Part shown: piece by piece, positions 1-64,000 of the stretch
Position numbering within the stretch: the stretch's first letter is position 1
How the letters are laid out: every line of letters begins with the position of its first letter
From: Cyanidioschyzon merolae
Lineage: Eukaryota
Assembly (NCBI GenBank): GCA_000091205.1
Contig: AP006492.2
Length of the DNA stretch: 64,000 nucleotides
Reading direction: 5' to 3' (one strand)
Translations under genes and position numbers: made by a program
The notes under the pieces: model-generated
Told to the model about the DNA's origin: nothing
The model's input: only the letters and a program-made list of their open reading frames with translations
Databases searched by the model: none

Positions 1-661
1 CATGGCGCTTGAGGTTGCGTAGCGCGCACGCCCGCTCCGTCGACGAGCCCATACACTGAATGGAGGAATCGATTCTATATGATTTCCGTCCAGGCGTTCA
101 AGGTTTCATATGTGCATCGCAAGCACGGGTGCCTCCTGAACCCGGTAGACAACAATCGCGTGAACCAGAGACTAATGGAAGAAATCGTGCTCGAGAAGCG
201 ATTCGAATGTCAGTCGGCAAGGCAATCGAAAGTGAATAGCCTACCATTGCATGCTTCCACCGGCAAGCAGGCGTGCAAGCACGTACTGCAACGAGACTCG
301 AACGCCGCGAACGACGTTCGGACATGTATCGCAGTGCCGCAGCACCCAGCGGCTTTGGGTCAAGCGGTCTTTCGCTGGAATCGCTTGGTATTTCAGGGAA
401 ACAGGCTTCTGAAACGCCCTAGACTCGCGATTCACATAAACTCAGCGTCCACGAGCCAAGGCGTCGAATTCGCCCTTCATGATCGCCCTGCTATGGTACG
501 GTGGTGCAGCAATGCCGCACGGCTTCAGCGCCCATTGTACATTCGCATTCGGAACAGGTTTCCGGGACAACTGACATCCAGTCATGGTCTTCCATGATAC
601 CCGATGACAACGTATACCATGAACGATGCAGCGTATTCCAGAAGCACATGGAAGCGGACGT

Positions 662-2713
662 TTACAGAGGATGCGCTGCCGCTACCTGCAACCACTCTCC
701 CAGAACAGAATGCAGAGCAGCGAGGCTACCCAGAGGTACGCGAATACGCTGGTTTTTCGGATCGGTAATTTCGAGATGCGTCGGTGCTCGTGTGCCGGTC
801 GACTGTTGGGTGTCGCCGACCTGGTTAGCGACCAACTCCACTTTGACGCTGGAGGTTTCATCAACCGGAATTTGAACCGGTCCGTGCACAAGCGACGCCG
901 ATGTGTTCCCCAATGCCAGATTCATATCTACAGGGGCAAGGCCGCTGGTCGGTGCCGCCGTTGGTGGCGCCGGGGTGGGGGGGGGGGGCACGGGGGGCCA
1001 ATTCCGCCGGCGGTGTTGGCGCCGACACGCGGCCGCTTCGGCTAGCGACGCTGCCGGCACGCTGGTGGCCACGGGCGCCGCTGGCACTGAAGGTGCAGCT
1101 CCTGCGGTGCCAGGCGCTGCGGGCGGAGGCGGCGGTGGTCCCATGGACGTGTAGAGCGCAGACGGCATGCCTGGTGGTCCAGCACCCGGAGGAAACATCG
1201 GGTACGCGATCGCGGGGGCAGCGCCTGGCGCGAACGCCATGATATTCGGGTTCGCAGCCAAATGCAGCGTCATCTCCGCATACCGACACATCTCGTGAAC
1301 AGAGTCTCGAAACGCTGCCAGGCCAGTTGCCGGTACAACAATGCTACTGCGTTTGTTGCTGCCGGCGCTCTGGGATATTTTCAGATATTTCCCTTTTGCA
1401 TTGCTTAGCAGATCAAAGTAGTATTTCTTGGTTTCGACGCGCATCGTCGCCGAGGCCAGGGTTGTCGGCAGGCCCGTGGCGGGAATCTCGACGAGTTGTC
1501 CTTCGATAACGGCGCTTTGCGGGGTACCCGAGGCAACCGCCTCTGCCCCGAGTGCTGCGAGGACTGCTTCGCGCTCTTTCTGAGGAGTGCTCGTCTGGCC
1601 GTCGACCTCGTCGGAAGAGCCCTCAGATCCACGTTGTCCATCACCATCGGCCTCGGAGGGTGCGTCCGAGCTGGGCAGGGCGGGCGGCTCGCTGCTCTCG
1701 GGTGCGGCTGTCGCTGGCGTGCTCGGCGCTTCTGCGCGCTGCTCGCTTTGATATTCCTTCCTGGATTCAGCAACCATGTTATCTAGGATGGTCTTGAACT
1801 GGCCCAGACCGTACGCAGGGATGATGATTTTGCTGCGAGAGCCTTTCGCTTCCGCTTCGGCAATTTTCAGGAAGGCGCCGCGCTCGTTAGCGCGCAAGTC
1901 AAAATAGAAGCGCTTCAGCTCAATTTGGAGGGTGCAGGTGGCCAGCTCCTCACCGACGTGATGTGCAACAGCATTCATACCGGAGCGAGGTCCATTGCGC
2001 ATCTGACGAGTCCGATGTGCACCGGGACCCATACCGTTCAACAGCGGCATTGCGTTCATTGTTTGCGAGAACTGTTCGCCCATACGGACACCGTACGGCA
2101 GCGCGGCGGATTCATGATGCGAACCCATTCCCGCTGTCATATCGCTCATCATGGTCATGTAGGACCCGGGTGCATAGAAAGCATTCATATGCGGTGCCGA
2201 CTGGGAAAACGTGGACCGCAGGCGAGCGTGCCCCGAGGTGGACGCCTCCTGGCTGTTTCCCGTGGACACTGAGGTGGCGTCCGTGCTCGGTGCGTCTGCT
2301 CGTCGCCGCTCTTTTTCAGGCGATGCGGAAGTCGCACCACCGGTGCTATCTGATTGTTCTGGTGTCATCGTCGCATCAGGCTTGCCGCCCGCGTTCGCAT
2401 TGATGTTGCTTTTGCCTCGGACGCTCGAGCCGTTCGACCGCGTCAGAGCCGGAAAGTCCTCCTCAACATAAACAGCACCTGGAACTTGTCGTGGAGCCTG
2501 GTCCCCCATTTCATTGAAAGCACGCATCGCTCCTGACCCGCGACTTGCCCGCTGCGGCTTGACTGCTCGCGCACCGACGTTGTAGTAGTTCCCAGTGCCA
2601 CTCATACTGACGTGAACACCTGCGCGTTGCGGTTGCCCTGTTCCTAAAGCGCTGTTACCACCGTTCCAATTGACGCGCTTGAGGAGCTCACACGGTTTCG
2701 AGCTGCAACACAC
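662..2713 (-). CDS. Pur-alpha-like (PUR repeat) nucleic-acid-binding protein with a long Pro/Ala/Ser-rich low-complexity region
   Basis: The 683-aa ORF carries two PUR-repeat signatures: 'KRFYFDLRANERGAFLKIAE' and 'KKYYFDLLSNAKGKYLKISQ' (compare the Pur-alpha motif '[20 protein letters not shown]'). The poly-Pro stretch corresponds to the poly-C (G-run on + strand) at ~972-997. The C-terminal ~100 aa may be read-through beyond the true stop. Confidence 0.6.
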   Translation of the reverse strand: MCCSSKPCELLKRVNWNGGNSALGTGQPQRAGVHVSMSGTGNYYNVGARAVKPQRASRGSGAMRAFNEMGDQAPRQVPGAVYVEEDFPALTRSNGSSVRGKSNINANAGGKPDATMTPEQSDSTGGATSASPEKERRRADAPSTDATSVSTGNSQEASTSGHARLRSTFSQSAPHMNAFYAPGSYMTMMSDMTAGMGSHHESAALPYGVRMGEQFSQTMNAMPLLNGMGPGAHRTRQMRNGPRSGMNAVAHHVGEELATCTLQIELKRFYFDLRANERGAFLKIAEAEAKGSRSKIIIPAYGLGQFKTILDNMVAESRKEYQSEQRAEAPSTPATAAPESSEPPALPSSDAPSEADGDGQRGSEGSSDEVDGQTSTPQKEREAVLAALGAEAVASGTPQSAVIEGQLVEIPATGLPTTLASATMRVETKKYYFDLLSNAKGKYLKISQSAGSNKRSSIVVPATGLAAFRDSVHEMCRYAEMTLHLAANPNIMAFAPGAAPAIAYPMFPPGAGPPGMPSALYTSMGPPPPPPAAPGTAGAAPSVPAAPVATSVPAASLAEAAACRRQHRRRNWPPVPPPPTPAPPTAAPTSGLAPVDMNLALGNTSASLVHGPVQIPVDETSSVKVELVANQVGDTQQSTGTRAPTHLEITDPKNQRIRVPLGSLAALHSVLGEWLQVAAAHPL

Positions 2714-2856
2714 AACACCAACTGGCGACTAGTACCGACCTTCTCTGATAGGTTGCAGCGTTTCCCACCGCTTCTGTCCGTCCGGTATTCGCAGTGTCCG
2801 AGGAGAGCTCCAGGCCCTGTGGCGGCCTCGAATGGCTCGGCGTACACGACAGCGAG

Positions 2857-3100
2857 CCCGGCGCCCTGATGGACAGACGGACGGACGGACGGACGGTAAA
2901 GATCGCCGACGACGGCGGCGGCGACGGCGGCGACGGCGATGCTGCTGCTGCTGCTGCTGCTGGCGACTCGAATGGATGAGATGCGATGCAGTGGCGTGCC
3001 GGGCAGTGCGTGCGCACGTGCGCATGTGTTTCTGTGTGTGCGTGCGTGTGCGTGTGCGTGCGTGCGTGCGTGTGTGCGTGCGTGCGTGCGTGCGTGCGAT
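2857..3100. repeat. compound microsatellite cluster: (GACG)n, (GCG/GAC)n, (GCT)7, then ~80 bp of (GTGC/GTGT)n
   Basis: Read directly: 'gacggacggacggacggacgg', 'gacggcggcggcgacggcggcgacggcgatgctgctgctgctgctgctgg', 'gtgtgcgtgcgtgtgcgtgtgcgtgcgtgcgtgcgtgtgtgcgtgcg...'. Confidence 0.9.
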
Positions 3101-3372
3101 GCAGGGGCATCACCATCACCAGTATCATTGCCCAGGAGCCGGGCTACGGATTGCCGCCTGCCTTGACGCCCCCGCAGGGCGTCTGTGCCTGGACCCGTTG
3201 GTAGAACCGGATAGAATCGGTGTTGGAGTGCGTATAGTTTGCAGGTACGGTTTTGTTCGAGACTGTACGAGCTCGTGGTGCTGCACTGCAGGCGTACACT
3301 GCAGTATACGCAGCTGGTGTACCGCTGCGCGTACGACTTCGCTTGTGTTCAGCAGCTTGTTCAAGCGCATTC

Positions 3373-3723
3373 ATGACAAAACCCTCAGCGGCGTTGACTA
3401 TGTTGCGACGATTCCGGGGTCTGTACCAAGGTCGACACATTCGTTTTGGAAACCAGATAAGTCACGCAGAGAACAAAACACGTCGAGCTTGGCGACCGAA
3501 CGTCCATCGGAAAGAGTTCTACAGCCGAGTTCTTCAGGAGCCGCTGCGTTTCACGGTGACCACAAGGGCGTTGCGAACGATCGAAAAAGTTGGTGGCATC
3601 GACGAATACCTCATTCTTACCCACGAACGAGATATGCTGGGGCCGGACCTTGTGAGGTTGCGCGCTCGAATCGTAGAACGAGTTCGCGAGCTCCGACTTT
3701 CGGAGAACGCAGCTTCCACATGA
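3373..3723 (+). CDS. mitochondrial ribosomal protein bL28m (bacterial L28 family)
   Basis: 'LYQGRHIRFGNQISHAENKTRRAWRPNVHRKEFYSRVLQEPLRFTVTTRALRTIEKVGGIDEYL' matches the bL28 core (GK..V.GNNVSHANNKTKRRFLPNL...V...LRVS.KALR.I.K.G). An in-frame ATG at 3373 gives an MTS-like N-terminus, 'MTKPSAALTMLRRFRG'. The ORF track extends upstream to 3253. Confidence 0.6.
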   Translation: MTKPSAALTMLRRFRGLYQGRHIRFGNQISHAENKTRRAWRPNVHRKEFYSRVLQEPLRFTVTTRALRTIEKVGGIDEYLILTHERDMLGPDLVRLRARIVERVRELRLSENAAST

Positions 3724-4544
3724 GCGGTCTTTGTTAAGCGTTTCGCTTGGCGCGCGTTTTAGGCCAAAAGCGTCTTGTGCAAGCTGTGCATTGCAGGAAT
3801 GGCTCGCGTTTTTGGACCAGTTCGCAATACCTAGGCCTGAGGCACCCCAACAACCGCAGCATTCTTTTGAATCGTTTGGCGGAGAGGGCTGCATTCTGCG
3901 GATGCGCTGCTCGCCAGCGAAACACCAGAGGCGGTACCGGTCGCACGCATTACAGAATCAAATGGAACAATTCCTGCAACATAACTTGGACGTGCTCACT
4001 ATAGGTTTCGTCTCCTTCCAGTGCCAGCGACGACAGCTTTTCCGGGCTTTAACTCTCTCGGATCTCCGGCTTTAAGAACGCTGGTCTCTCCTGTAATTCC
4101 GGCTCGATTCTCAACAGTCGCAGCATGTTGCTGGCAGCGTTCAAGCCCGGATTTCGCAGTTTCCGGCCATTATCGACGCTAAAAATTGCGCAGGCAAACG
4201 TTGCGTGCGACGCTTCGTTTGCCATGATCATGTTCGTTGTATAGAGCCCGGGTACATACATCGCAGCGATGACTCTTGGAATTTTGCACAAGTGTTCCCG
4301 GATTTTCGCGAAACACCACCACGGCCTCCTTCTCCTCCGAGAGTCGACTTGTCGGATGTGAACGCTGGCTTCTTCGCTCTGTACGGGCACTTGACGCGTA
4401 TAGAGGTCTATCCGCGATGGTCGCTTCGGTTGCCGGGCCCCGGTGCCGTATCCGCCCAAAAACGGGCTTGTTTTGGGCGGTCTTTCGGCATCTCATTTCG
4501 CCAGCTATATGTACAATCGCACGCTGCTCCATTCGAGACAGGAT

Positions 4545-5190
4545 TCATGGAATGCGATGTCGCCGATGATGAAACAAGTGCTGTAAGGATACGCCAGGTT
4601 TGAAAAGGTGGTCGAGAAATTTGAATCTATCTTCGCTTTCATCATGCACGGCGCTGACGCGATGCCCTCTGGAACCGATTCCTGCGATGACGCACGCCCG
4701 AGTACGACATACTTTACCATGCAATCAGAAGAGACTCGGGTCCCTTGGAGTATAACCCATGAGAGCTATCAAGCTGCTGTTGCATGCCGGTTCATAGATA
4801 CTCGCAAGGAGACGAGGATCCATCTTTCGAACGGGTTCGATGAATGCTCTGGGCTAGTTCAGTTAACCTTGTGCAAGAGGATATTCAGAGATCGTCAAGA
4901 AACGACAACGAGTATTTTTCATTTTCGATTCAGCTGTGCGCTCGAGCTGCCTTGAAAAAGATACATCGAAACTCGAAGAATGCACGCGTTGATCACGCTA
5001 GACGTAAGGAACGAGGAACCGCGGGGTCTTGCCCATATGAACTGGATCATGCGATTGATTATGTTACCAAACCTTGTTCGAAAGCGTTGCAAATCATCTT
5101 GATTCCGTTCACGTAAACAATTCCAGAAGCAAAGCTTCATCGAAGCCACTCCGAAAACAAAATCCGGAATCCGGACACTATACATGAATC
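4545..5190 (+). repeat. dispersed repeat family 2 copy (shares the ~250-bp 3' module with 33350-33615)
   Basis: 5' block 'gaatgcgatgtcgccgatgatgaaacaagtgc' ~ 20890 'gaacgcgatgttgcccatgataaaacatgaatc'. 3' block 5075-5190 '...ccgaaaacaaaatccggaatccggacactatacatgaatc' ~ 33475-33590 '...ccgaaaccacaatccggaatcctggaactgcacatggatc'. Spurious ORFs share 'CFIIGDIAFHESC' with 'CFIMGNIAFTKSL'. Confidence 0.5.
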
Positions 5191-5415
5191 TTTAAGCCTC
5201 TATTGCTACTCTTTGAGTTTCAGCACTATACAACTGAAAAAGGTATGAAAAAATCTCATGGCATGAACAGAGCGAGCGGTTCAGTGCTCCGTTCGGATAC
5301 AACGCGACGGCCGCTTGTTGCGGTTTGTGTGTATGGGCGTGAACGTGCGCGGCACAGGAACGACGTCAGGGTTTCGACGGTTCTCCGGAATCGGGAATGT
5401 TTATATACTCGCTTT

Positions 5416-6273
5416 ATGACGCGGAGTCGCTTGCTGCAGACGGCGAGAGTTTTCGCGCGCCGGTTCGCAGGTCACTCTCAGTTCGCGAACATCAAGCACA
5501 AAAAGGCTCGCGAGGACGCTCGACGATGTAAGGCTTTCCAACGTGTTTTCAACGCCATTGGTGCAGCTGTGCGCGCACAAGGCGGAGACGCTAACCCTGA
5601 AAGCAATCCAAGGCTAGCAACCGCACTAGAAATGGCACGCGGTGTGCGTATGCCAAAAGAGAAGATCGCTGCAGCCCTGGAGTCTGCGAAAGGCTCCGGA
5701 GTTCGGGCAACCGGACCCGTGTCGGATCTAGAGCTCGTCGTTTATGAAGCATACCTGGGGACGGAGCCCCTGCTTATTGAATGCTTAACGGACAATCGAC
5801 GCCGAACGGCCCCACGTCTTCGACACTTGTTGAACGAGCACGGCGGAACACTTGCACCGGACGGAGCTGTGCTCTGGCAGTTCAACCGAGTTGGACGAGT
5901 GCTGATTCGGTGCTGCCCGCGCTTTGAACAAGCCTGGCTTGACGCGATTATTGACACTGGTCTCGTCGAGAACCTGGAGCACTATCGAGCAGATGCACAA
6001 CCGAACGGCGACAAAACAAACGAGAACGAGGAATACGTTGAGCTTGAGACCGCCCCGGAGCTACTCTCGGCTCTGGAGGAGCACGTCCGCCAGCTTGCAG
6101 ATCAAATTCGTCACGAATCGACGTTCAGCATGGAAATCGTCTCGGCGGAGTTGGCTTGGAAACGAAAATCCGAAGCTGGAACGAGCGAAGGTTCAGAGCG
6201 GCCGCCAGAGTTGGATGAACTCATTCAGGCGCTCGAGGCGGAGGACGACGTCCAGCGCGTGATTTCTGGGTGA
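5416..6273 (+). CDS. TACO1: YebC/PmpR-family protein (TACO1-like, probable mitochondrial translational activator)
   Basis: 'GHSQFANIKHKKAREDARRCKAFQRVFNAIGAAVRAQGGDANPESNPRLATALEMARGVRMPKEKI' matches the YebC/DUF28 N-terminus (GHSKWANIKHRKA..DAKRGK.F.K....I..A.K.GG.DPE.NPRLR.A...A). The R-rich presequence 'MTRSRLLQTARVFARRFA' starts at ATG 5416. The ORF track starts at 5203. Confidence 0.65.
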   Translation: MTRSRLLQTARVFARRFAGHSQFANIKHKKAREDARRCKAFQRVFNAIGAAVRAQGGDANPESNPRLATALEMARGVRMPKEKIAAALESAKGSGVRATGPVSDLELVVYEAYLGTEPLLIECLTDNRRRTAPRLRHLLNEHGGTLAPDGAVLWQFNRVGRVLIRCCPRFEQAWLDAIIDTGLVENLEHYRADAQPNGDKTNENEEYVELETAPELLSALEEHVRQLADQIRHESTFSMEIVSAELAWKRKSEAGTSEGSERPPELDELIQALEAEDDVQRVISG

Positions 6274-9254
6274 CTGCTCCGCCAAAGCGAGTTTTGTGGC
6301 GTTGGGGCCGTGCCCCGAGCTTTGTCGTTGCTGGCAGCGTGAAGGAACAAGCCACAGACGCATCGATGGTATTGCTCCAGTGTTTTTGGGCAATTTCTAC
6401 GGGAAAACGCTTCCATGGGCAGCTCAGGTCGGCTTGCTGAATGCTCCGGACAATATTTACGTCGATGAGGTCTCTGGCTGGGGTATCATCATTAGAGCCG
6501 ACGGCGGATCCGGATGAATGTGTTTGCCGTCGCTGTTGGCAGTGAGCGTGCCCGACGAAAACAGCGTCAATTCACGCATTCGCATTTCATAGGCCAGCAA
6601 GTGAGCATTTAGCCTCCGCTGCAAGCCTGCGACGCATGCGCCTAGAATCCACAGCCCGCGTTTTCCGACATGCACTTGAATGATGGAGGCTTTCGCAGCT
6701 TCCGCGCACGCTGCCAAGTCGGCAGACCGCTGAGCAGCCGCAACCGAACATAGGTGTTTGTGACCTAGGCTACGGCCTCGTAGGCAACTTTTCGCACTGC
6801 ACGCGCCATTCGCGTGCATATCATGCATGATACAAGCACAACTTGCAGCTGTGGAGAAGTCGGATGTCGCTCCACGGAATGCGATAGTTGCGCAGCGCCG
6901 ACACCGACGCTGATGCCAAGGCCCTACGGAACGCATGCAATCGTTTCGAGCTTGGAGCACGCGCGCAGCGTCATCGCTTGTGCAGTCTCGCGAGCGTCCA
7001 CGCTGACCGTTCATCGCGGGTATCATTCGTACTTTCGAACCATGCAATGCCCGTACTGTTCATCATTAGTTGCCGGGGGGCGGGGGCGGGGGGCAAATCG
7101 TTGCCGGTGTATGTGTACGGCGCTCCGGCGTTGGTGTGTCGCTGAGCGGCACCATACCAGTGCCTTGTTTTGGTTCAGCATCTCATCTGCTGTGTTCAGG
7201 CGGCGGACTTGTTTTCATTGGAATTCAGCTGCATTTTACCACAGTGCGCCTATAGGTTACTGAACTATTGCCCCGAGAGTTCGCTCCATACAAATCCGCT
7301 GGGAGCTCTGGAAGCATGAAACTTTTCTTTCTGTTGATCGGGCGTTCAGGTCTCGGTGTGGAAAGTGCTGGTGCGCATCGTAGCTCGTGGTATGACACCG
7401 TCGTATGCTCCTCGCCGGCGATTTCCACGCCATACAACACTCTATCTGCGTAACGTACATCATCTCGGGCAACCGTCATTATTTCATGCGCTTCTTCTGT
7501 TCCACTGTCAGCGTGTATCTGCACCGGTGCAGCGTGTGTTCCTCCGTGAACGCATCGATGGGAAACGTCCAAAATCGATTCCTGCTCTCGTTGGGCGCAC
7601 CCGTCGACGAAGCAGAAATATAGATTATGCGCGCTACAGGGCGTCTAGCGCCATAGGCTAGTCTCGAACGTCGCATTGTATGAGCACTGCCCTTGTTTAG
7701 CTCATGGAACAAGTTGGCGAATGCACGCTGCTTGTCTTCACACAAGCGAAATCGTACGCGATCGCAGCAGGGTTTTATGTACAACAGCCGAAGATGCTCC
7801 GCGGGAGCTATTTGGACGATCGTACTCTTTCTGAATACAGCGTACAAAACAACCGTGTCTGCTCGATACGGAGCTCAGAGCGTCGTCTTGGGTCCTGACG
7901 CTGTCATTCAATTCATTGGTATGCAGCATGACGCCAATTAGGCCCGAAACCTCATGATGCCGAGCCCAGAACAATTCGAGCAGCTGTATCTGCTTTCCGT
8001 TCAGGTCTTTTACTTCGTCTTTTCGACTCGGAACGAAGGCGACGGCCACGATGGACTTCAACCCGAGATCTACGCCCATCACGAAATCTTACGGTTCACC
8101 TACCTTGGACGGTTGAAAATGAGTCTCGCGGCTCTTTTCATGCCGTTAGTCCGCAAAGTGCAGGTAGACGGGTGATCTGTTGCTCCTCGTCGCCCGCATA
8201 AACCTATTTCCATCGCCTGCCCGTCAACGAGATTCGTTGAACGAGCCCTGCCGATGCTCTCTGCGAAATGGGTTGAATGCTTCACACTAGCTGCCAGAAA
8301 CTATAGCCTTAGCTCATTGACAACGCCATACAGTACAGTATACAAGTGTCTACGGTCATTGTATGCGCCTTGAGGTCACAGATCGGGACCGCATCCCACC
8401 TACGATAGAGAAGTAGAGGGCGCTCGCATTCCGAAAACAAGCCTCATTTGCTCCGAAGCGCCCCCTTCAGAAACATATTGTATCGCGATATCCAAGGAAG
8501 GCACGCAACGCGCGTCAACCATCGTTTGGGTACAGCGTCCACCGCTTCGAGGTCGAAAGTAACCCAACGACAGTTCACAAACTGAAGCGACTCTCGCTCT
8601 CATTACAGCATCTGTGCCGAACTCGATATCGCCTGGAGCTCTTCCGCCACCAGCTCGTTATTTGCCTCCATCGACACGACCGACAATCTCTCGCATTTGT
8701 CCCTGCTTTTCCGGGCTGGCACGCTCAGCGTGCATCAACGCTGGTACGCAGATCACCCAGCGACTCGACTGCGCTTCCAAGCGGCTTGCCGTAACACTTG
8801 ATATGATTGTATAAAATGGAATAAAAATACCATAAATGAGAAAGAATCGTCGCTGACGACGACGCTCGCGTCCATGGCCCAGACTCGCGATTTTTCGAAA
8901 TCTGGTCGCTGGCGTGGGGGTTTAGATCTGCGGCATCGGCGAGCATCCCGTCCGCGTCACTGAACCTGCGCAGCAAACGCCTGCGCCGGCCCACGATCGT
9001 GAACGTTGTTGTTTGTTTCCCGTAGCGAGCAGCGACATTGGAAGGCGGAGTACCTGCTGCGCCGTACAATCAAAAAGCAGCGGTTGTTTCTTCGAGAAGA
9101 TACTTGTCTGGCAAGTAGAAGCGCTTTGGCCTCACCCGACCGCACAACAGTTCACGCAGGTTGCGTAGGTGACAGAGCCTCACTAGGATTCCGCTGCGAA
9201 CGCGGCAGCAGCCACGGGTGAAACTCAAACAGCGTTCGACGCACCACAAGGCAG

Positions 9255-11429
9255 ATGGCAACGAAAACCTCGCTTGGGGAACGTCAACTACCTGAAGCAG
9301 GCACGGTGAGCGGGCGCGAACCCATTGAGGCGGAAGTAGCGGCAGCGGAAGAGCTCCAGCTGTTCGTTAGCAACCGCGGTGATGGGTTTGTCTCATATCT
9401 ATCGCAGCGCTCGCCGACCCCAGTGGATCTGAGCTCTCTCCAAGCGCGAGACCGATCTTCTGAAGAAGACGAAAATGAGGATGAGGACCTTTGCAACGAC
9501 GACGACGAGCTCGACAGTGACGATGCTGACGTCTTCTCCGGTGTTACTGCTTCATCAGCAGGTCGGCTGTCAAGCTCCCCTGGGAGCGACGCGCTGGATG
9601 TGACTTCCGGGGCAACGCCAGTTCAGAAGCTCAGCTGGAGAGCCAGCTCTGGATCGCTCAGAACTCCCAAAACGGGTTCAATTGAGACGCCGAAACACCG
9701 CGTGACGGGTGTTGGATCCAATGCATCGGATCGGTGGGAGTCCGAGCGGAGCGCCACGCGCAAAACACCGATGTCACCAGCGCGGATGAAACTTGCAACG
9801 TCCGCGCGTAGGATTCCGCAGCGATACTCCATGGCGGCACAGTACGTCAGCGAAGTTCCAGATGAGATGTACGCCGAAGTGCCGCTTGTTGCTGCGCTCA
9901 TTACGTATGCTATGTACGCGGTGGTTATCGTTCTGGGGTATCTGCGTGACGCTTTATCGAAGATTTTGAAACGACGAAGATACGCGATGATCAAGCCGCA
10001 GGGCTGTGCTCCGTTGCTTTCGGATTTTGAGGATTTCTACACACGCCGGCTCTACCGCCGCATCGAAGATTGCTGGTCCCGACCGATTTGCTCAGCCCCA
10101 GGTGCCTACATCGACGTCATCGAGAGGCGTTTTCGTACACCGAAGGAGCGGGAGCTTCTCCTGCAAAAGGGCATACTTGAGAGATGGGCGACGAAACCGC
10201 CGCAACTGAAGCCAGTGGAGCTCATCCGGGAGGGCACCAACGAGGTGATTGGCTGGATTCCACAGGCACCATTCACAGCAGCGCTGACCTATACAGGTCG
10301 CGTCAAGCGGTGCCTTAACCTCAGCTCCTACAATTATCTCGGATATGGCGAGGTGCCGGGCGGTGTAGATGCATCCGTGCTGGAAACTCTGGATAGGTAC
10401 GGCGTTGCCACTGGCGCTGCGAGAGAGAGCGGTTGCACGGCGGTGCTTCGCGAGCTCGAGCAAACGGTGGCACGTTTCGTGGGCAAACCTGATGCAATCG
10501 TCATTGGTATGGGCTTCGCAACGAATTCTATGATCATTCCGGCGATCATTGGGAAAGGCGGCCTCATCATTAGCGACGAATTGAACCACGCGAGCATTGT
10601 GGCAGGCGCGCGTTCGTCAGGGGCGCGTATCCGAGTTTTTCGACACAACGATGCCAAAGACCTGGAGCGCGTCCTCCGATCAGCGATTGCTGAGGGTCAG
10701 CCAAGATCGCACCGCCAATGGCGTCGCATTCTCGTCGTTGTAGAGGGTATCTACTCCATGGAGGGTGCGATCTGCAACCTTCGCGAGATCGCGCGCGTGA
10801 CGCGCAAATACAAGGCATTCCTCTTTGTCGACGAGGCGCACAGTATTGGTGCGCTTGGAGAGCGAGGTCGTGGTGTGTGTGAGTTCACCGGGGTCGACCC
10901 GCGAGATGTCGACATTCTGATGGGCACCTTCACCAAGAGCTTCGGTGCAGTAGGTGGCTACGTCGCAGCCTCGCGGGAGCTGGTTGCACACCTGCGACGC
11001 ACAGCGCCCGGTGCCCTGTACGCGTCCACCATGTCGCCTGCTTGTGCGAAGCATATCCTATTTGCGATGCGTCAGATCAGCGGCGAGGATGGTACGGATA
11101 TTGGACGGAGGAAGCTGACGCAACTGCGGGAAAATTCGCTCTACTTCCGCCGGCGTCTCTTGGAAATGGGTCTGCAGACGATCGGCAGCACGGGGTCTCC
11201 TGTAATTCCGATCATGCTCTATGTACCTTCTGTGATTGCCGAGTTCAGCCGCGAATGCCTCAAGCGCGGCCTCGCAGTGGTCGTGGTCGGTTTCCCCGCG
11301 ACGCCCCTCATTTTGAGTCGTTCACGGATTTGTATCAGCGCGGCCCATAGTCGCGAGGATTTGGATTTCGCTCTGAATGTAATTGAACAAGTTGCGGATC
11401 TTCTGAAAATCCGTTACTTGCGCAAGTGA
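9255..11429 (+). CDS. LCB2: serine palmitoyltransferase long-chain base subunit 2 (LCB2/SPTLC2; class-II PLP aminotransferase)
   Basis: Hallmarks are 'LNLSSYNYLGYGE', the PLP-lysine region 'GTFTKSFGAVGGYVAAS', and 'VDEAHSIGALGERGRGVCEF'. There is an unusual ~200-aa acidic, Ser-rich N-terminal extension. Confidence 0.85.
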   Translation: MATKTSLGERQLPEAGTVSGREPIEAEVAAAEELQLFVSNRGDGFVSYLSQRSPTPVDLSSLQARDRSSEEDENEDEDLCNDDDELDSDDADVFSGVTASSAGRLSSSPGSDALDVTSGATPVQKLSWRASSGSLRTPKTGSIETPKHRVTGVGSNASDRWESERSATRKTPMSPARMKLATSARRIPQRYSMAAQYVSEVPDEMYAEVPLVAALITYAMYAVVIVLGYLRDALSKILKRRRYAMIKPQGCAPLLSDFEDFYTRRLYRRIEDCWSRPICSAPGAYIDVIERRFRTPKERELLLQKGILERWATKPPQLKPVELIREGTNEVIGWIPQAPFTAALTYTGRVKRCLNLSSYNYLGYGEVPGGVDASVLETLDRYGVATGAARESGCTAVLRELEQTVARFVGKPDAIVIGMGFATNSMIIPAIIGKGGLIISDELNHASIVAGARSSGARIRVFRHNDAKDLERVLRSAIAEGQPRSHRQWRRILVVVEGIYSMEGAICNLREIARVTRKYKAFLFVDEAHSIGALGERGRGVCEFTGVDPRDVDILMGTFTKSFGAVGGYVAASRELVAHLRRTAPGALYASTMSPACAKHILFAMRQISGEDGTDIGRRKLTQLRENSLYFRRRLLEMGLQTIGSTGSPVIPIMLYVPSVIAEFSRECLKRGLAVVVVGFPATPLILSRSRICISAAHSREDLDFALNVIEQVADLLKIRYLRK

Positions 11430-12222
11430 GGAAAAGCGATGTGCCGCAGCCTGACAACAGGCGACGAGCTGGCCAGCACAGGACGCTCTGGAATACGGGC
11501 CTGTCAAGCGCGCGACCGGCAGCACCAGCGCAGACACAATGAGCGAAACGACGTGCAGGGAGTATCCAGCCGGATTTTTCATCTGATCAGGGTGTCTCCA
11601 CTTTGTACCATGGCTTATCGCGATGTATCTGGATTCTTGCTCTTGAAGGCGGCCATCTGCTCGAACACCGAACAGGGATCCCGTTCTCAAACGATCGCGA
11701 TGTGCTGTTCGGGACGACGTTCCGAGCCCAGCGCCAATGCCACAACAGACAAGCAGCTCTACACTCGCGAAATTCACCCCGCTCAATGACGGTTGCGTGT
11801 CGCTGTTCGTGCAGGTCTCTGGCTCATCTTCATCATTCTATTTTGGATACAGATCCCCGAACTTGGATAGCGTTTCGGCATGGGACAGGAATTCGAGGTG
11901 TCGCTCAATTGCACAGCGATTCGCAACCGAAGAGACCTCGTCCTGCATTCCCGAGGTTGTATTGCAAACATAACCCACAGCTCATGACGCCAACGAAGTA
12001 ACGGTTTACGCCAAGGATTGCGAATATCGATACCGCTCTTCATGCCGCATATGCGGGATGACTAGGCGCCGCATCGGACGCCAGGCGAGCTGTTGAAAAC
12101 AAGCGAGTCTTTTTTTTCTGGTATATGCAGCGACGGGCCCTGATCCATATCGTTCGAGTGCGTCGCCTATGAGGTCCTCGTGCTCTCTTTTTGTCCTGTA
12201 GGTGACAAGTTCGCGCGGTGCG

Positions 12223-13764
12223 TCACCAGCTCGGCGGTGGAGCCGACGGACGTGGCACGCCCTCTGACCCGCCGTTTTCCGACCCTCCAAGCGAGGTCAC
12301 TGTTGACTTGCCAGCGCCCGCCCAGCTCGTGTCGGGTATTGTGGCGAGCGTATCCGCCCCGCCACCGAACCTGGAGTAAGGAGCGCTCGCAGCTTGGTTC
12401 TCGGGAGTAGCACTCGCATCCAATGGATAAATCTGGTACATGACTGGTTGAACGGTTCGTCCCGGAGCCATCTTTGCCCAGACAAGCAGGTCTGCATCCA
12501 GAACGAGCAAAAAGTAGAGGATAATGTAGATGGCGGCGAGGACCAGTCCGACGACAAAAACGATAAACGCGGAAGAGATATCCGAGTCGCGCTGACTGCC
12601 ACAGGATAAGGCACCAATACGGTGCACTGCCCGGAGCATCGTGGTGCAGTTCGTCAAGTCCTCGACCTGGGTCACCAGCTGGTCGGTCACCTGGGTGTAA
12701 TCCGAGTCGCTCAGGCCGGTTGCGCTCTCAATGATATATCGGCAGTCCGAAATGATCGACTTCAGTTCAGAAATCGCTTGGCTGTACGACTTGCCTAGGG
12801 TATTCAACACAGGGCACTGTAGGCCGACCTCGATAAAGGCGTTTCCTGAGGGAGGCGGTGGCGCTGGCTGACCCTGTTGAAAAGACTTGACCTGCGATTC
12901 CATATACTGGAAGAGTTGATTTTGGGAAACACAGGCATCGCTCAGTGCGAGGGCTGCGGCAACCGCGAGACCCACCACAACCCATGCGATGCCCATGACC
13001 AGTCCGGCAAAGATGAGTGCAAGAATGCGAGAAAAGACCGCACAGCAGTTGCGGACGTGTCCCTGACAGAGCACCAAGGCCAGGTAGGTTACGCCGACTT
13101 GAACGGCTAGCAAGATGACAATCGCCAGAAAGATGTACTGCACGACATAGATGCCTTCATTGCTGGCTCTGTAGTCGGCCCCGGCCACCAACTGGGCATC
13201 TGACTCGAGAGTTTGCGCTTTTTGGTTCAGACTGGAGAGCGCTGACTTGCACTCGAGGCCGTTCGTACTACCATGCGCCGCAACGTACTCGGAGACTGCT
13301 TGACTAAAGTTACTGACAGTCTGGGCGATGAATGTTGCACCATTGTCGAGCTCGCCTCCCGCAGATATCAGTGCTTTAAAGGTACCCGATACCGAGCGGT
13401 CGATACCGCGCGCCGCCTGGAACATGATCGCGAGCGAACCATACGTGATAACGATAAGAGCGAGACCCACGAGGCCCAAGGCCACAAAGTGCCTCCGCAA
13501 ACCCGGTCTGAGACTGCGCTTGTACCACCACTGCTTGCAGCAACATGAGCGGATCGTCAGAACCAGAAGAGCGGCTAAGAAGAGCACTACACCAACGATA
13601 GCGTACGGAAGTGCGTTCAGCGCTACCGCCACGGCATAGGACTTGCTGAGGGCAAACGTGTTCCGCGAGTCTACTCGCAGGTACTCACTGTGGAAGAAGT
13701 TTACGAGCGCAGATAGTTGCGCAGCTGACGTCCCTAGCCAGACACTTTCAACGAGAGAGAGACT
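12223..13764 (-). CDS. polytopic membrane protein with 5 predicted TM helices in a 2-loop-2-loop-1 arrangement (tweety/prominin-like topology)
   Basis: Hydrophobic helices are 'IVGVVLFLAALLVLTI', 'VALGLVGLALIVITYGSLAIMF', 'IFLAIVILLAVQVGVTYLALVL', 'ILALIFAGLVMGIAWVVVGLAVAAALAL' and 'FIVFVVGLVLAAIYIILYFLLVL', separated by two ~100-aa Cys-containing loops. I place the start at ATG 13764 ('MSLSLVES...'). The ORF track extends to 14571, but that upstream stretch is low-complexity and contains a 59-bp tandem duplication. Family assignment is by topology only. Confidence 0.5.
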   Translation of the reverse strand, partial: SLSLVESVWLGTSAAQLSALVNFFHSEYLRVDSRNTFALSKSYAVAVALNALPYAIVGVVLFLAALLVLTIRSCCCKQWWYKRSLRPGLRRHFVALGLVGLALIVITYGSLAIMFQAARGIDRSVSGTFKALISAGGELDNGATFIAQTVSNFSQAVSEYVAAHGSTNGLECKSALSSLNQKAQTLESDAQLVAGADYRASNEGIYVVQYIFLAIVILLAVQVGVTYLALVLCQGHVRNCCAVFSRILALIFAGLVMGIAWVVVGLAVAAALALSDACVSQNQLFQYMESQVKSFQQGQPAPPPPSGNAFIEVGLQCPVLNTLGKSYSQAISELKSIISDCRYIIESATGLSDSDYTQVTDQLVTQVEDLTNCTTMLRAVHRIGALSCGSQRDSDISSAFIVFVVGLVLAAIYIILYFLLVLDADLLVWAKMAPGRTVQPVMYQIYPLDASATPENQAASAPYSRFGGGADTLATIPDTSWAGAGKSTVTSLGGSENGGSEGVPRPSAPPPSW

Positions 13765-14027
13765 CATCGGGAGCGGTGCACCAGGGAATACGCCAGCCAC
13801 GTAGCTAGCAAGGTCGCTGTCGGAACCAGGAGGACTGCCCCCTGAAACGTTGGCTGGTGCGCCGCCTGCGTCCCTGTGCGAACACACGTGTCCGGCGGCT
13901 CGGGGTGCTGGCGTGCAGCATTCACCTGTCGGATTGATGGGCGAATGCGGTGTCGCGCTATCTCGGCAGAGGCGGCGATGCTGCTGTCTCGCGGTACAGA
14001 CACACCCACAGACGCTCTGCAGGTATG

Positions 14028-14145
14028 TGTACCGATTGTTCATATTCTGTACAGTAGAGTTCATGTTCTGATCGAGCAGCAATGGTGACCGATTGTTCGT
14101 ATTATGTACATTAGAGTTCATGTTCTGATCGAGCAGCAGCGTCCC
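14028..14145. repeat. 59-bp tandem duplication (2 copies)
   Basis: 'ccgattgttcatattctgtacagtagagttcatgttctgatcgagcagcaatggtga' is followed by 'ccgattgttcgtattatgtacattagagttcatgttctgatcgagcagcagcg'. Confidence 0.8.
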
Positions 14146-14667
14146 TGTGCTGGGAATCCGCGGTGCTGCACGACCGACTCCGATGCGGGATTGATCGGCG
14201 ACGCCGCCTGGCTGGCTGGCTGGCTGGCTGGCGCAGAGCGTCCGTTGGCTGCTGTGTCGACACGCTGGCAAGTCGACGACGACGGCGACGACGACAGCAG
14301 TCTGACGCCTGATGCCCAGATGCGTAGCAGGCGGTGTCCTCGGAGTGGGTGGCGTGTCCTGCAGGCGCGTGCGCCACAACGTTGTGCTGTACAGCGTACG
14401 GCAGCTGGACAGCCTGCGTGCCTCCAGCGCCTCCGCTGTGTCCCTGTGCCTGAACGAAGCGTTGGTGATACGCGAGCTGCTCTTGTCTGTATCCAGAAAT
14501 ACGGCGCTCGGTAAAGTCTCTCGCTGAAACCGTTTTACTGGCGTTCGCAGAACCGAGCTGGGGTATCGCAAACCAGGTTGTACACTCGGTTAAAGTTCAG
14601 GTTCCTGGGCTCAGTTCTGCGGCTGTTCTACGCTGCTCAGACGAATCGAGCGCTATTTTTGAGTAAA

Positions 14668-15447
14668 ATGGGTCACAAGTCGCAAGGTAACGGGAACCGG
14701 CAGATCGAGTCCGACGAGTATTCGCTGGCAACGAAGCGCGACTCGAGCGCCCTCGGGCACAAGTCTCGCACCGTCGCTGAACGCAGTTACACGCATAAAA
14801 TCCAACGAGAACGGCTCTTGTCTGGATTTCTGCTTGCCCAAGTTCTTTTCGGATGCTTTCTGATTGTGTGGTCTTGCTGGTATCTTACAAGCGGCAGCTC
14901 GTTTCCCGCAACTCGGTATTATTACTTGGATGCATCCAAGATCTACACGCTCAGCTACTTCGAACCGTTAACGCACCGACCTTTTTTGATAGCGGCCATC
15001 AATGGTGGATATCCGCTGGTGAATAACATCATCCGTCTAGTCACTGGATGCATGATTGTGCTGGCTGCACTGCTATGGATCGTTCTTTTTTATCACTTTC
15101 GGCACGGGCATGCTTTCTTCTGGCTGACTCAGTTGGGCATAACAGGTGCTGCAGCGGCTTCCGCCGGGCTCGATTTTCATTCCACAGTAGAAGCGTACCG
15201 AATCTGCAGTCGAAGCAGTGCACAGGCACGATGCGACGGCTCGCCTTCGAGTATCGGCTCATTCTCGCTCTCGGAAATGTATTGCGAATGTGGAACCCAG
15301 GGATACTATTGGGCGCTGTCTGCCGTTGATGCGATCGTTTTCTTCTCTGCATTGCTGTCGCTTGTGGCGGCCATATCGGCAATGGTAGCGCTTCGTAGAC
15401 GGGAGCGGGGGAACAGACCACCCACGCCCGCATCAGTTGGGTGGTAG
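14668..15447 (+). CDS. hypothetical small membrane protein (approximately 4 TM helices)
   Basis: Uninterrupted ORF with hydrophobic segments 'LLSGFLLAQVLFGCFLIVW', 'MIVLAALLWIVLFYHF', 'LTQLGITGAAAASAG' and 'IVFFSALLSLVAAISAMVAL'. I recognise no family. Start at ATG 14668; ORF track from 14578. Confidence 0.4.
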   Translation: MGHKSQGNGNRQIESDEYSLATKRDSSALGHKSRTVAERSYTHKIQRERLLSGFLLAQVLFGCFLIVWSCWYLTSGSSFPATRYYYLDASKIYTLSYFEPLTHRPFLIAAINGGYPLVNNIIRLVTGCMIVLAALLWIVLFYHFRHGHAFFWLTQLGITGAAAASAGLDFHSTVEAYRICSRSSAQARCDGSPSSIGSFSLSEMYCECGTQGYYWALSAVDAIVFFSALLSLVAAISAMVALRRRERGNRPPTPASVGW

Positions 15448-17122
15448 ATGGTGCTAGAGGTCGCGCTGATGCGTTCTTTTCACTGAAAGCGCTTGAAGTG
15501 CCTGAGCCTGCGCTGGTGTTTGCGTTGCTATAGCTCGTTACGGGTTGCTGCTCGGACATGCAACGCCCCGCCATAAGCGAGGAAGACTCTCAGCAAGGTC
15601 CCGGGTTGGAACTCGGACCTGTCCAGAAATGAGCGCCTCAGCGTCGCGGTGCTTTGACCGTGAGTGCGCTCCTAGCGCGTGCTGCTGCTGCTGCTGCATC
15701 TGGCCTCAACGCTCGAGCGTGCCAGCATTATGCGAGCACTTGCCCGATGACCCTGCCCAAGACGGACTTAGATTCTTCCGCGGGTAGCGCACTGGCCCAG
15801 CCCGTGGCTCTCGACTCTGGGGAGTGCCGGTGGTTTGCAGCGTATTGTAGCACCCGCACCGCGGCATGAAAATCGCCAAAGGCACCTCTGCGAGCTCCAT
15901 GCTTTTTGTAAAACGACAACGTGAACGATCTGCTTGCGATTCCATCTCTAAACGAATTCCGAACCGTCCTCTACTTTCCGACTGCTCGCAAGGCACTCTC
16001 GGAACGTCGCTGGCAAAAGTGTTTACAGCGCTTACACGAGGCGTGCCCTCTCTAGAGAACTCCGCGTGACAGTTGCGCCAAAGTTTGTCAGTGACTACAC
16101 CATATCCTTACCCATAACCAGGCACTTGCGTACTGCACAGTTCGCGTCCACACTTGTTCAGGGTAGCCTCGCTTCTCCCTCGGCCAAAATGACGAGTAGC
16201 AGACCGTGAGCGGACTCGTGCGAAGAGCGCTCCTTGGCCGACGCTCGGCAATGGTACGCAGCAGATGACGAACGTGCTGTGCAAATGTTTCGATATTTAT
16301 ACAATAATATACATAATCAATCCATTATGTACCATGATGCGCTTTTGCGCTGGCATGACGCACTCCGCTGTGCAGCGCATCAAGCAGCGCGCCTGTGCAA
16401 TGCGCTGGAAGCGTACGTTTGTCAAGAACCTCGAAGAACGCCTGCATTCGAGCATATGCGGCCGGCTGACCCCCAGCGCTGCGGCTGAACGTGTGCAGCT
16501 TGCATACATGCTAAGCGGCCTAGACAGCGACACAGTGCTCGACTTGGTGGCGTTTCTCGCTTGGCTGCTGTCGCGCAAGCTTTCTGGTATCCCCGCAAGG
16601 GTGTCGTCATGAACCGGGAATCGCAGTTTTCCTGCAGCCAGCGCAGTACGCCAGCCTCATCAACAGACCGACATTTTCAACCGTGTCAGATCTATGGAGT
16701 GTGTTGTGAAACACAGCAAATTGCCAAGGCAATGCATGCTCCTCAGCAAGACTCCTGAGGTCCGCTACCCTGCCCTGTATCTACCGGGACTGCAAGAAGC
16801 TGGCTCTGCCACGACGCATACTCCGCTGTGTACGATAAGGCCGACAACTGGAATCCATTTGATTCGCTGTTAAACTCGTGCCCAGGCCGCTTATTGCATG
16901 AGAATGCTCTGGCATCCGCCTCTATAACGCAAGCACCGCAGGTGCAGCGTTGCCGCCCCCCGTCGCAACGTCGCGCCTCCACGAGGTCGTGGCGTTCGTC
17001 GCGGCCAAAGCCGAGGCCGCTGCCCATGCGCTGCTTGCGCCGAACGCTCGTGAGAGTTGCGCTTTTCTGGCTGGGTAACTCGGACGTCTTATAACGAGTG
17101 ACTCGGTGTTGCCTCTGCGGTT

Positions 17123-20100
17123 ATGCCGCTCCTGCACCGCAGCGAGTTTCGTCCACAGCAACCTTCGTCAGATCTCTCTCCTGCTGACTTGGTTTTCTAT
17201 TATCCCGACACTGGTGAAGTCTTTCGTGAGTACGCTGACTACCTAGACCACTACTGGTTGTACGCGAGTCGCATCTGGTCATGTTCTACGACAGGAAAGG
17301 GCGGGCTCACCTTTCGAGAGGCGCTCTTGTCCGAGCGAGCTGCTGCTGAGCGTCTGGAGCAGCGATTTCGCTCGAGCCTCTATCTAGAGCCTCTGTGTCG
17401 CCTGGTTCACCACTTTGCCGGGCGTCTGGATGATCTCGTCGACGCCGTGGCGGAAATATTCCAAAAATCCTATGTTCCTGGTGAAACATACGTCGATGGG
17501 GGCGGAAAGCAGGCGTCCGTTCGACGAGTCTTCATCGCTCATGCGGACACCAGCGACCTTGAACCTGTACGGTACTCGCCGGAGCTCGCTCGAGCGGTGC
17601 TCGAGAAACGCTTTGAGTTTGCGCGTATACGTTACGAGCTTGAGGATGGACGTATCTTGCCAGCGCCCTTAGCGGTATTGAATCGGAAAGCACCGCCTGT
17701 ACCCAAAACGCTTTTGAAACAAAAGATACGAGAGATTTCCTCCAGGGATCCATGGCACGGCGCGCCTCTGGTGGTTCAGAATCCCGTGCTGGTACAGCAG
17801 TTCCAGCTGCCCGAGGCACTTCCGACGCCCGAGATGCAGCGCGCCAAAGCGGAGTACGAGGAGCGAAGAATGCGACTCGAAGAGCCTGCAGCGGAGTCAT
17901 CAGCGCAAGCAGCGGACGTTGAGAAACCACGCGAGGAGCCTGAACCGGGTGTAACCACCGAAGCCAACAAGAAGCGACCGGGAAAACAAACGGAGCCAGA
18001 GCTCGTAGACGATCTGCTGGTGGACCATTCTGCGGACCCGCCGCGCCCCGAACCTGAACAGGACTTTATTGTGGACCGAGTTTCCTTCGGTGATGTGCTG
18101 ATGATCTGGAATTTTTTGAACCAATTTGGGAAGCAAGTTCTTATGCTAAGCCCGTTCTCGCTGGATGATTTTGAAGGTGCGCTGGCGTATCCGCCTGGGC
18201 ACTCACCACTGATCGATGCTGTTTTTTACGCACTGCTACGGTTGCTGCTGTCTGTGAGCAGCGATCCTGCCTGCTCTCGAGATCTGCGAGACTTTGTGGC
18301 CTCTAGCAGCAAGAGTGGCACTCTGGGCCTACTTCGACGAACGCTGTCACCGGCGAGTTGGCCACAGGTTTTGGTGGAGATGGTTCGTAATATGAAATTA
18401 CCCCCAGAGACGCGTCGTCTCTTCACGGAACAACGGCAACGCATTGGCACTGAGCAGGTCGGCATAGCGTCTGATGGAGCGGGCCCGACATCAAAGGATG
18501 CGGAGGTGACGGAACAGGCGGTGGTAAGCACTGCACCCCACCGTTTGCCTGGTTCCGATGGTAGCATCGAGCCTCGAGACCTCGAGGACGACAACAGTTA
18601 CAACGAGAACGACGATGGAAACAATCACGATGCTGCAGATGATCAGATGCTCTTATGGAACGAACCGCGCTCTCCTCTTGTTTCCAATCGAGTCGTCGAA
18701 GTGGTGCTTACGATCATGCAGCACGGCTATGGGCAAGTGCCACTCTCGGGGCGGCTTGTTGTTTTGAGGGCGCTCTGTGAGGAGGCCATGGCCACGGAGC
18801 GCGTTCGACGTGTACTGGACGCGATCCTTGTCGAGCGGGCGGAAGTTGCGCGGAGTACACGACAGCAGCTCATGGAGAAGCGTCGCGTGATCAGAGAGCA
18901 GATTGGAGAAGCGGAAGAGGCGCTCTTCGCTTTCGAAGAGGCGCACGGTATCAGACGGGATAGAGGCGAACACCGAGCTGCTACGCAAAGCGATGCCCAA
19001 TGCGTGAGCGCTTCGATGGCAGAGCAGCAGGAAGAGCATTCGGAACGAAAGCCCCACAGTAATGGAAAGAAATCTCGTCCTCGTTCCATCGGAGACGCCT
19101 TGCGGACTGAGCGAGCTGCTTCTCTGCAAAGTGGTGAAGAAGGTAGCTATGCAGATGATGCATCACAAAGTGGAAGCGAACAAGACGACGATGATGGCGA
19201 CGATATGGATCTGGGAACGCACGAAGAATCCACCAGTGTCTACAACGATGATGACGATGGCAACGACCTCGAGCCGGGACAGCGGGGAAGCGAGTCTCAG
19301 ACTGGCGCTGTCCGCTCACACCCACAGCGTAACCGGAGCCGGTTATCGGGGTCGATTTCGACGACTTCGGTGTGGAACGGGTCGCTGGTTTGCGCGGCGG
19401 ATGATCGACCCGACTTGAGTAGTGGCGACGACGCGTCGCAGTACACCCCATCGACAGAGCGTGGAGCGTTGCAGCGCGTCGCCCAGCAGTCCCAAGCAAA
19501 ATTGGACGAAGACCGAAAGCGTCACACAGACGCCAACGGGTACCTCTCAACGCCCGATGTGAAACGCCTCGTCCGCCTATCTCGCCAAGAGGCTCTCGCA
19601 GCCGAACGAGAGAGACGAGCTCAAGAGCGTCGTCAATTCGAAATTGAACGAGAGCATGCCCGCCTCATTGCACGCAGACGAACTCTGCAGAAAGAATTGC
19701 GGCGAGAGCGGGAAACATATGGTGAACAGATGGCGGCCGCACTCTCGGAATACTCGGTGCGGACTACGCCCCTGGGTCTCGACCGCGACCTCAATCGCTA
19801 TTGGTTCTTCCACGGCGAAGGTCGTCTGTTTATTGAAAAACAGCCGAACGCTGATGAACCGCCAGTATGGTCGTACTACGCATCAAAATCACAAGTGGAT
19901 GCGTTTCTCTTGCATCTGAATACGCGAGGGCGTCGGGAGAGTGCTCTGCACCGCCGGATCCTGCGATCTTACAACTGGATTATCAGCGCAATGCGAAAAC
20001 GAAACCAGACCATGCCCACGAAACGATTATGGGCCAGCGAGCGCCCATCGCGTACGAGACAGGCACCAGAATCGCGTCTGGCGTGGTTTCGCTACGAAAA

Positions 20101-20134
20101 CAAGCTTGCAACGGAGACGCCGACGAGGACCTAG
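17123..20134 (+). CDS. WAC-DDT-WHIM domain chromatin-remodelling accessory protein (ACF1/BAZ1/WSTF-like ISWI partner)
   Basis: N-terminal WAC signature 'MPLLHRSEFRP...YYPDTGEVFREYADYLDHYWLYASRIWSCSTTGKGGLTFREALLSE'. DDT motif 'FGDVLMIWNFLNQFGKQVLMLSPFSLDDFEGALAY'. WSD/WHIM2-like 'LGLDRDLNRYWFF'. There is a long acidic low-complexity middle region. The ORF ends right after the WSD motif with no PHD or bromodomain. Confidence 0.7.
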   Translation: MPLLHRSEFRPQQPSSDLSPADLVFYYPDTGEVFREYADYLDHYWLYASRIWSCSTTGKGGLTFREALLSERAAAERLEQRFRSSLYLEPLCRLVHHFAGRLDDLVDAVAEIFQKSYVPGETYVDGGGKQASVRRVFIAHADTSDLEPVRYSPELARAVLEKRFEFARIRYELEDGRILPAPLAVLNRKAPPVPKTLLKQKIREISSRDPWHGAPLVVQNPVLVQQFQLPEALPTPEMQRAKAEYEERRMRLEEPAAESSAQAADVEKPREEPEPGVTTEANKKRPGKQTEPELVDDLLVDHSADPPRPEPEQDFIVDRVSFGDVLMIWNFLNQFGKQVLMLSPFSLDDFEGALAYPPGHSPLIDAVFYALLRLLLSVSSDPACSRDLRDFVASSSKSGTLGLLRRTLSPASWPQVLVEMVRNMKLPPETRRLFTEQRQRIGTEQVGIASDGAGPTSKDAEVTEQAVVSTAPHRLPGSDGSIEPRDLEDDNSYNENDDGNNHDAADDQMLLWNEPRSPLVSNRVVEVVLTIMQHGYGQVPLSGRLVVLRALCEEAMATERVRRVLDAILVERAEVARSTRQQLMEKRRVIREQIGEAEEALFAFEEAHGIRRDRGEHRAATQSDAQCVSASMAEQQEEHSERKPHSNGKKSRPRSIGDALRTERAASLQSGEEGSYADDASQSGSEQDDDDGDDMDLGTHEESTSVYNDDDDGNDLEPGQRGSESQTGAVRSHPQRNRSRLSGSISTTSVWNGSLVCAADDRPDLSSGDDASQYTPSTERGALQRVAQQSQAKLDEDRKRHTDANGYLSTPDVKRLVRLSRQEALAAERERRAQERRQFEIEREHARLIARRRTLQKELRRERETYGEQMAAALSEYSVRTTPLGLDRDLNRYWFFHGEGRLFIEKQPNADEPPVWSYYASKSQVDAFLLHLNTRGRRESALHRRILRSYNWIISAMRKRNQTMPTKRLWASERPSRTRQAPESRLAWFRYENKLATETPTRT

Positions 20135-20852
20135 TTTTACATCGAAGCTGCGCCGCACCGCACCGGCATTCACGGTGCTTGTCCAAGGTACCAAGCAGTG
20201 GAGATACCGAAGTTGGTACACGTGCTCCTGAATCCAACTCGCCGGAAACCTACCAGAGTCTATGGCGTTTGCTTGCTTTCATAGAGCTTGCCCTTAGAGC
20301 AACTCGTTCTCTAAATCTATTTCAGCATGAAATGAAACGAGTCGTCTTGCTCGTGCGTACGTAGAATCGTTTGGACTGCTTTTCATTCGTATTGGGACAT
20401 GTTTAAGCAGGACGCTTGCTGAGACTGCTTCGTATCCTCTCTGGTATCTCCGGGGCTGGAGTACGCCGATTTCTCCTGTCCATCCAGCTTCTTTGTCGGC
20501 AGTCGAACGACGATGAGAGCAGCATCAAAGTTCTGTTTGCACAGCTTTCGGCGATTGCTGCGATGCATACTTCGCTTGCGATTTTGATCTTCTTTTGATA
20601 CGGTCACCGTGCGCTCTTCGCAGATGTAATATTAGTCTGTGGTTCGGTGTTCGAACATGTCAAGGAATCCACTGCCTCCGAGGGCCTCTAGGTAGTGCGT
20701 AAGCGTTTGCATCAGCGCCCAGTGCGCATTCTTGACCGGCACACAAGTCGCCTTTTGATGCCCTCTCTCCGTTGCGGCACCCGATGCCCGGCCCAGGGAT
20801 CACCGGCTTCTGCTGGGCGACTCCCTCGGCGAGTACTCCTGTCGTAGGATGC

Positions 20853-21540
20853 GGAAGCGCACACTGTTTCTTTCGATAAGAGATTTGGTGAACGCGATGT
20901 TGCCCATGATAAAACATGAATCGGAAGGGCAATCCAGGCTAGAGAATACGTCGAGGAATTTCCATGCGTCTACGCGAGCCTCGTGCAAAGTGACGAGGTA
21001 CTCTTCGCTGGAAGCGATCGCCCGGATAACTGGAGTCCGAAACCAAGACTCCTTTCCATGTAAACAGAAGAGACGGCAGCTTCTCGCAGCATATCCCGTG
21101 AGAGATGTGACGCTGCTGTGGAATCGCGTATCGGCGGTAGTCCCTAACATCACGATATGCCATTTAAGCAGAATCAATTGTTTTCGATACAACGTCAGTG
21201 AGCTTTCGGGGTGTGCTAGTGAAAAGTCGCCAAGCGACGACGTTGAAGATTCTTCGTCGTCGTTCATTTAGCGTCACGCGTGGCAGCGATCACGAGTTGC
21301 ACCGAAACAGCGAGATTAAAAACACGAAGCATGCGTGATTTGAGCCTGCTACACATGAGGAAAAGAAGAAGCGTGGAGGCTTTTGCGTCTGGACGGCATC
21401 ATGGTATCGGTTTGTTGATGAACGTTTCGTCGAGAGCGTCGCGGGTCATCGTCACTCCAGTAGCGTCATGAATTCCAGCGGGGACGCTTCGACGGAGCCG
21501 ACTCGAGGCGACGCGCCAGAATCCAGAAAACAACGTACGC
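20853..21540 (+). repeat. dispersed repeat family 2 copy
   Basis: The 5' region is homologous to 4545-4620 and, inverted, to 25900-26010. The 3' region 21330-21500 ('cgaagcatgcgtgatttgagcctgctacacatgagg...gaattccagcgg') is homologous to 33365-33520. Confidence 0.5.
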
Positions 21541-22259
21541 ATTCGTCAACGCCTACTCCTGTACTTTTTTGATCAAATCTGTATATCCATCACAACATTC
21601 TGTATGTAACCGAGCGGGAGCAGCCGTGCGAGCAGTTCGCCACTCCATTTGAATCCGAAACAGGTGTCGTGTGCTTCTATGTACGTTTGGAACGCGCATT
21701 TGTGAGGTTCTTGTGCAGAGCGCATGCGTTTCTGAGGTTTGCTCCATTCGCTCCCCAGGTGTCGGGGAGGTTCCATGCGCACCGCAGATTTGCATGCTGT
21801 CAAACGTTGGATGGAATGAAGAGTAACGTCGGCATGATTTCCGTAGGTCGTGTTTCCATACGCACTGGTCGTTCACGGCAACTGCAACTGCTAGCTTGAA
21901 AGCCTGGAGTGTAACCGAGCACACGCCTGCCCCGGTTTCGGAGCACTGCACTGCATTGCATTGCATTGCCGATTGGGGATGCGGCGCACAGCGACCCGAG
22001 CGCTTCCTCTGGTGCTCACAAGTGCGTTAGGCGTCGCTCATAGGACGGCTGTGCGTTGCGGGCCACATCGAGCGTTTCTTTTCAAAAGGTATACAGGAAA
22101 ATCGTGCCGTTTTAACGTGTCGTTGAAGCGTTAGGTTGTCAACCGCTGTATCTGCACTTTGGATTCCCTTTCATCGACTCGCGGGCAACACTGGTGGCAA
22201 CGCGCACAAGCGCCACGCTTCGGGGTCTGGATCGGCTTTCCTGTAGCTTGGACACTTTT

Positions 22260-22598
22260 ATGGCTTCGGGTTACTCTGTTCACGGCGGCGAAAGTCGCTG
22301 CTACAGCTTCTGGTTAGCATTCAAACGTTGCATGCTCGAGTCCTCGGATAAATCAGTGTGCTCGTCGTACCGTCAAGATTACGAGGAGTGTTTACATCAC
22401 CGCAAGGCTATCAAGCGGTTTAACGAGGTCGTTCGGGAGTACCAGCGTCGACAAGCTAACGGCGAAGAGCTTCCCCTGCCCGGGCAAATGCCGACTGCGC
22501 CGGTGGATGCCCATGAAACGGGCTCTGCAGGGAGTGCACCCAAAGGCTCCGATGGAAGCACTGCTCCTGAGATTCCGCCTGAGGTCATGACGCCCTAG
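22260..22598 (+). CDS. twin Cx9C (CHCH-domain) small protein, probable mitochondrial intermembrane-space or respiratory-complex subunit
   Basis: Two Cx9C motifs: 'CYSFWLAFKRC' and 'CSSYRQDYEEC'. ATG at 22260; the ORF track starts at 22194. Confidence 0.55.
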   Translation: MASGYSVHGGESRCYSFWLAFKRCMLESSDKSVCSSYRQDYEECLHHRKAIKRFNEVVREYQRRQANGEELPLPGQMPTAPVDAHETGSAGSAPKGSDGSTAPEIPPEVMTP

Positions 22599-24124
22599 CG
22601 CTGGCGGGCTAGTATGCACTCACATAGATGACAAAGGGCATCACGAGCAGGGCTGGGCGGCAAAGCGCCGGCGCTGCTGATACCATCTGCCGCTGTCGAG
22701 GGCGCAACAAGTGCGTTCTGGGCCTCGCGAGCGTGTTCTGCCGCCAGCGCTAAAGTTTTCTCAACACCTAGACCCTTGCGAACCAGTTCCGCGACTCGTT
22801 CTTTATCTCGCCTCTGCCAAGCGCGATGAAGCTCCAGTGCATCTACGTTCGCGGGACCCTCAGCGGCGAGCAACACAGGGGCGGTAATCGTACCCTGCAT
22901 CAGATCTTTGTTGGCTGGTTTCCCCATATTGCTACTTGAAATACTGTAATCCATCGCGTCGTCTACGAGCTGAAACGCCAATCCCAAATGATCTCCGTAG
23001 TGCGCAGCAGCGTGAACGATCTGAGGCTGGTTTCGACTCACGGGATTCAGGAGGGTCACCGCGCGACAGGAATTCGCAATGAGTGAAGCCGTTTTGTACC
23101 ATGTCTTGCGCATATATGCGTGGAATGTGGGCCAGTCGTCGGGGGTGTTAGGCGATCGTCCATTGCGGGCATGCTCGGGGCCCGGGTCGTTCAGTTGCAG
23201 GACTTCCCCCTGCACGAGATGCTCAATGACACGCGAGAGGAGCTCCACGACATCACAGTCCCGGAGCTGCGCGAGACAGACAGATGCTCGTGCAAGTAGA
23301 AAGTCTCCTGCCAAAACAGCCAATTGATTCCCGAACAATGCATTCACGGTGCTCGCGGATCGTCGCATATTCGACTCGTCAATCACGTCATCGTGCAACA
23401 GCGACGCCGTGTGGATCATCTCGGTAATCATCGCTAGTTGAAGCTGCGCGTGGCTTACAGTGCCCAGCGACTGGAGACATGTCGCTTGGGCCATGAGCAG
23501 TACAACAGCAGGCCGCAAACGTTTCCCGGGAAGTTCGAAAAAGTACTGCGCCGCGCGTTGCAGCACCGGGTGGTCTACGGCGACCGCCTGAAGCACCTCC
23601 GCGGCCAACCGCTGTAGGTGCTGCTCGACTAAACGAAACGGATCCATAGATGATGCAACTCCGGACACGCGGGTTTCGAGTAAAGAAGCGAGCGATGCAA
23701 GCGACCACGGTAGACCGTTGGCTTGCGTCGGCACCCGAGCTGCGTTCGCCCACCTACGCTGCCGGCTGTCGACGTTCTGAGACGCGGATCCAGAAATCGC
23801 CTCAGCTACGCGGTTCAGTGCTCGATGTTTTCGATTTTCTTCATCTTTTAGAAACGCAAGGCCACCGGCTGCGCTATCGGGGAGCGCACTTCCAGGCAAC
23901 TCTGTACCCGCAGGTGTCAGTGTCGACAAAAACGCCTGGTGCGTTTCAGCGTGCGTCGAACGCGTAGTGCATCCAGCTGGATGCCAAGCAGATACCGGTA
24001 AGCCACAAACCCTCAAGAGTCTACTTCTGTACAACGAGCGGTGGTGGTGCCCGAAGAAACGGCTCAGGCCGCACCACATACAGTGGAGTTCTCCGCGGCT
24101 ACACACCGGTGCGGTGAAAAGCAC
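22595..24124 (-). CDS. COQ1: long-chain trans-polyprenyl diphosphate synthase (COQ1/PDSS-type, ubiquinone side-chain synthesis)
   Basis: First Asp-rich motif 'LLHDDVIDESNMRRSASTVNALFGNQLAVLAGDFLLARA'. Second Asp-rich motif 'FQLVDDAMDYS'. 'GKPANKDLMQGTITAPVLLA' is typical of COQ1/solanesyl-PP synthases. Start is ambiguous: in-frame ATGs at 24124, 24079 (MTS-like 'MWCGLSRFFGHHHRSLYRSRLLR') and 23647. Confidence 0.75.
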   Translation of the reverse strand: MLFTAPVCSRGELHCMWCGLSRFFGHHHRSLYRSRLLRVCGLPVSAWHPAGCTTRSTHAETHQAFLSTLTPAGTELPGSALPDSAAGGLAFLKDEENRKHRALNRVAEAISGSASQNVDSRQRRWANAARVPTQANGLPWSLASLASLLETRVSGVASSMDPFRLVEQHLQRLAAEVLQAVAVDHPVLQRAAQYFFELPGKRLRPAVVLLMAQATCLQSLGTVSHAQLQLAMITEMIHTASLLHDDVIDESNMRRSASTVNALFGNQLAVLAGDFLLARASVCLAQLRDCDVVELLSRVIEHLVQGEVLQLNDPGPEHARNGRSPNTPDDWPTFHAYMRKTWYKTASLIANSCRAVTLLNPVSRNQPQIVHAAAHYGDHLGLAFQLVDDAMDYSISSSNMGKPANKDLMQGTITAPVLLAAEGPANVDALELHRAWQRRDKERVAELVRKGLGVEKTLALAAEHAREAQNALVAPSTAADGISSAGALPPSPARDALCHLCECILARQR

Positions 24125-24849
24125 GTCGTCGTTGCGACTGCGGGACAGGATCCCCGAGTCGTCGTTAACGATCCTCTGGGCAGGGCGGCAGCCGGCCGGC
24201 CGGCACTTGCGCTTCCGCCCTGTAGTGCGGGTGCGGGTGCGCGCTGCCTTCAGCGGCTACGCGGGATGACTCAGTGGATTTCAGCTTCGTTCGGCTCAAG
24301 AGGCGTAGGTATTTCGTTGGATTCTCTGATGGTGTTCCATAAATTTACGTGTTGCTGAGCGCCATGGAGATTGGGTTGCTATGCTCCCGTGTATAGGGCG
24401 CGTACGGGCAGAGGTGGCATGCGCCAGGCTTTCGCCGTGCTGATCGATGCGCGGGTACCCGTTTTCTTGATAGACAGAGGGCTTTCCAGTGCTGCATCAT
24501 GCATACGGTATGAGGTGGTGATCATTTTCATACCGTGTCATGCTCGATTACGTTGCTCCTTGCGATAGGCTTTCCGAACTACTCGCGCTGGTATCGTGAT
24601 GCCCGCCGCACGGTGCCATCGCATCACCTCGTGCGATGCTCGCGCGCTGCTTGCCAGGGACCTGATCAACTGGCGCAAGCTGCGTTCCCTGCGAGGCTGG
24701 CTGGTGCAACGCACGATGCTTCTTTTCTAACGGATGGTATGGAATGCGGGGACCGGTTCCTGAGAGGGAAACCAAAAACTGCGGCATGCATTCGAGTGCA
24801 TTGGGATGCGGCGCTCTGTCTAGGGTCTTCGCTGCACTTGTGTCAGATG

Positions 24850-25345
24850 GTAATGGGACACTGAACTAGCCGCCGAGTTCATGCTTTTCGGTGACAATCC
24901 GAGATTGTTTAGGTGTACAGGTATGGCGTTCGACTGATGGAAAGAGGGGCTTTGGTATTTATATGTTGTTTCGGTGATGGGACACTGAACTAGCCGCCGT
25001 GTTCATGCTTTTCGGTGACAATCCGAGATTGTTTAGGTGTACAGGTATGGCGGTCGACTGATGGAAAGAGGGGCTTTGGTATTTATATGTTGTTTCGGTG
25101 ATGGGACACTGAACTAGCCGCCGTGTTCATGCTTTTCGGTGACAATCCGAGATTGTTTAGGTGTACAGGTATGGCGGTCGACTGATGGAAAGAGGGGCTT
25201 TGGTATTTATATGTTGTTTCGGTGATGGGACACTGAACTAGCCGCCGTGTTCATGCTTTTCGGTGACAATCCGAGATTGTTTAGGTGTACAGGTATGGCG
25301 GTCGACTGATGGAAAGAGGGGCTTTGGGATTTATATGTTGTTTCG
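24850..25345. repeat. tandem satellite, 124-bp unit x ~4 copies
   Basis: The unit 'gggacactgaactagccgccgtgttcatgcttttcggtgacaatccgagattgtttaggtgtacaggtatggcggtcgactgatggaaagaggggctttggtatttatatgttgtttcggtgat' restarts at 24854, 24979, 25103 and 25227, with only a few substitutions between copies. Confidence 0.9.
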
Positions 25346-25389
25346 GGATTCTCGGTCGCGGATTTGAGACGTTTTTTTGACGCCAGGCC

Positions 25390-26010
25390 GCTGAATTTTG
25401 CTGCATTACCAGAATCGAACTGATTCGCGTCGATCTTTAATAACCACTCGTATACTATACGATTGCGTTATCCAATGCAAACGTACATGCTTCAAGTCTT
25501 CTTCTTTTGTTATGTTTCGCATGCTCGATGTGCGCGTGCTTCGAATTTTTGAAATTTCTAATTCAATTTGTGGGCGCAGCGTCTCGCACCTCTGGATTGA
25601 AGAGGTACAAAACTCGACTTTGCACCTTGAGGACTTGTTGACAAACTCACACTGAAACTTCACTGAACTTGAAAAGCCAAATAATCGATTCCGTTCGAGA
25701 GAGAGAAATCATTCGCTCTTCTTCTTGCTATCGACGAAACTGCATCCCACGGCAGCATGATCTACCAGACGGGATATGCTCCCAGAGGCTCCAGTCTCTT
25801 CTGTTTTCACAAAAGAGATCTTGGACTCGGACCGTATTCACCGCAGCAATCGCTTCTATTACAGTGTGCGTCGCTGCTTCGTACGAAGGGAGCGTCGTTG
25901 GATCGAAATTACTCGTCTGGATCTCTCGTATGGATTTTGCTTCCGATACTTGCATCATGACGGATAGCATCGCGTTCCTCGAATACCGTATCGAATGGGA
26001 CACCGTACTT
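25390..26010 (-). repeat. dispersed repeat family 2 copy in inverted orientation, directly abutting the 124-bp satellite
   Basis: The reverse complement of 25921-26010 aligns to 20880-20960. The spurious peptides 'GICSQRLQSLLFSQK' (25669+ ORF) and 'GICCEKLPSLLFTWK' (20939-21163 minus ORF) are the same sequence on opposite strands. The left boundary is uncertain. Confidence 0.4.
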
Positions 26011-26814
26011 TCCGAGTGTATCGTTCAGAGGAAGCGCGTCATTGCAAGGTGCATCACCTGGCACGGAAACGGAGGAGGGCATCGCGGGGAATTTCCTGCA
26101 CTCGTCAAGTGTGCATATCGAGCAATGAAGCAAATGTTCGCTCCTCGCAGCGTGGCGCAGAGCGGAGGTGATGTTCAGGCCATCTGGGTGCGCACCTATT
26201 CAGTGTCCAATGTAATCGCTGCGAAGTGCCCACCGAAGCTGTCTGTCAACAGGATGAAGATAGCAAACGAAACCAGGATCACAACGACCGTCTGTGCATG
26301 ACAAGCGTCGACAACAGCCAGAACATGTGAAATCGGGACTTGGACGACGCGATTAACATCCTTGGACTGCTGACAACGAAGATGAAGGATTAGGAGAGAC
26401 CGGCGCATTCAAAGCAGGACAGGGGCGAGAGCCGAAAGGATGCAGTTACAGAGGAATCCCGCAGCTGCTGATGTTCACGACGCTGGAAAGCGCCCGAACG
26501 GCTGCCGAAGACGCCTCCGTGAGCAACATGCACCCGTTCCATCCAGCTTAAAATAGATCAATATTGTATGAAAATATCTTTATCTTTCTTTTACTGGATA
26601 AAGCTGTACCTCGTGATCCATCATGCGTGCGCGGCGCACGTCGAAAGTGGCGCGACGCGCTGACGGCTGGTGCAGTTTTTGGCGGGTAGTACCCAGTGTC
26701 GCCGCGGTGTCCCGCGAGCGCCCTGGAACTGCTGCACGACAGCAGTCAAGCGCTGGTGCTTCGCCTGAGGCGCTGTTCAAGAAGTCGCATGATCGTCGCG
26801 CTGCGATTTGATTC

Positions 26815-29800
26815 ATGGCACTTGCGAGCAACACGCTTCCAACGCTTCCTATTGAGGCAGCGTTGCTGACGGTTCTGGACGTTGGTATACACGGGAAGCG
26901 CGCTGCGGTACCAGGAAAACTACTAGGTTTGCGCACGAGCGCAGACATTGAGTCGGTGGTGAGGCGCGGTGAGCTGCCTTTTCGTGAGAGATTTCTTCTG
27001 GTGACGGCTGTCAGCCGCGACGGGCGTTCTATTCGAATCAGCGACGGCAAGAATAGCATCCTGGCGACGTGTTCGGAGCGGCTCTCGCAGGAAGCGGACG
27101 TACACGGAACGGTGCCGTTTCCGGTGTCTTTGCGCGACCGATGTGTATTTATGAACGGGTGTGTTCGGCTCAGTGCGGCACGTGACCTGGAATCAACGAT
27201 TACGGAGCCCGACGCGTGGGATCTCGCAGTGCGCGAGCACGCTGCCCGCCTGTACGGGCAGTGGTTTCGAAAGACGATGCTTGCGGGTGGCGGGACCCGA
27301 CCCTGGACTGCTTTTCTGCAACAGGTCACCATTGAGAGTTTCATTCGAGTCGAAGTCGAGCTGGTCAACACACAGACGACAGCATGGGCGTTTCCGAACC
27401 GAATGATGACCGGAGATGTGGTGGATGTGAACCAAAGCTTGCGAGTCAAAAGGAAACTGACGCAGTGCCTGATCCATCTGTTGGCACCAATTGAATACCG
27501 CGATAATGTGCCGGCGTATGCAGGGAGCGCATCGGCGAAGACAGGTGTTCGCGGTGCAGATGCGCTTCACGAGTTGCCTTGCTCCGATGCGGTACCATCC
27601 AATGAAACCTCCGGTGGGTATCCTCGGAATGCGTGTCCAGTCGAGGACGCGGGCTCAACAACCGGAGCCGTCCCACAGGCGCAGCACGCGCCAATACCGC
27701 GGCCTCTGGCTCTGCGTATGCGACTTGCAGCCAAACAGCGACCTGTCGAAGGATCAGACGATCCGATGCCACAAAGTGAGGCCGCTGATTCCTGTGCACC
27801 GATCAACTCCAGCAAATGCGATGGTGATGTTAGAGCGCAAGCGCCTCCGCTGAGGAAGAACGCGAAAATTGGTCAGTCTCATGAGCCGTTGCCGGACGCT
27901 ATGGCCACAGAAAGCAGCGGAGGAACTGATCAAGGCTCAGGTGCTAGCGCAAAGCATGCGGTTCATATCGAGAATCAGATCGCGGCCATGGCTTTGCCCA
28001 AAGTCGACCTGGCCCCAACTGGTAGCACGTGGGCGAATGTCGGCGACGCAGAGAAATCGAACACCGAAGCGCCCGAAAGCACCGTGGGTGGCACTTCCGA
28101 GAACGCCTTACTTCGGGGGAAAGAGCTCCGCGTTCTCTATAACGCACTGGAAGCGATGCGCCTGCCACCGAGTTCCTTGTCTGCATTAGAAGATGAGCAT
28201 GCAAGGGGTCCAGTAACGGAAATCGGCGCGCTCGGGTTGGCGCCTGCTCCGATTTCTGGCCCCGTGTCTGAGCAATGTGCATCTACCGAGGATGATCAAA
28301 TAGCCCCTGCGGTTGGCAGCCAGCAAAGCCAGCACACTGCTCTCACACCCGGGACGCCAACGGCATGCCCAACGAACGACGCTGTTGAGAACGCACAGCG
28401 AAATTTACATAGCGATCTGGTATGTGTCACGGAGTCTGTTGAAAGCGATGCCGTGCGCCGAGGAGCGCCTCCAGGAGCAAACACCATCCCTAGTGATGGT
28501 GATGACAAAAACGATGATGCGGCTCAAGCATGTCAGGATCATTCGGACGGTCGCAAACCATCGAGTGATGATCGAATACGCTCTCAGAAACGTATGCGCA
28601 TCTCACATTTGAGCTGCGACCGCAGAAGCCCTGAAAAACCCCAGGAGAGCGAGAGCGTCTGCACAAGTACGTCCCGAGAAACATTTCAGCAAGACAATAA
28701 CATTACGAACAGCGTTAGCACTTTCGAAGCAAACCTCATGAATATGAGCCCGGTACCGCGAAAGCGTTGCAAGGCTATTGTGCCAAGCAGCGCCACACGG
28801 ACACCTTCTGATGGACCCGCTCACGCCAGTAACGAACGACAAATCTCTCCCCAAGATCGCGCAGACGAGGCAACTGTGCGCGACAGCAATGGGACTGCGG
28901 CTGTAGCAATAGCCCCTGCATTCCAAGACACCGCAAACGGAACCTTGCCGCATAGGCAGTCGCAAAGGTCGCGCCAAACCCGCAACGCCGCTGTAACAGA
29001 CGGGGAAAATACGTCAGGTTCTCTGAATGCAACAGCACTGCCGCCGAAAAATCGCCGAGGTAAGAAGCCACGGCGGCGCGCTCCTCAGCCTATTGAAGAG
29101 ACGGGTCATTCCTCACCCGGGCAGGGCACGCGCAACAGCACGTTCGTCGGCCCCAGCAAAGCGTGCGACTCGTCCCAGCAAGCTCTGCAGCGCACACAAC
29201 TGGAGTGTCAGTTAGAAACGGCTGGCAAACACTCGAACCAGCACGAGTCAGTTCCTTTTGACTGCGCTCGCGACCAGACCAGTGACTCATCGACGACGAC
29301 AATGACGACGCAGCCACCACCAACATCACCACCATCGTTTTCTAGTACGGTACCGCCAGACGCTCAGCGCATTGCCGTAGAGTCTCCGCAGCTCGCGGAT
29401 TCAGCCGCATCGCCTGCTGGGCAAGAGCACCGCGGCCGCAAAACTCGCTCGGAACGGCGCCCCTTACCGGTGCATGCGCAGGATAGAGGTGATGGCGCAT
29501 GCAGGAATGCCACGTGTCCCGCTGGAGACAGCACCATCGACGCGCACGCATCTCCATTGATGACTGGCGAGCGTGATCGCACGCACCCGGTACGTGGAAG
29601 TGCGCGCGCTGCAGACGCGACTGCATGCGCTGATGGTCCGAAAAACGCTATGCAGGCTAGTGGCGAATTGCATGAGCGCCGCGATGCCCCCAGTGTGCCT
29701 TCAGATGATCTCCAGAGCCTCGTTGCGAATGGAACACCGCGAATGGCGCTGCTAACAGCTGGTACCGTCCAATCAAAGCGGTCTGAGGAGGAACGGTCCA

Positions 29801-29961
29801 TGTCAGCAGCAGTTACGCCCGTTCGCTCAGGGCACGCGAGTCCCGACACAACTTGTGCCCAGAGTGCTCTGCCGCCGTGGGCTCGCTACCTGCGCAACCT
29901 CGGTAGATGGCGGTTTTTCAAGGGACAAAAATGGCGAAATGATCCCCGAGATCCCTCCTAG
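26815..29961 (+). CDS. hypothetical protein: ~230-aa ordered N-terminal domain followed by ~800 aa of Ser/Thr/Pro/Ala-rich low complexity
   Basis: A 1048-codon open frame is too long to be chance even at this GC. I recognise no family signature. Confidence 0.45.
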   Translation: MALASNTLPTLPIEAALLTVLDVGIHGKRAAVPGKLLGLRTSADIESVVRRGELPFRERFLLVTAVSRDGRSIRISDGKNSILATCSERLSQEADVHGTVPFPVSLRDRCVFMNGCVRLSAARDLESTITEPDAWDLAVREHAARLYGQWFRKTMLAGGGTRPWTAFLQQVTIESFIRVEVELVNTQTTAWAFPNRMMTGDVVDVNQSLRVKRKLTQCLIHLLAPIEYRDNVPAYAGSASAKTGVRGADALHELPCSDAVPSNETSGGYPRNACPVEDAGSTTGAVPQAQHAPIPRPLALRMRLAAKQRPVEGSDDPMPQSEAADSCAPINSSKCDGDVRAQAPPLRKNAKIGQSHEPLPDAMATESSGGTDQGSGASAKHAVHIENQIAAMALPKVDLAPTGSTWANVGDAEKSNTEAPESTVGGTSENALLRGKELRVLYNALEAMRLPPSSLSALEDEHARGPVTEIGALGLAPAPISGPVSEQCASTEDDQIAPAVGSQQSQHTALTPGTPTACPTNDAVENAQRNLHSDLVCVTESVESDAVRRGAPPGANTIPSDGDDKNDDAAQACQDHSDGRKPSSDDRIRSQKRMRISHLSCDRRSPEKPQESESVCTSTSRETFQQDNNITNSVSTFEANLMNMSPVPRKRCKAIVPSSATRTPSDGPAHASNERQISPQDRADEATVRDSNGTAAVAIAPAFQDTANGTLPHRQSQRSRQTRNAAVTDGENTSGSLNATALPPKNRRGKKPRRRAPQPIEETGHSSPGQGTRNSTFVGPSKACDSSQQALQRTQLECQLETAGKHSNQHESVPFDCARDQTSDSSTTTMTTQPPPTSPPSFSSTVPPDAQRIAVESPQLADSAASPAGQEHRGRKTRSERRPLPVHAQDRGDGACRNATCPAGDSTIDAHASPLMTGERDRTHPVRGSARAADATACADGPKNAMQASGELHERRDAPSVPSDDLQSLVANGTPRMALLTAGTVQSKRSEEERSMSAAVTPVRSGHASPDTTCAQSALPPWARYLRNLGRWRFFKGQKWRNDPRDPS

Positions 29962-30541
29962 CACCACGTTTCTACTGTATGTGCAGGATTTCCATGACGT
30001 CGACGCACGCAGCGCATAGCCAGGATGTGCACACGAGGCACTCGAACGTTCAGGTACTGCGGGCGTGTTAATGGCGAGCGCCGGTTACTCACTTGTTGAT
30101 CGATTGAACAAGGCAACTCTTGGCGAGCGGCGGCGGGATTAGAGTAACGCACTTTTTGGGTCCCTGGGCTGGGCAGCGCCCCGCTTGGAATGAACGCGGA
30201 ACCGCGAACTCTGTAGACAACGTTCCACCGATCCTTGCATCTGTTCTGGACTCGTGTCCAATGAAGGATGCGGCGTGGCGTAGGCAAGTTACCATGACCT
30301 AACAGGCAGCAGCGAAACGAGATATCCAGCTGCTCCGTATTCCATGCGATGAACGGAAGTGACCAATGGAGCTTGCAGAGGCATGCCCAACCGCGCTGTA
30401 TCCTGTTTCGGCACTTGTTTCCGATTGCATGTCAGGGATGCAGCTTTTTGACTGCGGTTTTTGTATGCCTTATCGCATTCAAGCAACACAACCAAGTTCC
30501 CAGCGTTCGCCGCTCGGTCACAGCTTATAAACGCTGAGCAC

Positions 30542-31123
30542 TTACGGGCTTTTTCGGGTGACGCCCGACTGTTGTGCAGGCGGCGACAAAATCGTCTGCA
30601 GTGTGCGCTCCTCGGCGGCACTCCAGCGCCAGCGCTGCCCAACGATTTGCTGCGTCAGCTGCCTTATTTGCGTCTTCGTCAACAACCGCGGACTCGCCAG
30701 TGTCTTCGAGGTAAGCGACAGCGTGCCGCGTCGCCTCAGGACGGTGACGCCTACCAGACCGCCGAGCAGGGCGCCGCCAAGCCACAAACCACGCAGCACA
30801 GGATCAGTCCAAAAGATATCACTTTCTTGGAACCAAACACTTTGGCCGTACTCCTGTGTGAGATAGTCACGAATCGTCTCCGAATCCAGACCGTCCCGAA
30901 GCAGTTTCCGTACTCGGTCGCGTAGCGCTACAGCGGTGGGAGCGTTCGAAAACTCAATATTTTGACCACTGCCGCATTCTAAGCAGCGAATTGCTCTAAA
31001 AAGCGCCTTGGCCTTTTCGTTGAGCAAAATCTCTTTTTCATCGACCTGGTCTGCGGTACCCGCGGGGTTCCGCGGGTCAGACATGGCGCTCCCCAGGGAA
31101 ACGCATGGGTGCCAGGGAAGCAA
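30542..31123 (-). CDS. CCMH: CcmH-like cytochrome c-type biogenesis protein (System I / CCM pathway thiol-reductase component)
   Basis: 'FRAIRCLECGSGQNIEFSNAPTAVALRDRVRKLLRDGLDSETIRDYLTQEYGQSVWFQE' matches the CcmH core (LRCxxCQNQSIADSNAPIAxDLRxxVxExLxEGxSxxEIxDYLVxRYGDFVLY), including the CxxC. A TM anchor follows ('LWLGGALLGGLVGVTVL') and then a C-terminal extension, as in plant CCMH. Confidence 0.65.
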   Translation of the reverse strand: MLPWHPCVSLGSAMSDPRNPAGTADQVDEKEILLNEKAKALFRAIRCLECGSGQNIEFSNAPTAVALRDRVRKLLRDGLDSETIRDYLTQEYGQSVWFQESDIFWTDPVLRGLWLGGALLGGLVGVTVLRRRGTLSLTSKTLASPRLLTKTQIRQLTQQIVGQRWRWSAAEERTLQTILSPPAQQSGVTRKSP

Positions 31124-31305
31124 CGCTGACGATGGACGGTGACGTGCGTTGCCATCACAAGCGCAGCGGTCGATCGTCGGGAACGTTTCATTCCTTGTGT
31201 TTCAGCTCCATTCGATTTCAACTTAGACGCGATGTATAGCATGAGATCGAAATCACGATGCAATGCACCGGATAGAATGTAGACGAATTATGTGCAGTAT
31301 ATATG

Positions 31306-33615
31306 CTTTACTGAACAGTGCAAGGTGGACTGCATTCCTCATTCAGGTCAGTAATGCCTCAGTACAGAGATAATTCAGGAGCACTGCAAGAGCGAAGCAT
31401 AGGCACGCAGCGCCAGAACCGAAACTCTTAGAGATTGCTTGCGGTCGGTGTTAGAAACCGAACCGTTGATCAGTTTCGGCAAAGCAAAAGCGACGATGGA
31501 AGTCGCCACGGGCGTCTCTGTTTCCCAACAGCTTGTTGGTTCGGTCCTGAATACACTGGAATACAGCCGCGTAAGAAGAGTCCTAGTTTACGCACAGTCA
31601 TCTTGCACCGAAATCGCAACTATAGCGTTCCCGGAACGTCACGATCGATATGAAGCACGTGGACGTCTGTTAGTTTTTGCCAGTCGATGAGGCTCGCTTC
31701 GGACGAAATCGATCGGGGCGTACGTGGGTCTTCGCGGAGCAGGGAGCCTGCCGTACCTACGATCGAACTCGAAGAGAAGTAAGACATCAGCATCTGTTCT
31801 AGATTGATTGGATGCATTTCGCGGCCTCAGATTCGCTTGTAGAGAGGGCTCATATAACAGCACCGACTACATTGTCGAATCATTGAAGACTTTTCCCCGA
31901 AATCTGGCGGCGTCCGTCTATTGGACAACGTGGCATTGCACCATTCCCCTTGCGTTCAATCTTTTTCCCGATTGTTTAAGGGTGCAGCTGCTTTTCATTC
32001 CGCGCTACGCGCCGCGGTTCAACCCCGTCGAAGGAGCCTTTTCGATCGTGAAACGTAATGATAGCTCCACTGGGCGAATTGCTGAAACATTCAGTAAACG
32101 TAAGGTACATGAGCACATATTGATTTCCTTCCACAAGTCCTGCTCGCTTCGGGAAGGTACTCATAAAACGACATTAAGATGCGCATTCATTTTTGAAGCA
32201 AAAAATCCAAGGGATAGGTATGGACGTGCAAGTTGGAGATCCTGGAGGCTCGATGTGTCGCCGCCTACCGGGAAAAGCGACAAAATTCCCTTCTCGCCTC
32301 CCATCGAGGGAAGAAGAGCAGTTAACCAAGTAGATAATGATTGGGGATAGCCAAGAAAAGGTGTTTTCGCCCGGCAGTACGTTGGCGAGACTCTAGTCGC
32401 ACTAAGCGCACGAGTTCTAGGAATCCTTGGAACGGTTCGTGCAAGTAGAGGCAATAAACGCATCGAGTTCGTGAACCGAAACTCCAACGCCGCCATCCGT
32501 ATCAGACGAAATGCGGTGCGAAAGACGAGACCCGAATTGCTGATGGCATCCATGTTTCTGGGGCAGCCTTTCAGGCTCGAAGTGTGCCTGGATCTGAACT
32601 GAAACCGATAGGAGTCGGCTGGTCGCAACAGGCCGGAAGGCGCCAATTCGTGAGCGTATATTTACCCTCCATGGTCGTAGAACGTTTTCCGTTTCACTGA
32701 CGATCGATAGGGAGCTCGTACATGCACACAGCAATGCTTGGGACTCCTCCACCTGCCATTAGAACCGAACGACATAGGTTGCTCTGCAACTGCTTCCTTT
32801 TCCTCTCTGTTACCCTCGATATGAAATACGCTCAAAAATCATGGACTAAGAGCGCCGTGGCGAGCAGTCCAAGCATGTTGATTGCAGCGTCCAGGTCGCG
32901 CTTCTGTGCTCAATCAGGATCTGCGCTATTCATGTCATCCACGGGAGGTACGTGCGATCGCCACCTCACTTGCAGGTTTCATCTTCTTTGTCCACAGCTT
33001 CGGTATGCTGCTTACGACGATGACACCTGCGCGCGGTCGGATGTGCCCGTATTCATATGTATATACATCGGAGATCCCCCGACTTCGACCGCCAGCCTTT
33101 GGCGCGAAAACGCGTGCTGCATCGCTCCGCAAACGCCTGTGACGGGTACCGAAGGCTCCGGTTGATGCCTCCTCGTGCGTTCCTTGCGGCCGGTGTCGCA
33201 CGCCTCCATCAAGCGCTTGTCTGGGGCGATCCGCTCGGCGAGTACGCCGTCCGCTGGACGTGTAGGCGTACGCCGTCGCATTCGAGAGCGCCTCACAAAA
33301 GGCGATGTCGTGCCCGATGGACGGTGCGCACGAGTTGCACAGAAACAGCGATACAGAAAACAAGAAGCATGCGTGATTCGACCATGCCACACACGAGGCA
33401 GAGGAAAAGCCTCGAGACTCTTTTCTACGAACTGAATAATGATACCAGTTGTTTTTGGAACCATCGTTCGAGGGCGTCACGAATCACCCTGACGCGGTTG
33501 ACGGTACGAATTCCAGCGGCAAAGCGTCGATTGCGTCACTCCGAAACCACAATCCGGAATCCTGGAACTGCACATGGATCCGTGAGCCCTTATTGCATCC
33601 ATTTTGGACATCGAG
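31306..33615 (+). mobile_element. composite repeat: degenerate Tc1/mariner (IS630-Tc1-type) transposase remnant (31306-32344) joined to a ~1.27 kb non-transposase module (32345-33615); this is the most complete copy in the window
   Basis: The ORF fragment 31439-31690 gives the HTH-like N-terminus 'ISFGKAKATMEVATGVSVSQQLVGSVLNTLEYSR'. The ORF 31808-32350 contains 'LLFIPRYAPRFNPVEGAFSIVKR', matching the DDE_3 signature 'LLFLPPYSPDLNPIE..W'. The transposase is internally deleted and interrupted by stops. The same junction to the downstream module recurs at ~63340 and, divergently, within 50553-51790. No TIRs were confirmed. Confidence 0.6.
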
Positions 33616-34444
33616 GCTGTATATTTATGAAAACTTGCGGAAAAGAAATCGTGATGCAGATACAGAGCGAGTCGTTCAGTGTTCCATTTTAATCTTTGTT
33701 TTCCTTTCGACCATGGAGCCTCGTGCGCACCCAGCGGCACGCGCGTTGATGACGCCGGATCGATTCACTGTATCAGGGCCTCGTGGAAAAGCGAGCGCTA
33801 CCCGAAAACAAGTGAGGGATCTCGTCCGCTCAAGAGGTGCTACCAGTTTCGACTAATCCAAAAAAGGCACTGCTGCAACAGTCGAGGCTTTATCCAGCGA
33901 ATCTCCGGGTGCCGATCCGACCGTAATGCTTCGTGTCAGTCCAAAGCAGCCAATCAGGATCCTCCGGAGGCGATTCCACTTTCCACGAGCCCTCGGCCAA
34001 CGACCTCATCGAGGTAAGGAGTCTGGTCGATCGAGCGCCATGAGTCGTCCTCTATGGGCCGAGTATACAGCAGACGCTTCCTGAGACGCTGGATGCCCGC
34101 CACTGCCGCTGCCGCTGCCGCTGCCGCAATGGTCGTGGTCGTGGTCTACGTTCTGAGAGACAGCGGCCTTGCGACGCCCCGCGCACGTCGGCTTGAAGCG
34201 CAACAATGCCTGGCACGAAGCAAGGAACGCTCTTGGGTCCCGGCTCTAACACCAGCTTGCGTAGCCAAGCCTGCCGACGGTGCGGAACAACCCGCTGGAG
34301 GAACTCGGCAAACCGAAGCCAGCTCGCCGGCTCGGCGCTCCCGTCAGGTTCGTGCAAGTGTGCGCTCCGTGGCAGCCGCGTCCATCGTATAGCGCTCCTG
34401 CATTGCAACAGCGCCCGGAACGTGGTTTTCTGAGACGCACACCA

Positions 34445-34790
34445 TAGGCCCGCGCGCACATGCGATGTGCATGCGGATCGCGCGCCTCTGGGCAGCAGCA
34501 TTGCAGCAGCGGTCAGAGCGTGATCCAGTGGTATATTCTGGCAGCGCGCGCACATGCGATGTGCATGCGGATCGCGCGCCTCTGGGCAGCAGCATTGCAG
34601 CAGCGGTCAGAGCGTGATCCAGTGGTATATTCTGGCAGCGCGCGCACATGCGATGTGCATGCGGATCGCGCGCCTCTGGGCAGCAGCATTGCAGCAGCGG
34701 TCAGAGCGTGATTCCATGACACTCACCACAGATGCGCGTACAGCCGATGTGCATGCGGATCGCGCGCCTCCGTGCAACGTGTACGTTCAT
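34445..34790. repeat. tandem repeat, 94-bp unit x ~3.6 copies, 240-580 bp upstream of the GAPDH start
   Basis: 'cacatgcgatgtgcatgcggatcgcgcgcctctgggcagcagcattgcagcagcggtcagagcgtgatccagtggtatattctggcagcgcgcg' recurs at 34457, 34551 and 34645, with a partial fourth copy to ~34790. Confidence 0.9.
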
Positions 34791-35018
34791 CGCTTTCGCG
34801 TATCGAGGAGGCGCCTTGGCAGTGCGCTGCCCGATGCGCCCACGAGGTGATGCAGTACCTCCACAGCTGATACGGCCCGCGTTGGTGATGCGGACGACGC
34901 ACCCTGCTCACAACGAGCCGCCGATACAACTCCGTCAATTGCATTGGTGTTGCTCACGAGCGAAATCAGTGCTTTCTTGCACGTTTTGCGCCCATCGGTA
35001 GAAACGTTCGTTTAGTAG

Positions 35019-36059
<1,041 letters not shown>

Positions 36060-36472
36060 GCGATGGAGATCACGATCAGTATCTGGACGGCGGTAGGAAC
36101 GTTCTTCAAATCTCGGTAAAATACGACGGACCATGCAGAGCGTTCCATTGCATTTCGAAGGTTCAGTCATCGATGTGCCTGCCAAATGTTTTTCTCGGGC
36201 CTGGTTACCCAATCCGACACTGGAAAAGCGTTGCCAGGGTCTCGCACTTCGGGCCTCGAGCCCGCCAGCGAGCCATCGACGTAATCCGAAGATGCTTTCG
36301 GATCGAGTCGAATGGGTGCCCGCGTTCGGTGCTGCTCGATGCCTCAGTGTACTCATGGCAACGTCGTCTTGGATATACTCGTGTCCGACCAGAATGGTAC
36401 GAGGTTGCTCGTTTAGAACGGGCATACGCACGAACGTTTGCGTCTGTTTCCACCGTCACAAGCACCAGTTCT

Positions 36473-37313
36473 TGCTGGTATTTTCTGCAACTGCTTCCTT
36501 TTCCTCTCTGTTACCCTCGATATGAAATACGCTCAAAAATCATGGACTAAGAGCGCCGTGGCGAGCAGTCCAAGCACGTTGATTGCAGCGTCCAGGTCGC
36601 GCTTCTGTGCTCAATCAGGATCTGCGCTATTCATGTCATCCACGGGAGGTACGTGCGATCGCCACCTCACTTGCAGGTTTCATCTTCTTTGTCCACAGCT
36701 TCGGTATGCTGCTTACGACGATGACACCTGCGCGCGGTCGGATGTGCCCGTATTCATATGTATATACATCGGAGATCCCCCGACTTCGACCGCCAGCCTT
36801 TGGCGCGAAAACGCGTGCTGCATCGCTCCGCAAACGCCTGTGACGGGTACCGAAGGCTCCGGTTGATGCCTCCTCGTGCGTTCCTTGCGGCCGGTGTCGC
36901 ACGCCTCCATCAAGCGCTTGTCTGGGGCGATCCGCTCGGCGAGTACGCCGTCCGCTGGACGTGTAGGCGTACGCCGTCGCATTCGAGAGCGCCTCACAAA
37001 AGGCGATGTCGTGCCCGATGGACGGTGCGCACGAGTTGCACAGAAACAGCGATACAGAAAACAAGAAGCATGCGTGATTCGACCATGCCACACACGAGGC
37101 AGAGGAAAAGCCTCGAGACTCTTTTCTACGAACTGAATAATGATACCAGTTGTTTTTGGAACCATCGTTCGAGGGCGTCACGAATCACCCTGACGCGGTT
37201 GACGGTACGAATTCCAGCGGCAAAGCGTCGATTGCGTCACTCCGAAACCACAATCCGGAATCCTGGAACTGCACATGGATCCGTGAGCCCTTATTGCATC
37301 CATTTGGACATCG
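36473..37313 (+). repeat. 5'-truncated copy of the ~1.27 kb module (matches 32788-33615 at high identity)
   Basis: Near-identical ORF translations in the track (32722/36438, 32935/36636, 33057/36758, 33175/36876). Direct nucleotide comparison shows homology ending at '...ttattgcatccatttggacatcga' in both copies. Confidence 0.8.
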
Positions 37314-38536
37314 ATCTGTACATCTAAAGAGCGTTCGGGAAACTAATCGAAAAGCAGGATGCGAGTAAGCAATTCGGTGCTCCATCTTCATATGAAGCGA
37401 CTCAAGCCCTGCAGGTTCAATCGATGTCTCTGCTCGCGGAGGCTCACTGACGGATTCGCCACAAGCCATCAGAAACCAGACGACTTTGTTCAGTGCTAGA
37501 ATAACGTTGTCCTGGTACTAGCAGTCGCGAACCTCCTGGTTTTCTTCTAGCGGCATTCCCAGTTGTTTGCTCTATGCGTTGTGTGCACGGGTGCTCGCCA
37601 GAGCCCGCATTCGTTATCTTTTTGGAGCATATTTGCTTCTCAGGACATGCTCGAGTTGCAGCCCTCGCGCCAATACCTCCCTGCATTCGATACACGTATT
37701 CGAAAGGCTCGCGGTGCTGGCGACCGCGCTTCCGTGCTGGACGGTGAACCGGACAACCCGCGTGCCTACCGCGCTGCACCAAAGGTGCGAACCCTCGGAC
37801 CCAGTGGTACTACAGAAGACGTTTCAGGCTGGTTCTCGAAGAGCCCCAGCCTTCACAGCTCCCGGACGGGGCAGCAGCACGTGCCCGACGCGTGAACGTC
37901 AACGCTGGACGCAGACAGAGTCTGGGGTGCGCAGAGGTCCTCGGCGCTGGACACTGCTTCCCCTGCGCGTTTCCGTCCGCAACGTTTCCATTTTCCCGCG
38001 CCCAGTTCGCGACAACGAAGCCTTCGATGTTTGCGTGCGCCTGGACACGGCCACTTTGGTGCGTCGAGCAGTGCGCAAGCTCACCAAGTGTCTGTGCAAT
38101 CGGTGCTACTGCACCGACGCCACCACGCAATAACGAGTACAACCGTGCCTGTCTCGAAATCGCTCGCTCTTGCAGCACGCGATGCTGTGAGGTCTAGCGT
38201 CTACGATCGCTAGCGTTGAAGCGCGTTCGATGGGTCCTTTCTTATCGACCTGTTGTTGACAAGAGCCGCGAAGGATGCTCTCGTCAGCACGCACTGAATA
38301 CCAGCAGCAGAATAGGACGTTTCCTGGCGTGTCCATCAATGTCGTATCAGCAGCGCGTGCCTCGATAGCCCAGTGGCAGCGGCGACGGCGGCGGCAGCAG
38401 CAGCGATGCCCTTCTTGACCTCGCAGCACTGCACAGAAAGGCACTGACGTGTCGAGGAGGTCGCCAACGGAGCGATAACAACGCTGACCTGGGTTGGGCG
38501 CTCGAGGACGGAGTTTACTGGTCCCTGGAGGTTCTC

Positions 38537-41083
38537 ATGGCGCGTAAGCACAAGGTTGGAAAACACCGACTGGACAGGTACTACCACCTGGCGAAGGAGC
38601 ACGGCTACCGCTCCCGAGCAGCCTTCAAACTGCTTCAGCTGAACCGACGGCATGGTTTTCTTGGCCGCGCTTCCCGTGGTGTCGTGGACCTGTGTGCGGC
38701 TCCTGGCGGTTGGATGCAGGTGTGTCGTCAGCACATGCCCGTTGCGGCGCCGTGTATTGGTGTTGATCTCGTTCCGATCGCTCCTATTCGCAACTGCACG
38801 ACTATTGTCGCTGACATCACTTCCGAAAAGTGTGTGCGGTTGATAAGAAATGCACTCACTTCCTTTGGCGAGGTGCTTGATCCAAGCGGCCGCGTGGCAA
38901 CTGGTGATCTCGGTGTGGACGTAGTGCTCAGCGACGCCTCTCCAAATATGGGCACCGCTTGGCTACAAGACGCCTATAACCAGGTGGAACTGACGCTCCA
39001 CGCCTTGCGGATTGCGAGCACGCTTCTCCAGAGAGGCGGCTGGTTTGTGAGCAAACTCTTCCGTAGCGCTGACTCGGAAGCCTTTCTGCTCGTTGCGCGT
39101 CGTCTCTTTCAGCGAGTATACGTTACCAAGCCACCGGCTAGCAGGCAACAGTCTGCGGAGATCTACGTCGTCTGTAAGAGCTATTTGGCTCCAGCGCGGC
39201 TCGAGGCGAACCTATTCGATCCTCGGCAGGTTTTTCGGGAGTCGACGTCTCATGCGAATGCAGTGGCTGACGTAGCTTCCCCGGATGATGCTCGTCAACG
39301 GCAGCAGTTGCAAAGCAAGGACAGAAAGTTTCGCCGCCAGCTCCTCTCTGGACGCCGATCGGCCGTGCCCGACGATGTCGAGGCCATCAACGGCACAACC
39401 AAGTATAGGACCTGTTCGCTGAGAACATTTTTAGAGTCGTCATTTCCGGGGATAGTACTAAGTACCCATAATTCGATTGAAATTATTGAAGAAGACGCGC
39501 TGCCTGAACCTGTTCGCCTTCTAGTCAACGCTGAAATCAGAGCGCTTTGCAAAGATCTCGGAGTCTGTGGACCGAAAGATTTTCGCCGCCTCTTCAAGTT
39601 CTGGGAAACTTCCCGCCGCGTCCTGTTTTGTGCGGAAAAGAGCCAGAAGCAAGCAGGTAGTACTGTCCCCGAATCTGGCGTTTCGGAAGAGCCGATGGTG
39701 GATCGGTCCGCGGCATCGTCTACGATGGCATCCACTACGGGGCGAGAGAAGCGTTTGGAGGCCAAGGCCGCTCGAGAGCGTGCTCGAAAGCTCGAGCGCC
39801 AGAGGCAACGCGGGGCTCATCTCGATGCGAACGCCAACGTCGATGAGGACACAGGTTTCTCGAATCTGTTTTCGTTGCGTGAAGCGCGTGCTGCAATGCA
39901 AACGGGGTATTTTGAGGAAGTTGAAACGAGTGCATTGGAATCCAGCGCACTGGATTCAGAACAAGATGGAGCAGACGCGAGCGAAGAAAGTGGCTCTGAC
40001 GCTGCCGGTGCACACAGCGAAAGCTTTGTAGACGATCAGACGATGTCCAGTGATGACGATGGTCATGGTCAGGATGCGTCCGTGAATCTGAATATGTCCG
40101 CAGATGAGCCAATCCAGAGTGACAGTGATGTCGACCTGGACAATGAAATCCAAAACGCACAGCAGCTGGTTTTAGAGGACGACCCCAATATTCCGACGCA
40201 GCTCAAAGCTGGAGCCCAGCGCTGGCTCCATAGGCTCGGCATTCGCTCACTGGACGCGTTGCAGATTCCTGATGCCGCAGATCTCCTCCAGGCATCAGTT
40301 CTGGAAGCAGAAAATGCGAGCATGCTCACTGACGCGCACTTGTCGGACTCGTCGACATCGTCGTCGTCGTCGACATCGTCGAGCGAGCCGGCAGAAGGAC
40401 ATGGTTACCTGGGGAACACACCCGCCGCCACGCACGACCAGCACCAATCGACAGTAACCCGGGAAGATGCCATCAGTGCCGATGCAGGTACCAATACAAA
40501 CAAGATTCGACAGCTGCTGGGTACCATGGACGAGCGCACACGAGCAGAGCTGCGCACGATCGCGCGTCACTACATGCTTCGACGTTCGGGTCGCGAGGCG
40601 CTCATCGATTCTACCTACCATCGTCATGCGTTTGACGATCCCGAGAGTCTCCCGCAATGGTTTCTTGCGGATGAGCAACGTGCACGAAAAGCACCGCAAA
40701 TCGTCGACCCCGCCGAGGTCGACGCTGCAATTGCGCAGCTGGGGGCGCCCTTTGAACACCTACCAAAGCGCGTTCGGGAAGCCCGGCAGCGACGGCAGGC
40801 ACGCCTCCAGCGGCGACTTGAGGCCGCTCGAGAGCGTGCCGAGGCCATCGCTCGTGCGCCGGAGATGAATACGGCGAGCAAAATACAGCAAGTTGCACGT
40901 GTGATGCGTCGAGCACGCGCTCAGAGACGACAGCGGCCAGTGCTTGCGGTTCTGCAGGGCAATCGCGCGGTGCCGCTAGCTGGCGGCCATCAGAAACCCA
41001 AGTCACGGGGGCGCGTCCGATACAAACTCGTTGACCGTCGACTCAAGGCCGACCTGCGTGGACGACGCAAAGCGCGCCGCTAA
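38537..41083 (+). CDS. SPB1: AdoMet-dependent pre-rRNA 2'-O-methyltransferase SPB1/FTSJ3
   Basis: N-terminus 'MARKHKVGKHRLDRYYHLAKEHGYRSRAAFKLLQLNRRHGFLGRASRGVVDLCAAPGGWMQV' matches the Spb1/FtsJ fold. The C-terminus is long, acidic and basic, with the Spb1 C-terminal K/R-rich tail. Confidence 0.9.
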   Translation: MARKHKVGKHRLDRYYHLAKEHGYRSRAAFKLLQLNRRHGFLGRASRGVVDLCAAPGGWMQVCRQHMPVAAPCIGVDLVPIAPIRNCTTIVADITSEKCVRLIRNALTSFGEVLDPSGRVATGDLGVDVVLSDASPNMGTAWLQDAYNQVELTLHALRIASTLLQRGGWFVSKLFRSADSEAFLLVARRLFQRVYVTKPPASRQQSAEIYVVCKSYLAPARLEANLFDPRQVFRESTSHANAVADVASPDDARQRQQLQSKDRKFRRQLLSGRRSAVPDDVEAINGTTKYRTCSLRTFLESSFPGIVLSTHNSIEIIEEDALPEPVRLLVNAEIRALCKDLGVCGPKDFRRLFKFWETSRRVLFCAEKSQKQAGSTVPESGVSEEPMVDRSAASSTMASTTGREKRLEAKAARERARKLERQRQRGAHLDANANVDEDTGFSNLFSLREARAAMQTGYFEEVETSALESSALDSEQDGADASEESGSDAAGAHSESFVDDQTMSSDDDGHGQDASVNLNMSADEPIQSDSDVDLDNEIQNAQQLVLEDDPNIPTQLKAGAQRWLHRLGIRSLDALQIPDAADLLQASVLEAENASMLTDAHLSDSSTSSSSSTSSSEPAEGHGYLGNTPAATHDQHQSTVTREDAISADAGTNTNKIRQLLGTMDERTRAELRTIARHYMLRRSGREALIDSTYHRHAFDDPESLPQWFLADEQRARKAPQIVDPAEVDAAIAQLGAPFEHLPKRVREARQRRQARLQRRLEAARERAEAIARAPEMNTASKIQQVARVMRRARAQRRQRPVLAVLQGNRAVPLAGGHQKPKSRGRVRYKLVDRRLKADLRGRRKARR

Positions 41084-41918
41084 TGCGACACAGCAGGCTT
41101 CCAGACTCTGTATCTTGTCCACGGAGCGTTGACAGCGCCCAGCGTTTCCGTGTGTGTGTGTGTGCGCGCGCGCTGTGATGCACGGCGCACCAGGTCAGCG
41201 CCAGCAGCATGAAAGGCGGTGCGCTGCGCAAATTACCGGCTTCGAAGCCGCCTACAGGTACCCGTAAACCGCTCTCCCGTGTGCTGTTGCACGGATGGTA
41301 GGCGCGCTGGCACAGGCGCTGAACTTCCCTGCACAACATCCCGCAAACCTGATGCGTATTCGAGTCCAGCTCTTTTGCGCCCAGCCGTCATTCGTATATT
41401 CCGAGTAAATCTGCGCGTTGGAAACCGACGATAGGGCCCACGCACCATCACCAAGCGAAGACCCGGTGCTTAGCATTCGTTCTAGCTACTGAGCTGGTCG
41501 AAGGCATCGTGCCGCGAAAGCATGCCGGCAATCGCAGACTCTCCGTACACAACGCGACGATACCGAGTCCCAATCTTACGCGTCGGTTCAATGACGCGTC
41601 GAAGAGAACCTCACGATGCGACCGCGAAGCGTTGCTATCTCCGGGCTGCATCCGCTCTGGCGCTACAGGCGCTATAGCGGACGCTCATAGCTACTCGATG
41701 CCTGGTGGAACGAACGACATGATCAGAATCTCCGAGGGAACGTATGGGTTACGGGCCTTGACTGAAGATAGAGCAATGGACATATTCCCCGGTGCGGATA
41801 TCAAGCACGCCAATGAGCATCTGGAGTCCGCATAAACACTCTATCAGACGCAATGCGCTCACGCTGGTCAAAATATCATTAGCCGAGCATCAGGCAGTCG
41901 CACGGACACCGCCCCCGA

Positions 41919-42153
41919 TGCAGAGCAGCGCAATGTAGAGCAGAGCAATACAGAGCAGAGCAATACAGAGCAAACCAATGCAGAGCAAACCAATGCAGAG
42001 CAAAGCAATGCAGAGCAGAGCAATGCAGAGCAAAGCAATGCAGAGCAAAGCAATGCAGAGCAATCCAATGCAGAGCAGAGCAATGCAGAGCAAACCAATG
42101 CAGAGCAGAGCAATGCAGAGCAGAGCAATGCAGAGCAGAGCAATACAGAGCAG
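41919..42153. repeat. minisatellite, 15-bp unit (gcagagcaRRgcaat) x ~16
   Basis: Read directly: 'cagagcaaagcaatgcagagcagagcaatgcagagcaaaccaatg...'. It produces spurious repetitive ORFs on both strands (MQSKA.../LLCSAL...). Confidence 0.9.
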
Positions 42154-42349
42154 CGCGCCGCCGCAACGCGGCGCACCAGTCGGCTTCAATTATTCTACAT
42201 CTGCGACTTGCTGAAGCGCACGTAAGAGCCCTGCCTCGGTCACCTATGGAGGACGTGACGCGACAAGAATCGCACGATCTCATTTGATTCAGGGGAGTAA
42301 TTGTTACAGGGAAATATCTTTACCGACTGTAGGAAATAGTGAGCACGGA

Positions 42350-43633
42350 ATGTGGAGACCGATCACCAGCAGGCAGCTCAGCGTGCTCTGCTGGCGACTC
42401 GGCAGCACGGCGTTGACGCGAACGTCAGCCGCTCGTGTCAACGCCGGGCGACGAAGACCCAATGAGTTGCGCCCCTTGTTGCGAAGACCGTGCACCTCGG
42501 AAACCTCAACAAGCGCCAAGCCGGTTTCAGCCACTGCGCGCACAAGCGCAGCGCCCGAGCCGCGCACCACCGAGTCCGCGTCAACAGCCGAGGTCGACCA
42601 GCACACCTCGTCGTCGTCGGTAGCAGAGGCAGCACCCGAGGCGGTCCAGGCGTACCGTCCGGGGGATCGCCGACCCGGCTGGGCCGGGTTCTTCCGAGGC
42701 CTCTTTGGCGGCACCCAGGCGGCGATCGAGGATACGCTCGCAGCGGAAGCTCGGAGGCGCGGCCAACTCAACGACGCAGAGCCCGTGCGAGCCAGCGTAC
42801 AGCGTGCTCATCGCTCGCGATCAGCAGCCACCTCTCACGCAACGTCTACGGCGTCGGCAGCGAACCGCGAAGCTGGCACCGCACTGGTACCCCAGGGGCG
42901 CGTTCGGTCGCACGACGATGACGCTCAAGGCGATGCATCCACAACAACAGGCTATGCGTCCGTGCTGAACCGAATCTTTTCGCGGTTTGCGGGTTCACCG
43001 TTTATGCGATCAGTGCTGGAGGCTAAAGAGCGCGTCAGCGAGCGTCTGGATGAGAGTGATCATCCAGTGGTGAACGTCTTTCGAACGATTCACGACCGCT
43101 TCTTCGCGGAGAATGAAATGGCACAAGTCATTGGAGCGATTCGGACCCTTGATCCCAAGTTTACCATATCTCGTTTCCTTGTAGATATCGAGAGTCGTCT
43201 GATTCCAACCGTTCTTGGAGCGTATCTTGCCGGTGACCTGGAGACATTGCAAGAGCACTGCACTGAAGAGGCGTTCGCTATGATGGCTGCAAGCATCCAC
43301 GAACGGCGCCTCAGCGGCATCGTCATGGACACGCGCATTCTGGACCTGGACCACGTCGAGCTGGTAACCGGTAGGTTCCTCGACGAAGAACCCGTGCTTA
43401 TCGTACAGTTCACCACGCAGCAAATCCATTGCCTCCGGGACCTCCACGGTGAGGTTATTGAGGGTGCGCCCGATAACATCCGCGCCGTGTACTACGTGTG
43501 GGCACTGTGCCCGGCGTTCGCGGGAGAGCCCGCCGCCTCTGCCGCCGCCGCCGCCGCCGCTGAAGACACGACATTCACCCCGACGTGGCGTCTCATGGAG
43601 ATGGTCGTTCGTGGGGCACACGCAACCATATAA
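42350..43633 (+). CDS. TIM44: mitochondrial import inner-membrane translocase subunit TIM44
   Basis: C-terminal Tim44 domain: 'VIGAIRTLDPKFTISRFLVDIESRLIPTVLGAYLAGDLETLQEHCTEEAF...LIVQFTTQQIHCLRDLHGEVIEGAPDNIRAVYYVWAL'. R-rich presequence from ATG 42350; the ORF track starts at 42284. Confidence 0.8.
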   Translation: MWRPITSRQLSVLCWRLGSTALTRTSAARVNAGRRRPNELRPLLRRPCTSETSTSAKPVSATARTSAAPEPRTTESASTAEVDQHTSSSSVAEAAPEAVQAYRPGDRRPGWAGFFRGLFGGTQAAIEDTLAAEARRRGQLNDAEPVRASVQRAHRSRSAATSHATSTASAANREAGTALVPQGRVRSHDDDAQGDASTTTGYASVLNRIFSRFAGSPFMRSVLEAKERVSERLDESDHPVVNVFRTIHDRFFAENEMAQVIGAIRTLDPKFTISRFLVDIESRLIPTVLGAYLAGDLETLQEHCTEEAFAMMAASIHERRLSGIVMDTRILDLDHVELVTGRFLDEEPVLIVQFTTQQIHCLRDLHGEVIEGAPDNIRAVYYVWALCPAFAGEPAASAAAAAAAEDTTFTPTWRLMEMVVRGAHATI

Positions 43634-44076
43634 ACGCGCCCTGACCTAAGACGACGTCGACGCTTTGCGCGCAGCCTCGAGCCCCTTGTAATAGTTATCG
43701 ATCGTCTCTCGCCAGGCTTCGTGGTAAGCGCGCCACCCGAGACCAGCGATGGTGCCGAGCAACAACCCAATGCCGATCTCGCGCGCGGTGTTTACCCGAA
43801 CTGTAGGAACACGTGGCGGTTTCATGGAATCTACACTAAGTATAGGCTATCCAGTGATAAAGCGAGCGACAAGTGAAGCGTGTTCGTCCTGTTGCCAACG
43901 AGGCACAATGCACCGTACGCGCAGTCCAACAACGCGATGCTCGCAGAACGGCGATGCGCGCGCTCGCGACATCGTGCGTGCGCACGCCGAGGTGCGCGCG
44001 CCGCTTCATCGCCTGGCAGCCGCATGCGGCGCGTCCGATGAGTCGCGCTGGAAGCGAAGCAGTAGCCGCTGGACTA

Positions 44077-47049
44077 TTAGGGATATTGATGGACATAGCA
44101 GTTCATCACAGGTTCGCACCAAGGCCATGCGACGCTGTCGTACCAGGCGCGCAGCGGATGCGTGGGCGCTACCGAGCCGACCAGTGTGCGCACCACCGCG
44201 CGCAGGGTGCGTATCTCGGCGACAACGAACGCCGGATCGAGTCTGCCTGCGCAGCGCTCCACAGCAGCGATGTAGTGGTGCACGTGCAGCACGATTTGGC
44301 GCACGCAGCGGAACGAGCGCGCCTTCATGAGGAAGCACCCGTACAGAGAGGCATCGAGGAACTCGTTCAGCGCACGGATGAGCTCATCGACAGAGCTGGT
44401 TCGATTTTCTCGCGGTGATTGCTCGTGCGAGTTCTTCGCGGCGTGTCGAAATGAGTTCCCCAGTTCGTCGAGCGTCTGCTGCCAGCGCATCCACTGGGTT
44501 TCGATGGTAGTCCAGGTCATCGCATAGAGCAGCGCATGGATCGTTTGCTGTAGCAGCGAGCAGTACAGAGGAGAGAGGATTGCGGCGTGCCGTGTTTCGC
44601 CCGTGAACTTGTGGCATACGGTTCTGGCGCGCTGTAGCTGTAATCGAATGCTGCCCAGGCGTCGTAAACAGAGATGTAAGCTGGATAGCTGGCGAAAGAG
44701 CAGCTGGAATTTGGTTATGACTCGGCGGTTGAGAATCACGCTGTACGGCCAATTCGCGTGATAGTCGAGTGACACAGCGTCTATGATGCAAAGCTGAGCA
44801 TCCCGCGTTCGCGTGGGATGCGCGAGGCTCGCAAGTTCAGCGGCCTCGGCAGACGACCACGGTGCTGCGGCACTACTCACCGCAAGGACACGCAGCAGCT
44901 GACTCGATAGCGAATACGGCAAGAAAGATATGGAAAAATGCCCTACGAGCGATTTTGGCTCCGTATTTTGTAACCTGAAGCCAGCGCCGAGGGCACGGTC
45001 GAATGCCGTTCGAACGGATTCAGCGGAAGGCGTGGATGCGAGGACCTCTGCGACGGCTCCCTGTCCGGCTAGGATTTCGCCGGGCACGCCACTGAGAACG
45101 TCATCTAGAAAATCTACTCGACCCAAAAGGAAGCAGTTTTTGAACTGCGTTAAAGTCGCCATGAGGTTTCCATCGAGAATCAGGGCCCTGACCAGAGATT
45201 TCGAGGCAGTCGCGAGCGCATTCGTGATGCGAAGCGTCATGCACTGTAGTGATTGCGGCCCCGTGGTGCCGCTGGCGTCCCGACATGACCCCGCCTCAGG
45301 TGCTACTTGCATGGGAATCGCCACCGGAGGGCGTTCCCCAGGGACGGCCTGCTGCATCACCTCCAAGCTTTGGGAGGCGAATTGATACTTGCCAGCGAGC
45401 AGGATCGGAGTCCCGACTTGTTGCAACATATTCGGCAGGTGCGAGGCTCGGAGGGTGTATCCACTCTCCCAGAAGGCAGCATTGAAGTCATCTGCGAGGC
45501 GCTCTCCAATTTGCGTCGTATCTCGTTGCACGCAGAATTCGTCGAACGGATCCGATAAGACTCCATGATCGAGCCACTGCTCTAGCATTGCCCAAAATGG
45601 CTGGAATGCTGCCCAGAACAGCTCCTCCTTCAGAGCTTTTGGGTCATCAAGCGAAGCTTCCACAGCATTATGAACGCCCCATCGCACTTGCGCTGGATCA
45701 ATGAGGTCATACAACGCGCAGAGTAGTGCCCCGCCGCCTTGTTTGCGAACCCGTTCGGCAAGGCACATCGAGGAAATCGCAAGAACTGCACCCTGAATCG
45801 GTTGAAGCTGGATCCAGAGTCTCTGAATAGTCAGCGGTGGTTCCTGTTTGAGCTGCTCGGGCACTTCGGCGCTTGGGCTCGTTGACCCTGTCCATCCCCA
45901 GTGGTCCAGAAACAGGGCGTCGTATCGGCGGAGGAGTCGCTTGAGCGCCGCTCCCAGCGCTTGGCGCACCATTCCTTGGTTATAAAACGAGCATGTTTCG
46001 GCAAAATCGCGTACAATACAAAGCGCTCCGGCGATATCAAGAATGCTTTGAACGAGCGCATGCGTGGCTGTGGGCAGCGGCACGCCGTATACCACGCGCC
46101 GAAGATGGAAGCGAACGCCACAGGACTGGCCGTGTCCCACCAAGGACACCGTGGCAACTTCCTTGGTACTCGGCGGGTACCCGAGCAAAGCGAACTGGAG
46201 GTCCCGCAGAAGCTGGCGTTCCACTTGCATCCAGCAGGGATTCGCTGAATGGTGCGTATCTGGCTGGAGCACGCTCGCCGGATCAGCGAGTAGCATCCGA
46301 AACGAGCCGTCGACATACGGGCGGTCGATACGCCACGAAGGTTCAAGCGAGATCAGCTGCTGACGGAACCGTCGCCAGCGCTGCCACGTCCGCAACTGTG
46401 GCCCGCGACCTGTTAACGCCAGGAAGCGCCCAAGTTCGGCGTCGTCCTGGGCGGCCGGTGCCTGTCGCCCGCCGCACACAGGCCGAGCATAGCCCTTAGT
46501 ATCAGTTTCGCTGTGCGCAGTCGCTGACTTGCGTGGTATAGTCTGGGACGCAGGAACGGCACCTGCCGGTCTGAGCGACTGCTGCGTCGCGTTCACTTTA
46601 AACCTGACGGTGCTTCGTGCATCTGCAGCACTGCCTGCCAGTTTCTCACCGCGAATCTCGTTACCTGAACGAAGTACTTTTTGGATTTTAAAGCACAGTT
46701 CATCAGAGACTAGGGGCAACGCCGCTGTTGACTGCCTCGTCTCCGCGCACGTCATACCCGTCGGCAAGAGCGTCACCTTTGAGGTGCGATAGCGAAAGCG
46801 TTCGGGCGGGTGAATATGAGTTTGCTTGCTTGGCTGCCTGTCTGGCTTGCCTGCGCGCGGAAACTCATCGGCGGCAATGCGATCCCCTGGGAATTTGAAT
46901 CGAATCGAGTCCTCCAAGCGGGCGTCCGCTTTGGGCATGTATTCTACGGTGGCCCCGTACCCGTATTGCCGACAGATAGGTAGAGGTCCGGTAACTCGGA
47001 CGTAAATACGCGAGTTTGGGTCGCTTCCCGTGATCCTCGACCCTAGCAT
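44077..47049 (-). CDS. gamma-tubulin complex component (Spc97/Spc98/GCP family)
   Basis: The overall pattern of GRIP-type conserved blocks includes 'ERQLLRDLQFALLGYP', 'SILDIAGALCIVRDFAETCS', 'EQWLDHGVLSDPFDEFCVQRD' and 'LLAGKYQFASQSLEVM'. The N-terminal ~100 codons of the ORF may be upstream read-through, so the true start is uncertain. Confidence 0.65.
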   Translation of the reverse strand: MLGSRITGSDPNSRIYVRVTGPLPICRQYGYGATVEYMPKADARLEDSIRFKFPGDRIAADEFPRAGKPDRQPSKQTHIHPPERFRYRTSKVTLLPTGMTCAETRQSTAALPLVSDELCFKIQKVLRSGNEIRGEKLAGSAADARSTVRFKVNATQQSLRPAGAVPASQTIPRKSATAHSETDTKGYARPVCGGRQAPAAQDDAELGRFLALTGRGPQLRTWQRWRRFRQQLISLEPSWRIDRPYVDGSFRMLLADPASVLQPDTHHSANPCWMQVERQLLRDLQFALLGYPPSTKEVATVSLVGHGQSCGVRFHLRRVVYGVPLPTATHALVQSILDIAGALCIVRDFAETCSFYNQGMVRQALGAALKRLLRRYDALFLDHWGWTGSTSPSAEVPEQLKQEPPLTIQRLWIQLQPIQGAVLAISSMCLAERVRKQGGGALLCALYDLIDPAQVRWGVHNAVEASLDDPKALKEELFWAAFQPFWAMLEQWLDHGVLSDPFDEFCVQRDTTQIGERLADDFNAAFWESGYTLRASHLPNMLQQVGTPILLAGKYQFASQSLEVMQQAVPGERPPVAIPMQVAPEAGSCRDASGTTGPQSLQCMTLRITNALATASKSLVRALILDGNLMATLTQFKNCFLLGRVDFLDDVLSGVPGEILAGQGAVAEVLASTPSAESVRTAFDRALGAGFRLQNTEPKSLVGHFSISFLPYSLSSQLLRVLAVSSAAAPWSSAEAAELASLAHPTRTRDAQLCIIDAVSLDYHANWPYSVILNRRVITKFQLLFRQLSSLHLCLRRLGSIRLQLQRARTVCHKFTGETRHAAILSPLYCSLLQQTIHALLYAMTWTTIETQWMRWQQTLDELGNSFRHAAKNSHEQSPRENRTSSVDELIRALNEFLDASLYGCFLMKARSFRCVRQIVLHVHHYIAAVERCAGRLDPAFVVAEIRTLRAVVRTLVGSVAPTHPLRAWYDSVAWPWCEPVMNCYVHQYP

Positions 47050-47994
47050 TTGTGGGCCCCTTTCGCCACTGCTTATCTTCTATCATGTCCCAGGTTTGAA
47101 ATGCGCCAGTCTAAATTTTTTTGGTACCAGCCCCGTTACTATCCGCGGAAGGATACGAAAAGCAGCGCTATGGTCTGGATTTCGCTGCTTCTGGCTGTTG
47201 GCGACGCACTTCGTGCTCAGGCTAAAGTCGCAATCGGTGCTGCGCTTGCCATTTTTTTCATCTTTGGTGTGCACAACCGCATGGTGCAATTCGCAGCAAT
47301 GGCCTGGCTACAATCAGGTGCTTCATGATGTCCACGATACAGCTTCGTCCTCAGCGGGCTACACTGTGGCGCTTGATCGCTCGGTAGATGCGCTTCACGA
47401 CTACAGAAGGCTCGCTTTGATGCCCTCGTCTGCTTACGCACTCGGCGCCGTATCCTACGACCACGGGGATCTTCCAGGCGATCCACTGTGTGCGTACGCT
47501 GTTCAGTGCAGGTGCGAGTGCGCGCTGTTCCCTTCGATGGATGATTCGTGGAATGCGAGGTTGTTCATGATGCAACAAGTACAGAAAGCATATTCCAAGC
47601 CAGACATCTACTCGAGAGATTTCGGTCCGTCTATGCTCCCTGTGTGCATCATGTGACGGACTCTACCCTGGAAGGAATCGTTACGATTGCTAAAGTCCGA
47701 GCCCCAGACCCCTTTTTTTTACAGGAAGAAGAAATGGAAGCTTCTGGGGCCGTATCCTGTCAGAGGTGTCATGCAGCTGTGGAATGCCATTTCGTCAATA
47801 ACCATAAAGAGAGGACGGTTTATGTTTCGAACCGAATCGATTGTTTGACATGACAAATTTAATAAGCGTTCGGCATGAGCATGTGCACGAATCATCATCA
47901 CTATGGGACGACATATCGATTTCTGATCTCCTCGTCAATCCAGCGGTGCGTTTTTCTGTGCAACGAGTTGCCCCGAAACAGAAAGATCTGAATG

Positions 47995-48310
47995 TGGGAG
48001 AATGCGTGATTTGAGCTTGATGGAGAAAACGAAAAAGGATTGGATGCTAGTACGTATGGATATGATCATTGTATCGGTTATTTTTTACGGATTCTTGTTC
48101 GATCGCGTCTCGAATCATCTTGATGACAGTGAGCGAACGATTCTCCTCGGCCAAGTGACGACGGAGCCATTCCGCACTGACGACTGTGAATCCTAGAACG
48201 ATGCATAAATCCACAAACCCATATTGCCGAATTTAGCATGTCGAGGCGCTACGTCGATAAAAAGTTCGGGAAAAGAATCCAAAAGCAGGATCAGGGCGAA
48301 CACTTCAGTG
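47995..48310 (+). repeat. partial copy of the family-2 3' module
   Basis: 'agaatgcgtgatttgagc' at 47999 matches the signature at 21336, 33368 and 37068. The trailing 'aaaagcaggat' motif is also present at 37340. Confidence 0.35.
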
Positions 48311-48968
48311 TTCGATTTTTGGTCTGACACTGATGTAGGCCGGCCGCATCGCGCTTGAAAGCGAGCATGCGATGCTCCGCAGACATATGCAGCGTGACTT
48401 GGAGCTTGCAAAGCTGCGACCTGCAGGTAGCAGTGACTGGCCACATACCGCCTATGTACCACTGTGCGGTCGATGCATCTAATCTGAATCCTTCCGACGC
48501 GCGACATCCCAACGTCCATACAGGGCGTGCGGTGTGTCGAGCCCACAGCGCATGCACGTCACCCAGCGTAGCGCAATACACACGGCACACGATTGGTCTC
48601 GTCGATACCAGAGAGTCGTCAACAACTGATGTCAATTTCGCTCACCAGGCTCCTCTGAGTCGCTTGGTCAAAGCGACCTACCTCCACATCCAACCAGACA
48701 CTACCGCTCGTCTGACCAAGAGCAGATGAACACAACGCCAGGGTTGTGACGCGTGAGGCTCCACAACCACCATACCGATACGCCATCCCTTTCCTCAACG
48801 CTTCTATGCTTGCGTTTTGCTGTACTACAGTTGGAGGTACCGAATCTTGATCTCGCGCGTATCAACACCTAGCAGGGTGCCCAGTGCGCAACGCGAGGGT
48901 GTTCGCGAGGCGACCCACCAGGATATCACGTCTCGCAGCGTCATCGTGGTCGTCGCTCTGCACGGCGC

Positions 48969-50039
48969 TCACGGACACTTGCATTGGTCGGCCGCACAAG
49001 ACTCAGTGCAACTCGTCTGATCGCTTGCACTGAAAACGCTTCGCGTCGCATGACGATGTGTAGCTTCCTTTCCAGTGCCTCGACGAAGGTGTTCCAGCAA
49101 GATACATGCCTTGCAGATTACTTGACTGCTCACATAGCCACAACGCGCGCATTGTTTCACAGCGGTTACAGTACCTACAGCAGAAACACCATCCGCATGT
49201 CTGCTGAGCGCCTGAGCCGCTGTCAGCGTGTCTATGATTGCCCGTGGGCGAAGCGCTTCGAGTTCCTTCACAAGGTCGCGTGCGAACGCCCGGAATGCGT
49301 TTGGAGCGTAAACACACTCCGTGGCGAAGTAGTCCAGCCGTTTCCAATACGCATACATAACAATCTCCTTCTCATACATATACAGGAGTGGCTTCACCCG
49401 GGGCAGCCAGTGCACCGTCTCGTCGGGCGACGTGCCGCCGTTCGCTAGCGCACCCGTCATGACGTCCGCGCTGTGGCGCAAACGCGCTGAATCGCCTCGA
49501 ACGAGGTTCAGAAATACCGTCTCCGCCATATCGTCCGCGTTGTGGCCGGTTGCGAGTTTGTTCGCTCGAATGTGTCGCGCTCCGCGTTCCAGCGCCTGAC
49601 GACGGAAAACGCCGCAAAACGTGCAGTTGTTCGTTCGACCTATCTGCGAAACAACACGGTCCATGGTCCAACCATCGTACAGCTCGTCGTAGGAAAGTGA
49701 TACGAGGGGAAGTCCCAAGGCTGAACTGTTACGTTTCACAGCTGCGAGAGAAGCGTCACGATACCCGTGAATACCCTCATCGATGGCGAGCAGCACGAGC
49801 TCTAGACCGTACTGGTGACGCTCGTTGAGCTCTTTTAAGACATGCGCAAGTACGACTGAGTCCTTCCCTCCAGAGATAGCGATCGCAATACGTTCACCAA
49901 CCTGAAAGAGATCGTGGTGCACAATGGTCTCGTGTACCTCTCGTTCGAACTCCGCGAAGAAGCACGCCTTGCACAAACGGTGACGGTCTCGCAGCCGCTG
50001 GATTTGAGCCTTGCCACCCCGACAGCGATCACAAACCAT
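48969..50039 (-). CDS. CTU1: cytoplasmic tRNA 2-thiolation protein 1 (CTU1/NCS6, PP-loop ATPase)
   Basis: '[25 protein letters not shown]', PP-loop '[16 protein letters not shown]', '[13 protein letters not shown]', '[17 protein letters not shown]', '[20 protein letters not shown]'. ATG at 50039 precedes the Zn-finger; the ORF track starts at 50141. Confidence 0.9.
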
Positions 50040-50552
50040 GCACTTTCTCTTCTGGTTAGCACATGAGATGCGCACTGCTTCTACCACGGTGTCTAGTGCA
50101 GTGCAGGAGGACGCTCTGGTAGCAAGTATGAGGTGCAGCACGCCGAAGTCCGCGGCTACAACGATCGTCGCTCGTGGGATCGCCGAGTTCGTATGCAGAG
50201 ACGTCTGCGAAAAAAGCCCTGCTTGCGAGCGTTTTGGTATGCATTCCTGTATATATGGCTCTAGATACCTCTATATTCCTGTGTTGATGTATTCCAGCAT
50301 GTATGCTTGTATGAATGCCAGCATGACTTTATGACTACCTGTGTGGATGTCGTCCTGTATGTCTTCCTGTTTGCACGCCGGCTTATTGCAAGCCATACCT
50401 CGTCGACGTCGATGCCCATAAAGTCTTTCTGCTCAGTTTTGTTCCACCTCGCAGAGAGTAATCGAACGATTGTTCGAAGTGTATAGCTGGAACTCGAAAT
50501 CACCATGCCAAGTACTTTATAGATCGGAGAAGCATTGCCTGCAGGATGCGTT

Positions 50553-51790
50553 CTTTACTGAACAGTGCAAGAAGGACTGCATTCCTCCTTCAGGTCAGTC
50601 GTACAACAGTGCTCAGATGCCTGAGGAACAATCAAAGAAACAAGGAGATGCATTCCGCGTAAAAAACCGATATTTTTCAACACTGCTTGCGGTCAGTGGT
50701 AGAAACCGACCCATCGATCGCCTTATGGAAAGCAAAAAAGACGATTGGAGTCGCCACGGGTGTCGCTGTTTCCCAACAGCTTGTTCGTGTGGTCTTGAAA
50801 TCTCTGGGATACAGTCGCTTCGGAAAATTCGGTAGGCGCGTGTATGGGTACTTGCGGAGAAGGGCGCCCATTGTATGTAAAATCGAACTCGGAGCGAACG
50901 ACGACATCATCCTCTGTCCAAGCTCGAGGGGATTCATTTGACGGCCGCAGTCTCGCTCCTGGAGAGGGCACACACAAGAGCGTCAAGCACTTCGTCGAAC
51001 CATTGAAGACTATTCCCTGACTTTTGGGGACTTTCTTCCACTAGACAACCCGGTATTTCACCGTTCTGCTTGCGTTCGGGCTTTTGCCGATTGTATACGG
51101 GTACAGCTGCTTTTCATTCCGACGTGCACCCAGCGGTTCAACCCTTTCGAAGGAGTGTTTTCGATCGTGGTACGATAATGATCGTTCCACTGGGCGAATG
51201 ACTGAAGCGTCCAGCACATGGTGACACCAGGAGCACATGACGGCTTCTCCCCGCAAGTCCGTCTCATTCCGCGAAGGTCCTCACCTAAAGGATAAACAAG
51301 CACATTCATTTCCAAGCGATAAAAAATCCACGTGATGAACTCGGATGCACTCTTCAGAAGATCGACATGGAAAAGTGCCAGCGGAGCGCTTGGGTGATAG
51401 AAAAGTTCGGCAAGCTGACAGCGCAGCAAATGGCGCAGAGGGCACGGGATCCAGTACTCCCTGCACTGGAGCGTTCAAAGAGCGTCAAGAAACGCACAGA
51501 GCTCTTGAACCGGCACCTTCACGCCGCCATCCATATCAGAGGATATGCGGTGCGAGAGACGAGACACGAGCCGCTGACGCTGCCCGATTCTGTTCTGGGG
51601 CAGCGTCCCAGACTCGACGTGAGCCTGGATCAAAACCGAAACCGATAGGAGTCGGCTGGTCCAACGACGCTGGGAGGCATCTGCGCGTTTTCAGACATCT
51701 ATCCAGCCTGAACAGTTGTGGAGCGTTTTTCGTTTTACGAATCGTGCACGCATCCGGAGCGTGTGCGCTGGGCAACAACGAGACTCGCGA
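50553..51790 (+). mobile_element. second, more diverged and internally deleted copy of the Tc1/mariner-like composite element
   Basis: The 5' end 'ctttactgaacagtgcaag...' matches 31306. The ORF 50687-50941 gives 'SIALWKAKKTIGVATGVAVSQQLVRVVLKSLGYSR', homologous to 31439-31690. The DDE tail 'RVQLLFIPTCTQRFNPFEG' is at ~51100. Positions 51525-51690 are homologous to 32470-32650. Confidence 0.55.
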
Positions 51791-51908
51791 GAGCACATAC
51801 GTCACTGGCGTTGTCGGGCTTTCGTCTCACTGGTATCGTCGGTGCTTGTGTCGCGAATTGAGTAATTTGAAGTTGGGGCTACATATCACAGCACACGACT
51901 GGCCATGA

Positions 51909-54900
51909 GTGGCTATGAGTGAACGCCTGCGGCTCTTGGGACGGCGAGTCACGCTTATGGATGTTCTTGTACAGTTCACGTCACGAGGAAGAGTACCACC
52001 AGCTGCGATTAACACTGTACGTAGAAAAGTGGCGCATCTGGGAACTTTGGCTTTAGAGTACATTGGAGATCAGGTAGCTCGAACAAAGCGCTGGTTGCGA
52101 TTGTCGGAGTCGCTTCGTGATCCAGCGCAGCCGTCCTGCGCCGGATCACGGGTGTGGCCCTCACAGGGCTCCACAAGTACTACGGAAACGATATATGCTG
52201 AGCACGCACGCTTACGGCTGATTCAGGACTCAAAGTTCGCAGCATCCGGAACCACAGCGAACCGAGGCACGGCCCTGACTGGGAGCCGGCTTGCACGACT
52301 TGAGCGTACACCGACGTCGCAGGTGCGAGTGGCTTCAACGTACGTCGCACGAAACCGGCGCAACGCTCAAGTTGGTGGCCGGTGCTCTCCTCTGGCGAGG
52401 CAGGCGGAATCAACTGGTCTGCTTTACCTGAACCCAACGGTTGCGCGGTGTCGCGTTTTATCCGTGGACGGAGGTGCGGCGTCTCTCGTGAGCGAGGCGG
52501 GTTCAGCAGCGGAGGAGACGCTTCCAGGCACTGGCCGCCAAGTCTCTCAAGCTGATGACTCTTCCTGTGATTTGCGTTGTCCGGAAACACCAGCTTGTGC
52601 GGAAGAGGCGCAGCAGCGAGGACCGGGCCGAGAAGCAAAGCATTTGGCTTCGCCGACCTCCGCTGCACCTCTCGCTCCACAGGGCGAGCGCCTCTCCTCG
52701 GAAAATGTGCGTGAAGCCTCGGCGTGGTCGCGAGCTCCTGAGCGGATAAGTGAGCCAGCATCGCCAGAACTAGGCCTGCGTGGGCATAACGAGGCGCATG
52801 GCCCCGCTGTATGCTCCCTCGGTGGCAACGCTTCCAAGCGATCGACCCCGTCCAAGCCGATCGCCCAAGAGAGTTTGTTTCCGGTTGCGGACGGTCGTCC
52901 GATGCGTTCGAGTCGAGAGCCGGCGCTCATCAAGACAACCGGGGAGCCGTTATCCACGCAGTCGGCGAAAGAGGTTGCCAACGATGAGAAGCTGGACTGG
53001 GTTGAACTCCAGCAGCGTATTGCCAGCGATAGCGGCCTCTATGGCAACCGCCATGCCCTAGGACTAGAGCGCTATCTGAACGCAGCAGAATTAGCCGAGG
53101 CCACCCGTCTCGGTTTACCAGGCACGATGAGATCCTCTGATGGGTACCTTCATGACGAGATGGACTATTTGCGTGAATTCAATCTGGAGGAACGCGCAGT
53201 AGAAGCGGCCGTTGCCCGTTATCGTTCTTTCACGCAAAGTGCTCTAGAGCGCGGTGACATCAACTCGCTGCAACCTAGCCAGCGATTGCTTCTGAGCTGG
53301 TTCTTTCCCGTGACGATGGCGATCCATCAGGAGCAGGAACGTATTCGACGAGGCGAGCTCTCCTACGACGGTAACGTCTGCGGCCCGCATTTGCTCCGGC
53401 TGAAGCCCGAAGTGCTGGCGGTGATTGCACTTCACGAGACGCTGGGGAGGGTTCTGCAGGATCGTGCTGGCGTCGCCTTTATCCGAGTTGCATCTGCTGT
53501 TGGCCGCTCGGTTCAAGCGGAAATCAACTTACAGCGATTGCGGGAGCTTCACTCTGAACAGCGGCATCGTCAGCTTCCACAAGACCGGGCGCTGCGACGC
53601 ACGCTTGCGCTAGCCTCAACGGGAAGTGGTGGCTCACGCGCTGTCGCTGCCATCAACCTCGCTGCGAAGCGCATGGAGCTGGACACCGCCACTTGGGATG
53701 ATTCCGTCACGATCAAAGTTGGCTCGGTGCTCATATCATTCGTCATGAAGCACGCGCTCATTCATATCGACACGCCAACAGGGAAGCAGGCAGTCCAAGC
53801 GTTTCGGCACGGTTACCGCCCGCTGCAACGAGAGCCACGCAAGGTTGGCGTGATTGAGTTGCACAAGTCCGTGTTGAACTTGCTCCTCGCCAACGAGAGC
53901 GACTTGCGAGAGACGATTCTACCACGTTTCCAGCCGATGCTTGTGCCCCCGCGACCTTGGACCGCATACAACAGTGGCGGATATTTGCGCCCTCGTGGCC
54001 TCGTGATGCGTGTACGAGGTTCCAGACTCCAGCTGGAGGCCTTGAAGAAAGGCGATCTGTCCGAGGTCTTCGCCGGCCTGAACGCACTTGGTGCAACTCC
54101 GTGGCGGATAAATCGCCCGGTCCTGGACGTCGTCGAGAAACTGTGGCGCGCTGGCGGTGATATTGCAGGTCTTGTCGCTCGTGCAGACCTGCAGCTGCCG
54201 GCGCTTGCGGAGTCCGTCGTGGACCCTGCTCCAGATGGCAAGGAGTCTGCCGCTTCGACAGAATCACTTTCGCGGGAACAACGGCGAGCCATTTGGCGAA
54301 TACGGAAGACAAACCGCGAGCGGCACGCGCTTCGTTGTGAGCTGCACTATCGCCTAGAGACTGCCCGAGAGTTCGCCGACGTTTCCCGCTTCTACTTGCC
54401 GCATAATCTTGATTTTCGTGGGCGCGCGTACCCGATGCCGTCCCATCTACACCACATGAGTAGCGACGTATGCCGCGGTCTCTTGACGTTTGCTGGACCC
54501 GGTCTCCGGGTTGGTGAGCGGGGACTTTTTTGGATGAAGGTGCACCTGGCAAACCTCTGTGGTATGGACAAGTTGCCTTTCGACGAGCGGGTCGCTTTCG
54601 CCGAATCCGTCATGCCCAAGGTACTGGCGGTTGCCGCTGCGCCGACTGCGGATTCCAACCTAGAATGGTGGGCGCAACAAGAAGATCCGTTTCAGCTGCT
54701 GGCGGCATGTTTTGAGCTTGCAGCTGCAAAGGGCGGGCTGGACCCCGACTATCACAGCACGTTGCCGATTCAGCAGGATGGCTCTTGTAATGGCCTACAA
54801 CACTATGCTGCATTGGGACGCGACGAGCGCGGCGGCTATCAGGTGAATCTGCTGCCCAGCGAGCGCCCACAGGATGTCTATTCTGGAGTCGCTGAGCTCG

Positions 54901-55673
54901 TACGTGAGCGGGTGGCGCATGACGCACGCGAAGGCGTCCCGATCGCTCAACTGCTTCAGGGAAGAATCAGCCGCAAAATCGTGAAACAAACCGTGATGAC
55001 CTCTGTTTACGGAGTAACGCTCATTGGAGCACGCGAGCAGATCCAGAATCGTCTCCGAGAGCTACCGGATTTCCCGGAGGAGAAAACCTGGGAGGCCAGC
55101 TTCTACCTGGCTAAGCAAACGCTTGGCTCTCTGGGCGATATCTTTCGCGGCGCGACGGATACCATGGAATGGCTCGCGGAGTGTGCGCTCCGTGTGGCGA
55201 CCTCTAAGGAGCGAACCAACGCTGTCCGTTGGATAACGCCACTCGGGCTGCCGGTCATCCAGCCTTACCGAAGACGGGAAGCGCGTCTCGTGAACACTGT
55301 TGTCCAGCACGTGCTGCTCGAGGCGCAGAATGACCACTTACCGGTGAGTCGCGCTCGACAGCGAAGCGCGTTCCCTCCGAATTATATCCACTCACTGGAC
55401 TCGACGCACATGCTGATGACGGCGCTGGCCTGCCGACGCGCTGGTCTGCAGTTTGCGGCAGTGCACGATTCGTTTTGGACACATGCAGCCACGGTCGATG
55501 AGATGAACCGCCTGCTTCGCGAATGCTTCGTTAGGCTTCATGCCCGCGATCTTCTGCAGGAGCTTCGCGAACAATTTCAGCTTCGTTTTCCGGACGTTGA
55601 ACTCCCACCGGTACCTCCGAAGGGTACACTGGACCTGAACCAGGTCCTGCTGTCGCCATACTTTTTCGATTAA
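51909..55673 (+). CDS. POLRMT: phage T3/T7-type single-subunit DNA-directed RNA polymerase (mitochondrial RNA polymerase, RpoT/POLRMT)
   Basis: Catalytic-core motifs 'LPIQQDGSCNGLQHYAALGRDE', 'KIVKQTVMTSVYGVTLIGA', 'FPPNYIHSLDSTHMLMTA', 'AAVHDSFWTHAATVDEMNRLLRECF', and a C-terminal '...FFD'. Long low-complexity N-terminal extension. Confidence 0.9.
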   Translation: MAMSERLRLLGRRVTLMDVLVQFTSRGRVPPAAINTVRRKVAHLGTLALEYIGDQVARTKRWLRLSESLRDPAQPSCAGSRVWPSQGSTSTTETIYAEHARLRLIQDSKFAASGTTANRGTALTGSRLARLERTPTSQVRVASTYVARNRRNAQVGGRCSPLARQAESTGLLYLNPTVARCRVLSVDGGAASLVSEAGSAAEETLPGTGRQVSQADDSSCDLRCPETPACAEEAQQRGPGREAKHLASPTSAAPLAPQGERLSSENVREASAWSRAPERISEPASPELGLRGHNEAHGPAVCSLGGNASKRSTPSKPIAQESLFPVADGRPMRSSREPALIKTTGEPLSTQSAKEVANDEKLDWVELQQRIASDSGLYGNRHALGLERYLNAAELAEATRLGLPGTMRSSDGYLHDEMDYLREFNLEERAVEAAVARYRSFTQSALERGDINSLQPSQRLLLSWFFPVTMAIHQEQERIRRGELSYDGNVCGPHLLRLKPEVLAVIALHETLGRVLQDRAGVAFIRVASAVGRSVQAEINLQRLRELHSEQRHRQLPQDRALRRTLALASTGSGGSRAVAAINLAAKRMELDTATWDDSVTIKVGSVLISFVMKHALIHIDTPTGKQAVQAFRHGYRPLQREPRKVGVIELHKSVLNLLLANESDLRETILPRFQPMLVPPRPWTAYNSGGYLRPRGLVMRVRGSRLQLEALKKGDLSEVFAGLNALGATPWRINRPVLDVVEKLWRAGGDIAGLVARADLQLPALAESVVDPAPDGKESAASTESLSREQRRAIWRIRKTNRERHALRCELHYRLETAREFADVSRFYLPHNLDFRGRAYPMPSHLHHMSSDVCRGLLTFAGPGLRVGERGLFWMKVHLANLCGMDKLPFDERVAFAESVMPKVLAVAAAPTADSNLEWWAQQEDPFQLLAACFELAAAKGGLDPDYHSTLPIQQDGSCNGLQHYAALGRDERGGYQVNLLPSERPQDVYSGVAELVRERVAHDAREGVPIAQLLQGRISRKIVKQTVMTSVYGVTLIGAREQIQNRLRELPDFPEEKTWEASFYLAKQTLGSLGDIFRGATDTMEWLAECALRVATSKERTNAVRWITPLGLPVIQPYRRREARLVNTVVQHVLLEAQNDHLPVSRARQRSAFPPNYIHSLDSTHMLMTALACRRAGLQFAAVHDSFWTHAATVDEMNRLLRECFVRLHARDLLQELREQFQLRFPDVELPPVPPKGTLDLNQVLLSPYFFD

Positions 55674-56173
55674 TCCGGGAGCTAGGAACTGTAAATGCAA
55701 TGTTCACGATAGCATTGAACATGCGTCTGCATGCGACGGGCTCTGAAACGACCTGAGAAGACTCCGCCGCCAACGCCAACGCCAACGCCAACAACAACAC
55801 AGTCCGCAATACGCATCCGATCCGAAGGATGCACGCAGCGACTGGTGATGCACGGATGCCTACGCCCGCATGGACACGCATCGGTACCGTGTGCTGTTGG
55901 CGTGACACCTTGTCACGTCACAGGGTCACTGGAGTGCATCATAAAGTCTGTCGGGTGATCCATCTGCCTATTTTGGAAAACAGTAGTCGTGGGACGGTTC
56001 GCGATCCCGGAACGCCTTCTACGAGGCCCGCATGGACATTACGCGGGGCTAGGACTGCACTAGTTTTGTTTCTGCGAGGGGCAGCTGTTGCAGACACTGT
56101 CCGCGTGTCGGAGGCGATATAGACACCAGACTCATTTAGAACCAGCATTTCGGTATGCAGCGAAGCGTTTGCG

Positions 56174-57211
56174 ATGCAGGTATCGGTGCAGAAGCGTCGC
56201 CAAACGTGCGTTTGCATAGCGACGCTGATACCATCGAATTCGTCGAGGAACCCTGCATCCGATACCGAGATCTCCGGCCCTGTTCACTGCCCGAAACGTG
56301 TTTTCCTAACAAACCAGCGCCAAGAGGTCACCTGGGACCTCTATCTGCATCAACGTACGCACGATAGCAGCAGCGGGTATCCCGCGGGTACGCAATGCCT
56401 CCGCTGCGTCGACGTGCGCCCGATGATGACGCCTCCGCGATGCGCGCGTCCGTCGCACGGCGAAATCGTCGGGTGTATGCGTGCGGGCGCTTGTCGCGTT
56501 CTCTCTGTCTCTCTCTGGGATTATAAGCAAGCAGCGGGACTGCTATCGAACGTTATGAGCGCAGGCTGGAGCTCCCGGAACTCCCTTGCGTTCGATCCGA
56601 TTCGCATAGGAGATATCCTGCGTTGGGATGTTAAAGAACCGGAACGGCTTGGGTTGAATCTGGTTGTTTTTAAAACATTCCGCACTGACGTGCTGAGCGA
56701 CCTCACCGGTGCAGACCTGGCAACCGAGCTGCGCCTCGGCGCTCAGTTTGGCACCGTGCAACTGTTACCGTCACGCGCCCGTGAAGACTTTTACGACGAT
56801 AGTGAAGGTGAACCGCGGGTGCGTTGGTATCGGCCCCCGGTAGGCTCGCTGACTATTCGAACGCGTCTCAGTGATATTGGCGGCGGTGAGATGCGATCGC
56901 GCGGGGCACTCTGGTTCCGCGCTAGGATCGATACGGACAAGTGCGTTTGGCACTACGGTGTCGAGGCGGATCGCCGTATTGCGCTATCAAACTGGCATGA
57001 TACGCGAGGCTTCGTCAACGTGAAATATATGAAAAAGGCCTCGGAGCCGGAGTTCACCGTTACTAGTCAACTTGGCATCGAGCAGTACTTGCGTTTAGGT
57101 CGCGTATGGGCGCTCACACGTACAGGCGTCAATCCCGAAGGCACCCTGCACGTATCGCTCCGAGACTATGGCCTTCGGTCGAAACGCGCCCCGGCACGCG
57201 CCAAGCGCTGA
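56174..57211 (+). CDS. hypothetical protein
   Basis: A 345-codon ORF with non-repetitive composition in its C-terminal two-thirds ('MSAGWSSRNSLAFDPIRIGDILRWDVKEPERLGLNLVVFKTF...'). I recognise no family. The true start may be ATG ~56547. Confidence 0.35.
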   Translation: MQVSVQKRRQTCVCIATLIPSNSSRNPASDTEISGPVHCPKRVFLTNQRQEVTWDLYLHQRTHDSSSGYPAGTQCLRCVDVRPMMTPPRCARPSHGEIVGCMRAGACRVLSVSLWDYKQAAGLLSNVMSAGWSSRNSLAFDPIRIGDILRWDVKEPERLGLNLVVFKTFRTDVLSDLTGADLATELRLGAQFGTVQLLPSRAREDFYDDSEGEPRVRWYRPPVGSLTIRTRLSDIGGGEMRSRGALWFRARIDTDKCVWHYGVEADRRIALSNWHDTRGFVNVKYMKKASEPEFTVTSQLGIEQYLRLGRVWALTRTGVNPEGTLHVSLRDYGLRSKRAPARAKR

Positions 57212-58290
57212 ACGCAAACCAGGGCATATGCCTGTCAGAGGTTGATGGTGTTGCATGTATGCTCGACTGCTCGGAATGATATATACCTGTGCACCATTCG
57301 GAGCGTAACGAGTGTTTGTTGTGTTGCAGATTTCTCGACGCTGCGCTGCGGGGAAGTCGTTGCTGTCGGCACGGATACGCGCGTTTGCTCCGCTGTCGGC
57401 GGAGGTGCACGTTGTTGAGGTTGATTTCGAGGGCGGCTCTGATGCTGCGCACCGGAGCGAAGCGCGACCTGGTTGGTAGCTTCAACCTATCGGGGATACC
57501 CAAAGCCCGCTGTTGGGGAAAACCAGTGCATTGGAACGTGGTTGATGTCCATAGGACGTGTACTGATCCATCGGAGGAGTCCAACAGGTGCAGGCACCTT
57601 GACGAGTCTCCACACCAGCATTGCTAAATCATACGCTCGCTTCGTCTTCGCGCCTCATCGATTCGCGAACTGTGGTGGTGTCTGCAGCATCCAGTAAACG
57701 CGGGACAGTGCGCTCATGATGCAGACGACCCGCCACGCTCGCGTGCGACCAGGCCCTTGCGGCAGCGATACAGCCGACCTGATTCGGCGATGCATCCAGG
57801 AGCGGCGGCTGACCTGCGAAACGTTCGCATCCCGTTTGGGCCCGGTCGGGCATACTGCCCTTTCGAGTGCGCACGCGGTGCAGAGCGGGTTGCAGATGCG
57901 CTGACGACCGGTGTCTGGGTTGTCTGCTTGCGGCCGCACAGCTTCGACAGAGAGGTGTACCCGCGACAATTTGCCCGGTGTTTGCTCGGTGCGCTGGGTA
58001 CAGCCGTTATCGTTCGCGTTGCTCTGCTTTCGGGAATATGTCCCGACGGCATGCTCATCTCAGATCAGAGCCGAGCGCTTTCGTGCCTAGTTTAGCTGCT
58101 GGAAAAAAGTGCCCATGTGCGATGCCCTCGAACAAGGAAACCTTCCGAATCAGTCGGGTGCCTCTCGAAACGTTTCCGCGAATTCTCGACGTACTGGCAT
58201 CCGAGCGCAAGTCCCCGAAGTACGCACGTCTCCGCAGAATAAAACCCCAAGGAATATCAATCGTAATCCAAACGAGAGCTTTATGGATGC

Positions 58291-58983
58291 TTACGGTGCC
58301 ACGGTATATTCGGCATTCCGCGCGGAGAGCACGGCAACGGGATCGTGGAGCGCTGCGTGCGCGAGCGTCACAGCTGCGGCCAACGATGCGCTGGTGAGCG
58401 CCAAGGCGACAACGTCTGTCAGAAACAACATGAGCGTGAGCAAGCCACCCAGCAAAATGTATCGGATATAGCCAGGCCAGTTCTGGAACATGCGCGCGCC
58501 CAGCGAAGCGTCCTCGCCCCCGACGGCATCAGCCGTGCGTACACCCATGTACAGCGCGAGCAGGAGCCAGGATATTAGGAGCAGCGCACTCCACGGATAG
58601 AACAAACCCGTCACAATGAACATCACAAGGGCCACAAAGAGGTAGTTCCATGCGTAGAGCTCCAAATTCGTGCGCACACGAGCGCTCCAGTCCAGCCACG
58701 ACGAGGGTGGCGGCGGCGCTAGTGCGTGCAGTGCAGCCCACTCTCGCCACGGCCGTGCCGCCGACCACGCCAGCTGCAGACGCTCCTTCGGAGTGAGTTG
58801 GACACTCAGATCCACCGGCAACCACATCGTTGAGAGCGAAGGGTCACTATCCCTGATCAGCTCGGACTCGGTGGAGGCGAACGCAGCTGCCGGCGCTGCT
58901 GGCGCAGTTGCACCGTAGCTTCCGCGCTCCACCTTGCGTTCGACGGGTGCCACGGTGTTGCTTGTGATTTGCGGAACGCCCAT
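58291..58983 (-). CDS. PRA1-family protein (prenylated Rab acceptor / Yip3-like)
   Basis: 'RVRTNLELYAWNYLFVALVMFIVTGLFYPWSALLLISWLLLALYM' matches the PRA1 core (R.. NL.YF..NY ... P..L..L) with two hydrophobic hairpins. ATG at 58983 ('MGVPQ...'); the ORF track starts at 59115. Confidence 0.6.
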   Translation of the reverse strand: MGVPQITSNTVAPVERKVERGSYGATAPAAPAAAFASTESELIRDSDPSLSTMWLPVDLSVQLTPKERLQLAWSAARPWREWAALHALAPPPPSSWLDWSARVRTNLELYAWNYLFVALVMFIVTGLFYPWSALLLISWLLLALYMGVRTADAVGGEDASLGARMFQNWPGYIRYILLGGLLTLMLFLTDVVALALTSASLAAAVTLAHAALHDPVAVLSARNAEYTVAP

Positions 58984-60266
58984 TCTTTGTATTGTTTGCG
59001 TAACGTACCTTCCCCAATATTCGAAGCACGACGACTCGTGTTTCCGTCCGCGTGGAACGAGATCGACGACACCTCTCGCAACGAAGCTGCAACCCGTTCG
59101 GGTGCCAGCGGGCAATGGCGCGACGCGTCGCGGGCTCCGGAAACGCTGCGCCCCATGAGTGCGTACGCACCCGAGCGCTGGTGCCTCGCTGGAATTTACG
59201 ACGCTGCAAGGTCGTTCTTGAACCTAACCGGAATCCCTCGAATATGTTGTTCGTGTTATCAGGTAGCAAAGGGGCCATTGCTCTTCTCCAAGTCTTGTGA
59301 CGGCTCGATGGTGGCAGGCTCGTAGTCACCGGCTCTGTGCACAGGTCAGTGCGAGCGCTTCACCATCGCCGCGGATATCGTCGTCAACTCTGTTGAACCG
59401 GAACGCAGATCTCGCTTTTTCTATCGCCTGTGCATTGTTATCATGCTGCAAAGCAAACTGCTTGCTCTCGTGTTCAATAAGTAATCCTGACTGTGCGTCA
59501 TGTATCCAGTAGAGGGATCATGTTTCCTGGCTGATGGTGCGCGCCTGCCGATACGCATGCCGCACGGCACGTCGATCGAAGCGCTGCGGGCGACACGCCC
59601 GAGCATCCGCGCATTTCCGATGCCCCCGTTTGATACCCAGGAATCGACACGGATGTCGTACACGCATGCACGCATGCATACGTGTCTCCATGCATGCATC
59701 TGTTCCTGATATCCCGCGCGGCGCTCTCGGGCCTGTTGCAGCATCTATTCACGTATTCAATAGACGATAGATTGCGGTGCCTTATGCAGGACCTGAGCAC
59801 ATAGCCCAGCAACGCACACCTGTGCGAAGCACGCCACGATTCCCGAACATGGATAGGCGTCGAAGAGGCTGCGCTTGCGTGGGGCCCTGTCATCGGCGCT
59901 GGTGCGGATCCAGTCAAGGCGTCAGGGCGCGAGACGTGCCATAGTCGCCACGGTGCGGGACCTGCATACAACCGGATCAAAATCGCGTTTTCCAAGTCGC
60001 CTCTATTGCGGAGGCGAGCGTCCTCTTCGCTGCGATTGTCAGTGCGAACGCTCTGGATGTCGTGCTGGGAACCGAGTATCGCAGTGGGTATTTACGAAAT
60101 AACAACGGATGTTCGTTACAGCGAACAGTACGCCATTGGCAACGGAGCCCTGGGCGAGCTTTTGCGACCCCGGGCGCCATGAGGCAGTAGGGAACGTGCG
60201 TCGCGCGCGGATGCGACCGAGAAAGACTCGACGGGGGCCGGTGGCCACCTGTCTCGCCGGTCATCT

Positions 60267-62915
60267 TCAGTCATCGAGAACGTAGTTCGGGTGCACCGTC
60301 AAGAGTCGATTCATTCCTGATGATGCTTGCGACTCCTGGCTGAGCGCGACTGACCCCTGGTCTTGAATCTGGATGAGAATGTGATCGCGGTTGAGCATGT
60401 GATGCAGCACCGCACGCATCCGTTGCGCTTCCAGGCGGAGCTCGTCCTCGGATTGGATTTCATCGGTTTCGTCGCGAAATCGGAGCATGTGTTGGATGAT
60501 TTCGTTTTCGGGGACACCGATTTGCTCCGCTGCCTCACGACTGCGTAGAAAGAGAACTACCCTGTTCGCAAGCAAGCGGTACATCTGGAACGGGAGACGG
60601 AGCGCGGAGCTCGCCGCTGGTGTGGTCGGCGCCCCGTGCGATGCACTTGTGCTGGGCAGGCGCTCCGGCGATGCCGGCGCTTCGGTCATCGTCTCAGCAA
60701 CGGGATCGTCCAGGACCACGTCCTCCGTCTCGATGTGGATGATGGACTTGCGTAGCAAGCGGGTTGCCTCTCGCACGTACTTGGGCCGAACAATGGGATC
60801 CAAATGCATGCGGGCCAGCGCTTCGGACAGACGAATCAACGACTCCAACTGGCGCACCGTGATCCGATACGCACCACCGGCGCCGCCACCGAACACGTCG
60901 TTTGCTCGGAGCTGTTTGTAACTCTCTACGAGCAGAGCGCGGGACTCTTCGGGAATCTGCGGGTGCACGGTGCGAGCGAACCGAATATATCTTTGAAGCT
61001 GCTCCGGGGTGAATTCAGGCCGAATCGCATGCTGCTGGTGTTGATGGAGACCCACGATGTAGCGCGTTACGTTGTAATCACTGGCTTCGTCACATTCGTC
61101 CAAAATCACAAAAAATAAGTCGAAACGAGACATGATAGCGGGCGACATCTGGATATTGCTGCGCAACGGCCTTGTCCGATCGTACCGTCCTCCAACCGGG
61201 TTTGCGGCGGCGAGTACTGCCGCACGAGCGTTCAAAGTCGCCTGGATGCCGGCCTTGGCGATGGATATGGTCTGCTGCTCCATGGCTTCATGAATGGCAA
61301 CCTGGTCGCGGAGATCCATCTTGTCGAACTCATCGATGCAGCAGATTCCATTGTCGGCAAGCATGAGCGCCCCTGCCTCGATACAGAATTCATTCGTTTC
61401 GGGATCCTTCACAACGGAGGCGGTAAGACCCGCTGCAGACGAGGCTCTGCCAGAGGTATACAGCGCTCGTGGCATGAGATTGCAGACAAATTTGAGGAAC
61501 TGCGACTTTGCGGTTGAGGGATCACCAACAATGCAGACATTGATATCGCCACGAAGACGAATTTGCTCGTTTGTTTTTTTGTGAACTCCACCAAAGAGCA
61601 TGAGCAGAACCGCCCGTTTCACATCATCATGGCCAAAGACAGTAGGTGCAATCGAATTGGCAAGTCGTTGATACAGCCGTGGTTGGTGCTTCATGCGCAT
61701 CATTTCGTTCCGCTCTTCCGGCGTCATGCGCTCGAGCAGCGTGGCCGAGTCGGCCTCGACGCCGCCGACACCAAAAGGGTCGCGTTCTAGTAATGCCTCC
61801 CATTCCGATTGGTTGCGAGACGAAAAAAGATCGTTCTGCGGAAGCACGTGGCAGGCAACAAAGCAAAGCCGGTAATTCAACTCCCTCTGGCCGAATTGGC
61901 GAGCTCCGTAGGGAGCCCCGTCTGGCCGGGACCTCGCAGCCGAGGTTCGTGTCAACGAGGCCTCAACGCGTTCCCCCGGTACCGCTAGCATTGTTGCCTC
62001 GGGTACGACCACTAAGGTTCCGGTAAAGATGCAGCGGTCGCCAGCCTTGGCTCGTTCAACGTTCTCGTGGCGAACAATGACATCCAAGGTTCGCGGCATG
62101 GCGCCCGGCGGAATTTCTGTCGAATGCTCTTGGACGCGAATACGCTGCCAGTCGACAAACTTGCTACGCTCTACGATGAGCTTCCAATTCGTTCGATTGC
62201 CACAATCCGCCGACGGGCAGACTGGGGGTTCCGCGTACCGATTCTGTTGTTCAATACCCACAACAACATGGCCACATTCGCCACACTGGAATGTCCCGAC
62301 GAGCAGCTCCGGCCGAATCTCACTGGTGCGTGTCACGGTGGCTGAGAACGCCACCAGTGACCCGATGCGGTCGGAGCGTAGCTCGCGCAGGCGGCGCACA
62401 TGTGGTAAACCGCACACGGACACCCAGAACATGCGTGGTCGACCAGCCTGGTCGACTTCGAGGCCCGGTGCATACTTACGAACGAACTCGAAAAGCGCTC
62501 GCCGAACGTATGGCTCAAAGCGATAGAAGGAGTCGACGAGTGCGTCCGCAAGCTCAGCGTTGTAGCTTAGAAGATGTCGATAGTCGATCACAAAAGTAGT
62601 TTCCTCGGTTTGTCGCAGTCTCTCCAGCGCTTCCACGTACACAACGCGTCCTCTGTTTGGAGATTCAGTCCTAACTGGAGGAAGTTGCGCGGGCGAGCTG
62701 CCCCAGGAACCAGACGCATCTGGCAGGCGAAACTCCTCGAGAAACTCGAGCAGCAGGCGAGCGAGTTCCTCGGCAACTTGGTCTCCCTCTGGTGCGACCG
62801 CGCTTCCTCTAGCCCCGGCTAGCCCACGAATCTCTAGGTCTGCACCAGCTGGCAGAGTAGGTTGCCGTGGTTGTGTGTATATGGCGTTGCCCTCGGAATA
62901 CAGCACTTCTGTCAT
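60267..62915 (-). CDS. MCM6: DNA replication licensing factor MCM6
   Basis: Walker A region 'GDINVCIVGDPSTAKSQFLKFV' is MCM6-specific. Walker B 'CCIDEFDKM'. Arginine finger 'SRFDLFF'. Zn-finger 'CGECGH...CPSADCGN'. Single exon, 882 aa. Confidence 0.85.
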   Translation of the reverse strand: MTEVLYSEGNAIYTQPRQPTLPAGADLEIRGLAGARGSAVAPEGDQVAEELARLLLEFLEEFRLPDASGSWGSSPAQLPPVRTESPNRGRVVYVEALERLRQTEETTFVIDYRHLLSYNAELADALVDSFYRFEPYVRRALFEFVRKYAPGLEVDQAGRPRMFWVSVCGLPHVRRLRELRSDRIGSLVAFSATVTRTSEIRPELLVGTFQCGECGHVVVGIEQQNRYAEPPVCPSADCGNRTNWKLIVERSKFVDWQRIRVQEHSTEIPPGAMPRTLDVIVRHENVERAKAGDRCIFTGTLVVVPEATMLAVPGERVEASLTRTSAARSRPDGAPYGARQFGQRELNYRLCFVACHVLPQNDLFSSRNQSEWEALLERDPFGVGGVEADSATLLERMTPEERNEMMRMKHQPRLYQRLANSIAPTVFGHDDVKRAVLLMLFGGVHKKTNEQIRLRGDINVCIVGDPSTAKSQFLKFVCNLMPRALYTSGRASSAAGLTASVVKDPETNEFCIEAGALMLADNGICCIDEFDKMDLRDQVAIHEAMEQQTISIAKAGIQATLNARAAVLAAANPVGGRYDRTRPLRSNIQMSPAIMSRFDLFFVILDECDEASDYNVTRYIVGLHQHQQHAIRPEFTPEQLQRYIRFARTVHPQIPEESRALLVESYKQLRANDVFGGGAGGAYRITVRQLESLIRLSEALARMHLDPIVRPKYVREATRLLRKSIIHIETEDVVLDDPVAETMTEAPASPERLPSTSASHGAPTTPAASSALRLPFQMYRLLANRVVLFLRSREAAEQIGVPENEIIQHMLRFRDETDEIQSEDELRLEAQRMRAVLHHMLNRDHILIQIQDQGSVALSQESQASSGMNRLLTVHPNYVLDD

Positions 62916-63104
62916 GGCGGTTGCGTGCGAACACCAAACGACTCATTCCCGCCACGCGCGGCAAATGCGGCACGCACGCCGCCGCCGTGCATGCATGGGT
63001 TCCCGCCATGCAGACGCCAGATCTGTGTCTGCTTTGTCTCTATGGGAAATGTTGTGGGCATGGTGTACCCAAATTAGAGAAAATCGAACGATTCCACATG
63101 TAGG

Positions 63105-64000
63105 CTTTCAGCGCAACAGAGTGCCGCCACGGTTGCGTGTCATCAAATGCGTTTTCACGGTTTTCAGCAGATGCGTACGAAGCGCATTCATTTGAAGGTA
63201 TCAAAAATCCACGGGGAAGACATGGACATACAAGTAGAGGATCCTGGATGGACGTCATAGCCGACTGCTCGAAAAAAACGAATAAAGCCGTCGTCTCGGT
63301 GACTGTCCAGCGACATAGAGCAGTGACGAAGACGAGAGAGAAGGAGAGTGGAGATAGCCAAGAAAAGGTGTTTTCGCCCGGCAGTACGTTGGCGAGACTC
63401 TAGTCGCACTAAGCGCACGAGTTCTAGGAATCCTTGGAACGGTTCGTGCAAGCAGAGGCAATAAACGCATCGAGTTCGTGAACCGAAACTCCAACGCCGC
63501 CATCCGTATCAGACGAAATGCGGTGCGAAAGACGAGATCCGAATTGCTGATGGCATCCATGTTTCTGGGGCAGCCTTTCAGGCTCGAAGTGTGCCTGGAT
63601 CTGAACTGAAACCGATTGGAGTCGGCTGGTCGCAACAGGCCGGAAGGCGCCAATTCGTGAGCGTATATTTACCCTCCATGGTCGTAGAACGTTTTCCGTT
63701 TCACTGACGATCTATAGGGAGCTCGGACATGCACACAGCAATGCTTGGGACTCCTCCACCTGCCATTAGAACCGAACGACATAGGTTGCTCTGCAACTGC
63801 TTCCTTTTCCTCTCTGTTACCCTCGATATGAAATACGCTCAAAAATCATGGACTAAGAGCGCCGTGGCGAGCAGTCCAAGCACGTTGATTGCAGCGTCCA
63901 GGTCGCGCTTCTGTGCTCAATCAGGATCTGCGCTATTCATGTCATGCACGGGAGGTACGTGCGATCGCCACCTCACTTGCAGGTTTCATCTTCTTTGTCC
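63105..64000 (+). mobile_element. third copy of the composite element (transposase-tail region plus module), truncated by the window edge
   Basis: 63346-64000 aligns to 32347-33005 at high identity (the ORF 63255-63653 on the minus strand matches 32161-32646). 63105-63345 aligns, more divergently, to 32190-32345. Confidence 0.75.

What the first reader, a model, noticed from the sequence alone, without database searches (positions are those of the whole stretch)
30542..31123. Nuclear gene for a CcmH-like System-I cytochrome c maturation protein
The ORF carries the diagnostic CcmH core: the CxxC 'RCLEC', then 'SNAP', 'DLR', 'DYL..YG', followed by a TM anchor and a C-terminal extension. System I (CcmA-H) is bacterial and is retained in mitochondria of only some eukaryotic lineages (land plants, red algae, jakobids, ciliates and a few others). 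Most other eukaryotes use holocytochrome c synthase (System III). A nuclear CCMH therefore implies that the organism's mitochondrion still runs System I, presumably with ccmC/ccmF in the mtDNA, which is phylogenetically informative. Nothing else in this window belongs to the pathway.
Basis: partly seen in the sequence, partly recalled or inferred. Interest (0 to 1): 0.55.

Follow-up and report, generated by a model that had tools for sequence, protein, structure and literature searches.

The report
Known red-alga CCMH cytochrome c gene

Summary
The ORF is real. It lies on the minus strand and passes Pfam CcmH (PF03918; 57.4 bits against a cut-off of 25). Its modelled core matches the solved CcmH three-helix bundles 2HL7 and 2KW0. 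The true coding sequence is 30542-31084, 180 aa from the first ATG. The 193-aa form starts at a TTG and is an artefact of ORF calling. The 180-aa protein is identical to BAM80358.1/XP_005534965.1, "similar to cytochrome c-type biogenesis protein ccmH" of Cyanidioschyzon merolae 10D. That same accession is listed as the C. merolae CCMH in Supplementary Table 2 of Li et al. 2024 (Nat Commun 15:1548). The table also lists nuclear CCME, mtDNA-encoded CCMA, CCMB, CCMC and CCMF, and no HCCS. This has been in the literature since 1998 for the mtDNA genes and is restated in 2016 and 2024 papers. The protein has no signal peptide and no presequence. It has an acidic N-terminus, the R33-C34-L-E-C37 redox motif, one transmembrane helix (about 96-116) followed by RRR, and a basic 64-residue tail. 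A motif in that tail is shared with plant CCMH and alpha-proteobacterial CcmH. Orthologues occur in all cyanidiophyte genera examined and are under purifying selection. Nothing else in the window belongs to the pathway. The finding is correct, ordinary and already known.

The parts
30542..31084 (-). CCMH coding sequence: 180 codons plus the TAA stop at 30542-30544, with no intron.
   Evidence: The translation is identical to P0005 = BAM80358.1/XP_005534965.1 of C. merolae 10D. PF03918 scores 57.4 bits. The start ATG aligns with the orthologue's ATG.
31085..31123 (-). It is a 5' leader, not coding.
   Evidence: The orthologue has an in-frame TAG directly before its ATG, and the upstream DNA is not alignable in frame. 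All orthologues start at the Met.
31028..31084 (-). Residues 1-19: an acidic, poorly conserved N-terminus with no signal peptide and no classical presequence.
   Evidence: Residues 1-20 carry a net charge of -3. This stretch varies among cyanidiophytes and has pN 0.55. Bacterial homologues carry a hydrophobic leader here.
30800..31027 (-). Residues 20-95: the CcmH redox domain, a three-helix bundle.
   Evidence: AF2 gives pLDDT 72-89 over residues 11-80, with helices 8-31, 49-63 and 68-79. Foldseek matches 2HL7 (TM 0.75, rmsd 1.4 A) and 2KW0 (TM 0.65). phmmer finds 2HL7 and 2KW0. pN is 0.125 against pS 0.95.
30974..30985 (-). C34-L-E-C37, the redox-active CXXC, preceded by the invariant R33.
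   Evidence: Read directly as TGC TTA GAA TGC on the minus strand. R33, C34 and C37 are invariant in alignments of red algal, plant, Palpitomonas and bacterial homologues.
30737..30799 (-). Residues 96-116: a single glycine-rich transmembrane helix, followed by R117-R118-R119.
   Evidence: It holds the best 19-residue Kyte-Doolittle windows in the protein, 1.51. AF2 models helix 95-118. R119 is invariant in the alignments, though not in the wider set.
30545..30736 (-). Residues 117-180: a basic C-terminal tail, predicted to lie on the matrix side.
   Evidence: Net charge is +10. The polymorphisms among near-identical strains all fall in residues 170-180.
30578..30631 (-). Residues 152-169, W-R-W-S-A-A-E-E-R-T-L-Q-T-I-L-S-P-P: the conserved tail motif.
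   Evidence: Ten of the 18 positions are invariant among four cyanidiophyte sequences and the rest vary. It aligns with Juglans and Oryza 'LTP(K/R)EKETMLD(L/V)LTPPP', Galdieria 'YERRLIDMLTPP' and alpha-proteobacterial 'LS.EE...L..LL'.

Best explanation
This is the nuclear, intron-less CCMH gene of Cyanidioschyzon merolae. It encodes the CcmH subunit of the mitochondrial System I cytochrome c maturation machinery.

Mechanism, inferred from family membership and from published work on Pseudomonas, E. coli, Rhodobacter and Arabidopsis CcmH/CCMH:
1. The protein is made in the cytosol without a cleavable presequence.
2. It inserts into the mitochondrial inner membrane through its single transmembrane helix (about residues 96-116).
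3. The acidic N-terminal three-helix redox domain faces the intermembrane space. The basic tail (RRR and onwards, net +10) faces the matrix.
4. The R-C34-L-E-C37 dithiol attacks the disulfide in the CXXCH motif of apocytochromes c and c1 and keeps the cysteines reduced.
5. CCMH works in a complex with the mtDNA-encoded heme lyase CcmF, which receives heme from CcmE. CcmE is loaded by CcmC and released by CcmAB.

Shown here: gene identity, family membership, fold, motif conservation, the lack of an N-terminal leader, purifying selection, and synteny. Inferred: localisation, topology, import route, redox chemistry and partners. As in plants, the donor that re-reduces CCMH is unknown, because no CcmG is listed for this organism.
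For: - PF03918 at 57.4 bits, E 1.2e-15, cut-off 25.
- 100% identity to C. merolae BAM80358.1/XP_005534965.1, 'similar to cytochrome c-type biogenesis protein ccmH'.
- phmmer hits to the CcmH structures 2HL7 and 2KW0, with RCxxC, SNAP, LR and DY..YG aligned.
- AF2 core at pLDDT 72-89. Foldseek's top hits are 2HL7 (TM 0.75, rmsd 1.4 A, prob 1.00) and 2KW0.
- R33, C34, C37, S46 and A51 are invariant from bacteria to plants in every alignment made; R55 (aligner-dependent), Y79 and G80 are invariant or nearly so.
- Orthologues exist in Cyanidiococcus, Cyanidium caldarium and Galdieria yellowstonensis. More distant homologues occur in Physcomitrium, Juglans, Oryza, Closterium and Palpitomonas.
- Against the 65%-identical orthologue the core has pN 0.125 and pS 0.95.
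- Synteny is conserved: polyprenyl synthase, a large ORF, CcmH, then Spb1 and Tim44.
- The transmembrane helix, the RRR, the +10 tail and the -3 N-terminus come.
- Literature: the same accession is used as the C. merolae CCMH, with CCME nuclear, CCMA/B/C/F in the mtDNA and no HCCS (PMC10879542). The mtDNA ccmA/B/C/F set is stated in PMC5174734. The CcmH mechanism and the reduction of an apocytochrome peptide by At-CcmH are reviewed in PMC3884852. CCMH as the apocytochrome reductase of the intermembrane space, with no known reductant in plants, is in PMC10669224.
Against: - There is no direct experimental evidence for this particular protein. Localisation, topology, redox activity and essentiality in C. 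merolae were not found in the papers searched.
- The N-terminus has no recognisable mitochondrial presequence, so the import route is inferred by analogy only.
- NCBIfam gives only a sub-threshold NrfF match and no equivalog.
- The AF2 model is poor outside the core (mean pLDDT 61; the transmembrane helix and tail are below 50).
- I did not myself search the complete nuclear and mitochondrial assemblies for ccmC, ccmF or HCCS. That part rests on the literature.
Confidence: 0.95

Rival explanations
1. It is an NrfF-type subunit. NrfF is a CcmH paralogue that serves the NrfEFG heme lyase for the CXXCK site of nitrite reductase. On this view the protein would not be a cytochrome c/c1 maturation factor.
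For: The only NCBIfam hit is TIGR03147 NrfF, at E 6.9e-09. JGI's automatic name is 'CcmH/NrfF'.
Against: The score of 35.4 bits is far below the family cut-off of 159.2. NrfF and CcmH share PF03918, so a weak cross-hit is expected. The organism is a eukaryote whose listed partners are CcmA, B, C, E and F. The closest named relatives outside the cyanidiophytes are plant mitochondrial CCMH and bacterial CcmH.
Confidence: 0.01
2. It is bacterial DNA, either a contaminant or a recent horizontal transfer, and not a resident nuclear gene inherited through the mitochondrial endosymbiont.
For: The family is bacterial in origin. 1415 mostly bacterial representatives hit the profile.
Against: - The gene is embedded among eukaryotic genes (MCM6, GCP, Spb1, Tim44).
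- It sits in the same syntenic position in a 65%-identical relative and in several metagenome contigs.
- It lacks the bacterial signal peptide.
- It shares the eukaryote-type RC.ECG motif and the tail motif ending in (S/T)PP with plant CCMH.
- The best bacterial hits are only about 33-41% identical over half the length.
Confidence: 0.01
3. It is a decaying relic that is no longer used, for example because another system matures cytochrome c.
For: System I has been lost at least 11 times in Archaeplastida, including in all other red algae.
Against: The ORF is intact in every cyanidiophyte genus examined. In the core, synonymous sites are saturated (pS 0.95) while pN is 0.125. The catalytic residues are invariant. 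No HCCS is listed for C. merolae, and lineages that retain System I lack HCCS.
Confidence: 0.02
4. The protein is targeted to the plastid or to another membrane, not to the mitochondrial inner membrane.
For: It has no canonical mitochondrial presequence, and no targeting predictor could be run.
Against: There is no N-terminal transit-peptide-like extension either. The N-terminus is short and acidic, as it is in the Oryza and Physcomitrium CCMH sequences compared; the Juglans isoform carries a long N-terminal extension. According to the title and abstract of PMC5526843, plastid c-type cytochromes have their own maturation pathway. From my own knowledge, not checked here, that pathway is System II (CcsA/Ccs1). 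All listed partners of this protein are mitochondrial.
Confidence: 0.02

Closest known systems
Cyanidioschyzon merolae 10D CCMH (BAM80358.1 / XP_005534965.1)
   Same: Identical over all 180 residues. The window is this locus, or a strain identical to it at this gene.
   Different: Nothing differs at the protein level.
Land-plant mitochondrial CCMH (Arabidopsis AtCCMH At1g15220; Juglans, Oryza and Physcomitrium sequences seen here)
   Same: - Nuclear gene with no signal peptide.
- RC.ECG redox motif.
- One transmembrane helix.
- A tail motif ending in (S/T)PP.
- The AtCCMH recombinant protein reduces an apocytochrome c peptide (PMC3884852), and the Arabidopsis ccmh knockout is lethal when homozygous (PMC10879542).
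   Different: - Only about 24-28% identity overall.
- The cyanidiophyte proteins have CGSGQ, a one-residue insertion, where plants have CG(S/H)Q.
- In Cyanidioschyzon and Cyanidiococcus the (P)P after YG..V is replaced by 'WFQESDIFWTDP'.
- The tail is about 25-30 residues longer between the transmembrane helix and the motif, and carries W-x-W before it.
Bacterial single-domain CcmH / CycL (Pseudomonas aeruginosa CcmH, PDB 2HL7; alpha-proteobacterial CcmH)
   Same: - The three-helix-bundle fold (TM 0.75, rmsd 1.4 A).
- LRCxxC, SNAP, LR and DY..YG motifs.
- A transmembrane anchor followed by RRR.
- A cytoplasmic tail motif 'LS.EE...L..LL'.
   Different: Bacterial proteins have a cleavable N-terminal signal sequence and the motif CxxCQNQ. 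They are re-reduced by CcmG and DsbD (PMC3884852), and no CcmG is listed for C. merolae. Identity is 30-33% over about 65 residues.
E. coli CcmH (bipartite; N-domain structure PDB 2KW0)
   Same: The N-terminal redox domain is homologous (E 9.1e-05; TM 0.65).
   Different: E. coli CcmH has a second transmembrane segment and a CcmI-like TPR domain (PMC3884852). This protein has neither; PF03918 is its only Pfam hit.

Membership tests
CcmH/CycL/Ccl2/NrfF family (Pfam PF03918) | Profile score above the curated gathering threshold | tested here: met
   57.4 bits against a cut-off of 25, E 1.2e-15, covering profile positions 25-125 of 143.
CcmH/CycL/Ccl2/NrfF family (Pfam PF03918) | Conserved (L)RCxxC redox motif in the loop between helices 1 and 2 | tested here: met
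   R33-C34-L-E-C37 is present. R33, C34 and C37 are invariant across algal, plant and bacterial homologues and align to the LRCPKC motif of 2HL7 and 2KW0.
CcmH/CycL/Ccl2/NrfF family (Pfam PF03918) | Non-thioredoxin three-helix-bundle fold | tested here: met
   The AF2 model has helices 8-31, 49-63 and 68-79 at pLDDT 72-89. Foldseek against the PDB gives 2HL7 (TM 0.75, rmsd 1.4 A over 67 columns) and 2KW0 (TM 0.65), both with probability 1.00, and nothing else below E = 1. This is a prediction, not a solved structure.
CcmH/CycL/Ccl2/NrfF family (Pfam PF03918) | A single membrane anchor after the redox domain, with a positively charged flank on the cytoplasmic or matrix side | tested here: met
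   The Kyte-Doolittle maximum of 1.51 falls at residues 96-117, followed by RRR. The tail has net charge +10 and the N-terminal domain -5.
Mitochondrial (eukaryotic) CCMH of System I | Nuclear-encoded, with no bacterial signal peptide, and the eukaryote-type RC.ECG motif and tail motif ending in (S/T)PP | tested here: met
   The neighbouring genes are eukaryotic. There is no hydrophobic N-terminus. The motifs are shared with Juglans and Oryza (both motifs), Physcomitrium (redox motif) and Galdieria (redox and tail motif).
Mitochondrial (eukaryotic) CCMH of System I | The same organism has the rest of System I (ccmC, ccmF and ccmB in the mtDNA; CCME) and lacks HCCS | not testable with these tools
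   The complete assemblies were not available. The literature lists CCMA, B, C and F in the mtDNA, CCME XP_005536347, and no HCCS (PMC10879542 Supplementary Table 2; PMC5174734). Inside the window no ORF of 200 aa or more hits a Ccm or HCCS family.
Mitochondrial (eukaryotic) CCMH of System I | Inner-membrane localisation with the CXXC domain in the intermembrane space | not testable with these tools
   There is only the charge-distribution argument and the analogy with plant CCMH (PMC10669224). No targeting predictor was available.
Mitochondrial (eukaryotic) CCMH of System I | Thiol-disulfide oxidoreductase activity on the apocytochrome c CXXCH motif; requirement for holocytochrome c and c1 | not testable with these tools
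   This is biochemical and genetic. It has been shown for Arabidopsis, Rhodobacter and Pseudomonas homologues (PMC3884852) but not for this protein.
NrfF (TIGR03147, heme lyase NrfEFG subunit) | Score above the NCBIfam curated cut-off | tested here: not met
   35.4 bits against a cut-off of 159.2.
E. coli-type bipartite CcmH (CcmH fused to a CcmI-like TPR domain) | A second transmembrane segment and a C-terminal TPR domain | tested here: not met
   There is only one hydrophobic segment. Pfam finds nothing besides PF03918. The tail is 64 residues long.

The most novel reading that the evidence does not exclude
The most novel reading not excluded concerns the tail. Cyanidioschyzon, Cyanidiococcus and Cyanidium share a lengthened, strongly basic matrix tail: residues about 117-151, then W-x-W ahead of the motif that Cyanidioschyzon and Cyanidiococcus end in SPP. 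This could be more than a linker. Together with the transmembrane helix it might act as an uncleaved internal (Bcs1-like) import signal. Alternatively it might dock CCMH to a lineage-specific partner, for example the mtDNA-encoded CcmF or the still unknown system that re-reduces CCMH in mitochondria lacking CcmG. The evidence does not require either idea.
Probability: 0.15. Interest if true: 0.2.

Novelty: already known. Interest (0 to 1): 0.06.

Why it matters
It matters little as a discovery. The gene has been deposited and named since the C. merolae genome project. The mitochondrial ccmA/B/C/F set was described in 1998. [quoted passage not shown]

Cyanidiales are the only red algae that keep it.

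The checks add some housekeeping value. They give the correct start codon (180 aa), show that the 'C-terminal extension' is an ancestral CcmH tail motif shared with plants and alpha-proteobacteria, and show that the protein, like the plant CCMH sequences compared here, has no presequence. The electron donor for mitochondrial CCMH remains open, but that question concerns the whole field and is not specific to this locus.

Tried and rejected
- NCBIfam gave no equivalog, only sub-threshold NrfF and a spurious 'mobile mystery protein B' at E 0.011.
- The first word-indexed homologue search found only three cyanidiophyte clusters. A profile search added bacterial CcmH. The exhaustive HMM search was needed to reach Cyanidium, Galdieria and the plants.
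- In one search the second-best hit, P0020 (1475 aa, 22 stretches matching profile positions 83-126), is a repetitive protein that matches only the glycine-rich transmembrane segment. I treated it as a low-complexity artefact.
- The primary AtCCMH paper (Meyer et al. 2005, PMC1276046) is not held. Statements about AtCCMH come from reviews and later papers. My recollection that AtCCMH is imported without cleavage could not be checked and is not used as evidence.
- dN/dS could not be computed because synonymous sites are saturated, so pN and pS are reported instead.
- I did not search for ccmC, ccmF or HCCS in the whole genome. The public collections on offer are prokaryotic, viral or metagenomic, and I had no query sequence. 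This part rests on published tables.
- No tRNA genes are in the window.
- ORFs under 200 aa were not systematically scanned for CcmE. The C. merolae CCME accession (XP_005536347) is about 1,400 accession numbers away from CCMH, which suggests a different locus. This is an inference.

Full report
**1. Observation**

The window holds an uninterrupted ORF on the minus strand at 30542-31123, 193 aa from a TTG. Its first ATG is at 31084 and gives a 180-aa protein.
- R-C-L-E-C at 33-37.
- S-N-A-P at 46-49.
- D-Y-L-T-Q-E-Y-G at 73-80.
- One hydrophobic stretch at about 96-116 (Kyte-Doolittle 1.51), followed by R-R-R.
- A 64-residue tail.

'DLR' is not literally present. The protein reads A-L-R-D where bacterial CcmH has D-L-R.

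Pfam gives one hit, PF03918 CcmH, at 57.4 bits against a gathering score of 25, E 1.2e-15.

**2. Start codon**

The TTG extension is an artefact of bacterial-style ORF listing. I aligned the 5' region with that of a 65%-identical orthologue from a hot-spring metagenome (L007). The two ATGs are in register. The orthologue has TAG immediately before its ATG, and the upstream DNA differs by indels. All orthologues and the deposited protein begin at this Met. The gene is therefore 30542-31084 on the minus strand, 180 codons plus the stop, with no intron.

**3. Whose gene it is**

The 180-aa translation is identical to BAM80358.1/XP_005534965.1, 'similar to cytochrome c-type biogenesis protein ccmH [Cyanidioschyzon merolae strain 10D]'.

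The larger ORFs of the window are typical eukaryotic nuclear genes:
- PurA-like protein
- TACO1/YebC
- an aminotransferase
- a WAC/DDT chromatin protein
- polyprenyl synthase
- GAPDH
- Spb1
- Tim44
- a gamma-tubulin complex protein
- a PP-loop ATPase
- a phage-type RNA polymerase
- PRA1
- MCM6

None of them belongs to cytochrome c maturation. Metagenome contigs 99.5% identical to the window carry the same arrangement. A more distant relative keeps the order polyprenyl synthase, large ORF, CcmH, Spb1, Tim44. The gene is a resident nuclear gene, not a contaminant.

**4. Family membership**

Beyond the Pfam score:
- phmmer against PDB sequences finds only the two solved CcmH domains below E 0.001. 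These are Pseudomonas aeruginosa 2HL7 (7.6e-05) and E. coli 2KW0 (9.1e-05), with the RCxxC, SNAP, LR and DY..YG positions aligned.
- An AlphaFold2 model built on a 15-sequence alignment is confident only in the core, at pLDDT 72-89 for residues about 11-80. It shows three helices: 8-31, 49-63 and 68-79.
- Foldseek against the PDB returns 2HL7 (TM 0.75 normalised to the target, rmsd 1.4 A over 67 columns, probability 1.00) and 2KW0 (TM 0.65). Nothing else scores below E = 1.
- In alignments spanning red algae, plants, Palpitomonas and bacteria, R33, C34, C37, S46 and A51 are invariant in all three. Y79, G80 and R119 are invariant in two of the three, and R55 in two, or in all three depending on whether one reads MAFFT's summary line or its printed columns.
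- The NrfF model of NCBIfam scores 35.4 bits against a cut-off of 159.2, so that sub-family is not met.
- The E. coli-type CcmI-like TPR half is absent.

**5. Distribution and constraint**

The exhaustive profile search found 1415 representatives at E <= 0.001 but only 8 at E <= 1e-10.
- Named close relatives are Cyanidiococcus yangmingshanensis, Cyanidium caldarium and Galdieria yellowstonensis.
- More distant eukaryotic homologues are the 'CcmH-like mitochondrial protein' of Physcomitrium, Juglans and Oryza, plus Closterium and Palpitomonas bilix.
- Against the 65%-identical orthologue, synonymous sites are saturated (pS 0.83 overall, 0.95 in the core). Non-synonymous differences are few in the redox domain (pN 0.125) and more frequent in the N-terminus (0.55) and the tail (0.34). 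This shows purifying selection centred on the redox domain.
- Near-identical strains differ only at residues 170-180.

**6. Anatomy compared with relatives**

- Bacterial homologues start with a hydrophobic signal sequence. The cyanidiophyte proteins, like the Oryza and Physcomitrium ones compared, start with a short acidic, variable segment; a longer Galdieria gene model and the Juglans isoform carry N-terminal extensions (net charge -3 over residues 1-20). There is no signal peptide and no obvious arginine-rich amphipathic presequence.
- The redox motif is of the eukaryotic type, RC.ECG, with a cyanidiophyte-specific one-residue insertion: CGSGQ where plants have CG(S/H)Q and bacteria have CQNQ.
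Its conserved part, W-R-W-S-A-A-E-E-R-T-L-Q-T-I-L-S-P-P, aligns with 'LTP(K/R)EKETMLD(L/V)LTPPP' of Juglans and Oryza CCMH, with 'YERRLIDMLTPP' of Galdieria, and with the 'LS.EE...L..LL' tail of alpha-proteobacterial CcmH.
- Specific to Cyanidioschyzon, Cyanidiococcus and Cyanidium are about 25-30 extra residues between the membrane helix and that motif, and the W-x-W ahead of it.

**7. How it most likely works**

These steps are inferred from the family:
- The transmembrane helix anchors the protein in the mitochondrial inner membrane.
- The positive-inside rule (RRR, a tail of +10, an N-terminal domain of -5) puts the tail in the matrix and the redox domain in the intermembrane space, as described for plant CCMH (PMC10669224).
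- CcmH is an unusual, non-thioredoxin thiol-disulfide oxidoreductase. Its CXXC is thought to attack the disulfide of the apocytochrome CXXCH motif. It forms part of the heme-ligation complex with CcmF (PMC3884852).
- The Arabidopsis protein reduces an apocytochrome c peptide (PMC3884852), and the Arabidopsis ccmh knockout is lethal when homozygous (PMC10879542).
- In bacteria CcmG and DsbD recycle CcmH. No such partner is known in plant mitochondria, and none is listed for C. merolae. The electron donor therefore remains unknown.
- Import without a presequence presumably relies on the transmembrane helix together with its basic flank. This is speculation.

**8. The rest of the pathway**

This part could not be tested on the window and rests on papers.
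- Li et al. 2024 (PMC10879542) took their red-algal System I queries from C. merolae. Supplementary Table 2 lists CCMA BAA36528, CCMB BAA36529, CCMC BAA36544, CCME XP_005536347, CCMF BAA36527 and CCMH XP_005534965, which is this protein. The HCCS column is empty. The C. merolae mtDNA accession they used is D89861.
- They found HCCS in every archaeplastid lineage lacking System I and in none that retains it. They count 'all red algae in Rhodophytina' among the losses.
- Nishimura et al. 2016 (PMC5174734) state that the full mitochondrial set ccmA, ccmB, ccmC and ccmF is known only from C. merolae (Ohta et al. 1998), jakobids and Palpitomonas.

**9. Verdict**

The novelty category is 'already known'. 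Interest is low. The only residual curiosities are the missing presequence and the lineage-specific lengthening of the matrix tail. Both are minor and neither is unexpected for eukaryotic CCMH.

Noticed in passing
window 32763-33606, 36464-37307 and 63346-64000 (plus 32339-32700, which is similar to 63346-63707): A dispersed repeat has three copies in the window at 98-99.9% identity. Two of the copies are direct repeats 3701 bp apart that flank the GAPDH gene. Metagenome contigs 99.5% identical to the window all end inside or just before this element, so it is probably multi-copy in the genome.
   Followed up: partly
window 31808-32350 (+); weaker relatives at 50749-51678: An ORF has a short, sub-threshold match to the DDE_3 transposase family (21.3 bits against a cut-off of 28.6). 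It lies about 720 bp beyond the CCMH start codon, on the gene's 5' side, and adjoins the dispersed repeat. It is probably a degraded Tc1/mariner-like element.
   Followed up: partly
window 31085-38536 compared with L007 4211-6000: In C. merolae 7.4 kb separates CCMH from Spb1. This interval holds the transposase fragment, the two repeat copies and a GAPDH gene (35028-36059). In the 65%-identical relative the two genes are only about 1.8 kb apart and no called gene in between has a Pfam hit, though the gap itself was not translated or searched. The GAPDH block may be a repeat-mediated insertion or duplication.
   Followed up: no
window 34451-34776: A 94-bp unit is repeated in tandem about 3.5 times, with the first two copies identical. 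It lies roughly 250-580 bp upstream of the GAPDH ORF.
   Followed up: no
window 26815-29961 (+): A 1048-aa ORF rich in Ser, Pro and Ala has no Pfam hit. It is convergent with CCMH, with the two 3' ends 580 bp apart. An ORF of 861-999 aa sits at the same syntenic position in relatives.
   Followed up: no
window 5203-6273, 42284-43633 and 51909-55673: Three other nuclear genes in the window probably encode organellar proteins: TACO1/YebC, Tim44, and a phage-type single-subunit RNA polymerase. None belongs to cytochrome c maturation.
   Followed up: no
P0020, outside the window: A 1475-aa protein matched the glycine-rich transmembrane part of the profile 22 times, with E 3e-59. I treated it as a repetitive low-complexity artefact and did not inspect the sequence.
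   Followed up: no

What the first reader, a model, noticed from the sequence alone, without database searches (positions are those of the whole stretch)
31306..37313. GAPDH locus bracketed by direct repeats of the same transposon-derived module
Copy 1 (32345-33615) and the 5'-truncated copy 2 (36473-37313) of the ~1.27 kb module lie in the same orientation, about 1.4 kb upstream and 0.4 kb downstream of the single-exon GAPDH gene (35028-36059). A highly expressed housekeeping gene sitting between about 0.84 kb of near-identical direct repeats is a substrate for ectopic recombination. That could drive excision, circularisation or tandem amplification of a ~3.7 kb GAPDH cassette, or it may record that the gene arrived with the element. 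It is also an assembly hazard, since the segment could be collapsed or mis-joined.
Basis: seen in the sequence. Interest (0 to 1): 0.55.

Follow-up and report, generated by a model that had tools for sequence, protein, structure and literature searches.

The report
Relocated GAPDH copy between converting repeats

Summary
Two co-oriented copies of one module flank GAPDH, at 32783-33600 and 36484-37301, with 1 mismatch in 818 nt and a spacing of 3701 nt.

The window is C. merolae 10D chromosome 10, and the gene is CMJ250C.

The "module" combines two lineage-specific repeat families:
- T, a decayed IS630/Tc1-mariner-like transposase relic.
- C, a dispersed repeat of about 1.35 kb with seven copies in this window.

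Both flanking C copies are old. Their ends are only 56-72% identical, and identity drops sharply inside the element. The near-identity therefore comes from recent non-allelic gene conversion, not from recent insertion. A third copy 28 kb downstream shows the same pattern.

In sister genera nine flanking genes are collinear, but CcmH and Spb1 lie 0.9-1.4 kb apart with no GAPDH between them. GAPDH there sits next to phytoene synthase. C. merolae keeps that ancestral copy as CMM167C. CMJ250C is a young paralogue (dS 0.64), and its homology to the parent covers only the coding sequence plus 213 nt of 3' flank.

So the gene is a newcomer at this locus, but nothing shows that the repeat carried it. 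Metagenome contigs contain deletion, tandem and relocation junctions through the repeat. These are either assembler mis-joins or real recombinants, and I could not tell which.

The parts
30542..31084 (-). CcmH gene (BAM80358.1), the left anchor of the conserved syntenic block.
   Evidence: Pfam CcmH. Exact match to the 10D protein. The ortholog sits next to Spb1 in sister taxa.
31233..32680 (+). T: a decayed IS630/Tc1-mariner-type transposase relic with stop codons and frameshifts. It is not annotated as a protein in 10D.
   Evidence: A stop-bridged translation hits DDE_3 (E=1.3e-4) and NCBIfam IS630 transposase (E=3.5e-6), both below the curated cut-offs. The diverged copy at 50480-51678 hits the same profile region. 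No frame-specific conservation. No terminal inverted repeats found.
32680..33693 (+). C copy 1 (upstream repeat): a member of a C. merolae-specific dispersed repeat family of about 1.35 kb. This copy carries an internal deletion of about 380 nt.
   Evidence: Family alignments. The 3' end carries the motif TGTTCCATTT, the inverse of the family's 5' AAATGGAACA.
32783..33600 (+). Gene-conversion tract in copy 1: 818 nt with 1 mismatch to 36484-37301.
32350..32993 (+). Segment 98.9% identical to the third copy at 63351-64000. Identity falls below 75% upstream of 32350, which marks a second conversion boundary.
33694..35032 (+). S: a unique 1.34-kb spacer and presumed promoter region of CMJ250C. 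It has no homology to the parent gene's upstream region.
34451..34776 (+). 94-nt tandem repeat (3.4 units) about 260 nt upstream of the GAPDH ATG. Copy number varies among strains or assemblies.
35037..36059 (+). GAPDH CMJ250C (340 aa, cytosolic GapC type). It is the derived paralogue of CMM167C.
36060..36272 (+). 3' flank still homologous to the 3' flank of the parent gene. This is where parent-daughter homology ends.
   Evidence: Shuffle test z=18 here, against z=1.1 for the next 145 nt.
36386..37391 (+). C copy 2 (downstream repeat). Family homology begins about 66-100 nt upstream of the identity tract, and the copy has its own diverged 3' tail.
36484..37301 (+). Gene-conversion tract in copy 2.
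37392..38536 (+). Unique spacer upstream of Spb1.
   Evidence: Contiguous with GAPDH and the repeat in L011.
38537..41083 (+). Spb1 rRNA methyltransferase gene, the right anchor of the syntenic block.
63176..64000 (+). Third co-oriented T+C copy, next to MCM6 (CMJ261C). It runs off the window end.
   Evidence: All ten listed contigs that approach from the MCM6 side end at 62286-63835, nine of them inside this copy.
50480..51678 (+). Diverged T copy (71-75% identical to 31233-32641).
3949..5286 (+). Full-length C-family copy, about 60% identical to the others. Further copies lie at 20416-21377 (+), 25314-26451 (-) and 46972-48311 (+).

Best explanation
The stretch 31233-37391 is a C. merolae-specific block of about 6.2 kb. 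It lies inside an intergenic spacer (CcmH to Spb1) that is otherwise conserved and short in sister genera.

The block contains four kinds of sequence:
- A dead IS630/Tc1-mariner-like transposase relic (T).
- Two co-oriented old copies of a lineage-specific dispersed repeat (C).
- A unique 1.3-kb spacer.
- CMJ250C, a young inter-chromosomal paralogue of the ancestral cytosolic GAPDH CMM167C.

Shown:
- The two C copies are ancient and independently diverged at their ends.
- Their central 818 bp are 99.9% identical in strain 10D.
- The identical stretch is less homogeneous in another strain.
- The third copy 28 kb away shows the same sharp boundary of high identity.

Inferred: non-allelic homologous recombination, of the gene-conversion type, repeatedly copies sequence between these nearby repeats. 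Crossovers between the same repeats would delete or tandemly duplicate a 3.7-kb unit carrying CMJ250C. Because a second GAPC gene exists, both outcomes could be viable.

Inferred with less confidence: CMJ250C arrived as a transcript-sized copy, because homology to the parent runs only from 4 nt before the ATG to 213 nt after the stop codon. That suggests an RNA-mediated copy or capture of a short DNA fragment, with a new promoter region acquired afterwards. It does not look like cargo of the repeat.
For: - Identity of the window: exact 10D proteins and exact primer matches.
- Repeat anatomy: 1 mismatch in 818 nt, then 72%, 56% and random. Both tails align to the family consensus. Family homology in copy 2 starts 66 nt before the identity tract. 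There is no homology further upstream.
- Third copy: 98.9% identical from 32350 onward and below 75% before that.
- Strain contrast: in L011 the two copies differ at 7 of 168 sites where 10D has none. 10D's homogenised sequence is a mosaic of the two haplotypes seen elsewhere.
- Family status: C copies are about 60% identical to one another, with seven in the window. C and T are absent from 87 kb of sister-taxon loci.
- Synteny: nine window genes are collinear and co-oriented in Cyanidiococcus L041 and in metagenome contig L042. The CcmH-Spb1 gap there is 934 and 1388 nt with no GAPDH, against 7.45 kb here.
- Ancestral position: sister-taxon GAPDH orthologs lie as tandem pairs upstream of phytoene synthase and CAP.
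- Parent gene: C. merolae contigs L043 and L044 keep a GAPDH at that position. The 10D CMM167C primers match it exactly. Moriyama et al. 2015 (PMC4586181) refer to a GAPC-2 gene.
- Age and rate: dS=0.64 and dN=0.065 between the paralogues, while dS is saturated against Cyanidiococcus. CMJ250C shows about 5-fold faster non-synonymous change.
- Homology limits: -4 to +213. The flanks are not similar (z=1.1, 0.4 and 2.9, against z=18 for the 3' UTR).
Against: - Gene conversion is inferred from identity patterns only. No event has been observed.
- A precise recent replacement by some other mechanism would leave the same pattern.
- The haplotypes from other strains come from metagenome consensus contigs, which can be mosaics.
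- The retrocopy-like origin lacks a poly(A) remnant and target-site duplications. It cannot be tested by intron loss, because the parent has no introns.
- The 1.34-kb spacer S has no known source. Its length is roughly the excess over the sister-taxon spacer, so it may have arrived together with the gene.
- At the parent locus a T fragment lies upstream and a C copy downstream of GAPDH, in the same order and orientation. That leaves some room for repeat-mediated movement.
Confidence: 0.72

Rival explanations
1. The gene arrived with the element. GAPDH was captured between two copies of a DNA transposon and moved as a composite unit, or moved by recombination between repeat copies at the donor and target loci.
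For: - GAPDH is a newcomer flanked on both sides by the same family in direct orientation.
- The parent locus also has a T fragment upstream and a C copy downstream, in the same order and orientation.
- The excess length of the spacer over sister taxa roughly equals the whole block including S.
- The C family has short inverted-repeat-like ends.
Against: - Parent-daughter homology stops at -4 and +213. The intervening flanks are not similar.
- The C copy at the parent locus is 62-65% identical to these copies, against about 60% to any other C copy. It has no special relationship to them.
- No terminal inverted repeats or target duplications were found at 31233 or 37391.
- The transposase relic is dead, and C copies sit downstream of several unrelated genes, so adjacency to a gene is common.
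Confidence: 0.13
2. The repeats currently generate structural variants in wild populations: deletion of the 3.7-kb GAPDH unit, tandem duplication, or relocation of the unit to the third repeat copy beside MCM6 through a circular intermediate.
For: - Eleven contigs from eleven samples read GAPDH, repeat core, copy-1-type tail, then spacer S, which is a tandem or circle junction.
- One 96-kb contig has locus A without S-GAPDH (L029) and carries S-GAPDH after the MCM6-side copy (L001).
- The repeats are 818 bp at 99.9% identity.
- A second GAPC gene would make loss tolerable.
Against: - Every alternative join passes through SNP-free stretches of 154-186 nt or more, where short-read graphs collapse.
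- L011, from a near-identical strain (3 differences in 3.1 kb), has the reference arrangement.
- In 10D the gene after MCM6 (CMJ261C) is numbered CMJ262C and is PDR1.
- The same assemblies contain obvious chimeras, L002 and L015.
- No contig carries two GAPDH copies.
Confidence: 0.27
3. The two flanking copies are young: a recent transposition or a simple recent duplication of an ~0.84-kb segment.
For: 99.9% identity over 818 nt.
Against: - Identity drops abruptly inside continuing family homology at both ends.
- Copy 2 has its own 5' and 3' family sequence that is strongly diverged from copy 1.
- Another strain shows lower identity in the same tract.
- The family is otherwise about 60% identical, with a dead transposase.
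Confidence: 0.07
4. The arrangement is an assembly artefact of the reference, a collapsed or mis-joined repeat.
For: Repeats of this kind break or mislead short-read assemblies.
Against: - The 10D sequence was finished from BACs with all gaps closed (PMC1955436).
- L011 independently joins spacer, GAPDH, repeat and Spb1. L003-L006 join repeat, spacer, GAPDH and repeat.
- The two copies have distinct flanks and distinct tails.
Confidence: 0.03

Closest known systems
Low-copy repeats that undergo non-allelic gene conversion and NAHR (for example, segmental-duplication pairs flanking dosage-variable genes, or delta/LTR and Ty repeats in yeast).
   Same: Co-oriented repeats a few kb apart. A tract of near-identity is embedded in older, diverged homology. 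The predicted products are deletion or tandem duplication of the enclosed gene.
   Different: The repeats here are relics of a small lineage-specific dispersed family in a 16.5-Mb, repeat-poor algal genome. No recombinant has been verified with reads.
Dispersed, relocated gene duplicates, including processed retrogenes (GAPDH retrocopies are the classic case in mammals).
   Same: The copy is on another chromosome. Homology is limited to the coding sequence plus 3' UTR. The upstream region is new. Protein evolution is faster in the relocated copy while the parent stays in the ancestral syntenic position.
   Different: No poly(A) tract or target-site duplication is visible. The parent has no introns, so the key retrogene test is unavailable. 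The copy is intact, conserved and expressed (qPCR target in PMC4586181).
IS630/Tc1-mariner DNA transposons and their non-autonomous derivatives.
   Same: Two independent copies of T give weak hits to the same C-terminal part of IS630/DDE_3 transposase profiles. The C family has short inverted-repeat-like ends and many dispersed copies.
   Different: Scores are far below the curated cut-offs. There is no intact ORF, no clear long TIRs and no TA duplications. T and C occur mostly apart, so they may be two unrelated families.
Repeats already reported for C. merolae 10D (Nozaki et al. 2007, PMC1955436): eight transposase-related class II elements, and 253 copies of a ~3.2-kb interspersed element with a truncated ORF related to WSV486.
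   Same: Same genome, same dispersed intergenic distribution, and the same weak similarity to bacterial-type transposases.
   Different: I could not test the WSV486 similarity or map the published elements onto T and C. The published account does not describe this GAPDH locus, the conversion tracts or the relocation.
Tandem GAPDH duplicates in sister Cyanidiophyceae (Cyanidiococcus L039, Cyanidium-like L040).
   Same: Repeated duplication of the cytosolic GAPDH gene within the class.
   Different: Those duplicates are tandem and sit at the ancestral locus beside phytoene synthase. The C. merolae extra copy is on another chromosome, between repeats.

Membership tests
Glyceraldehyde-3-phosphate dehydrogenase (cytosolic GapC type) | Full-length Gp_dh_N and Gp_dh_C domains, with no N-terminal extension. 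| tested here: met
   Pfam E=4.5e-35 and 1.1e-64. 340 aa starting [16 protein letters not shown]. The closest named relatives are cytosolic GAPDHs.
IS630/Tc1-mariner DNA transposon | DDE transposase coding region. | tested here: inconclusive
   Two diverged copies each hit DDE_3 (21-22 bits, cut-off 28.6) and NCBIfam IS630 (27 bits, cut-off 100) at equivalent profile positions. Both are riddled with stop codons.
IS630/Tc1-mariner DNA transposon | Terminal inverted repeats and TA target-site duplication. | tested here: inconclusive
   No TIR pair was found for 31100-33800. The C family shows only a ~10-nt AAATGGAACA/TGTTCCATTT motif at its ends. Three of seven window matches fall at C termini. 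Target duplications could not be defined.
Composite transposon carrying a passenger gene | The whole unit is bounded by functional outer ends and found as a unit at more than one site. | tested here: not met
   No outer TIR or TSD. The parent locus shares only -4 to +213 with this locus. The only second site (L001) is an ambiguous contig join.
Processed retrogene | Homology to the parent is confined to the transcribed region, and the copy sits at a new genomic location. | tested here: met
   Homology runs from 35033 to 36272 only. The parent is CMM167C on another chromosome.
Processed retrogene | Poly(A) remnant, target-site duplications and intron loss. | tested here: not met
   There is no A-rich tract after 36272 and no flanking direct repeats were noted. 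Intron loss cannot be tested because the parent has no introns.
Low-copy repeat pair undergoing non-allelic gene conversion | A tract of near-identity with sharp boundaries inside older, diverged homology. | tested here: met
   99.9% over 818 nt, against 56-72% in the tails and no similarity between the copies over the ~66-100 nt before the tract, where copy 2 still carries family sequence.
Low-copy repeat pair undergoing non-allelic gene conversion | Tract extent or content differs between lineages. | tested here: met
   L011 has 7 differences in 168 nt where 10D has none. The 10D sequence is a mosaic of the two haplotypes. Caveat: these are metagenome consensus sequences.
NAHR-generated copy-number variant | Recombinant junctions verified by reads that span the repeat. 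| not testable with these tools
   Only contigs are available, and junctions pass through collapsed repeat sequence.
C. merolae 253-copy interspersed element (Nozaki 2007) | Truncated ORF weakly similar to WSSV protein WSV486, with a mean size of ~3.2 kb. | not tested
   No WSV486 sequence was available. ORFs in the module have no Pfam hit and are not annotated in 10D.

The most novel reading that the evidence does not exclude
In natural hot-spring populations the 3.7-kb unit (repeat tail, spacer, CMJ250C, 3' flank, repeat core) behaves as a recombination-mobilised cassette. It pops out by crossover between the flanking C copies and can be lost. It can be tandemly amplified. It can also re-enter another C copy 28 kb away beside MCM6. 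That last arrangement is what the 96-kb contig shows, with locus A empty and the MCM6-side copy filled, and the eleven GAPDH-repeat-spacer contigs fit the tandem case. This would give C. merolae a homologous-recombination route to copy-number and position variation of a glycolytic gene.
Probability: 0.2. Interest if true: 0.55.

Novelty: new member of a known kind. Interest (0 to 1): 0.3.

Why it matters
C. merolae 10D is used as the model of a minimal, almost repeat-free eukaryotic genome with very efficient homologous recombination.

This locus shows that its few dispersed repeats still drive concerted evolution between copies kilobases apart. It also shows that one of its two cytosolic GAPDH genes is a recent inter-chromosomal arrival that evolves about five times faster than the copy left at the ancestral site.

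Practical points:
- CMJ250C should not be treated as the single housekeeping GAPDH.
- Gene-targeting constructs or PCR assays that use this region can recombine with the 818-bp repeat or with the third copy.
- Short-read assemblies of cyanidiophyte populations will mis-join here.

If the alternative junctions are real, the locus would be a tractable natural example of repeat-mediated copy-number change.

Tried and rejected
1. I first read contig L001 as proof of a second GAPDH cassette just beyond the window end. I dropped this. The same 96-kb contig lacks the cassette at locus A. Its joins pass through SNP-free stretches. In 10D the gene numbered directly after MCM6 (CMJ261C) is PDR1 (CMJ262C).

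2. I read contigs L003 and L004 as circular. Their overlapping ends are explained by a unitig that runs from a shared k-mer in copy 1 to the same k-mer in copy 2. That is the reference order.

3. I took L002, which has a sugar-transporter fragment fused 134 nt upstream of GAPDH, as a third genomic context. I now treat it as a probable chimera. The fused part has a different composition, the gene is truncated, and only about 10 nt are shared at the junction. L015 starts with an internal GAPDH fragment joined to the upstream region.

4. I looked for coding constraint in the module by comparing six-frame translations between copies. All frames are equally conserved, so there is none.

5. Rfam and tRNA scans of 30-39 kb found nothing.

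6. An exact-protein look-up of a small ORF in the Spb1 upstream spacer found nothing.

7. I assumed from memory that CMJ042C was the parent GAPDH. Its primers do not match the ancestral-locus gene, whereas the CMM167C primers do.

8. I tested whether GAPDH and the downstream C copy were duplicated together as a block. The spacer between them is not similar (z=1.1), and the C copies are no closer to each other than to any other copy.

9. I searched for the origin of spacer S in the window and in all fetched loci. Nothing was found.

10. Literature searches for the locus tags CMJ250C and CMJ042C, and for phytoene synthase IDs, found no description of this locus.

Full report
**Source of the window.** The window is Cyanidioschyzon merolae strain 10D, chromosome 10 (839,707 bp). 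Seven window-encoded proteins match 10D GenBank entries exactly: BAM80351, 80354, 80357 (CMJ247C), 80358 (CcmH), 80359 (GAPDH), 80365 (CMJ259C, in its shorter annotated form) and 80366. Published qPCR primers for CMJ250C match the GAPDH ORF exactly at 35702-35722 and 35744-35764. The gene in the finding is therefore CMJ250C. It is a complete 340-aa GAPDH of the cytosolic type with both Pfam domains.

**The observation.** A self-BLAST of the window gives a co-oriented match of 32783-33693 to 36484-37391. Binned identity shows two very different parts. The core, 32783-33600 versus 36484-37301, has one mismatch in 818 nt. The next 90 nt are only 72% and then 56% identical, and after that there is no similarity. 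Spacing is 3701 nt. A third co-oriented copy lies at 63176-64000 and is cut by the window end. It is 98.9% identical to 32350-32993 but below 75% identical upstream of 32350.

**What the module is.** It combines two repeat families.
- T (31233 to about 32680) has a second, 71-75% identical copy at 50480-51678. Stop-bridged translations of both copies hit the same C-terminal portion of the DDE_3 and IS630-transposase profiles (E about 1e-4 and 2-3.5e-6). Both hits are well below the curated cut-offs.
- C (about 32680-33693 and about 36386-37391) belongs to a family whose full-length members are about 1.35 kb. Those members are at 3949-5286, 46972-48311, 20416-21377 and 25314-26451 on the minus strand, and they are about 60% identical to each other.
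- Family ends carry a short inverted motif, AAATGGAACA ... TGTTCCATTT. Three of the seven window matches to it sit at C termini in the right orientation, with 2.8 matches expected by chance.
- There is no frame-specific conservation, Pfam hit, Rfam hit, tRNA or clear long TIR. The module ORFs are not annotated proteins in 10D.
- Nozaki et al. 2007 (PMC1955436) reported eight transposase-like class II elements with weak similarity to bacterial transposases, and 253 copies of an interspersed ~3.2-kb element. T fits the first description. I could not test whether C belongs to the second.
- Both families are absent from 87 kb of sister-taxon sequence.

**Why the two copies are so alike.**
- Both flanking C copies have their own family-type 3' tails, which align to the family consensus but are 28-44% different from each other.
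- Copy 2 also carries 66-100 nt of family sequence upstream of the identity tract that is unlike the corresponding part of copy 1.
- So an 818-nt block of near-identity sits inside a pair of old, independently diverged elements, with sharp boundaries at both ends. That is the signature of non-allelic gene conversion rather than recent insertion or simple duplication.
- The boundary at about 32350 between copy 1 and the third copy is a second example.
- In another strain (contig L011) the two copies differ at 7 of 168 sites where 10D has none. Relative to the two haplotypes seen there, 10D's homogenised sequence is copy-2-like for most of its length and copy-1-like at the end. Conversion has therefore continued since these strains diverged. 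The caveat is that metagenome contigs are consensus sequences.

**Is GAPDH native to this locus? No.**
- In Cyanidiococcus yangmingshanensis (L041) and a related metagenome genome (L042), nine genes of the window are collinear and co-oriented: DDT protein, polyprenyl synthase, CMJ247C-like, CcmH, Spb1, Tim44, GCP, the PP-loop protein and the mitochondrial RNA polymerase.
- CcmH and Spb1 there are 934 and 1388 nt apart and there is no GAPDH hit. In C. merolae the gap is 7.45 kb.
- The other C. merolae spacers that hold a T or C copy are each about 1-1.4 kb longer than in Cyanidiococcus (coordinates). This fits lineage-specific insertion of these elements.
- GAPDH orthologs in Cyanidiococcus (86% aa) and a Cyanidium-like genome (81% aa) lie as tandem pairs immediately upstream of phytoene synthase, CAP, a ~1000-aa protein and prefoldin.

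**The parent copy.**
- C. merolae keeps a GAPDH at that ancestral position. Contigs L043 and L044 carry GAPDH, phytoene synthase, CAP, the ~1000-aa gene, prefoldin and adenylosuccinate synthase.
- They contain C and T family copies, so they belong to the C. merolae lineage.
- The 10D primers for CMM167C match their GAPDH exactly.
- 10D therefore has two GAPC genes, in line with the mention of a gene "GAPC-2" in Moriyama et al. 2015 (PMC4586181).
- CMJ250C and the CMM167C-type gene are 88% identical in protein. Between them dS=0.64 and dN=0.065, whereas dS against Cyanidiococcus is saturated.
- By the three-way dN comparison, CMJ250C has accumulated about five times more non-synonymous change. 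The duplication therefore post-dates the split from Cyanidiococcus.

**How it arrived.**
- Sensitive BLAST finds homology between the two loci only from 35033 to 36272. That is 4 nt before the ATG to 213 nt after the stop codon.
- The 3' flank scores z=18 against shuffles. The next 145 nt score z=1.1, spacer S scores z=0.4, and the 300 nt before the ATG score z=2.9.
- C copies at about 60% identity are readily detected by the same search, so neutral flanks of similar age should have been visible.
- The copy is thus transcript-sized, which fits an RNA-mediated copy or capture of a short fragment. There is no poly(A) remnant or target duplication, and the parent has no introns to test for intron loss.
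- The parent locus also has a T fragment upstream and a C copy downstream in the same order. That C copy is 62-65% identical to the copies here, against about 60% to any other, and C copies often sit just downstream of genes. I do not take this as evidence that the repeat carried the gene.
- The 1.34-kb spacer S, which contains a (GCCGCT)n run and a 94-nt tandem repeat, is unique in everything I could search. Its origin is unknown.

**Do the repeats produce rearrangements?**
- Metagenome assemblies show how troublesome they are. Contigs from the CcmH side stop about 1.36-1.83 kb past the CcmH start, at the start of the repeated part. All ten listed contigs from the MCM6 side end at 62286-63835, nine of them inside the third copy. 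GAPDH contigs are almost all under 5 kb.
- Contigs consistent with the reference order exist: L011, and L003-L006.
- Eleven contigs from eleven samples read GAPDH, repeat core, copy-1-type tail, then spacer S. That is the junction expected from a tandem duplication or a circle.
- One 96-kb contig has locus A with a single hybrid repeat and no S-GAPDH (L029). It places S-GAPDH after the MCM6-side copy instead (L001).
- All of these joins cross stretches of 154-186 nt or more with no distinguishing SNPs.
- A near-identical strain has the reference order (L011 differs from L001 at 3 of 3127 positions).
- The 10D gene numbered after MCM6 (CMJ261C) is PDR1 (CMJ262C).
- The same assemblies contain clear chimeras.
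- I therefore rate real structural polymorphism at roughly one in four. Only long reads or read depth can settle it.

**Verdict.** The repeats are a recombination substrate, they do exchange sequence, and GAPDH is indeed a newcomer here. The repeats are old rather than freshly transposed. The gene is one of two GAPC paralogues. There is no evidence that the element transported it.

This is a well-characterised example of known processes: dispersed gene duplication, lineage-specific repeat insertion and non-allelic gene conversion. It sits in a much-studied finished genome, and the history of this locus does not seem to have been described. Interest is modest.

Noticed in passing
window 34451-34776: A 94-nt tandem repeat lies about 260 nt upstream of the CMJ250C start codon. 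10D has four unit starts, most metagenome contigs have three, and one has a single unit. This is either a variable minisatellite in the presumed promoter or assembly collapse.
   Followed up: partly
L039 8515-11023 and L040 8445-11023: Sister Cyanidiophyceae carry cytosolic GAPDH as tandem pairs beside phytoene synthase. In Cyanidiococcus the pair is an old one (62% aa). In the Cyanidium-like genome the pair is 93% identical in nucleotides, and that identity is confined almost exactly to the coding sequence (1033 nt), which suggests conversion limited to the CDS.
   Followed up: partly
window spacers at 20134-22595, 24124-26815, 47049-48969 and 50141-51909, compared with L041: Every intergenic spacer of the syntenic block that holds a C or T copy is about 1-1.4 kb longer in C. 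merolae than in Cyanidiococcus. The two repeat families account for most of the spacer expansion in this 40-kb block.
   Followed up: partly
window 60267-63062 (minus strand): The MCM6 ORF in 10D is 882 aa from its first ATG. Eight of the ten metagenome contigs listed from the MCM6 side, and L001, have a 931-aa ORF. The difference is a frameshift about 50 codons in, so 10D either carries an N-terminal frameshift or the longer form is an extended upstream reading frame.
   Followed up: no
window 56174-57211: The window ORF is 345 aa and occurs exactly in a JGI contig. The 10D annotation of this gene (CMJ259C, BAM80365.1) is 244 aa, so the annotated start may be too far downstream.
   Followed up: no
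window 24849-25346: A 124-nt tandem repeat, four copies at 98-99% identity, lies in the spacer between polyprenyl synthase and CMJ247C. It abuts the minus-strand C copy at 25314-26451.
   Followed up: no
window 41414-42156 and L043 1679-2017: A further dispersed family: window 41414-41749 is 61% identical to sequence upstream of the ancestral-locus GAPDH. Short tandem repeats (15/60-nt register) lie next to it at 41915-42156, downstream of Spb1.
   Followed up: no
L002 1-944 and L015 1-89: Two metagenome contigs begin with foreign sequence fused to the GAPDH upstream region. One is a GC-rich N-terminal half of a sugar transporter. The other is an internal GAPDH coding fragment. Both are probably assembly chimeras, and they are a warning about other joins in these assemblies.
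   Followed up: partly
window 31196-31215: Immediately before the T relic, the sequence TTTCAGCTCCATTCGATTTC resembles the 3' terminal motif of the C family (TTCAGTGCTCCATTT) in the same orientation. It may be a solo end of another C copy, or it may be part of the T terminus.
   Followed up: no
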